The notes under the pieces: generated by a model | The model's database searches: none | The model's input: the letters and a program-made list of their open reading frames with translations, nothing else | Told to the model about the DNA's origin: nothing | Source of the DNA: Schmidtea polychroa | Lineage: Eukaryota | DNA: 64,000 nt | Assembly: GCA_044892525.1 (NCBI GenBank) | Contig: CM097885.1 | Span: 35,404,001 to 35,468,000 of the forward strand | Reading direction: 5' to 3' | Program-made: the position numbers and the translations under genes | Shown here: positions 1-64,000 of the stretch, one piece after another | Position numbering within the stretch: the stretch's first letter is position 1 | Layout: each line of letters begins with the position of its first letter

Positions 1-509
1 TGACCAGCATCTGATAGAACAAGTACTCAATGACGCCATACCTTGAATAACAGACCCAGAATCTCAGCTCGCTACCACAACATTCCAAATTTAAACCAAG
101 CGAAATAATAAACCCGGAAAAGCTGAACGCGCCAGACGGCGGGAGCTCAAGAACGAAAGGGCAAGGCTAGTAAGCTGAACCACACCTCCGACAGCTAATT
201 ATATGTTATATTTGAATAAAAAAGTTATATTTGAAAAAACAGTTCTAATAATGATTGTGTGATTTCAGAGGAAACGCGATTAGAATCAGAACACTTGCGG
301 GAGACATGGCAACATTTGCTGGAGGTCCATGCTACAGCGATAGAAGCCCGAGCTATCTTGACAAGGACCCGTGTAGTTTCGAGATAGTGAGATAGAAATC
401 CCGGTTCAGAATTAAAAATTTACCCTTGGAGGAAAATTTTTAATTCTGTTAAATTTAACAATTAAAATTTAATTAAAAAAAGTTAAATAAAAAAAATAGT
501 ATATTATTA

Positions 510-833
510 AGCAGATAGATAGGGGACCGCTGGATCACATATCCCGATCAGGGGAAATTTTTTAAAAAATTCTTTTCAAGGTCAAATATGTAGGTCAAGA
601 TCAAATATTATAAGTTAAAGGTTAAATTTCTTAAAATTTGAAATTCTAGAGTTCCCGTCAAGGGATATTATTATTTGATAACTCGTTTTAAGTCTTTGAA
701 CGGGTTATAACACACAGGGATTATTATTATTAAGATATGTATATATACTCCGAGTTTATCCGACAAGATATTTTGTACCCCTGTGGGTATTAGTCTTAAG
801 GGCACTGATCACTCTTAACATGTCGCAAAGGTA

Positions 834-835
<2 letters not shown>
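510..835 (+). mobile_element. Orphan left-terminal fragment of the element-A Maverick-like family
   Basis: AGCAGATAGATAGGGGACCGCTGGATCACAT...TTCTTTTCAAGGTCAAA...GAGTTCCCGTCAAGGGATATTATTATTTGA...TATCCGACAAGATATT aligns by eye with 29685-29985; runs into (ATT)n. Confidence 0.8.

Positions 836-925
<90 letters not shown>
835..925. repeat. (ATT)n microsatellite
   Basis: Direct reading; similar tracts at about 18270-18345, 23720-24060, 26348-26455, 28648-28748, 30020-30280, 42670-43060, 46497-46730, 55470-55690 and 59920-60000. Confidence 0.95.
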
Positions 926-926
<1 letters not shown>

Positions 927-1524
927 GTGATGATTTCTTGGTAGCAGCATTTACTATTTAAAACAATAAAGTGATAATTTAAGCCTTTTGCTGCGAATAA
1001 TGTATTTAATGAAAAAATTTTCGACTATAAGATAGTCCTTGACAAAAAATGAATATTTCAGTATTCATTTACTGAAATATTCATAAAACTTAATTTCTGC
1101 ATCAATTTCATGATTATTTTCAAAATTTTCATAATTTTCAATATTTTCATAATTTTTCATATTTTTATTAGAAGCTGCTAACACATCTGCTAAATTATTT
1201 TTTAAATCCGGTTCAAAAGTTAATGCCATAATTCCAAGTATTTATTTAATGAAATATTGTATAATTTCAAAACAAATTTTCAGCGTTGAATAAAATATTT
1301 TAAAAACCATTTATTAAAATTTCGATATTTAAAATATATTTATTTAAAAATAAACTAATAAAAAGCTTGTTTAACTTTTTAATTTTTTAATTTAAAAAAT
1401 TCAATTTAAAAAATTCAATTTAAAAATGTTTTTAAAAGTTATTTCAAATAGACAATTATTGATCATTTAAAATTATTTTAATAAATCATTGAAATATTTA
1501 ATTCTCAGCTGAAAACACCTCACA

Positions 1525-4110
1525 TCCCCCTTCTTTATGAAATTTATTTATCTTTTCAACATATCTTTGAGCCATTTTCCCAATTTGGTCTTGTAGCAGA
1601 TATCGGCGATCATGAATCTTCTGCATTATTCTGTATGACCCTTGGTATCTTTTCTTGTCTTTCGTTCTTGACTCGACTTTTACCAGAACCTCATCTCCAA
1701 TATTGAATGATCTTTTTGTTTGCGTTGTTCCTTGTGTGTCTTCATTTTGTGAAATCGGCGCTTTACTATGACGTTGTCCTCGAACTATTTTTCTTCCAAA
1801 TATTACTTCTGCGGGACTTCATCCAATTGATTTCTGAAATGTTGCATTCATGGTAAATTCAATCTCTGGTATGATCTCTGCCCAATCTGCTCTACATTTT
1901 TCTTTTAATGATGCATTTAAATAGTCTCTTATTGACCTGAATTGACGTTCTATCACACCATTTGTATTATGGTGGTATGGACTTCAAAAGCGTAGTGTAA
2001 TTCCCATTGATTTTGTAAAATCTTTCATCGTCTTAGATTCAAATACTTTTCCACAATCTGTGTGAATTTCCTTTGGTGCTCCAAATCTAAGACTCCATTT
2101 TTGCAGTATTGTTTCCATCACCGTTTCCTCATCCTGTTTAGCGACAGCAGTCAGAGAGATATATCTGCTAAATCAATCATTGCGACTATATATCTTTTCT
2201 TTCTGAATGTTTCCTGTAATTGACCACATACATCAATGTACACTTTCTCTAACGGCTCCTCTACTGTCAGTTTTATTGTCTCTTCCTTCATCTTTGTTGT
2301 CACAACTTTCGTTCTTTGACATGCCTCGCATTGTCCAATTGTTTCTTTTACTGATTCTTTTATGTCTCCCATATTGTAATTGTCCGCTACATATTTTGTC
2401 ACATTTTCTGCTCCTGTGTGTGATAGTAAAATATGCATACTCTTTATCATTTCATGTCTTTTATCTCTAGGTATCCATATTTTACCCTCTATAATTTTCA
2501 CCACGTTGTCTAACAGTATAAATGTATAACCTTTTCGCACCCGTTGTCGTCTTTCTGTGATAATACTGCTCCAATCGTGTCAAAACTCGCATCAGTATCT
2601 AGAATGAATTCTCTTTCGAAATCTGGAAACCCTAGAATTGGTGAGGACTTTAAAGCATTTTTCATATTTTCGAATGCGATGTTGCATCCGTCAATCCAAA
2701 TTAATTTTTTGTTGTTTAACCCTCATAGCTCTTCTAAAACTCTTGCCTTTTTTGCGTATTCCTTTATAAATCTTCTGTAGTAATTGCATATTCCTAGGAA
2801 GCTTCTCAGATTCTTAACACATTTTGGATTTTCAAATGATTTAATCGCGTCTAGCTTTGACGGGTCAGTCTGTATCCCATCTTTGTTCATTATGTGACCT
2901 AAATATTTGACTTCCTCTTTAAGGTTATGGCACTTTTCAGGGTTTATCCTAAGACCCGCTTTTCCAATTTTATACAGCACTTCATTTAAAACTTCGTAGT
3001 GATGATTGATCGTTTCTGTAAATATCAAAATATCGGTTAGGTATACTGCTGTACTGATCGTACTGTACTCTCGTACCCATTAAAACTTTTCCCATAAGTT
3101 CCTGAAATGTACCTGGTGCCGCTGCTATTCCAAATGGCATTCTGTTAAAACAGTATTGACCTGATTTGGTTGAAAACGCCGTTTTTAACTTTGATTCGTC
3201 TTCTAGTTCTACTCGATAATATACATTTACAAGATCTCTGCTATATTCGGCATAGGGAACGCCTGTCTCTCTGTTACTAGGTTTAATTGCCTGAAATCAA
3301 GGCATAATCTGATATCTTGATTTTCTTTCTTCCTATAAGTTTTTTATTGTTTCATCTATTTTACTTTCCAAATTGACTGGTTGTCTCCAAGGTTTAATAT
3401 TTATCGGTTTTCCTTGAGTTTCTATTTTATGCTTCAACAGCTTTGTGCAGCCAATGTACCATTTATCAACCATAAAAACATTTTGAATCTTCTTTATAAT
3501 GTTTAGTAGTATCGGTTATTTATCTTTAAAGTATTTTTTGCTCTTTGAAATTGTTCCATCTCCGTTATTGTCTTCCCAAATTTGGCTTCGATACTGCACA
3601 TGTGTTCTTGCTTCGTTTTCTCGACCTCTTCTACTGGCAACTTTAGTTATATACCAAAATGTTTTTGCAACTCTATACCACCAATTACCTCTGCAGTCAT
3701 ATATCTTATTATAGTAAACTTTACTCTTCTTTTCCTCTCATTTATTACTATTTCTAATATTGCTTTACCTTTCGTTTCTAAAACACTATTATTTGCACAT
3801 CTCAATGTATCAGTCGTTGTTGTTAGTTCTACCTCTTTAAGTTTCTCAAATTTGATCCAACTCATGACATTTACTGTAGCTGCTGTATCGAGCAAGCATT
3901 CCATATTCTGGTCTTGTATTCTAATAGTTACACTTGGTCGGCCTTGCATTTTATCATAACTAATAATATCATTTTTCCATTCATCTAATGTGAGTATTTG
4001 TATTTTGTCTCTTTCTATTTCTGCAAAATCCTTTTTTATGAATCTGTTTACTTTCTTTATTACATTATTTTCTTCTTCCGTTACCTCTGTATCTTTCACA
4101 TCTTTTCCTA
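1525..4110 (-). mobile_element. Degenerate Ty3/Gypsy pol (protease-RT-partial RNase H-integrase) with polypurine tract
   Basis: Protease LLDTAATVNV; RT with YLTDILIF (mutated YxDD), LRINPEKC, LRSFLGICNYYRRFI; ILDTDASFDTIGAVLSQ; integrase HHCC (SHTG...CEACQR), IHTDCGKVFE, NGVIER; PPT AAGAAGGGGGA followed by TG at 1524 on minus strand; many stops and frameshifts. Confidence 0.9.
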
Positions 4111-5146
4111 TAATACATGATATTTTAATTTTATTATAATAATTAATAATTTGGGAGTCAGCATCGCTGTTTAATACACTGCCCGACTATCTCATCTTCT
4201 ATCGGGGCATTGATATTTGGGTATTCTCTGTATTTATCTGTATTTATTGCCGAATAAACTTCGGTTTACAAACTTTGGGTCTCTTACGAATACCACAAAT
4301 ATTTTACCTTCTAAAGCACCCAAAAAAATTTAAGCAAATGGAAGGCTTTTGAAAGGTTCAAGCTTAAAGCGTTAATAAGTATAGAACAATGGGTCCTAAT
4401 CGAAGTCGGACATAGAGCTTATATCGACAGTCTGTGAACCCACTAGAATGCTTGACAATTATAGTATACAGGTGTACGCTCACTTCTCGCGAGTATTCAC
4501 CCATGCGACACAATACCAACGTTGATTGCTAAACAGGTACAGTACACCATTGTATCTTGGTTGAACCGAAGACGACACGAAAGTGTAAAAGGTGGATTAT
4601 CTGCGATCCACAATAAAATTTTATCATCTACATTAAAAAACACAGAGCTTACAATACATTTAATGAAAAATACAATTATGGACATTAATAAAAAGGAATT
4701 CATATGGCATACAGCATAAATGGTACTTTTAATTTATATAAATTCCTTCATCCCCAAAGAACGTTTTTAATGCTCACTATATTTAGTCAACTAACGCTAA
4801 CGTATACAGAGAAAAATAAATATTTTTTTCATGAATCATGGTTATATTTGCATGCCCGTCCGATATTATAAAATTCGGCATAGATAAATTTCCAGTTAAA
4901 AAGTGCGGGCTAAAAGTGTTAATAAACGCTAATAGAAAAACGTCGTTTAAATTTATAGAAATTAACAAACAAAATGAAAAACATTGGAAAGAATAAATAA
5001 ATATCACATTAAATTATACACACAAACAACATAATGAAGAAAACATTGTCAAATACAAATTTATCGATTAAAGTTCAGCCAATCAAATACTCGCTATTTC
5101 AGAGATAGAGTTAGTCACATTTTTATTTGTTTTTAGTAACAAGGTA

Positions 5147-26914
<21,768 letters not shown>

Positions 26915-27439
26915 ATTTTATTTGTCAACCTTATTTTGGTATATTTTATATTCTGAGATGTTAAAAATAAATATTAACTGCTTTTTTGTCTTTTCGTTTA
27001 TTCTATTAAATAAATTTAAAATTTAATTTACATTTATATTTCATGGTGGGTTTTTTAATTTCTGACTACTGATGAGCTTTGTCGGCAACCGCTATTATTT
27101 ACTATTTAAAACTTTATTTAAATCAAATAAACTGGTACATGAAAATAAAACTCTATTTGAAGTTAATTTTCAAAATTGTTTAAAACTTTCCAATAACTTT
27201 TTAATTTAAAATAATTTTTTTATTTTTACTAAATTAATCTACTAAATTAAACCATGTGACAAAATCATGAAAAATTGGGTGCTAGACTGCTAGGGCTTAA
27301 TTTTAAAAATTAATCAAAAAATTTTTATGAATTTTTAATATAATTTTATTTGCTCCAATGATGAATGAATTAAAATAAAATTCATCATAAAATTCATAAT
27401 AAACGGTCATCATAATTGAGCTATATTATTTTACTAAAC

Positions 27440-28150
27440 GCCAAACAATGGTTATGTACAATGTATTAAGTGTGAAACAAATTTTAGTTATTGTGCAAAA
27501 AGTACAGGAAATTCGCATTTAAAGCGACATTATTGTAACAAACAGACGATTACAAACAGCTCAACATCATCCAAAACCAGTACTAATATCGGCAAATTCT
27601 TTCACCCACAGCTTATGACATAACAAAAGGTCAAAGACTGAATGACAAAATCGTGTGTTGAATTGTGTAGTAGAGATGTTCGTCCATTTGACATCGTAAG
27701 TGGTAACAGTTTTATAAATTATTCCCAGGAATTGATTCAAATTGGAGCTCCAAATAGAAATTTGAATGTTAAAAATATATTGCCACACGCTACGACTGTT
27801 TCTTGCAATACTCACAAAGAAGCAGATAAATCACGGATAAGGCACGGAATTACACGTGCCATTTAATTAACACAATCCTTAGAAATGTATTTGAACCCAC
27901 TTTTCTAACAGAAAACTTACCTTCGATCAAATTATTAACAGATGAAGTTAAGAATGTGTTTAAATATTTCAAAATTTATGGGTTTGTACGGCAATTAAAA
28001 TATGCTCTTCGTCAAGAGTGTGAAACGCGGTGGAATAGTCGCATTGATATGTATAAATCTTTTTGAAACTAATTTTACACAAATCACTAATATCCTCATG
28101 GAACGCCAAGAAGAAGAGAGAATGACAAATATAACTCAACATACATCGTA
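27440..28150 (+). pseudogene. Internally deleted hAT (Hermes/hobo-like) transposase remnant
   Basis: BED finger YVQCIKCETIFSY...TGNSHLKRHYC; ELCSRDVRPFDIVSGNSF; CETRWNS. Confidence 0.75.
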
Positions 28151-28646
28151 TCACAAGTATTTTTAATTGGACTTCCTGTATATTAATTAAAAGTCGATAT
28201 AGCGATAGTCACTAAATTTATGAGATAATTAGAAAAGGGGGCATCCTTGTCGTTGATTTAAATTATAGAATGATAAATTATGTAAAAAAAATTATTAATA
28301 ATAGATCAAGGGTGAAAAAAGAAAAAAATTTCATTAATCACACAATATTTAAAAAAACTAAGTGTTATTTTGTTTTAATTAACAATAAGACGAAAATTTC
28401 AAATTAGCCATAATATAAAGATTTATTTTATATCATTTAGTTATTTAATGGCTAATCGTGATAAAAACCATATAAATATGAATAATATATCCTATTTAGT
28501 ATTAATATGAAAATTATGAAAATTTGAATAATGCGTTTATCTAGGCAAATTCATGTGGATTAATGTCTTATAAATATTTGCGGAACAAATCATAATCTCT
28601 ACTAAATCTCACTAACAAATAAAAATTTCTATTTAAATCTCCTATC

Positions 28647-28750
<104 letters not shown>

Positions 28751-28781
28751 TTATAAGATAACGCCAATCAAACATTCTTTT

Positions 28782-28820
28782 CACGATTAATTTCGACAGT
28801 TTTCCTGTCATCATCAGGTG
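28782..28820 (-). ncRNA. Minimal hammerhead ribozyme of Penelope-like element
   Basis: Minus strand CAC-CUGAUGA-U-GACAG-GAAAA-CUGUC-GAAA-UUAA-UC-GUG: intact core, 5-bp stem II, palindromic AUUAAU stem III, ~200 nt downstream of the GIY-YIG ORF. Confidence 0.8.
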
Positions 28821-29017
28821 GGATATAATAACTCATTAAATTAAGGATTTTAAACAAATTTATTAATTATATATAAAAAATTTTTTTTACTTTATAAAAA
28901 AAATATATTATTTTTTTAAAATTTTAACATTGAAAATTTAATTTAATAATTTAAAAAAATTTTTATTAATTATTTAATTTAATACAACAATCAATACATA
29001 CAAACCTATTTAAAAAC

Positions 29018-29684
29018 TTATTTAAAAACACTCAAAACACAAGTATTTACTGCATTCTGCACATCAACTTTCGGATTCAATGATTTTATCAACAACGCCT
29101 CACAAATCACACGTTCCCAATAATTATCGAAATTTTTTAATAGAATTTTAAAATCAGACATACCTATTTTAATCTTACAGCCATTATTGTGCTCACCAAT
29201 ATGGGTCAAAGCCTTCGGTTTACAATGTTCTCGAGCTCGATCCCAGAGATGACGGGAAGTCTCTCCAATGTATGTGGCATTACACCCATTACATGTAAAC
29301 TGATAAACGAGATCGGAACACAATTCAACCGGAGTTTTTGACTTATTAATAAACATATTGCATACTTTCACTATCCTATAGTTTAAATTCCCTAACTGCT
29401 TTCTTATCTTCACTTTATAATCCTTAAAACCTTCTGAGTACGGCAATACTAACACAAATTTAGGCTCATCATCCTTGCTCACACTATTTAATTTATTTAA
29501 CTCATCAGACTCACACACCTCAACAAAATCACACCCAGATTTTAACTCATCAGACTCACACATCTCAACAAGATCACACCAAGATTTTCTCAAACATGGA
29601 TCCTTAGGATTTTTAATAAATTTGTCAACAGTCTCTTTCACCATAATTACTAAAAGGGATTTTGAATAACCGTTCTTCATTAAC
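29018..29684 (-). mobile_element. Penelope-like retroelement, 3' part (GIY-YIG endonuclease)
   Basis: LVYQFTCNGCNATYIGETSRHLWDRAREH...ICEALLIKSLNPK; joins in frame to the part above 43393 when element A is removed (VELL-MKNGYS). Confidence 0.9.
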
Positions 29685-30015
29685 AGTAGATAGATAGGGA
29701 ACCGCTAGATCAGGACTCCGCTGGATCACATACCCCCACCCCCCCCACCTAGGGGAAATTTTTAAAATTCTTTTCAAGGTCAAATTTTTAATGTAAAGTT
29801 CATTTTTTTTTTAAATTTGAAATTCGAGAGTTCCTGACAAGAGATATTATTATTTGAAAATAAAGGTCTTTGAAACACAGGGATTATTATATATATATAG
29901 TCTGAATTTATCCGACAAGATATTCTGTCCCCTATGGGTAATGCTCACAAGGGTATGGTCACATTCAACATGTCGCAAGGGTATTATTAAACAAATCAAC
30001 ATTGTATTTTTATTA

Positions 30016-30058
<43 letters not shown>

Positions 30059-30155
30059 TTTTTATTTTTTTTTTCTAATATTTTAATTTTTTTTTATTTA
30101 TTATTTATTTATATTTTTATTTTTATTATTTATTTATATTTTTATTTTTATTATT

Positions 30156-30256
<101 letters not shown>

Positions 30257-30469
30257 TTCATTATTATTATTATTATTATTAAGATTTACAAAATTATTAT
30301 TAGTTTTCATAATAAATTAAGACATTAAAAGATATATTGAATCACAGATCAATTCGATAACAATACGTCATCTATATCAATATCATTGGCATCATTGGCT
30401 TCATTGTCATCATCATTGAAATCTGGACTCATTCCGCTAAAAAGTGGACGAATTTATGAAATTACTTGA

Positions 30470-33412
30470 TCAACATCTGGAACATCGACTCCTAAATAAT
30501 GTGATGTGTAAATAATTTGACGTGTCTAGAAGGCTGTCTCTTATCATTGCCGGCAAAAGAGTGTCAAGCTTACAGTGCTTTATCTCTAAGAAAAAGGAGT
30601 CAGTGTCACCGGCAACGATATTTATATCACAGTTAAATTCAGACCTGTACTTGGCCAATTCCACATATTGTAGTTGATACATTCTTAGTTTAGACAAATC
30701 TAACACTGTTTGACCAATATAGCTAGGCCTGTCTAAACATATAGAGTCCTTATTCAGATGAGCCACAATCAGATCATCAGCAATTTTGATAGATTTTCTG
30801 AAAGTTGGCTTTGAAGCATATACAATCATCTTTTCAGCTGAATTGCATAGCCTCAAATTCATCCGCTTTTTTAGATTCTCCACCGATTTACCATACAAAC
30901 TATTATTAAATAATTTGTATAGATCCCTATATAATTCACATGTAGAATTTGCTCTCAAATTAGTGTTTTTATCTATGTATGATTTAAAAATGGGTGCATG
31001 CGAAAATTTAATAGCTCTATGTACATTTTTAATAATAGCCCCCAATTCTATATACAACTTGAGAAGTCTCCAATGAAGAACATGGTTCTTCTTTGGCCAA
31101 TGCGTGAGCATCAGCTTCTCAACTTTAGAATTTGGTGGACACATCTTTTCTGCAGCAATAGGAAAGTCGTTAAGGAAGTCATGCAAGCATTCCGGAATTT
31201 CGATATCAACTTCCATAGTATACCCATATGGAAGGTTATCAATATCAGCATTCATACATTCATTCAAGACAGAATCAAGATCATCATACACCCATACAAA
31301 GTCAGCATAAGGCAGATTTTGGCTTAAGGCCCAACCATACAAGTTATTAATATCTATGTACAAGAGTTCAGTGTCTTCAGAACTAGCAACATAATGTTTG
31401 TTAACAAATGTTAACCCACCCCGTATCCCTCCTTCATAGAAATTAAACATTTCCATGTCCTGCAAAAGTTCAATAGGTTCCGTTAATGTGATAAGCGCTG
31501 AAGCCCATGACATACCGGGAATACCATAGAAATTTAGAGGTTCAAGACCATTGTAAGCAATGGCCTTTGCACGGAATTGTTGAAAATAGTCTGCAAGGAG
31601 AAATACATCTAATTTAAGGTAAGTCAACATGTAATCTAACATGTTATTGCAATTTTGCTGAGTCCAAATAACTTGGGCTAATGCATACTCATCATTAGAC
31701 ACAGAATCCCAGATCGGAGGTAGTTCAAGAGTTGATTCCAGAACCTCAAGAGATGTAGCGAAGTCATAAGGAAAGATACCTTTGGCTCGAACAATTGCGC
31801 CATCAAAAACAGAAGAAGTTAAAGGCAGATCGGAAAGAGTCTTAACCGCTTTTGCTAAAGATGAATTAACAAACTGCATGCTGTCAATAAAATGAACAGG
31901 CAATTTGTTAATGTACGCGATGAGAGAGATGAATTTCTCGGTAGTGGTCGGAATAATATTTAACTCCCAAGAAGGAAAATTATTCAAGCCATACTTCAAA
32001 ATATGATGGAGATCATACCCCCTAAAATTATGGAACACAACCGGTAACTGTCTCTGAATTCGCCGAGAAACATTACATTTCCTACAAGCAGCACCAAGAT
32101 ACTTGCCTGAGAAGTGGCAATGGTCCCTAACTCTATCTCTAATGAATTTTTTACACAGATAACAGGTTCTGGAATCTTTATATGCCCGCTGTTGAACGAA
32201 AGACAAAGTTTGCATGGGCTTTTTCCCATTAATTTCGTAATATGGCAGGACAATTGTGACAGCAATTTCCTCCACCTTACGCAAGAAAGACAACACACAA
32301 TCATCACCAACAAACTCATAATAAAATTTTGTGTTATTATAATTATTAATTAATAACATGCCTGCTGTTATTGGCAAGTGCTTTTGATGGTGTATTATAT
32401 CCTCGGGTAAAATTGCCTCAAAATCGGCATATATCACGAATGGCGGGGTGATTGTCTTCGCATAATTTTGAAAAATTAAATTTTTATCTTTAGGTAGGGT
32501 GTATAGAGTTGTTCCTATCTGGTTTTTTATGCATAAGGCGACATGAATATCAAATGCATTTTTATGTCTAAAACCATTGAGACAATGGGGACACCAGTTC
32601 ACTCTAATCCAAAGGTTGCAGGAGCTACTGGGATGTGAGTTCATTAATTTTTGTAAGTTAAAAACTGCGGTATAATGGAAATTATCACCGTCTTCCAATA
32701 AAAGTAAGTATATGGGTTCACCACCTATAACTTTAGATCGGTGAATAATATCTAAATGAGGATGACGTGGAATATAATTATCGTCAATTACATTTTCATA
32801 AGGCTTACCTGGGGTCTTTTTATAAATTAAAACATTTATTGATAAATTTAAATCCTTGTTTTTCCTTTCAAATTTGGGGATATCACATAATTTCATGGGG
32901 CAATCATCTATGGGGTCAAAATTTAACTCGTCAAGATAATTTTCATAGGAACTAACACGATTTCTATTTATATGTACTACATTGCGTTTTAACAGTGCTA
33001 AAATACTATAGATAAAGCACATATCGTCGGTGTTTTTGACGTTTACTATTGCTTTTTTAGAATTTAAAGCTGATGGGGTGGGGATATAACTATGTCCAGC
33101 TAGCCTATTCATATGTGTATTTTTAGTTAATATAAAATCTATTTCTTTGATTTTAACCACCCGCCATCCGCTTCCCAAATATGTGAACTTTTCAATTTTA
33201 TTATTTAATCTGGTGATTCCATTTATCAAAAAATTTTCTGAAAAAACTTCTGCGCTATTAGAGAAAAAATTATCTCTAATTTCCCCATCTTTTTCGAATT
33301 GGATTAAAACGGTGAATTGTATTTTAACTGTGCCCATACCTTTGATTTCGGCAATTAATTTATTTATAATTTTATTTGTAAGGGAAATTTGCACCAAGTT
33401 ATCCTTTTCCAT
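30470..33412 (-). CDS. polB: Protein-primed DNA polymerase B (Maverick/Polinton type), 980 aa, C-terminally truncated; left-arm copy
   Basis: Exo I YADFE, endonuclease-VII-like insert CYLC...VRDHCHFSGKYLGAACRKCN, Exo II FHNFRGYD, Exo III YLKLDV, Pol A YIDINNLYG, Pol B KLFNNSLYGK, Pol C GDTDS. Confidence 0.92.
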   Translation of the reverse strand: MEKDNLVQISLTNKIINKLIAEIKGMGTVKIQFTVLIQFEKDGEIRDNFFSNSAEVFSENFLINGITRLNNKIEKFTYLGSGWRVVKIKEIDFILTKNTHMNRLAGHSYIPTPSALNSKKAIVNVKNTDDMCFIYSILALLKRNVVHINRNRVSSYENYLDELNFDPIDDCPMKLCDIPKFERKNKDLNLSINVLIYKKTPGKPYENVIDDNYIPRHPHLDIIHRSKVIGGEPIYLLLLEDGDNFHYTAVFNLQKLMNSHPSSSCNLWIRVNWCPHCLNGFRHKNAFDIHVALCIKNQIGTTLYTLPKDKNLIFQNYAKTITPPFVIYADFEAILPEDIIHHQKHLPITAGMLLINNYNNTKFYYEFVGDDCVLSFLRKVEEIAVTIVLPYYEINGKKPMQTLSFVQQRAYKDSRTCYLCKKFIRDRVRDHCHFSGKYLGAACRKCNVSRRIQRQLPVVFHNFRGYDLHHILKYGLNNFPSWELNIIPTTTEKFISLIAYINKLPVHFIDSMQFVNSSLAKAVKTLSDLPLTSSVFDGAIVRAKGIFPYDFATSLEVLESTLELPPIWDSVSNDEYALAQVIWTQQNCNNMLDYMLTYLKLDVFLLADYFQQFRAKAIAYNGLEPLNFYGIPGMSWASALITLTEPIELLQDMEMFNFYEGGIRGGLTFVNKHYVASSEDTELLYIDINNLYGWALSQNLPYADFVWVYDDLDSVLNECMNADIDNLPYGYTMEVDIEIPECLHDFLNDFPIAAEKMCPPNSKVEKLMLTHWPKKNHVLHWRLLKLYIELGAIIKNVHRAIKFSHAPIFKSYIDKNTNLRANSTCELYRDLYKLFNNSLYGKSVENLKKRMNLRLCNSAEKMIVYASKPTFRKSIKIADDLIVAHLNKDSICLDRPSYIGQTVLDLSKLRMYQLQYVELAKYRSEFNCDINIVAGDTDSFFLEIKHCKLDTLLPAMIRDSLLDTSNYLHITLFRSRCSRC

Positions 33413-33966
33413 ATTAAAGCGTAAATTTTTTCTCGCCCCTTAAAATCTATCTCAATTTCAGGTTCATCGTCAATATCGATCGAACTCTTATTATTTACTG
33501 AACCACCTATTTGAATATTATTTAAATCACTTATTTGATCTATTTTAGTAATTTTAGAGGGAACACCAGACCAAAAACTAACAGCAGGCTGTTTATTATT
33601 TAGAATATTATTTATTTTAGTATTTAGATTAGTATTATTTACATTATTATTTACATGTTTTGTATTATAATTTATAGGTTTTGTATTTAAGTGTTTTGTA
33701 GTATTATGTGTTGATTGTTGTATTTTAATAAACAATTTCTTTTTATTTAAAGAGAACCGATTTAAATGCGATTTGTGAATATTATAAAACTCTATATATT
33801 TAATGCGTTGGGAAGTCTCGCATATTAGACATATAAAGTAGTTGATGCCATAGAATCTATGACCGTAGTATTTTTTCATATTTTTATGGCATATATTTGT
33901 ATGATCATTTGATGACATGCAGTAGCGTGGGTATAATTTACCTGATAAATTATAAATATATATCAA
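33364..33966 (-). CDS. Cys/His-containing, Asn-rich ORF overlapping the polB start; probable frameshifted polB N-terminus
   Basis: Overlaps polB by 49 nt in another frame; CLIC...H..H cluster; ends its plausible part at DFKG just where the polB frame opens. Confidence 0.5.
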   Translation of the reverse strand: MIYIYNLSGKLYPRYCMSSNDHTNICHKNMKKYYGHRFYGINYFICLICETSQRIKYIEFYNIHKSHLNRFSLNKKKLFIKIQQSTHNTTKHLNTKPINYNTKHVNNNVNNTNLNTKINNILNNKQPAVSFWSGVPSKITKIDQISDLNNIQIGGSVNNKSSIDIDDEPEIEIDFKGREKIYALIWKRITWCKFPLQIKL

Positions 33967-34722
33967 ATATATTAATAGATTTAAAAATTAATAGTTAATT
34001 GCATTTATATTTAATGTCTTTATTAACAATTCTTAAGCAGTTTTTATCGCATAATAATTATAAAACGGAATAATAATCGGAATACATATATAATTTATTG
34101 TAATATTTTTATTATCAGAGGTATAAAATATGGGAGATATCATAAATATTATTATCATTGTTATTATTATTATTATTATTATTTTTAAATATTATTATAA
34201 AAGAGAGTAGTTGCGTGCTCAATGCAAACTATGTTTGACAATTAATATTTTCAAAGTATTATTTCTATTCAATAATTATTTTCATAACAACTTATTAATT
34301 TCAACATCATTTTCAGGAACATATTCATATTTGTCATAATTATCTTCAGAAAGATTTTCATAATTTTCAGGAACATTTCGTGATTTTCATAATTATTTTC
34401 AGAAACATTTTCATACTTCATAATTTTCAGATTTTTCATAATTATCTTCAGAAAGATTTTCATAATTTTCAGGAACATTTCGTGATTTTCATAATTATTT
34501 TCAGAAACATTTTCATATTTTTCATAATTTTCAACATTTTCATAATTTATATGTGGTTATTAAACAAATTAATTATCAAACACAATTTTAAATTAATTTA
34601 AAAAAATAATAATAAAATATAACTAACATTTTGATTCTATATCGGAATCATCCTCAGATTCATCCCCATAAGAAACGGAGGCATGATTAATTTAAAAAAA
34701 GCGACAAAAAAAGAGTAAAAAC

Positions 34723-35443
34723 AGTAGAGTAGATGGATTGGGCACCGCTGGAACGCCCCCCCCCCGTGTATAATATTGATAATAGTAATATTTCTATTTA
34801 TCTTGCACTAAGCTTCAAAATAAGTTATCGATCGATGAAATAAAATGATGGGAACGATACCTTTTGGGCAAACGAAAACCAGGTCACCGCTGGACCACTA
34901 ATAATATTTTGAATAATAATAATAATTTCACTATGAAAAGATGGTTGTCATCAATTGTTAATAACTATACCAATAATAATGATGATGATAATATTTATAT
35001 ATCAGTAGATAGATCTTGCACTGGGCTTTATAATGAGCTATCGAACGATGAAATAAAGTGATGGGAACGATAACTTTTGGGCAAACGAAAACCAGGACTC
35101 CGCTGGACCACTAATAATATTTTGAATAATAATAATAAAATAATAATATTTTTTAAAAATAATATGACCTTGATGAGTCATCACGATGAGTCATATGACC
35201 TTGGGATTGACCTTGGATGAGTCGCGCGACCTTGAAATGACCTCGAAATGGCCTTGATGAGTCATGGTCTTTGTTTTAATGACCTTGATGAGTCATATGT
35301 CTTTGTTTAAAATTTGACCTTGAAAAAAAATGTACTTTTAGACTTAGAAATTTTTAAAAAAATTTTCCGGCCGGGGGGGGAGGGGGGGTATATGTGGTCC
35401 AGCGGAGTCCTGGTCTAGCGGTTCCCCATCCATCTACTCTACT
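34723..35443. mobile_element. Mini Maverick-like terminal cassette (~720 bp) at the turn-around point of element A
   Basis: Ends AGTAGAGTAGATGGAT / ATCCATCTACTCTACT; right end GGTATATGTGGTCCAGCGGAGTCCTGGTCTAGCGG closely matches the element-A terminus; internal ~125-bp direct repeat (~34801 and ~35014) resembles element-B subterminal DNA. Confidence 0.75.
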
Positions 35444-35564
35444 GTTTTTACTCTTTTTTTGTCGCTTTTAACAGGTCCAATCTGGATTTAAGTGTAACAA
35501 TGTATAAGCAGAATTTAACTTTCTTCAAAATGGCGCAATTACAATTTCAGTTTATTTCTTTGTC

Positions 35565-36110
35565 TGTAATGCACACATGCTTTTTCAATAAATTTGTATT
35601 TTTTCGCGCGGTTAACGTTATTTTCTTGGATTTTTATTCATATAATATATAGATAAAATTTAATTTTCTATAAAATAGCTTGATTAAAATTTATGTATCT
35701 TGTTTTGTGTGTAATGCACAAATGTTTTTACAATAAATTTGTAATTTTCATACAGTTAACGTTATTTTCTTAGATTTTTATTCATATAATATATAGATGA
35801 AATTTAATTTTCTATAAAATAGCTTGATTAAAATTTATGTATCTTGTTTTGTGTGTAATACACACATGATTTTACAATAAATTTGTATTTTTCATACATT
35901 AAACGTAATTTTCATAGGATTTTATTCATATAACATATAGATAAAATTTAATTTTCTATAAAATAGCTTGATTAAAAATTATGTCTCGTATGTTGTGTGT
36001 AATACACACATGTTTTTACGATAAATTTGTATTTTTCATACAGTTAACGTAATTTTCTTAGGATTTTATTCGTATAATATAAAGATAAAATTTAATTTTC
36101 TATAAAATGG
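35565..36110. repeat. Tandem repeat, ~4 copies of ~146 bp
   Basis: Unit TGTAATGCACACATG...CAATAAATTTGTATTTTT...GATAAAATTTAATTTTCTATAAAATAGCTTGATTAAAA recurs at ~35565, 35710, 35855, 36000. Confidence 0.9.
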
Positions 36111-36676
36111 ATTGATCTAGAGTTAAATTTTGTATTATTTTATTACTTTGTTGCAATATGTTTATTATTTTAGTTACAATTTGATAAATATTTTACAACT
36201 TTGTTGAAATTTTCTGAAATATGTTACTACTTTGTTGTAATATTTTCTAATCTTGTTATAATTTGCTTAAATATTTTACAACTGTTGAAAATTTATCTGA
36301 AATATGTTATTACTTTGTTACAATTTTATGAAAAACGTTATTACTGTTTTGCAATTTGATGAAAAATGATATTACTTTGTGGGTTCATCACATTATTTTT
36401 ATTAAATTATTATGAAAATGTTAAATAAGTCAACTTTAGCGTCAAAATGTGTTTTAAAATATATTGAAGTTTTAAAATACTGCAACGTAATGCATTTATT
36501 TTTCCTACCCTTCCTTGATTTTGATTGGTCAGAATATATTTATTTTTCCTACCCCTTCCTTGATTTTGATTGGACCGTAAAATATTCATTTTCATTATAA
36601 GCAGTTACAATTTTCAAAATCGTCACAATTATTTTTAAATTTTACAAATTTTCGTCTAAAAAATTTTCGATTAAAA

Positions 36677-37171
36677 ATGGACGGTGAATTAGATAATATT
36701 TTACGCGCCATGTTGGCAGGAGAAAACGGTAAATTATTTTATTTTTATTATTATTATTATTTATTATTTTAGAGAATTTATGGTATGAAGTCACCGAGGC
36801 CGACAACTATAATCAAGATCAGCCAATTATTATTAGTGACGATGAAGAAGATCTTTTATTAAGTAAATTTATTTTTAAAATTTAATTGAAAATAAAATTA
36901 TTTAGTTGCTCAGCCTATTAATGACGGTGAAAATGTTATTGAAGACAATACCCGAGATATTATCATGGAATCAACGGGTAAATTTATTTTATTTAATTAA
37001 TGAATTACAAAAACTTTAGGTGATGATACCTCGAATGTTGAATATGCCCCAAATATTATTAATGTTTCTGGTGAATATGCCCTCACGTCTATTGAGGAGG
37101 AAATTAATCATGCCTCCGTTTCTTATGGGGATGAATCTGAGGATGATTCCGATATAGAATCAAAATGTTAG
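36677..37171 (+). CDS. Spliced acidic orphan protein (~121 aa) inside element A
   Basis: Exons 36677-36728, 36773-36862, 36906-36977, 37020-37171; three phase-1 GTAAAT...TTTAG introns of 42-44 nt; MDGELDNILRAMLAGENENLWYEVTEADNY...SYGDESEDDSDIESKC; two ATTGG (CCAAT) repeats upstream at ~36500-36575. Confidence 0.7.
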
Positions 37172-37740
37172 TTATATTTTATTATTATTTTTTTAAATTA
37201 ATTTAAAATTGTGTTTGATAATTAATTTGTTTAATAACCACATATAAATTATGAAAATGTTGAAAATTATGAAAAATATGAAAATGTTTCTGAAAATAAT
37301 TATGACAAATATGAATATGTTCCTGAAAATGATGTTGAAATTAATAAGTTGTTATGAAAATAATTATTGAATAGAAATAATACTTTGAAAATATTAATTG
37401 TCAAACATAGTTTGCATTGAGCACGCAACTACTCTCTTTTATAATAATATTTAAAAATAATAATAATAATAATAATAACAATGATAATAATATTTATGAT
37501 ATCTCCCATATTTTATACCTCTGATAATAAAAATATTACAATAAATTATATATGTATTCCGATTATTATTCCGTTTTATAATTATTATGCGATAAAAACT
37601 GCTTAAGAATTGTTAATAAAGACATTAAATATAAATGCAATTAACTATTAATTTTTAAATCTATTAATATATTTGATATATATTTATAATTTATCAGGTA
37701 AATTATACCCACGCTACTGCATGTCATCAAATGATCATAC

Positions 37741-39045
37741 GATTACCAGTCACTTAATCCCCAGTCACTTAATCCCCGTCACTTAATCCCCGTCCATTAA
37801 TCCCCGAGTCACTTAATCCCCGAGTCACTTAATCCCCGACACTTAATCCCAAAAATGCCATTTTAAGTTTAAAATTATGAAAGAATTTAATTCAAACAAT
37901 TATTTTTATAATTATTTAGTAATTGTTTTATATGAACACGGCAATCATATCAAATTCAAAAAGCTAATAATTCACTATTCATGTATTCATTTTAAGTGTG
38001 AAAATCAATATGACAGGTAAGCTAATGATCGGAGGTACAATAGACGATACATTGACTCATAGCGCTGTACAATGTTGTAAATTCTCCTAGATAATTCAGC
38101 GTACTTCCTCCTTGGACGTTGCTCTGTGCCGGCGCATGACTGAAGAACCGATGCCTTGTGTAGCTGACAATCCTTACGTAGACCATCGAGGAATGTCCAC
38201 ATTGTTGGATGATGACACGAGAAGAGAGACTGTAGGGCGTGATGCCAACCCTCCACAGCATTGTTTGTTCGTGCAACACCGCCGATGACATCCAGGTATT
38301 TATTCCAAGTTTCTGGAGGAAATAACGCTGAAGCATAGTTATCTCCTCTACCGCGCAGTCTGCGACCACGTACATACGTTTGCTCGAAGTATGCTAGCAG
38401 TTCTGGCATGCGATCATGCTGCGGCATTGACTCTGCAAGCAATTCAAAAGAATCAACAATGTCTTCTTCACGAACATAGGCCAATGCTGGGAGGCATCTG
38501 ACCATTCCACGTAACTCGTCGTTTTCGTCATAATCACTTCTCATACCCAATTCGGCGACTTTGCGTAATACCGCTTGACTTAAGTGAAAATAACATCCCG
38601 TTACTCTACATGACGGAAAATTCTCTTGAAAAGCGGTCATTGCAGCTTTCTCAAAGACCGGACACTTTAGCGATTGATGCTTGGTACATCTCCAATTCAT
38701 GTTTCCGTTTAGCGCCTTCTTCTTGAGCCAGAATTCATATCCCTCATGAACTAGCATAGATCTTCCTTTACTACTTATTATGAACTCTAGATGCATTTTT
38801 CTAACGGTAATAATATTTCAAAATAATATTTTCAATAATATTTCAATAACGGTAATAATATTACAAAAATATTCGTACTAACTGAAATTGACAGCACTAC
38901 ATTACACAATGCTTTATAAAGGAATTTATAAAGGGGATTAAGTGACTCGGGGATTAAGTGACTCGGGGATTAAGTGACTCGGGGATTAATTGACGGGGAT
39001 TAATTGACGGGGATTAAGTGACTGGGGATTAAGTGACCTGTCACC
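37741..39045 (-). mobile_element. MULE/Mutator element, internally deleted, in the right arm of element A only
   Basis: 8-bp TSD GATCATAC (37733-37740 / 39046-39053), single copy at the empty site in the left arm (~33900); termini built of tandem GTCACTTAATCCCC units in inverted orientation. Confidence 0.93.
38005..38796 (-). CDS. FLYWCH-MULE transposase derivative with in-frame internal deletion (263 aa)
   Basis: FLYWCH-like KGRSMLVHEGYEF...WRCTK...CP fused directly to FEKAA...GCYFHLSQA...RTNNAVEGWH. Confidence 0.85.
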   Translation of the reverse strand: MHLEFIISSKGRSMLVHEGYEFWLKKKALNGNMNWRCTKHQSLKCPVFEKAAMTAFQENFPSCRVTGCYFHLSQAVLRKVAELGMRSDYDENDELRGMVRCLPALAYVREEDIVDSFELLAESMPQHDRMPELLAYFEQTYVRGRRLRGRGDNYASALFPPETWNKYLDVIGGVARTNNAVEGWHHALQSLFSCHHPTMWTFLDGLRKDCQLHKASVLQSCAGTEQRPRRKYAELSRRIYNIVQRYESMYRLLYLRSLAYLSY

Positions 39046-39072
39046 GATCATACAAATATATGCCATAAAAAT

Positions 39073-39588
39073 ATGAAAAAATACTACGGTCATAGATTCT
39101 ATGGCATCAACTACTTTATATGTCTAATATGCGAGACTTCCCAACGCATTAAATATATAGAGTTTTATAATATTCACAAATCGCATTTAAATCGGTTCTC
39201 TTTAAATAAAAAGAAATTGTTTATTAAAATACAACAATCAACACATAATACTACAAAACACTTAAATACAAAACCTATAAATTATAATACAAAACATGTA
39301 AATAATAATGTAAATAATACTAATCTAAATACTAAAATAAATAATATTCTAAATAATAAACAGCCTGCTGTTAGTTTTTGGTCTGGTGTTCCCTCTAAAA
39401 TTACTAAAATAGATCAAATAAGTGATTTAAATAATATTCAAATAGGTGGTTCAGTAAATAATAAGAGTTCGATCGATATTGACGATGAACCTGAAATTGA
39501 GATAGATTTTAAGGGGCGAGAAAAAATTTACGCTTTAATATGGAAAAGGATAACTTGGTGCAAATTTCCCTTACAAATAAAATTATAA
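39073..39588 (+). CDS. Right-arm copy of the ORF upstream of polB, 5' end interrupted by the MULE
   Basis: Identical translation to the C-terminal 171 aa of 33364-33966. Confidence 0.5.
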   Translation: MKKYYGHRFYGINYFICLICETSQRIKYIEFYNIHKSHLNRFSLNKKKLFIKIQQSTHNTTKHLNTKPINYNTKHVNNNVNNTNLNTKINNILNNKQPAVSFWSGVPSKITKIDQISDLNNIQIGGSVNNKSSIDIDDEPEIEIDFKGREKIYALIWKRITWCKFPLQIKL

Positions 39589-42482
39589 ATAAATTAATTG
39601 CCGAAATCAAAGGTATGGGCACAGTTAAAATACAATTCACCGTTTTAATCCAATTCGAAAAAGATGGGGAAATTAGAGATAATTTTTTCTCTAATAGCGC
39701 AGAAGTTTTTTCAGAAAATTTTTTGATAAATGGAATCACCAGATTAAATAATAAAATTGAAAAGTTCACATATTTGGGAAGCGGATGGCGGGTGGTTAAA
39801 ATCAAAGAAATAGATTTTATATTAACTAAAAATACACATATGAATAGGCTAGCTGGACATAGTTATATCCCCACCCCATCAGCTTTAAATTCTAAAAAAG
39901 CAATAGTAAACGTCAAAAACACCGACGATATGTGCTTTATCTATAGTATTTTAGCACTGTTAAAACGCAATGTAGTACATATAAATAGAAATCGTGTTAG
40001 TTCCTATGAAAATTATCTTGACGAGTTAAATTTTGACCCCATAGATGATTGCCCCATGAAATTATGTGATATCCCCAAATTTGAAAGGAAAAACAAGGAT
40101 TTAAATTTATCAATAAATGTTTTAATTTATAAAAAGACCCCAGGTAAGCCTTATGAAAATGTAATTGACGATAATTATATTCCACGTCATCCTCATTTAG
40201 ATATTATTCACCGATCTAAAGTTATAGGTGGTGAACCCATATACTTACTTTTATTGGAAGACGGTGATAATTTCCATTATACCGCAGTTTTTAACTTACA
40301 AAAATTAATGAACTCACATCCCAGTAGCTCCTGCAACCTTTGGATTAGAGTGAACTGGTGTCCCCATTGTCTCAATGGTTTTAGACATAAAAATGCATTT
40401 GATATTCATGTCGCCTTATGCATAAAAAACCAGATAGGAACAACTCTATACACCCTACCTAAAGATAAAAATTTAATTTTTCAAAATTATGCGAAGACAA
40501 TCACCCCGCCATTCGTGATATATGCCGATTTTGAGGCAATTTTACCCGAGGATATAATACACCATCAAAAGCACTTGCCAATAACAGCAGGCATGTTATT
40601 AATTAATAATTATAATAACACAAAATTTTATTATGAGTTTGTTGGTGATGATTGTGTGTTGTCTTTCTTGCGTAAGGTGGAGGAAATTGCTGTCACAATT
40701 GTCCTGCCATATTACGAAATTAATGGGAAAAAGCCCATGCAAACTTTGTCTTTCGTTCAACAGCGGGCATATAAAGATTCCAGAACCTGTTATCTGTGTA
40801 AAAAATTCATTAGAGATAGAGTTAGGGACCATTGCCACTTCTCAGGCAAGTATCTTGGTGCTGCTTGTAGGAAATGTAATGTTTCTCGGCGAATTCAGAG
40901 ACAGTTACCGGTTGTGTTCCATAATTTTAGGGGGTATGATCTCCATCATATTTTGAAGTATGGCTTGAATAATTTTCCTTCTTGGGAGTTAAATATTATT
41001 CCGACCACTACCGAGAAATTCATCTCTCTCATCGCGTACATTAACAAATTGCCTGTTCGTTTTATTGACAGCATGCAGTTTGTTAATTCATCTTTAGCAA
41101 AAGCGGTTAAGACTCTTTCCGATCTGCCTTTAACTTCTTCTGTTTTTGATGGCGCAATTGTTCGAGCCAAAGGTATCTTTCCTTATGACTTCGCTACATC
41201 TCTTGAGGTTCTGGAATCAACTCTTGAACTACCTCCGATCTGGGATTCTGTGTCTAATGATGAGTATGCATTAGCCCAAGTTATTTGGACTCAGCAAAAT
41301 TGCAATAACATGTTAGATTACATGTTGACTTACCTTAAATTAGATGTATTTCTATTTGCAGACTATTTTCAACAATTCCGTGCAAAGGCCATTGCTTACA
41401 ATGGTCTTGAACCTCTAAATTTCTATGGTATTCCCGGTATGTCATGGGCTTCAGCGCTTATCACATTAACGGAACCTATTGAACTTTTGCAGGACATGGA
41501 AATGTTTAATTTCTATGAAGGAGGGATACGGGGTGGGTTAACATTTGTTAACAAACATTATGTTGCTAGTTCTGAAGACACTGAACTCTTGTACATAGAT
41601 ATTAATAACTTGTATGGTTGGGCCTTAAGCCAAAATCTGCCTTATGCTGACTTTGTATGGGTGTATGATGATCTTGATTCTGTCTTGAATGAATGTATGA
41701 ATGCTGATATTGATAACCTTCCATATGGGTATACTATGGAAGTTGATATCGAAATTCCGGAATGCTTGCATGACTTCCTTAACGACTTTCCTATTGCTGC
41801 AGAAAAGATGTGTCCACCAAATTCTAAAGTTGAGAAGCTGATGCTCACGCATTGGCCAAAGAAGAACCATGTTCTTCATTGGAGACTTCTCAAGTTGTAT
41901 ATAGAATTGGGGGCTATTATTAAAAATGTACATAGAGCTATTAAATTTTCGCATGCACCCATTTTTAAATCATACATAGATAAAAACACTAATTTGAGAG
42001 CAAATTCTACATGTGAATTATATAGGGATCTATACAAATTATTTAATAATAGTTTGTATGGTAAATCGGTGGAGAATCTAAAAAAGCGGATGAATTTGAG
42101 GCTATGCAATTCAGCTGAAAAGATGATTGTATATGCTTCAAAGCCAACTTTCAGAAAATCTATCAAAATTGCTGATGATCTGATTGTGGCTCATCTGAAT
42201 AAGGACTCTATATGTTTAGACAGGCCTAGCTATATTGGTCAAACAGTGTTAGATTTGTCTAAACTAAGAATGTATCAACTACAATATGTGGAATTGGCCA
42301 AGTACAGGTCTGAATTTAATTGTGATATAAATATCGTTGCCGGTGACACTGACTCCTTTTTCTTAGAGATAAAGCACTGTAAGCTTGACACTCTTTTGCC
42401 GGCAATGATAAGAGACAGCCTTCTAGACACGTCAAATTATTTACACATCACATTATTTAGGAGTCGATGTTCCAGATGTTGA
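39540..42482 (+). CDS. polB: Protein-primed DNA polymerase B, 980 aa, C-terminally truncated; right-arm copy
   Basis: Same motifs as left copy; two amino-acid differences seen (PVHF/PVRF, FLLAD/FLFAD). Confidence 0.92.
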   Translation: MEKDNLVQISLTNKIINKLIAEIKGMGTVKIQFTVLIQFEKDGEIRDNFFSNSAEVFSENFLINGITRLNNKIEKFTYLGSGWRVVKIKEIDFILTKNTHMNRLAGHSYIPTPSALNSKKAIVNVKNTDDMCFIYSILALLKRNVVHINRNRVSSYENYLDELNFDPIDDCPMKLCDIPKFERKNKDLNLSINVLIYKKTPGKPYENVIDDNYIPRHPHLDIIHRSKVIGGEPIYLLLLEDGDNFHYTAVFNLQKLMNSHPSSSCNLWIRVNWCPHCLNGFRHKNAFDIHVALCIKNQIGTTLYTLPKDKNLIFQNYAKTITPPFVIYADFEAILPEDIIHHQKHLPITAGMLLINNYNNTKFYYEFVGDDCVLSFLRKVEEIAVTIVLPYYEINGKKPMQTLSFVQQRAYKDSRTCYLCKKFIRDRVRDHCHFSGKYLGAACRKCNVSRRIQRQLPVVFHNFRGYDLHHILKYGLNNFPSWELNIIPTTTEKFISLIAYINKLPVRFIDSMQFVNSSLAKAVKTLSDLPLTSSVFDGAIVRAKGIFPYDFATSLEVLESTLELPPIWDSVSNDEYALAQVIWTQQNCNNMLDYMLTYLKLDVFLFADYFQQFRAKAIAYNGLEPLNFYGIPGMSWASALITLTEPIELLQDMEMFNFYEGGIRGGLTFVNKHYVASSEDTELLYIDINNLYGWALSQNLPYADFVWVYDDLDSVLNECMNADIDNLPYGYTMEVDIEIPECLHDFLNDFPIAAEKMCPPNSKVEKLMLTHWPKKNHVLHWRLLKLYIELGAIIKNVHRAIKFSHAPIFKSYIDKNTNLRANSTCELYRDLYKLFNNSLYGKSVENLKKRMNLRLCNSAEKMIVYASKPTFRKSIKIADDLIVAHLNKDSICLDRPSYIGQTVLDLSKLRMYQLQYVELAKYRSEFNCDINIVAGDTDSFFLEIKHCKLDTLLPAMIRDSLLDTSNYLHITLFRSRCSRC

Positions 42483-42698
42483 TCAAGTAATTTCATAAAT
42501 TCGTCCACTTTTTAGCGGAATGAGTCCAGATTTCAATGATGATGACAATGAAGCCAATGATGCCAATGATATTGATATAGATGACGTATTGTTATCGAAT
42601 TGATCTGTGATTCAATATATCTTTTAATGTCTTAATTTATTATGAAAACTAATAATAATTTTGTAAATCTTAATAATAATAATAATAATAATAATGAA

Positions 42699-42786
<88 letters not shown>

Positions 42787-42819
42787 TTAATAAAATAATA
42801 ATAATAATAAAAATAATAA

Positions 42820-42860
<41 letters not shown>

Positions 42861-42897
42861 TCTTTAGAAATAATAATGTTAATAATAAGATATATGG

Positions 42898-42930
<33 letters not shown>

Positions 42931-43029
42931 TAATAAAAATAAAAATATAAATAAATAATAAAAATAAAAATATAAATAAATAATAAATAAAAAAAAAATT
43001 AAAATATTAGAAAAAAAAAATAAAAAAAA

Positions 43030-43060
<31 letters not shown>

Positions 43061-43393
43061 TAATAAAAATACAATGTTGATTTGTTTAATAATACCCTTG
43101 CGACATGTTGAATGTGACCAGTACCCTTGTGAGCATTACCCATAGGGGGACAGAATATCTTGTCGGATAAATTCAGACTATATATATATAATAATCCCTG
43201 TGTTTCAAAGACCTTTATTTTCAAATAATAATATCTCTTGTCAGGAACTCTCGAATTTCAAATTTAAAAAAAAAATGAACTTTACATTAAAAATTTGACC
43301 TTGAATAGAATTTTAAAAATTTCCCCTAGGTGGGGGGGTGGGGGGTATGTGATCCAGCGGAGTCCTGATCTAGCGGTGCCCTATCTATCTACT

Positions 43394-45028
43394 AATAACA
43401 ATTCAACCAATATGTCAACACTTTTTACTGAATTTTTAAAAGTAGAAGACAAAGACCATACACGATAAATCAACCCCTTCACCATATTTCTTTTATACTT
43501 GAATTCACAAAAACTTTCGAAAGAAGTATAGAGACCAGTATCAGTTGGTTTTCTATAAATCTCTGTCTCATAGTGTTTCTCTTTGCGTTGTATTAACAGA
43601 TCCAAGAAAGCAAGCGATGATTTTTTCTCCGTTTCACATGTGAATACAAAGTTTTTATGTAGACTATTCATATAATGCAAAAACGGGTCAACATGCCTCT
43701 GATTTTCAAATATAAGAAAAATATCATCCACATACCGTTTATAAACAGTGGGTTTCATACCTTGGAAAGATGCAATTTTCTTTTCTAACCTTGTTAAAAA
43801 AATTGAAGCCATCGTTGGTGCTAAAAGAGAACCGATAGCAACTCCATCTATCTGTTGATACCATTCATTATTGAAAAGAAAATTGATTTTTAAAGTTGCA
43901 AATACAAGAAATTCACGAAATGCTGTTCTATCCAAAATATGATGTTCAGAAATATTTTCATTCCTGAACAAGCAACATAATTCAATTGTTTCAACCAATG
44001 GTACATTAGTAAACAGACTACAAACATCCAAACTTTGTCTATCATATTGTGCAATGCAGGAAACAAATTCAAAACTATCTTTACATTCAAATTCTGATCG
44101 TATTAATGGTTTCAATAATCCATCCAAAAATTGGCTATTTTTTACTGGGCAGTGCCAATCATGGATCAAACAGGTCTCATAGGCACGCCATCTTTATTGA
44201 TTTTTGGAAGCCCATACATTTTTGCTGGTTGTGATCCCATTGGGCGAATAGATTTAAACAACTCTTCATCAATTTGCTTATTTTTAATTAATTTATTCAG
44301 TATTTCTTTCAACAAATTCTCATCCTTAAGAGGAGGCTGCATTCCATTTTTTCGAGAAATCTCTATTTTCACAAACTGGGGAGCGTTCAAAACATCATTA
44401 AGCTTATTTACATATACATCGTGGTCGAGAATTACCAATCCATTTCCTTTGTCAAACTTGCTTATATTGATGTCTTTTTTTAGCTAAATTTTTTAATACA
44501 CTAAAATCTTTAATATTCTGCTTTTTATTTTTATCAATATACTCCATCGTACTCGAACTCAACACACTCTTCACATAATTAGTATTAATATCCTTCATCG
44601 ATCTAAGTATATGAAAGTATAAACTTTCAATCTTCGCACATAATTTTGTTTCATCAATTCTTTTCTTAATGGCATGATTGGGACCAAATTTCAAAATACG
44701 CTCCGCCTCTTCAAACAACTTTACTCATGTTTATTAATGTATTCTCTACACTAAATTTAGAGATCCCAAATAATTTTTTCAAATTTTTTAATTTATTGAT
44801 ATGAGCATTCTCTTTTGATTTTAACTGAGAAATTGAATTTTTAATACACCATTCAACACATACCTGCAAACGAAACTCATTTGTTATTTGATTCAAAGTA
44901 AATCCAATATTTATTAGTTTTTTATCCAAGGATGTTCTCCTTATCTTCTCTGATTCCAACATTCTTCTTAACGTTCTTTTATGTATTATTTGCACATCTT
45001 TACTTGAAAGACAATCACTAAGTTTCAT
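43394..45028 (-). mobile_element. Penelope-like retroelement, 5' part (N-terminal region and RT), frameshifted
   Basis: LKFGPNH, MYGLPKINKDGVPMRPV, SLDVCSLFTNVP, QIDGVAIGSLLAP, KRYVDDIF, LAFLDLLI, YRKPTDTGLY. Confidence 0.9.
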
Positions 45029-45724
45029 TTTAAAAATGAACTTGTCTAGAAGAAAAGATGATTCCTTCGTTCATTTTTAAGTGATAAAAGTGATAATAAA
45101 AATTGATAATAATAACAGTTAAATATAATTGGCATCGATATTAGGGAAAGACTTTATTGATTAAGAAAAATGATATGTCACCAAGAAGTCTGAAAATTAT
45201 CAAGCACATTCTGTTTAGGTAATTTATTCAGCTTAAGTAATTTAATTTGCATAAAGTAGTAGTAGGATGTGAGCTCCACAGACCACATATACCCCCCCTC
45301 CCCCCCGGAAAAAAAATTTTTTAATTTAATTTTTTGTTTTAATTAATTGGTCCAGAGGGCTCACACTTTTTTTCATCCCAAAAATTAATGTTCCAGCCAA
45401 TAGATTTTATTGGACGATACCTCATCTTAAAACCCTTTGCAAGACCTTTAAGATGTGCTATAGGTATCTTTAATAGTTTTAATGTTATTAACATTTAATG
45501 ACCACCATCTTTTCAAAGTTAAATTATTATTATTTTCCAAAATATTATTAAGTGATCCAGCGGGCTCCTACTTTTTTTCATCCCAAAAATTAACGTTCCC
45601 ATTATCCGAATTTATTGGACGATACCTCATCTTAAAGCTCAGTCCAAGACCTTTCGAATGAGCTATAGAAGGTATCATCATCATTAATATTAATAAAGAG
45701 AATGACTCACCCAATGACTCACCC

Positions 45725-46197
45725 AACGATGCCTCTTATTTTTAGAATGATTACGTCATATTTTTAGAATGATTACGTCATAATTTTAGAACGATGCCTA
45801 ATATTTTTAGAATGGTGCCTCTTATTTTTAGAATGATTACGTCATATTTTTAGAACGATTCCTAATATTTTTAGAACGATGTCTAATATTTTTAGAACGA
45901 TGCCTAATATTTTTAGAATGATGCCTAATATTTTTAGAATGGTGCCTCTTATTTTTAGAATGATTACGTCATATTTTTAGAATGGTGCCTAATATTTTTA
46001 GAATGGTGCCTCTTATTTTTAGAATGATTACGTCATATTTTTAGAACGATTCCTAATATTTTTAGAACGATGTCTAATATTTTTAGAATGATGCCTAATA
46101 TTTTTAGAATGGTTACGTCATAATTTTAGAACGATGCCTAATATTTTTAGAATGATTACGTCATATTTTTAGAACGATGCCTCTTATTTTTAGAACA
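45725..46197. repeat. 21-22 bp minisatellite with TTACGTCA motifs
   Basis: Units TTTTTAGAATGATTACGTCATA / TTTTTAGAACGATGCCTAATA / TTTTTAGAATGGTGCCTCTTA; ~20 units here, ~5 in the mirror arm (55990-56100). Confidence 0.9.
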
Positions 46198-46494
46198 AAT
46201 AATTTTGTTTTAATTATCGATTACATAATAATTTAATTTTGTTTAAATCATTGATTATATAATTTTTTGTTTTAATTATTGAATACGTAATAATATAATT
46301 TTGTTTAAATCGTTGATTACATATTATTATTTTTTAATTTTCAATATTTTCTTTTAAAATATTAACGCACGCGTGGATGTTGTTATTATCATATATAATC
46401 TATCCGACAAGATATTCTGTCCCCCTATGGGTATTGGTCACAAAGGTACTGCTCACAATCAACATGTCGCAAATTATTTTCAAATACAATTTCA

Positions 46495-46570
<76 letters not shown>

Positions 46571-46614
46571 GAAAACCTCAAATATTTTTTACACACATAT
46601 ACAACCCATTAAAC

Positions 46615-46710
<96 letters not shown>

Positions 46711-47086
46711 ATTATTATTATTATTATTAGTGAAAAAATCTTAAATAATTTTTACATACTAAGTTATGGGGTAGAGTATTATTATGTTTGCAGTATTCTG
46801 TGTTTGCCTTTACAGGAAGTTGTCAATAAGGAGCGATAATTTTACACACACATTCTATATACACATACCTTGTTTAACATGGGTGTATATACTCCTAGTC
46901 TATCCGACAAAATATTCTGTCCCCCTATGGGTATTGATAGCAAGGGTACTACTCACACTCAAAGGTTTTCGATTTTAAAGCATATTATGGTTTATTAAGG
47001 TTAGTAAATAAAACTTATCACACACACTTTAATATTTAAACGATAAAAATCAAGACAAGAGAGGACAAGGCAAAGTGTATGCATTT

Positions 47087-47307
47087 AGTATTGCCAGGCC
47101 TAATGAGCAGTGACCAAATATCTGTGCCTGAAAGACACGGTGGATATTTGTTCGCGTCCACAAGGGTCGTCTGTGCCTCCCCCAAGTGGGGTCAGAAGAA
47201 CCTGGGCATTATAGCTTTCCGTACGGAACATTACGCCTAGCATGGGTAGTCAACTACCAGCACATTCGAAACGTATAATTTCAAAATACATGCGTCATTG
47301 GCACTAT
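47087..47307 (+). ncRNA. Candidate structured RNA with degenerate hammerhead-like frame (mirror copy ~54890-55112, minus)
   Basis: GC-richer island with several hairpins (CAAATATC/GATATTTG, CCCC-AAGT-GGGG, CTGGGC/GCCTAG, TTCC-GTAC-GGAA, GGTAG-TCAA-CTACC) between CTAATGA and GAAACGTAT...ATGCGTC. Confidence 0.4.
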
Positions 47308-48389
47308 AACCAAATTAATTAATGTTTTCACTAACACAAATATATATTTACAGAGGCCTCCCACTAGTTGGATTACAACCGCCCACCACGACGATCAGCT
47401 TGTAAATATATATTAATTAAGGGATAAAGAGGACCCACTCAACCCTATTATATTTAATTTACAAATTTTTCTCGCTCTTCTGTTGGTAATCTATCTCAAA
47501 ATTAATCTCTCCATCAGGCCATTTGATAGTGATTTCATGGAATACATCTTGCGAATTGGACGTATCTCTTATTTTCTGATGCGGCGTCAACTCTCATTGC
47601 TAAAATATCTATTGATTTAAAAGCAATTAATTTACATCATCTAACATTTTATCATCACAGGCTTGATAAATTATGCAATATTGGTATACTTTTTCAATGT
47701 CATTTCCCACCATTCCCAGATACCTAAATATAATATATATATATTTTAAAGAATTAATTCATATCTTACATTCGAAATAATATTCTTCAGGTATGACGAG
47801 TACTTTACTTAATTGATAAAACATCGGTTTTTCCCATTTTTCTTGACATTCGTTGAAAGTTTACATAATTTAAGTCTGATAATTCATGTTGAAGGACACC
47901 CACAATCAGCTAATTCATTTAAAAAATCCAGAACATAAGTCATTTAGTGTTTCACCATTTTGTCTGGTTCATTTTCTTCTATAATTCATGTTTTAATAAG
48001 AAATTTCTAAATCCAGAACATAAGTCATTTAGTGTTTCACCATTTTGTCTGGTTCATCTTCTTCATAATCATATAATTCATTTTCTTCATTACTAAGTAA
48101 AATAATTAAAATATTGTAGTAAATTCTTTATTTACTTACTTTATGGATACTAAAATGAAAGAAATAAAGTTATATCAAAATTATATTTAAATAATTTAAA
48201 TTTAGTATTTAAACATATTTAAACACTTTAGTTATTTAAGCATATTTAAACATTATTATATAGTATAACTTTATAAAATATTATAATATTATAATTTTAT
48301 GTATTCTAAATTTATTAATAAATATAGTATAATTTTATATAATATTATGTATTGATAATTTAATATATCCTTCATTAAATTTTTTAAAT

Positions 48390-48821
48390 TCAAAAATTTA
48401 TAATGAAGATTCTTTGAATTAAAAAATATTCTGTTAGTATTTCCAGGCAGAAATCAACGAATTCAATAATTAAAATCTTAATTTTCATATTGTTAGGGTT
48501 GTGACCAGAAGTTAATCGCCATCTAATCGTTTGTTCAGTTATCAGCCTGTTCTCAATTTTGCTCATTTTGTTCAAAACATTCAGGTGAGTTGTTATTTGG
48601 AAAGTTTCTTTGAGCTCAGTTTTGTTAAAACACTCACGGTATTTTCGAGGGACGTGACACTGGAAATAAATTAACAATGGGTGGTCATCCATACATGTTG
48701 TTAGTCTGAGCTCTCGATTTATTTTAGAAATAGGTATATTAAAAACATTTAAGTTATCATTCAGTAAAATAATATAATATTTTTGAGTTAATTTATAAAT
48801 AACAGTATTTTGATATATCAA
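48390..48821 (-). CDS. Hypothetical protein (up to 143 aa), left-arm copy
   Basis: Open in both arms; directly downstream of the conserved cis module; no recognisable domain. Confidence 0.3.
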   Translation of the reverse strand: MIYQNTVIYKLTQKYYIILLNDNLNVFNIPISKINRELRLTTCMDDHPLLIYFQCHVPRKYRECFNKTELKETFQITTHLNVLNKMSKIENRLITEQTIRWRLTSGHNPNNMKIKILIIEFVDFCLEILTEYFLIQRIFIINF

Positions 48822-51800
48822 TAAAGACCATATACTCCGAGTTTATCCGACAAAATATTCTGTCCCCCTATGGGTATTGCTAGCAAGGGTACTGGTCACA
48901 TTCAACATGTCGCAAGGGTATATTAATCAGTTAGAAATTCTTAGGTAATTTAGTGAGATGATCACAAATTCGTGAATATTTTAAATGTAACTTTACACTT
49001 TTGTCGAGCGACTAATTTATTGGTTAACATTTTAGACATTTAAAGCAAAAATTAATTTATTCATCTAATGTTCGTTACAATAGTTAATAATATGAGAAAA
49101 ACATGGTCATTATTCATTGATAATTTTAAATTCTTTATCATTTGGAGTAAATTTGTTTGAGGCAAAAATAATTAAAGGAGTCATAATAGAAATATGGTTA
49201 TCATTTATCCAATTAAGGGGCTTATTAGTTAGAAATATATATTATAAAGTAACAATTATTTTCTAATTTAATTAGATGATCATTAGACGTAATATATCTT
49301 TGCGAGAAATTTAAGATGTTTGAGTAACCAAAACATGGATATTTTGTGCGATAAATTTATGAATATTGGTTAATTTTGTTATTTTTAGTCATTTAAAATA
49401 ATATTTAGCAAAGGTAATTAGCAAAATATTATTTATCCACCCGATAACAATATTCCTTCAATAGATTAACTGATATTCAACCTATTTAATTTCTGGAAAT
49501 ATAATTAAAATCATAAATTTCCTTCAATAAAGTTAAATTTTCTTTAGTTGTCGATGTCCAACTCAATATTTTTGTTACCGTTATCTTCATAATGAATGTC
49601 CGTCTTTAACATGTTAAATAAAATAATTTAAAGCAATAACCTTTGATATCAATTATCTCTAAATATTTCAAATATTTCATTGACAAAACCAAGTAAATTA
49701 GTCATTAACCCTAAACACTTTGATAAAATCCTGGATAATTAATAGACTATTTCCCTTGAAACATTTCCAATAAGAACATCACCCATTTAAATATTCAAAA
49801 CATTTCCACCCTAACCGATACCTCACCAAATATTTCTACTCCTTTAAACATTCAACCGACTATATCCCCCTTTAAATACTATATATTCCCAACTTAACCG
49901 AACCCTCACTAAATCCAACCGACTATATCTCTTAATTTCACCCACTTGAGCCCTTTAATATAGCTTAAAATCTATAGAAAATTCTTCAAAATATGAATTT
50001 TATTTAATTGTTACAGACATTTTTCCTATGAAATAATTTAGTAGCTAAATTCAAAGAGTCCACTTAAAGATCAAAATTCATTAAAATAAATATTTAACCA
50101 CATGTATCATCAAATACCTAACTAGAGATGATAATATCTCATTGATTGATCATAATTCTTCATCGATTCAACTAATTATAACCATTATAACATGATATAT
50201 CTTTCAAACTAAATTTCAGTATATTTTACAATAATTTTCAAGTAGATTTCAAATATATCATCATCGTGAAAAAATTAGATGGTTTCAACTTTAGATTTTC
50301 AATATTTTAAATTTCATCAATGTGTAAATATTCTTATAAAAATATATGAAATAATTATTTAGTCAAATTATCATTACAAAGTCATCATCATCATCATCAA
50401 AATTAATAAAATATAGCAAATTATCAAGAAATTAACTAAATTTGTCTTAGAATTAACACTAAAACCTTAAATATTCTTTCAATTAACATGAAATTCACAA
50501 AAATAATTGTTAGTAAAATCCCGCTAACGCTAAAAATTACCAATGAATTTAATGCCAAATAATAACCAAAAATTTGCCTAAATAAAATCATTAAAACACA
50601 ACAATACCTTTACGACCAGTACCCTTACGACAATACCCTTACAAGCAGTACCCATAGAGGGAGAAAATATGTTGTCGGATAAACTCCGAGTATATATATA
50701 ATAAAACGAATTAACAATAACTCCATCAAATTGAATCAGTCAAATTATCACAAATTTTAATAAAAAATCTTATTCTAAAGTGGTAAGCAGCGTAAAATCG
50801 AAAGATAATTTTAATAACACAGAGATAAAATTAACAATATTATTCTCAGGTGGTAAGAATATTTTATTTTTGAGTCTGTTATCCCTCTATTATCATTGCC
50901 TACTTGATGTTTTCATAAATTTAAGTAAAGTTAATGCTGGGTATGTGTTCTGACACACTTTGTTTCCTTCTTAACTTTGAGTGATCATTTTGATTAAAAA
51001 GAGTAATGTATCTTAAATTATCTTTTAGAATATCCGTTTTTAAAATATTTAATGTAAAATAGCAAATATCATAATTATTAATTCAATATTAAAGGAGTTA
51101 ATCAAAATTTAAAATATAAAGTTATCATAATTGCTTAGTCAAATACCATTTGTTATGTATGTTTGTCATTTTTGGATTAAATACTTTATCAAAATAAATG
51201 TTTATCACATTATTAAAATATTTTAATTCGTTAGTCACTCATATATTAGAAATAATTTATAAATACTCATCACTTATAGCCCCCCATTTTCCACTAATCC
51301 TCCTAACAACTATTTCTTTGAACATTGAATTAAATATTTTTTTTTTATTAAAGTGATCATTTTTATAAATTTTTATGAATTTCATGAAATAATTTTAAAT
51401 AAATGCAATTAATATATTTCCATCTTATCTATGCCACTTCTCAATATATTTACATTTATTTTCCATTAATGAATAATTCAAAAACCCTTATTTTCACCTT
51501 TTTGAATTTCATTATTAATTAATCATAGAATAATGATGATTCTTACCACCTGAGAATAATATTGTTAATTTTATCTCTGTGTTATTAAAATTATCTTTCG
51601 ATTTTACGCTGCTTACCACTTTAGAAAAAGATTTTTTATTAAAATTTGTGATAATTTGACTGATTCAATTTGATGGAGTTATTGTTAATTCGTTTTATTA
51701 TATATATACTTGGAGTTTATCCGACAACATATTTTCTCCCTCTATGAGTACTGCTTGTAAGGGTAGTTAATTTCTTGATAATTTGCTATATTTAATTAAT

Positions 51801-53377
51801 TTTGATGATGATGATGACTTTGTAATGATAATTTGACTAAATAATTTTTTCATATATTTTTCTAAGAATATTTACACATTGATGAACTTTAAAATATTGA
51901 AAATCTAAAGTTGAAACCATCTAATTTTTTCACGATGATGATATATTTGAAATCTACTTGAAAATTATTGTAAAATATACTGAAATTTAGTTTGAAAGAT
52001 ATATCATGTTATAATGGTTATAATTAGTTGAATCGATGAAGAATTATGATCAATCAATGAGATATTATCATCTCTAGTTAGGTATTTGATGATACATGTG
52101 GTTAAATATTTATTTTAATGAATTTTGATCTTTAAGTGGACTCTTTGAATTTAGCTACTAAATTATTTCAATGGAAAAATGTCTGTAACAATTAAATAAA
52201 ATTCATATTTTGAAGAATTTTCTATAGATTTTAAGCTATATTAAAGGGCTCAAGTGGGTGAAATTAAGAGATATAGTCGGTTGGATTTAGTGAGGGTTCG
52301 GTTAAGTTGGGAATATATAGTATTTAAAGGGGGATATAGTCGGTTGAATGTTTAAAGGGGTAGAAATATTTGGTGAGGTATCGGTTAGGGTGGAAATGTT
52401 TTGAATATTTAAATGGGTGATGTTCTTATTGGAAATGTTTCAAGGGAAATAGTCTATTAATTATCCAGGATTTTATCAAAGTGTTTAGGGTTAATGACTA
52501 ATTTACTTGGTTTTGTCAATGAAATATTTGAAATATTTAGAGATAATTGATATCAAAGGTTATTGCTTTAAATTATTTTATTTAACATGTTAAAGACGGA
52601 CATTCATTATGAAGATAACGGTAACAAAAATATTGAGTTGGACATCGACAACTAAAGAAAATTTAACTTTATTGAAGGAAATTTATGATTTTAATTATAT
52701 TTCCAGAAATTAAATAGGTTGAATATCAGTTAATCTATTGAAGGAATATTGTTATCGGGTGGATAAATAATATTTTGCTAATTACCTTTGCTAAATATTA
52801 TTTTAAATGACTAAAAATAACAAAATTAACCAATATTCATAAATTTATCGCACAAAATATCCATGTTTTGGTTACTCAAACATCTTAAATTTCTCGCAAA
52901 GATATATTACGTCTAATGATCATCTAATTAAATTAGAAAATAATTGTTACTTTATAATATATATTTCTAACTAATAAGCCCCTTAATTGGATAAATGATA
53001 ACCATATTTCTATTATGACTCCTTTAATTATTTTTGCCTCAAACAAATTTACTCCAAATGATAAAGAATTTAAAATTATCAATGAATAATGACCATGTTT
53101 TTCTCATATTATTAACTATTGTAACGAACATTAGATGAATAAATTAATTTTTGCTTTAAATGTCTAAAATGTTAACCAATAAATTAGTCGCTCGACAAAA
53201 GTGTAAAGTTACATTTAAAATATTCACGAATTTGTGATCATCTCACTAAATTACCTAAGAATTTCTAACTGATTAATATACCCTTGCGACATGTTGAATG
53301 TGACCAGTACCCTTGCTAGCAATACCCATAGGGGGACAGAATATTTTGTCGGATAAACTCGGAGTATATGGTCTTTA

Positions 53378-53809
53378 TTGATATATCAAAATACTGTTAT
53401 TTATAAATTAACTCAAAAATATTATATTATTTTACTGAATGATAACTTAAATGTTTTTAATATACCTATTTCTAAAATAAATCGAGAGCTCAGACTAACA
53501 ACATGTATGGATGACCACCCATTGTTAATTTATTTCCAGTGTCACGTCCCTCGAAAATACCGTGAGTGTTTTAACAAAACTGAGCTCAAAGAAACTTTCC
53601 AAATAACAACTCACCTGAATGTTTTGAACAAAATGAGCAAAATTGAGAACAGGCTGATAACTGAACAAACGATTAGATGGCGATTAACTTCTGGTCACAA
53701 CCCTAACAATATGAAAATTAAGATTTTAATTATTGAATTCGTTGATTTCTGCCTGGAAATACTAACAGAATATTTTTTAATTCAAAGAATCTTCATTATA
53801 AATTTTTGA
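53378..53809 (+). CDS. Hypothetical protein (up to 143 aa), right-arm copy
   Basis: Identical translation to 48390-48821. Confidence 0.3.
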   Translation: MIYQNTVIYKLTQKYYIILLNDNLNVFNIPISKINRELRLTTCMDDHPLLIYFQCHVPRKYRECFNKTELKETFQITTHLNVLNKMSKIENRLITEQTIRWRLTSGHNPNNMKIKILIIEFVDFCLEILTEYFLIQRIFIINF

Positions 53810-55488
53810 ATTTAAAAAATTTAATGAAGGATATATTAAATTATCAATACATAATATTATATAAAATTATACTATATTTATTAATAAATTTAGAATACAT
53901 AAAATTATAATATTATAATATTTTATAAAGTTATACTATATAATAATGTTTAAATATGCTTAAATAACTAAAGTGTTTAAATATGTTTAAATACTAAATT
54001 TAAATTATTTAAATATAATTTTGATATAACTTTATTTCTTTCATTTTAGTATCCATAAAGTAAGTAAATAAAGAATTTACTACAATATTTTAATTATTTT
54101 ACTTAGTAATGAAGAAAATGAATTATATGATTATGAAGAAGATGAACCAGACAAAATGGTGAAACACTAAATGACTTATGTTCTGGATTTAGAAATTTCT
54201 TATTAAAACATGAATTATAGAAGAAAATGAACCAGACAAAATGGTGAAACACTAAATGACTTATGTTCTGGATTTTTTAAATGAATTAGCTGATTGTGGG
54301 TGTCCTTCAACATGAATTATCAGACTTAAATTATGTAAACTTTCAACGAATGTCAAGAAAAATGGGAAAAACCGATGTTTTATCAATTAAGTAAAGTACT
54401 CGTCATACCTGAAGAATATTATTTCGAATGTAAGATATGAATTAATTCTTTAAAATATATATATATTATATTTAGGTATCTGGGAATGGTGGGAAATGAC
54501 ATTGAAAAAGTATACCAATATTGCATAATTTATCAAGCCTGTGATGATAAAATGTTAGATGATGTAAATTAATTGCTTTTAAATCAATAGATATTTTAGC
54601 AATGAGAGTTGACGCCGCATCAGAAAATAAGAGATACGTCCAATTCGCAAGATGTATTCCATGAAATCACTATCAAATGGCCTGATGGAGAGATTAATTT
54701 TGAGATAGATTACCAACAGAAGAGCGAGAAAAATTTGTAAATTAAATATAATAGGGTTGAGTGGGTCCTCTTTATCCCTTAATTAATATATATTTACAAG
54801 CTGATCGTCGTGGTGGGCGGTTGTAATCCAACTAGTGGGAGGCCTCTGTAAATATATATTTGTGTTAGTGAAAACATTAATTAATTTGGTTATAGTGCCA
54901 ATGACGCATGTATTTTGAAATTATACGTTTCGAATGTGCTGGTAGTTGACTACCCATGCTAGGCGTAATGTTCCGTACGGAAAGCTATAATGCCCAGGTT
55001 CTTCTGACCCCACTTGGGGGAGGCACAGACGACCCTTGTGGACGCGAACAAATATCCACCGTGTCTTTCAGGCACAGATATTTGGTCACTGCTCATTAGG
55101 CCTGGCAATACTAAATGCATACACTTTGCCTTGTCCTCTCTTGTCTTGATTTTTATCGTTTAAATATTAAAGTGTGTGTGATAAGTTTTATTTACTAACC
55201 TTAATAAACCATAATATGCTTTAAAATCGAAAACCTTTGAGTGTGAGTAGTACCCTTGCTATCAATACCCATAGGGGGACAGAATATTTTGTCGGATAGA
55301 CTAGGAGTATATACACCCATGTTAAACAAGGTATGTGTATATAGAATGTGTGTGTAAAATTATCGCTCCTTATTGACAACTTCCTGTAAAGGCAAACACA
55401 GAATACTGCAAACATAATAATACTCTACCCCATAACTTAGTATGTAAAAATTATTTAAGATTTTTTCACTAATAATAATAATAATAAT

Positions 55489-55572
<84 letters not shown>

Positions 55573-55616
55573 GTTTAATGGGTTGTATATGTGTGTAAAA
55601 AATATTTGAGGTTTTC

Positions 55617-55692
<76 letters not shown>

Positions 55693-56779
55693 TGAAATTG
55701 TATTTGAAAATAATTTGCGACATGTTGATTGTGAGCAGTACCTTTGTGACCAATACCCATAGGGGGACAGAATATCTTGTCGGATAGATTATATATGATA
55801 ATAACAACATCCACGCGTGCGTTAATATTTTAAAAGAAAATATTGAAAATTAAAAAATAATAATATGTAATCAACGATTTAAACAAAATTATATTATTAC
55901 GTATTCAATAATTAAAACAAAAAATTATATAATCAATGATTTAAACAAAATTAAATTATTATGTAATCGATAATTAAAACAAAATTATTTGTTCTAAAAA
56001 TAAGAGGCATCGTTCTAAAAATATGACGTAATCATTCAAAAAATATTAGGCATCATTCTAAAAATATGACGTAATCATTCTAAAAATAAGAGGCATCGTT
56101 GGGTGAGTCATTGGGTGAGTCATTCTCTTTGTAAATATTAATGATGATGATACCTTCAATAACTCATTCGAAAGGTCTTGGACTGAGCTTTAAGATGAGG
56201 TATCGTCCAATAAATTCGGATAATGGGAACATTAAATTTTGGGATGAAAAAAAGTAGGAGCCCGCTGGATCACTTAATAATATTTTGGAAAATAATAATA
56301 ATTTAACTTTGAAAAGATGGTGGTCATCAAATGTTAATAACATTAAAACTATTAAAGATACCTATAGCACATCTTAAAGGTCTTGCAAAGGGTTTTAAGA
56401 TGAGGTATCGTCCAATAAAATCTGTTGGCTGGAACATTAATTTTTGGGATGAAAAAAAGTGTGAGCCCTCTGGACCAATTAATTAAACCAAAAAATTAAA
56501 TTAAAATTTTTTTTTCAGGGGGGGGAGGGGGGTATATGTGGTCTGGGGAGCTCATGGTCTGGGGAGCTCACATCCTACTACTTAAAGTAAATTAATCTTC
56601 AAAATTAATTGCATAATATATAAATAAATAATTTTAAAACGTAATCGTTAATTAAAAGCCTAAATGAAAATCTTACAAATGGAGGGATTTTATATGTCAA
56701 CAGAAAAAAGACAGATAATTCTTTTAGTTAAATAAATAAACAGGACTGTTTTATAACTACTTACAATGTAATTAGCAAA

Positions 56780-57815
56780 TGTAGAAACGAGTTCCATCAG
56801 TTCAATTTCTCTAGCAATATCATGTTGAATTGACAGAGTAACTGATCCGATAAGTCTTTTTTGTAGCATAAGTGTCCGCAAATATGTTTTATTAGTTTGA
56901 GCTTTGAGAAGCTTCGCTCTCCAGAAGTCACAGAAATTGGATAATCATGTGATTCTTTTCTTGAATCAAGAAGCTTTACAGAGCTATAACGTGCTGGGAA
57001 AACTTTCTGTTAGATTATTTTTCAGTATAAAGTTTAATACATCCTGTGCGATATACAATTTGCCATTCATCTTGAAATGAGTGTCAGTTCATGGCTTAAA
57101 TCAACTGTGTCGATATCTTTAAAGTTACCTTGTTGCAAAGCTTTCTCAAGATTCAAAAAATGTTCCATAACTTTCCTGCTAGTTTTATTATACAAACTGT
57201 AAACATCTTAGAGGAAATCAAAAATCGAACTAATATTTTGCATCAGAGTGAATCTTTCTTCAACCGATTTCTATTGCCGTGTCAAGTACAACTAATTAAA
57301 AGTTTACTTCAAATTTGTCTTTTGGATCCTGAATAGGTTTGTCGTCATCTCCTTCGTATGCACATTGCTTCTTCTTTCATCTGATGCGAGTTGGTTAATG
57401 TGTTCAAAAAGTGCTGACACCTCTAAATTGACTGCAATTTCAGCTGCATCTAACAGTTTTTCTAAAAATTGGTGTCATTTTTGTGGTTTACGAGAAACTT
57501 CTTCAATTCATCCAGATGATTGATGGCGACATGCATTTCTAAATTTTGCCTGACGTTGTTTATTAGTCTTTTTTTCATCTCAAACAACAAGTCATACCAT
57601 AGAACCAGAGAAACTAGAGTTTCTGTTAAATTTGTGTCATCCGCAATCTCTACCAGGGCATTGTAGACATCACCAAATTCCCGTCATCAAAAGTGTTCAG
57701 TTTCAATATTTGCTGCCAATACTGTTTCTTTTAATGAGACACAAATGTTTGGCATCAATTGTTTTCATGTGTGTTGGGCTACAACTGACTTTTAGACCCA
57801 AATTTCTAATTGTGA
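56780..57815 (-). pseudogene. hAT transposase remnant, C-terminal part (ZMYM1-like)
   Basis: ISVTSGERSFSKLKL...TYLRTLMLQKRL dimerisation motif across a frameshift. Confidence 0.75.
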
Positions 57816-59915
57816 CTGAAATGTGTAAGTACACAGCATGCAAAAAGCAAAATGTATAGTTAAATATTAAAAACTACACCAAATAAACAATAGTAATTAA
57901 AGGAAAAAACAACAAAAACCTAAACACAGAAATTAAATAAAATTATACCAAAAGCAAGAGGTTATGCAAAATAGAACTCGAAAATAACCAAATAAACACA
58001 GATAAACGTAAAACAGACTCGAATAACTTAAAAGACGATAAAAACCGAAAACCCAGAACATTCCATTAAAATGGCGATGACCATCACAAAAGCCAGCTAG
58101 AACAATAAAAGTTATAGAAAATAAATAAATTAGTATTAAAAATAATAAATCTTAAAAAAGAAATTCATAAAACACCAGTTAGAATAAAAATAAAATTAAA
58201 ATTAACATGGAATGTTCTGGAACCGTTCCAAATCCATCATGGACGTCGAATTAACGAAAAATAATTAAAAAATAAAACTATAAAAATAAAAAAAAACAAA
58301 AATTATGGCACAAAAATTGCCATTAAAAATATAAAAATCGCAAAATAGAAAATTCAGGAATAAAAAGAGTTCGAGTTTGTTTTAATGCATCAATACATAC
58401 ACGTGTACAAAATAGGTATATATACTGACACGTTTCAGTCGGAATCAATCATTATTTTATGCCAAATTTTGAACAAAAATTTTTCCAATCTACATAGTGA
58501 GTATATATGATTGAATTTTTATTATTATCATGTAGTTATGATTTATGTAAGATTAAAGTAATTCCATATTTGATGTTTTCTTTTTATTAATTTTTTGTTT
58601 GTTTTTTTTTTCGATGTACGAATGTTCAACGGCGTACTGGTATTCCTGCGTCGTTGTTCAGTCCTGCATCCAATTTGTTAAAATCCTCATAGTACATGCA
58701 AACATGCATTATTTATATTATATTAATATCTTACTATATGGCTCTTTTTGTTCAGGTCAGCCGGAGGTCGAACTACTTCATGGTCCTGCCATGGAGTTAG
58801 GTCGAGGAAACCCTCCGTCTGACTCTTCGTATTTATTTAAGGTCAGCCGTAAATGGTTGACTTAGCACATAACACTAAGGTTTGTGGAAGTGGTCACAGT
58901 GGGGCCATGGAAGCAATATTCTTCCCGACTCATTGCGTAACATACAATTAAACTCAACACTTAAAATCCTGAACAATAACTCTACACTAAGGTTCTAATT
59001 TGAGTAGAGCTCGTACCTAAAATTACACAATTCTGCACTCACATTAATGTAGCTAGTTGATCCATTATGGTAATTTCAATTATACTTAGACATATGCCGA
59101 ACTAGATTTTGTAGTAAGGATCTTTGATAAAGTAATAGAAATAAGAGAGATATTCGGCATACGTACAGGTATAACTCAATCTAGATATGATGATTCAGAG
59201 TAAAGGTAGGCAATTTAAATCCAGTTCCCACTTTAAAATATTTGTAAATGTGTAAACTCTTAGTGGTAATATTCTTTTGTTAACTATAAAACTATAAGTT
59301 ATAAATAATTACGATAGCTAGGTACAAATCACGTTGATCCTAAAAATATAAATTGTTAATAGAGAAAGTCTGATCAGAGATAGTAGTGAACAATTTTTCG
59401 TATAAAAATCAACTTAGGATTAGTTACAGATAGGCGATAGACGCGCTAGCACTCCGAAGTTCAATTCACAAATAGGACCAGGAAATCTGTAAGTACTTCG
59501 GAAAACAATGTTGATCATAGAAAGGAGGTTGGAAGAAGTGTATTCCGTCGACAAAAAAAAAATTTTTTTTTAAATTATAAAGTATGAAAATACGAAGTAC
59601 AAAATACAAAAGTATAAATTTTAAAATATGAACTTATAATTTATAAAATAAACAATTATAACTTATAAAATACGGATGTATAAGTCACAAAATATGAAAT
59701 TATAATTATAAATTACAAAATTGTAAATCCCTAAATTGAAAAATTTAAAATTATAAATCGAAAATTATCAAAGTATAAATTATAAAACATAAATTTATAA
59801 TTCTAAAACATGCGATCATAAAATTATAGTTATCATAATCCTGATCATTTCCCTTATTATTACTATTAGCAGTATCAACATTATTATTATCATTACTATT
59901 AGTATTATTATCCTG

Positions 59916-59995
<80 letters not shown>

Positions 59996-60377
59996 CATTA
60001 TTATGATTATCATTATTAGCATTATTATTATTATCATCATTATCAGTACCATTATTAAAATTTATTATTATTCGTGTTATTATTATTATTAGTATTATTA
60101 TTATCATCATCATGACCATTATTAAAATTTATTATTATTCTTATTATTATTATTATCATTGCTATTATTAATATTAATATCATTATTATCATTATTATTA
60201 CTATTATTAGTATCGTTATTTCATTGTTACTATTATTAGTATTATTATTATTACAGTTAACTACAAAAAATCGATATCCCAATCCGATATCGATTGAGGA
60301 TTTCCCCAAGAAATTAAATTTAGAATTGACCCTTCGATTCAATAGGAAGGATCGAAATTCACGAAAGCTATATTTAG

Positions 60378-62181
60378 TAACACCTCCCCCCAGAGAAACA
60401 TTAAGAAAAAAGTCAAGGCGGGGATACGACCATCAAGAGTTTCCAGGAGGCGGTGAGAATGACTCCGGCGAACCACGTAATTGAATAAATAAGCCATAAT
60501 TCGCAGAGATTTATTTACATACAGAATACAAATATTTTCCAGAGAACTTCCAAATTCTACGAGTGATAAATTGCGGACCCAAATCAAAAATTGGGCATGA
60601 AATAACATCCCCTACGAAGGATTAGGGGAAGACCACTCAAGGCTAACTTGTTCTCTATTACTCGATCAAGGTTCATAATAATATCACCTGGAAATTTAGA
60701 AATTAGCAAATTAAATAAATTACTTGTATGCAGAGCAAACCACTCGTAACGAGCACAACCGAAGGAAAGGTAAGCAGACGAAGAGCTTAGTTCGTTGCTA
60801 GTACCTGTCGCCCCAGCGTGCCCGAATTTAGTGGCCTAAAAATGATGATCCAAAAACTTTACATTTGATTCAAATATAAACTAAAATTTATAAATAGTAA
60901 TTAAAATTACCACTTAGTGGTAAACAAAATTTTGGAATGTAAATGATTAATTTAAACAAACGGATTTTCGATGAAATTCTTTTTAATCTAGTTGATAATG
61001 AATGTGATTTTAATCTATTGTCCTTAGGATTGTATGTGTTAGCTGGAAAATAAAGAATTTTTTTTTTCTCGTTAATGTCGAATTTTTAAAAAAGGGGGAA
61101 AAGGGATTAACAAAATCCCGCATTTAACTTCGTAACACAATCTGTATAAAGTGACCTGATTATTGCTTTGCAGAAATGTCCTACTCTGACAGCAGCAGCA
61201 TCGAAGAAGCCGATCGGCAGACGATCACCCGACTCCGGACACGGTACATTTGGTACCACATCCATCGGTGGAGTCAGGGACGGGACCTGGATTGCACAGA
61301 TCGAGTAATCCGGAAGGGCCCCGAAGTAGATGCCCCGGCGTGGGTGAAAGAGGAGCCGGGAAACGACCTTTTACAAAAGGCCCGCGACCGAACGGCCGTC
61401 GAGGTGGACGCGGCCCAGATGCGACTGAAGAAACTCGACATGCAAATCCGGGCAATCCGAGAAGGAAAGACTCTGGAGGACTTGGAGGAGGCCTCGCAAG
61501 TACCCGGCCTAACTCGTCCTCAATTCTAATTCGCGATAGATATGAACTTTACTCTGAACAAATCTCCTCTGTAATGAATTAATAGGATTTGATTTGATGA
61601 TGAACTTTACTTTGAATGAGTTTCTTCTTTAATAAATTATCGTAAAAATGAGTTGGTCTTTAATAATGATAAAATGTCTTCATAACCAGTATCGATCTTA
61701 TCAAGCAAATATCATGGTGTAATAACATAATCTAAGAATATTTCTTTTAGTGTTCAAACTATTGGAGAACCTACGGAAGGACAGGGAAGAAGCAGAAAAA
61801 CAGGCTGAGGACCTCCGAGTCCGAGTGGACAGACTCAAGGGACGGTGCCGGGAACTAGAAAGCACCTGGTTTAGTCCCCAGGATATGAAAAAGAAGGTGG
61901 CGCAGGTCCTCCAACTGCAGACCCAAGCCGCGCAGGATCAGATGGAGATCCGGGCCTTGAAGCTCCAACTCCGCGCGTTAGAAACCGAACGCAATGAACA
62001 AGCGGTTTACGGAGCCACAATAAGTCAAATCCGGCCGTTGACCGTGGAGTTGGCAGCAATTTACCCTCCGGCCGCGAAAGCTAAGCCCAAAAGGAAGCGG
62101 CTGGGACGAAACATCCGGGAAAAGCTAAAGAAGGCCAGATTACCCGAGTATGAACGACAAGAAAGGGCGACGCCCACGTAA
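60378..62181 (+). CDS. Putative spliced GC-rich orphan gene within a repeat-like insertion; ORFs 61176-61529 and 61750-62181 (coiled-coil, basic tail)
   Basis: Candidate exons 60378-60476, 60734-60769, then acceptors at 61173 and 61750, all phase 1; GC content well above background. Confidence 0.45.
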
Positions 62182-62539
62182 TCCCAGCAATACGAACAGT
62201 CATCTGGACTATACGCATTGAATTTTTGGTTGTTTATTGTTATGGTGTAAATACAATTTAGTTAACAAGTGTTGTATGAGGTGTATTGTTCGCAAATATC
62301 GAGTGATTGAGAATTAGTGAGTTGAGATTTTGGGAAAACAATTTTGATAAGGGACCTGAGAAATCGGACACACACCTTCTATCGGTAGTCCGTGAACCCA
62401 TGGAGTACTCGACAATTATAGTGCCTTGATGCGCTCACTTTTTGCGAGTACTCAACCCTTGGTACAGTACCAACGTTGATTACTCAACGGGTACCAAGCG
62501 GAAACTCTAATGTTGTATTTTGGGTTACGCTGGTAACAG

Positions 62540-63612
62540 CACTTAATCATTCAACCACCAGTGATCCACCATGTGTCTCAGTCTTAGCTGAAATTCATTC
62601 CACGACTGAAAATTCACTAGATGTTCAGTCCATTTCTCATGTTCTGATAGAATTGCGGACATGTTTTTCCAACCATATGAACCTTTATCAGAAGGAGATG
62701 TCGTACCTATTGTGAGACTGATGTACAACTTGCAACAGAACCAGTAAATAATCTTTACTTACAGAATACTGCAGAAAATGTCTTAGAATTTCTTCTCCAT
62801 TGACAAGTCTGCAGCTGTAATGAAGTTTAGAGAATTTTCTTTGCATGCTGTCTTTAGAAAAGTTAAATGGCTCAAAGGTGTTCTGGCACATGTTCTATCA
62901 ACATTTGTCTGATTCCTTGATTATTTAACTCCTCTGGACAATTTTCGTCCCTGTGAGGTACATAGATACATGTTTCGTATTTGTCATTTTCAGTCCGTTG
63001 TTTACAATACTGTGCACCAGAAAATCGTTTTCTCTCTACCATTGGGATTGAATTAACAACTGAAACTGCAAAAATAAAATTTCATTATGATATAGTATTT
63101 TTCAATATATATCATTTTTGTTAATAAAATAATCACAAATTACATAAAAAAATTTAAATATCTAAATCAAACCCGTAAGGCATTTATTTTTATTATTTTT
63201 AATTTATTTATAATTTGTTATTTATTTGAAGTAATTTTAAAGACAATCCAAGAACTTTATCGAAGCATTAAAAATACATTGAATTATTTTGCACCTAAAT
63301 TACTCTCATTGAAAATATTATAGTCTTCAAACTCTCTTTTTAATAGAATATTTATATAAATCGGAATTTAGCTCAGCATCAACTATTTAAAACCAAAGCA
63401 AGAAACTGGATTGAATAAAAAAATATATAAATTATTGTACTTGGTCATTGATCTTCTAGACTAGAAAAAAATATGAAACCTAAACAAGAAAAATATGGCA
63501 CTAAAAGCATAAATTAAAAATAACTTTCTATTTGATTTTTTGAGGGTGTTCGAGATTAAATTTTTTTAATAGTGCAAGTACTTCAAAAATCTCAAAAGGT
63601 TGGCAACTACTG
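62540..63612 (-). pseudogene. hAT transposon 5' part (TTF-type zinc finger region) with terminal sequence
   Basis: RKFSKLHYSCRLVNGEEILRHFLQYSVSKD...GWKNMSAILSEHE; minus-strand end CAGTAGTTGCCAACC at ~63612. Confidence 0.6.
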
Positions 63613-64000
63613 GTCTACAGTGTGAATTTCTAGATCTTTACATGAATCTCATTTTCCATCGGATTCTATTTTTTATTTTTCTCAGCATGCATGTATTTTT
63701 TATACTTCCTTTTATCTCATCTTTACAGTTTTTATCTCTTAATGGAATTTTTTTATTTTTTTAATTTTATTTCTTTGAAAATTATGCCTATATACTTTCA
63801 GTGAGTATTCACACATTTATTATATTAAATTGATTTTTATCAGAGAAATATTTTATTATTTTGGTCAACTTTAACCTGTTTTTTATGATATTTCATTTTT
63901 AACGCAGAAACCTTATAATGAAGTGAAATTCAATATTTTTTCGACAATGCAGAAATGAGAAATGAATATGAAAATAAAATAAAGACAAAAAATCTGTTGA

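Follow-up and report, generated by a model that had tools for sequence, protein, structure and literature searches.

A Polinton-type remnant nested at the hinge of a defective palindromic Polinton in Schmidtea polychroa

INTRODUCTION

To our knowledge, the replication of Polintons (Mavericks) is inferred from their likeness to adenoviruses, and we know of little direct evidence for it. In adenoviruses, Steinwaerder, Carlson and Lieber reportedly described in 1999 the deltaAd.IR genomes, in which one genome end is duplicated on both sides of a repeat-bounded cassette. The Polinton definitions applied here were taken from excerpts of three sources (PMC8097293, bioRxiv 2023.08.22.554363, and PMC6431247). 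According to these excerpts, Polinton ends carry the motifs (AGT)2 and (AG)3 and most vertebrate copies are defective (PMC8097293), and the terminal inverted repeats measure 46 to 1447 bp (PMC8097293) or 100 to 1500 bp (bioRxiv 2023.08.22.554363). Butterfly polintons are described, in the part of the source consulted, with gene-containing inverted repeats of 2 kb (bioRxiv 2025.02.07.637071).

Large palindromes have been studied in other systems. In yeast and in mammalian cells, their formation can be primed by short inverted repeats (PMC7999016), and the palindrome spacer can be widened by secondary junctions at microhomologies (PMC10766186). Adenovirus genomes are rearranged during replication through inverted repeats that are non-terminal (PMC2518115). 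No palindromic Polinton with a nested element at its centre was described in the literature searched, the coverage of which excluded the founding Polinton papers, the Repbase reports and the 1999 adenovirus paper. Such an arrangement is reported here from a 64-kb window, i.e., the whole stretch of 64,000 nucleotides that was analyzed, which is AT-rich (29% GC) and of animal type.

RESULTS

Two palindromic Polinton-type elements in the window

Element A (29685-43393) is a defective palindromic Polinton inserted in a Penelope-like retroelement, and element B lies downstream of it:

29018..29684, minus strand, GIY-YIG half of the Penelope-like retroelement interrupted by A, flank ATTAAC (Pfam match just under the curated cut-off)
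29685..34693, minus strand, left arm of A, truncated mirror copy, with a defective protein-primed family-B polymerase gene (pPolB) at 30470-33412
37101..43393, plus strand, right arm of A, with a defective pPolB at 39540-42482
37741..39045, minus strand, FLYWCH-domain DNA transposon confined to the right arm and flanked by the 8-bp target-site duplication GATCATAC
43394..44193, minus strand, reverse-transcriptase half of the Penelope-like retroelement interrupted by A, flank AATAAC, 5/6 identical to the left flank (Pfam match just under the curated cut-off)
45258..56582, no strand assigned, element B, another palindromic element of Polinton type, flanked by TAAAGT as target duplication (6/6)

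The ends of A read AGTAGATAG and its flanks agree at five of six positions, corresponding to the AG..CT termini and the 6-bp duplication of Polintons. The polymerase gene had 1504 relatives among the 7996 candidates scored, many of them with PF03175, which identifies it as a protein-primed family-B polymerase. Its match to P0001 (59%) ends in both arms at residue 1105 of 1242, so that the last 137 residues are missing, and the remainder was not found anywhere in the window. As the break is common to both arms and the rest is absent, it is older than the mirror. Confirmed relatives of the polymerase were found in none of 4 candidate stretches in viral contigs and none of 101 in metagenome contigs. 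A direct Pfam scan of A yielded Endonuclease_7 only, below the cut-off, and the open reading frames (ORFs) of at least 120 aa within A comprised polymerase pieces, the FLYWCH insert and low-complexity frames, with no integrase, ATPase, protease or capsid gene among them.

The alignment of the two arms of A, from which the misaligned inner 59 bp (35 of 50 raw substitutions) were left out and the inner piece compared separately, contained 15 substitutions and several indels, with no substitution in 31894-34693. One-arm indels of 132, 155 and 1313 bp were recorded, the last being the FLYWCH transposon with its 8-bp duplication. The outer ends of A, with two substitutions and one slip in the first 90 bp, differed more than the inner arms (P = 0.057 for substitutions, P = 0.005 for events). 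These differences bear on the question of whether the mirror is an assembly or library chimera derived from a fold-back read. Long palindromes are a known class of artefact; however, the arms are distinguished by the substitutions, the indels and a transposon with its own duplication, and A is bounded by a 5/6 duplication inside a Penelope-like ORF whose reverse-transcriptase and GIY-YIG halves are collinear, which makes a chimera extremely unlikely. Public sequencing runs sharing part of the region (14 runs from 5 studies, 2 of them with at least half of the words) were not used as evidence.

The FLYWCH transposon carries tandem subterminal repeats of 15 to 16 bp in inverted orientation at its two ends (37741-39045), and its 263-aa ORF looks like an internally shortened transposase.

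Element B, an 11.3-kb palindrome with no long ORF, served as an internal control. Its one-arm indels measured 16, 362 and 197 bp. At its centre, the 197-bp one-arm deletion, with 2-bp microhomology, is followed by an inner arm piece of about 227 bp, left as a stub before a 660-bp spacer, and no AGTAG-type ends were present there. The substitutions between the arms of B numbered 14 in the outer 513, 1 in the middle 3695 and 10 in the inner 820 columns, compared to 2.6, 18.4 and 4.1 expected (chi-square P = 3e-17, with borders chosen post hoc).

Several other features were noted in the window. A conserved motif of about 70 to 100 bp (TTTATCCGACAA...TGTCCCC), which may be a promoter or terminator that the elements share, is found in A, repeatedly in B, and in a fragment near the window start (736-924, 29888-30066, 46397-46570, 46886-46962, 48830-48929, 50631-50704 and their mirrors). 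The stretch 560-1039 is a fragment about 81% similar to the subterminal region of A, with no visible terminus. An inverted repeat pair of 190 bp (90%) lies at 23495-23690 and 25136-25326, about 1.4 kb apart, and near it the motif AGTAGTAG on the minus strand (25393-25400) has no C-run after it. Decayed frames resembling long terminal repeat (LTR) retrotransposons, judged by eye as integrase-, protease- and gag-like with a zinc knuckle, occupy 2151-4186 and 16079-17315 on the minus strand, about 12 kb apart. A GC-rich island (41 to 45%) with several overlapping ORFs of 120 to 150 aa extends from 61000 to 63000.

Cassette C at the hinge of element A

At the hinge of A lies a 721-bp cassette, C, which is present as one copy in the 64-kb window:

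34723..35443, no strand assigned, cassette C, read from its ends, C-runs and an ORF scan as a gene-less, internally deleted Polinton-type remnant, the interior of which is probably the loop of the large palindrome
34723..34769, plus strand, left end of C, short, sharing its first 16 bp exactly with the right end, with three mismatches in the next 14 bp and then a C10 run
34770..35443, minus strand, right end of C, long, in which the terminal motif and a C-run are followed by an A-like stretch, short tandem repeats and a pair of subterminal repeats

The terminus AGTAGAGTAGATGGAT starts at 34723 on the plus strand and its reverse complement finishes at 35443, and on each strand it is followed by a C-run. 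The 10-mer AGTAGAGTAG has two sites in the whole window, namely, the two ends of C, which thus has AG...CT termini with a short repeated end motif as in Polintons; its AGTAGA start is a variant of the described motifs. As in A and B, the Polinton-type ends of C are marked by AGTAG starts and C-runs, which places them at 34723 and 35443. The motif of the C ends had no matches in viral contigs and none in metagenome contigs.

C is lopsided, with only about 47 bp of end sequence on its left side. Its right end is homologous to the Polinton ends of the same genome, with 81% identity to the ends of A over 90 bp, 88% to the C-run block of B over 43 bp, and about 70% to the subterminal repeats of B over 282 to 314 bp. 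The two subterminal repeats of C (34973-35138 and 34770-34925) are 84% alike, about 70% similar to those of B, and in the same orientation as in B. The exact terminal repeat of C measures 16 bp (27 of 30 bp, divergent beyond), below the roughly 46 to 1500 bp of Polinton terminal inverted repeats. No stop-to-stop ORF of at least 120 aa, and hence no pPolB or integrase gene of that size, was present in 34723-35443. A direct target-site duplication of 6 bp (5 to 8 bp) was absent at C, the neighbouring bases being AAAAAC and GTTTTT, with no direct repeat of at least 4 bp at 34723|35443. C is thus Polinton-type by its ends yet departs from Polintons in duplication, repeat length and gene content, and is classified as a remnant rather than as a strict member.

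The original prediction of a cassette with distinctive ends at the place where the left arm stops (34693) was borne out. It had also described the cassette as a mixture of A-like and B-like sequence; the similarities are real, modest and confined to the right end. A recent recombinant of A and B was rejected on account of the identities of 70 to 88%, which would better fit an internally deleted, gene-less member of a sister Polinton family than a mosaic.

Two regularities of the ends were noted. In both A and C, one end reads GGGAACCGC and the other GGGCACCGC (29700, 43378, 34743, 35423), and these families may conserve such a difference between left and right ends. In B, and apparently in C as well, one end has a single copy and the other end two copies of a 16-bp unit located immediately inside the terminus (56555-56570; 35401-35427).

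On another explanation, A would use the ends of C internally, for replication initiation as an origin or for resolution, and they would be maintained as a third end type. In adenovirus and phi29, protein-primed replication normally requires a free end, which speaks against such a function. The C ends do keep the repeated AGTAG start, and end repeats of this kind are linked to protein-primed initiation in the excerpts of PMC8097293. The centre of B, however, has no AGTAG-type ends, the left end of C is short and diverged, and the polymerase of A is broken in both arms, which leaves this explanation very improbable. No evidence was found for the internal origin that had been proposed for the cassette; the locus is a footprint, and nothing points to a present function.

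Mirrored flanks and the left-arm junction

The sequences immediately outside C are inverted copies of each other, and the left one is separated from the end of the left arm by three A's:

34692..34696, plus strand, deletion junction in the left arm: shared TT and three extra A's (run of 7 versus 4)
34697..34722, plus strand, left 26-bp flank, exact mirror of 35444-35469, read as the innermost stub of the left (copied) arm of A (arm assignment inferred)
35444..35469, plus strand, right 26-bp flank, read as native interior of A beside the C insertion (position and mirror observed, continuity with 35470 onward weakly supported)

The mirror of the flanks is exact over 26 bp and extends 16 bp into C, giving 42 bp of exact mirror with limits at 34696/35470 outward and 34739/35427 inward. 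Over 56 bp, it amounts to 53/56 (94.6%). A 26-bp mirror at a fixed place would be expected by chance with a probability of about 3e-15. The folding energy of the region was -125.5 kcal/mol (z = -11.1), and none of 20 shuffles folded as well. All three mismatches of the 56-bp mirror fall within its inner 14 bp (P = 0.013, post hoc); the flanks are 26/26 identical, like the inner arms of A, and the ends of C diverge past base 16. The flanks are probably the innermost leftover of the arms of A itself and not part of C.

At the junction, the left arm ends at 34693 with ...GATTAATTT, followed by the three A's and the 26-mer, and TT is common to both donor ends. The left arm has no mirror of 35470-37100, and most simply the 26 bp would be a stub between this gap and C, which would place the true turn inside C and not at 34693. 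A single deletion of 1631 bp explains both the inverted flanks and the start of the flanked cassette 3 bp from the arm end.

The same facts were weighed against a later insertion of C. Palindrome A could have formed first, with its turn at 34693/37101, and C could have entered at the edge of the spacer, after which a local template switch (hairpin-templated correction) would have copied the 26-bp right flank over the left one. This would account for the mirror and the lost duplication with no 1.6-kb deletion, and the ends of C pair strongly. On the other hand, it demands that C landed by chance within a few bases of the arm end or that the copied tract stopped 3 bp from it, and the TT microhomology joins 34693 to 35470 just as a deletion would. 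A late insertion is accordingly considered rather improbable.

Readable TTAA repeats raise another explanation, namely, that C and its flanks are a separate transposon with terminal inverted repeats of 54 to 56 bp and a TTAA duplication, inserted at the junction of A. Direct repeats of TTAA/TTTAA can be read at 34696|35467 and 34696|35466 (TTAA, or TTTAA, at 34692-34695 and 35468-35471), and the mirror covers 53 of 56 bp. TTAA is self-complementary, however, so that the mirror alone predicts the pair. The A runs differ, and the ends consequently match just 1 to 2 bases from the TTAA boundaries; the termini inside TTAA read AAAAAGCG and AAGCG, with 2 bases exact, and lack the matching termini of piggyBac. 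The ends of piggyBac usually start with CC directly inside TTAA, and those at this locus do not. With 190 TTAA sites in A, a match at the junction would be unlikely, and the Polinton-type ends lie symmetrically 26 bp inside. We give a TTAA transposon little credence.

No boundary pair scanned (34686-34726 x 35440-35480) had a direct repeat of at least 6 bp, only the 4-mers and 5-mers TTAA/TTTAA, TTTA and AACA(G). The original prediction that the outer 26 bp are inverted copies rather than a direct target-site duplication was thus confirmed. The palindrome inside the palindrome holds as far as the 26-bp mirror is real; it is not a separate palindrome, the flanks being read best as remnants of the arms of A. 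For the same reason, the 26 bp are not assigned to the cassette's own ends, as had been proposed, and the mirrored flanks are not supported as a third or new end type.

The right side of element A and its predicted leader exons

The sequence missing from the left arm is present on the right:

35470..37100, plus strand, right-side-only stretch of 1631 bp: 144-bp tandem array (about 35499-36116), shorter repeats, a 45-bp repeat with ATTGG, and predicted leader exons
36710..37166, plus strand, four predicted phase-1 leader exons of the pPolB of A (36710-36728, 36773-36862, 36906-36977 and 37020-37166), with introns of 44, 43 and 42 nt

Each of the predicted leader exons is open in phase with GT..AG borders, and none of 300 dinucleotide shuffles yielded such a chain, a comparison that concerns exon geometry only. 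A predicted exon from 37698 leads in frame to the N-terminal match of pPolB. The chain into pPolB implies that the "spacer" back to 36710 is the own DNA of A. The 147-nt predicted exon is whole on the right, and the left arm breaks off at the position mirroring its nucleotide 82. As the left arm breaks inside a predicted exon that is whole on the right, where the chain runs in frame to pPolB, the right side is the original and the left side a truncated copy. The right side of A appears unbroken from 35444 to 43393 apart from one insertion.

For the stretch closest to C, the flank 26-mer was compared to the neighbouring 144-bp array. It matched at 13/26 positions (P = 0.38; gapped P = 0.44), no better than shuffles, and since the flank alone was not significant, a degenerate array unit is only a weak reading of the 26-mer. 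A 17-mer across 35469|35470, picked by eye, matched the array at 13/17 positions (P = 0.026).

In the predicted leader (36710-37697), the last intron would measure 531 nt, the leader peptide is acidic, and the last predicted splice would create a cysteine codon. The stretch 36494-36592 holds two copies of the 45-bp repeat, each with ATTGG; it precedes the first predicted leader exon by about 120 bp and is a possible promoter.

DISCUSSION

The feature is real and mostly explained, with a remnant of one Polinton nested where another, defective and palindromic, has its hinge. The arrangement suggests that the ends of a small element triggered the mirror-image copying of A. We consider it likely that C inserted into A, that its terminal repeats primed copy-back, and that one arm subsequently lost a piece. 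Starting from the mirror and its limits, the junction, the one-arm indels and the missing duplication at C, all of them directly observed, we infer the order of events, in which C would be the earlier insertion and its ends the place of the switch.

C, a remnant of a sister Polinton family, would have inserted in the interior of A upstream of the polymerase gene, and its two ends would thereby have provided A with an internal inverted repeat. Once A was single-stranded, through strand-displacement copying or break repair, the ends of C may have paired, and synthesis may have switched within their first 16 identical bases. The right part of A, comprising the 26-bp flank, the leader, the polymerase and the end, would thus have been copied back in reverse onto the left side, replacing the original left flank of C together with its target duplication and producing a long palindrome with the interior of C as its loop. 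Either in the course of the copying or later, the left arm would have lost 1631 bp at the TT microhomology, with the 26-bp mirror staying beside C, and the FLYWCH transposon would have entered the right arm later. The original prediction that the cassette records a template switch is retained in that C most likely marks the turn of the copy-back; the fold-back point, placed at 34693 by that prediction, would lie inside the cassette.

The locus has what fold-back priming leaves, i.e., a repeat of 16 to 30 bp at the centre, 26 mirrored bp, a one-arm gap of 1631 bp and about 5 kb of mirrored sequence, and copy-back followed by deletion is also favoured by the one-arm indels, which are common in both A and B. 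Against it stand the single locus, the unproven continuity at 35469|35470, the readable TTAA pair, and the three extra A's, which require slippage. Two further routes to the inverted flanks were rejected. Had C entered a pre-existing 52-bp hairpin at its centre, a direct duplication would still be left, and none was seen; two C ends integrating independently into two A molecules at an identical base would demand exact site specificity.

A plain one-step copy-back is insufficient, as the outer ends of A differ more than its inner arms. A second switch inside the terminal repeat of A, or later recombination, would be needed beside the copy-back. In a double-stem model, an outer stem would arise from the terminal repeats of the displaced strand and an inner stem from an inner repeat pair, provided here by the ends of the nested Polinton, and one side of the loop between the stems would be rewritten from the other. 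The native outer ends and the inner ends would then stay slightly different and the middle would become identical. The pattern of diverged ends and identical middle is seen in B, and more weakly in A. Extrachromosomal strand displacement and chromosomal repair would both be compatible with the locus, and the sequence cannot separate the two.

Taken alone, the locus is a tidy relic of a rearrangement that is known in kind. That nested inverted repeats are a general route to fold-back Polintons and record strand-displacement replication is a tentative proposal, which we regard as possible but on balance doubtful. If internal inverted repeats, nested ends among them, regularly sat at the centres of palindromic Polinton derivatives, these centres would offer a genome-wide computable test of Polinton copying and would also show how non-autonomous fold-back families are born. 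If the double-stem reading holds, the locus would be a natural counterpart of the adenovirus inverted-repeat rearrangement, a genomic footprint of Polinton strand-displacement replication, and the route to the fold-back Polinton families of this genome.

Compared to Polintons/Mavericks, the locus shares the AG..CT ends with a short repeated start motif, the 6-bp duplications at A (5/6) and B (6/6), and the pPolB in A. It differs in that C starts with AGTAGA and has neither genes nor a duplication and an exact terminal repeat of 16 bp, and in that the arms of A, of about 5 kb, are above the reported lengths of inverted repeats and no integrase or capsid ORF was seen in A.

With the adenovirus deltaAd.IR system, the locus has in common a protein-primed linear replicon with a non-terminal pair of inverted repeats and, in the architecture reportedly described, a product in which one genome end is duplicated to either side of the repeat-bounded cassette. 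The vectors there were engineered and not a natural nested element, whereas here the repeats are the ends of another element and measure 16 to 30 bp, the product resides in a chromosome, and one of its arms subsequently suffered a deletion.

Fold-back priming and origin-dependent inverted-repeat amplification (ODIRA), in the excerpts of PMC7999016 and PMC10766186, likewise leave a long palindrome with a short, interrupted inverted repeat in its middle, and later microhomology junctions make the centre asymmetric. ODIRA uses repeats of 5 to 6 bp with spacers of 40 to 80 bp at chromosomal forks, in contrast to the repeat of 16 to 30 bp and the spacer of about 690 bp found here in a mobile element bounded by its own duplication.

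Miniature inverted-repeat (MITE) and piggyBac-type TTAA elements resemble C in being short and non-coding with inverted ends, and a TTAA pair is readable here too. They differ in that the termini at the TTAA boundaries of this locus mismatch, and the ends of C are of the Polinton type.

Follow-up and report, generated by a model that had tools for sequence, protein, structure and literature searches.

An 11.3-kb near-palindromic element of Schmidtea polychroa, probably a non-autonomous derivative of a Maverick

Non-autonomous Polintons, said to have been recorded by Kapitonov and Jurka in 2006 and in zebrafish entries of Repbase, are reportedly gene-less, keep Polinton ends and depend on a helper. 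The commonest Maverick signature consists of 5'-(AGT)2//(ACT)2-3' ends and a 6-bp target-site duplication (TSD), and the end motif is given as either (AGT)2//(ACT)2 or (AG)3 in section 7 of PMC8097293. A single-stranded, folded Maverick intermediate has the standing of a proposal (PMC4196379). The window analysed here is a stretch of 64,000 nucleotides of S. polychroa DNA (contig CM097885.1), and it holds two large palindromes, called element A and element B (Table 1).

Element B carries the Maverick-type (AGT)2//(ACT)2 end motif and, at this single insertion, a 6-bp TSD with TAAAGT on each side, a perfect duplication as claimed in the first-pass annotation. The left junction reads TAAAGT followed by AGTAGTAGGATGTG, and the right one CATCCTACTACT followed by TAAAGT. 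At fixed ends, an exact 6-bp match has a chance of 6.6e-4, calculated from the flank composition for one insertion. The left TSD itself finishes in AGT; despite this, the register is fixed, because the right end sets it.

Table 1. Features of element B and of its neighbour, in window positions
Feature	Position	Strand	Remarks
Small inverted-repeat element with AGTAGAG termini	34697..35469	.	Embedded at the arm/centre boundary of element A
Element A, palindromic; each arm has a pPolB frame of Maverick type	29685..43393	.	Lies within a Penelope element; TSD ATTAAC/AATAAC
Left TSD, TAAAGT	45252..45257	+	
Element B	45258..56582	.	11,325 bp; begins AGTAGTAG, finishes CTACTACT
Terminal motif: AGTAGTAG, then GACCACATAT and C-run	45258..45310	+	Has a 26-bp word in common with the embedded terminus at the centre of element A
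Left arm	45258..50860	+	5,603 bp
Two subterminal direct repeats with inverted copies of the terminal motif	45342..45668	+	81.6% alike; 70.6% over 282 bp to 34801-35081
Two TGACTCA words, then 21-bp tandem array with seven TTACGTCA words	45703..46195	+	
Arm core	46150..49839	+	0 substitutions in 3,678 aligned bases, arm versus arm
TATCCGACAA module, copy 1	46396..46473	+	
TATCCGACAA module, further left-arm copies	46901; 48844; 50672	+; +; -	
TATCCGACAA module, mirror copies	51718; 53346; 55289; 55777		
(TAT)n microsatellite	46498..46729	+	Mirror 55470-55689
7SL RNA 5' (Alu-head)-like stretch	47351..47399	-	Mirror 54800-54848 (+)
197 bp found in the left arm only	50437..50633	+	Depth arm-like in runs X1 and X5
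Spacer	50861..51538	.	678 bp; multi-variant in public runs as well
Right arm	51539..56582	-	5,044 bp; 16-bp duplication near the end, at 56539-56570
Longest open frame	53357..53809	+	150 codons; no homologue
Chain of exon-like segments; two candidate introns (GT-AG, 46 nt each)	54111..54740	+	No homologue
Right TSD, TAAAGT	56583..56588	+	

Pfam, PHROGs and tblastn searches recovered neither a Maverick gene nor a transposase gene from element B, in agreement with the earlier reading. With 120 pPolB homologues, tblastn gave no match in 45258-51538, while the same search recovers the N-terminus of pPolB in element A. The six read-through frames of 46740-51538 gave no Pfam match and a single PHROGs match (E 0.097). 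Genes for a retroviral-like integrase, ATPase, protease or capsid were not found either: 1,269 ORFs from 82 relative loci, with rve and A32 ATPase genes among them, produced five weak or low-complexity matches, in a comparison of limited sensitivity for very old remnants. Two read-through segments had no homologue among proteins of near their length.

The closest relative of the element B ends within the window is the small element embedded in element A. Apart from the 26-bp word, the similarity extends over 282 bp (E 1e-35), with further matches of 168 bp at 75.6% and 43 bp at 88%; only 8 bp are common with the own termini of element A. A module of ~100 bp is 89-91% identical to the ends of element A. 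The two elements had been linked through three shared cis motifs, all of which exist. The link is real, but it is stronger than short motifs and leads to the embedded terminus, and one of the three, CGCTGGATCAC, needs a correction: it lies at the termini of element A and of a fragment at 528, whereas element B has it in inverted orientation at internal positions (45552, 56263).

The pPolB of element A is well recognized (PHROG polymerase, E 4e-20; 233 homologues at E<=1e-20), although its frame of 989 aa, stop to stop, finishes before the C-terminal region present in relatives of ~1,240 aa. Matches to rve integrase and A32-type ATPase are present in all three long relative loci examined (30-33% identity; two of the six matches are below the Pfam cut-off). 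A Pfam scan of 11 of the 69 ORFs recognized no Maverick integrase in the window, and a search for pPolB alone in viral contigs returned none. Because of the shortened pPolB frame and of the lack of a recognized integrase among the ORFs scanned, element A, itself a palindrome, cannot be assumed to be the helper of element B.

Several repeats are found inside element B. We take the TGACTCA and TTACGTCA words to resemble bZIP (AP-1, ATF/CRE) sites. Window-wide, TGASTCA is not enriched (6/100 shuffles reach 10) and only its clustering is notable; the excess of TTACGTCA stems from one tandem array, whose 21-bp unit is present in 22 copies in the left arm and five in the right. The TATCCGACAA module is also found outside element B, at 29909 and 43160 in element A and at 757, and has no support as an RNA structure (consensus -3.8 kcal/mol; two-sided change in 1 of 12 pairs). 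The 7SL-like head reaches 29.6 bits with Rfam RF00017, below the gathering score of 70, and aligns well only over its first ~45-50 nt. A full ~300-nt SRP (7SL) RNA gene, with Alu and S domains above the gathering score, was not found in element B, and neither the 351 nt from this head (z -0.77) nor the head alone (z 0.29) folds better than shuffles. An Rfam match to PhrS (E 0.003) was taken as chance.

The measured arms and spacer agree with the earlier estimates of about 5.6 and 5.0 kb and ~680 bp. The description "94% palindromic" is right for the share of the length in arms (10,647/11,325) and too high for pairing, as 88.8% of the bases are actually paired. Aligned, the arms are identical at 5,003 of 5,028 positions (99.5%); the indels between them measure 362 (in the tandem array), 197, 16, 12, 3 and 1 bp. 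The right arm probably lost the 197 bp, because the depth of this segment is arm-like in both X1 and X5. The substitutions are distributed in layers, with 14/513 in the outer layer, none in the core and 10/821 in the inner layer; at the inner-layer rate, a core without differences has a P of about 3e-20. A simple panhandle model predicts that the ends, not the core, are most alike, and element B shows the reverse. Assembly polishing could have made part of this zero-difference core, a risk for the core alone that we rate as low but appreciable.

At 5 of the 14 paired sites checked, both arms share a letter that is absent from at least 95% of the depth in X1 and X5, although these runs may come from other individuals, so that "rare" alleles may be those of a local subfamily; X1 is possibly the source of the assembly itself. 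Each arm resembles the other more closely than it resembles the majority of the family. On comparison of the sequences, such family-rare alleles common to both arms point to arm-to-arm copying, and the arms appear to have been copied from each other everywhere but near the ends.

Over the 4.8 kb compared, 65,905 (X1) and 10,105 (X5) variant contigs match element B, although contigs cannot show whether other copies are palindromes; all 30 bins are covered in both runs. Element B is assigned to a high-copy family because so many variant contigs, spacer included, occur in two runs. The median summed depth, which is not a copy number, has an arm:spacer ratio of 2.8 (X1) and 5.4 (X5), where two arms per spacer would give 2; the excess may stem from a more diverged spacer. 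The turn from the spacer to the right arm is absent among the 15 joints listed of 185. Outside these runs, the terminal pattern was found in no metagenome contig, and the module and end-word patterns each in no viral contig. The 82 relative loci gave only two AT-rich matches to the DNA of element B (E 0.005), and long arms in none, most being short contigs.

The ends, the footprint, the lack of a detectable gene, the homology to a pPolB-bearing neighbour and the multi-variant family are the grounds on which element B is regarded as a Maverick derivative, and element A has the same palindromic plan. It is likely that element B is a non-autonomous fold-back derivative mobilised in trans, with a helper and a mechanism that we infer. 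The first-pass annotation had called it Maverick-dependent, non-autonomous and high-copy, which the (AGT)2 ends, the 6-bp TSD, the lack of detected genes and the many variants support; its term "MITE-like" suits the dependence, but not the size of 11,325 bp or the likely replicative origin. Against the helper stands the fact that element A is defective, that its own ends have only 8 bp in common with element B and that no Maverick integrase was recognized among the window ORFs scanned.

The polymerase and integrase that copy and insert element B would come from an autonomous Maverick at another place in the genome, and the AGT repeats may serve both as the origin of protein-primed replication and as integrase ends. 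A strand-displacing polymerase starting at one end might switch to the mirror template, by which one half would be replaced by a copy of the other and short terminal repeats would grow to 5 kb, a route comparable to that of copy-back and snap-back defective viral genomes. The palindromic form would since have been amplified as such. Copying from arm to arm, repeated either in the chromosome or while the intermediate is single-stranded and folded, would wipe out differences in the core but leave those in the outermost ~500 bp and beside the spacer.

A further, speculative possibility, to which we give clearly less weight, is that element B represents a heritable snap-back class of defective genome of an endogenous Maverick virus. 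It would be replicated extrachromosomally by the protein-primed polymerase of the helper, with template switching re-making its arms from each other at every round, and would return to the chromosome through the helper integrase; it would also outnumber and interfere with the helper. Only cis signals would be kept (origin, bZIP-type enhancer array, repeated module and 7SL head), with a size possibly set by capsid packaging.

An unlikely alternative places the origin of the palindrome in the chromosome at this locus, through inverted duplication after insertion of a non-autonomous, Maverick-ended element, with likeness kept solely by arm-to-arm gene conversion of the host and a family that is at large non-palindromic. 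The drop in identity at both arm edges is expected if conversion tracts depend on homology at their flanks, and the fold of another copy is seen in no contig. Such conversion is reported for chromosomal palindromes. This origin is at odds with the retention of both true termini and the perfect TSD, with the independently palindromic neighbour, and with an arm:spacer depth above 2 in two runs.

Elements of the Foldback/Galileo/MULE class have TSDs of 7 to 10 bp and ends in common with a DDE transposase element. Assignment of element B to these cut-and-paste elements, with AGT ends that resemble those of Mavericks by chance, is very unlikely. Its TSD has 6 bp, against 7 bp in Galileo (PMC3573991) and 9 bp in the local MULE (8/9 match); 349 ORFs tested gave only module matches and no similarity to transposase ORFs of the window, and it is a pPolB element to which element B is homologous. 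In favour of the assignment, Foldback-like elements typically have long arms with internal repeats, Galileo terminal inverted repeats (TIRs) enlarge by recruiting internal sequence (PMC3573991), and a MULE lies 6 kb away, in the right arm of element A. That this MULE blocks arm homogenisation there was ruled out by the lack of differences in 640 bp of the inner arms.

Very improbable, too, is the reading of element B as a Maverick derivative with cargo, in which the arms would hold working spliced genes that have diverged beyond detection. The length of the 150-codon frame is reached in 1/500 local shuffles, the exon-like chain has two candidate introns versus one in 6.4 kb elsewhere, and the pPolB of element A appears to carry short-intron leader exons. 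No homologues were found, however, and the frame has no usable Atlas match; a 1-base insertion at 48565, which falls within its mirror copy, is present in 26% (X1) and 99% (X5) of the depth of the family. The best coding score, 11.8, is below the null 95th percentile of 14.9, and splicing of the chain is out of frame in this copy. A decayed fragment of a captured spliced gene is possible at this chain. A phmmer match of an adjoining frame to a Sushi-repeat protein (3,897 aa, E 2e-5) was rejected as summed weak repeats, the best pairwise score being 29 bits. Runs X8 and X19, whose RNA nature is a guess, contain no intron joint among the joints listed and carry no weight here.

As palindromes are error-prone in assemblies and the differences remain only near unique anchors (flank and spacer), as read polishing would leave them, a chimera formed by fold-back, or the polishing of the two arms to one sequence, could be suspected, but this is just as improbable: a chimera would yield neither a perfect TSD nor arm-specific indels of 362, 197 and 16 bp, polishing with family reads would drag the arms to the family majority while rare alleles are kept, and element A retains 7 of its 11 arm substitutions beyond the outer 88 bp (four lie within) and a MULE in one arm only.

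The replication mode of Mavericks has so far been inferred from genes, and 5-kb arms in a high-copy family record copying events in their own sequence. A comparison of left arm, right arm and family, copy by copy, can separate re-making at transposition from later chromosomal conversion and can also locate template switches. That the arms match less well at their ends than in the core, in elements A and B alike, is a testable departure from the simple panhandle model. Element B also defines the cis signals needed by a Maverick, and hundreds of 11-kb palindromes, a rough estimate, would affect genome stability and assembly quality. With non-autonomous Polintons it shares the lack of genes, the Polinton ends and, probably, helper dependence; if some of these already have multi-kb TIRs, element B would be less new.

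Like Mavericks/Polintons (PMC8097293, PMC4196379), element B has (AGT)2//(ACT)2 ends, a 6-bp TSD, terminal inverted repeats and a length of the order of ten kb or more; in addition, its end region and modules are homologous to a neighbour that carries pPolB. It differs in the absence of a detected pPolB, integrase, ATPase, protease or capsid gene, and in arms of 5.0-5.6 kb, outside the Maverick TIR range of about 0.05-1.5 kb and holding 94% of the length. Intact vertebrate Mavericks have TIRs of 46-1,447 bp and sizes of 12.7-24.6 kb, above the 11.3 kb of element B (PMC8097293). The Galileo 2-TIR elements and MITEs are likewise nearly all TIR, non-autonomous and with internal tandem arrays of variable length; Galileo is, however, a cut-and-paste element of the P superfamily with a 7-bp TSD, TIRs that reach about 1.26 kb and a length of 1.7-2.2 kb in its 2-TIR copies, and MITEs are usually <600 bp, far below element B (PMC3573991). 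Copy-back and snap-back defective viral genomes share near-complete self-complementarity, lack of coding, parental ends and helper dependence. In PMC13506859 they are mainly transient by-products of RNA viruses, whereas element B is DNA inserted in a chromosome, has a TSD and a spacer of 678 bp, and belongs to a heritable family with multiple copies.

Element B is genuine: a fold-back element without detectable genes, bearing Maverick ends and present in high copy number, whose insertion looks recent. It is 11,325 bp long, has the termini AGTAGTAG...CTACTACT and is bordered on either side by a copy of TAAAGT; the chance of an exact 6-bp repeat at these fixed flank positions is 6.6e-4. The arms, 5,603 and 5,044 bp long and separated by a 678-bp spacer, agree at 5,003 of 5,028 aligned positions and also differ by indels of 362, 197, 16, 12, 3 and 1 bp. 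This agrees with the first-pass annotation, which described an 11.3-kb, ~94% palindromic element with a perfect TAAAGT target-site duplication (TSD), arms of ~5.6 and 5.0 kb and a ~680-bp spacer: the arms account for 94.0% of the length, although paired bases make up 88.8%. The 21-bp array has 22 units in the left arm versus 5 in the right. The TGACTCA and TTACGTCA words resemble AP-1 and ATF/CRE sites. The left flank of B is the 5' part of the Penelope element into which A is inserted. Judging by the transposons and short introns, the host is probably an animal with AT-rich DNA.

Features of elements B and A, and of other parts of the window (window positions unless stated)
Feature	Coordinates	Location	Remarks
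Element B	45258-56582		
Terminal motif		outermost part of each B arm	has GACCACATAT plus a run of Cs
Two ~200-bp direct repeats		inside terminal motif, each B arm	contain inverted terminal motif copies
Two TGACTCA words, 21-bp array		next inward, each B arm	array with TTACGTCA words
~100-bp TATCCGACAA module		four copies per B arm	three inward-pointing, one outward
(TAT)n tract		each B arm	inward of first modules
7SL-head-like stretch	47351-47399, mirror 54800-54848	both B arms	Rfam 29.6 bits, E 8e-5, under gathering score
AT-rich DNA		rest of each B arm	
Decayed transposase-like DNA	56760-57550, minus strand	B right flank	resembles a hAT transposase
Element A	29685-43393		
Small element	34697-35469	starts exactly where A's arm meets its centre	AGTAGAG termini; 27 bp outside AGTAG also inverted on both sides; no TSD evident; four TGAGTCA words and subterminal repeats like B's; may mark A's fold-back point
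Micro-exon-like pieces	36677-37159	A's unpaired centre, upstream of pPolB N-terminal frame	three 42-44-nt GT-AG introns; would therefore go with the right-arm polymerase copy only
FLYWCH/MULE element	about 37741-39045	interrupts A's right arm only	1.3 kb, 9-bp TSD
Third Maverick-type end fragment	515-930		GCAGATAGATAGGGGACCGCTGGATCACAT, module at 757, (TAT)n; ~70% like A's end; no partner end within the window
Inverted repeat, 197 bp (90%)	23495-25326		flanks a portion of a host gene fragment resembling an MFS transporter
Open frames	61155-62181		41-45% GC (window otherwise 27%); no Pfam match
TBP domain	L021:7815-8399	metagenomic Maverick relative	Pfam E 4e-12; adjoins pPolB, integrase-chromodomain and ATPase genes

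Element A, the neighbouring 13.7-kb palindrome, has a protein-primed polymerase (pPolB) frame in both arms, which differ by 11 substitutions in 4,845 aligned bp. This frame matches 233 proteins at E<=1e-20 (best 59%) and lacks the C-terminal part, since the best match is ~1,240 aa long. A sits inside a Penelope element with the TSD ATTAAC/AATAAC, and excision of A plus 6 bp brings the flanking RT and GIY-YIG frames into register, alone a 1-in-3 coincidence. Matches to rve and the A32 ATPase occur in all three long relative loci examined (two of the six under cut-off), TBP in one of the three, and two viral contigs start with GTAGTAGT. The module of B recurs at A's ends with 89-91% identity. 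B also has a 26-bp common word and 282 bp at 70.6% with a terminus embedded in A's centre, versus a longest common word of only 8 bp with A's own termini. Because of these matches, B is linked to this Maverick lineage through its cis DNA, and A is its sister derivative, at most a putative helper. The link to A proposed from shared cis motifs is real but is closer at the embedded terminus than at A's own termini.

The arms of B diverge in layers. Fourteen substitutions separate them across the outermost 513 bp and a single one falls within the array; the 3,678-bp core has none (P about 3e-20), and the innermost 821 bp carry 10. The same tendency is seen in A, whose outer 88 bp hold 4 of the 11 substitutions. 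Fifteen of the 40 listed variant rows, out of 263, were compared with the arms; 14 lie in paired DNA, and the arms agree at all 14. At five of these (47439, 47566, 47638, 48777 and 49963), a base differing from both arms reaches at least 95% of depth, alike in the public sequencing runs X1 and X5. B's arms are closer to each other than to the family majority, and arm-to-arm copying is therefore needed, unless local-subfamily alleles or polishing are responsible.

B is probably a non-autonomous fold-back Maverick derivative, replicated and integrated via a helper, with mutually copied arms. Its ends, TSD, lack of detectable genes, homology, family and identity layers are observed; the steps that follow are inferred. 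The AGT repeats, whose ‘jumping-back’ role is stated in PMC8097293, would start protein-primed replication. A folded single-strand intermediate (PMC4196379) would form, and a double template switch would duplicate the interior while both old ends were kept. The helper's integrase would insert B, and the arms would be repeatedly re-copied from each other. More tentatively, B may be a heritable snap-back (the term as in PMC13506859) defective genome of an endogenous virus. A local palindrome maintained by host conversion is unlikely: B keeps both termini and a perfect TSD, A is palindromic in its own right, and the arm:spacer depth exceeds 2 in X1 and X5. A Foldback-type cut-and-paste element is improbable, given the 6-bp TSD and the homology of B to a pPolB element.

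Part of the B arm is present in 20 of 24 listed runs. Contigs aligned to 46740-51538 in four runs numbered 65,905 in X1 and 10,105 in X5, with all 30 bins covered, 1,241 in X8 and 5 in X19. As a rough inference, comparing summed depth, which is not itself a copy number, with that of individual long pieces suggests hundreds of copies. The spacer also occurs in multiple variants. Median arm:spacer depths of 2.8 (X1) and 5.4 (X5), from 21 module-free arm bins and 4 spacer bins, are compatible with two arms per spacer, and a more diverged spacer would inflate the ratio. The contigs represent an internal stretch of the family; termini, TSD and fold are read from this copy of B alone. An artefactual palindrome is very improbable beside the perfect TSD and the indels that distinguish the arms.

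The earlier claim that B has no recognisable Maverick gene was upheld. In six read-through frames of 46740-51538, no Pfam family was found, and PHROG gave a single match (E 0.097). No match to B was obtained by tblastn with 120 pPolB homologues, a test that recovered the pPolB N-terminus in A. With 1,269 ORFs from 82 relative loci, tblastn gave five matches, two being the tandem array and three <=31 bits. Homologue searches with two read-through segments found nothing, and the best coding score was below the null's 95th percentile. One phmmer match, in a frame neighbouring the exon-like one, was judged spurious. A 150-codon frame, equalled in length in 1 of 500 shuffles, contains a 1-base insertion in much of the family; this frame and the exon-like pieces at 54111-54740, with two candidate 46-nt introns, are read as decayed or accidental. 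A functional cargo carrier, for which these pieces would be the candidates, is likewise very improbable.

Kapitonov and Jurka (2006) reportedly described non-autonomous zebrafish Polintons, possibly with long TIRs among them. Gene-less Mavericks with multi-kb arms were absent from the titles and abstract openings searched; that paper and its supplement may hold long TIRs. According to PMC8097293, TIRs of intact vertebrate Mavericks span 46-1,447 bp, in contrast to the multi-kb arms of B. B works like a non-autonomous Maverick and lies outside the gene-based definition in PMC5499653.
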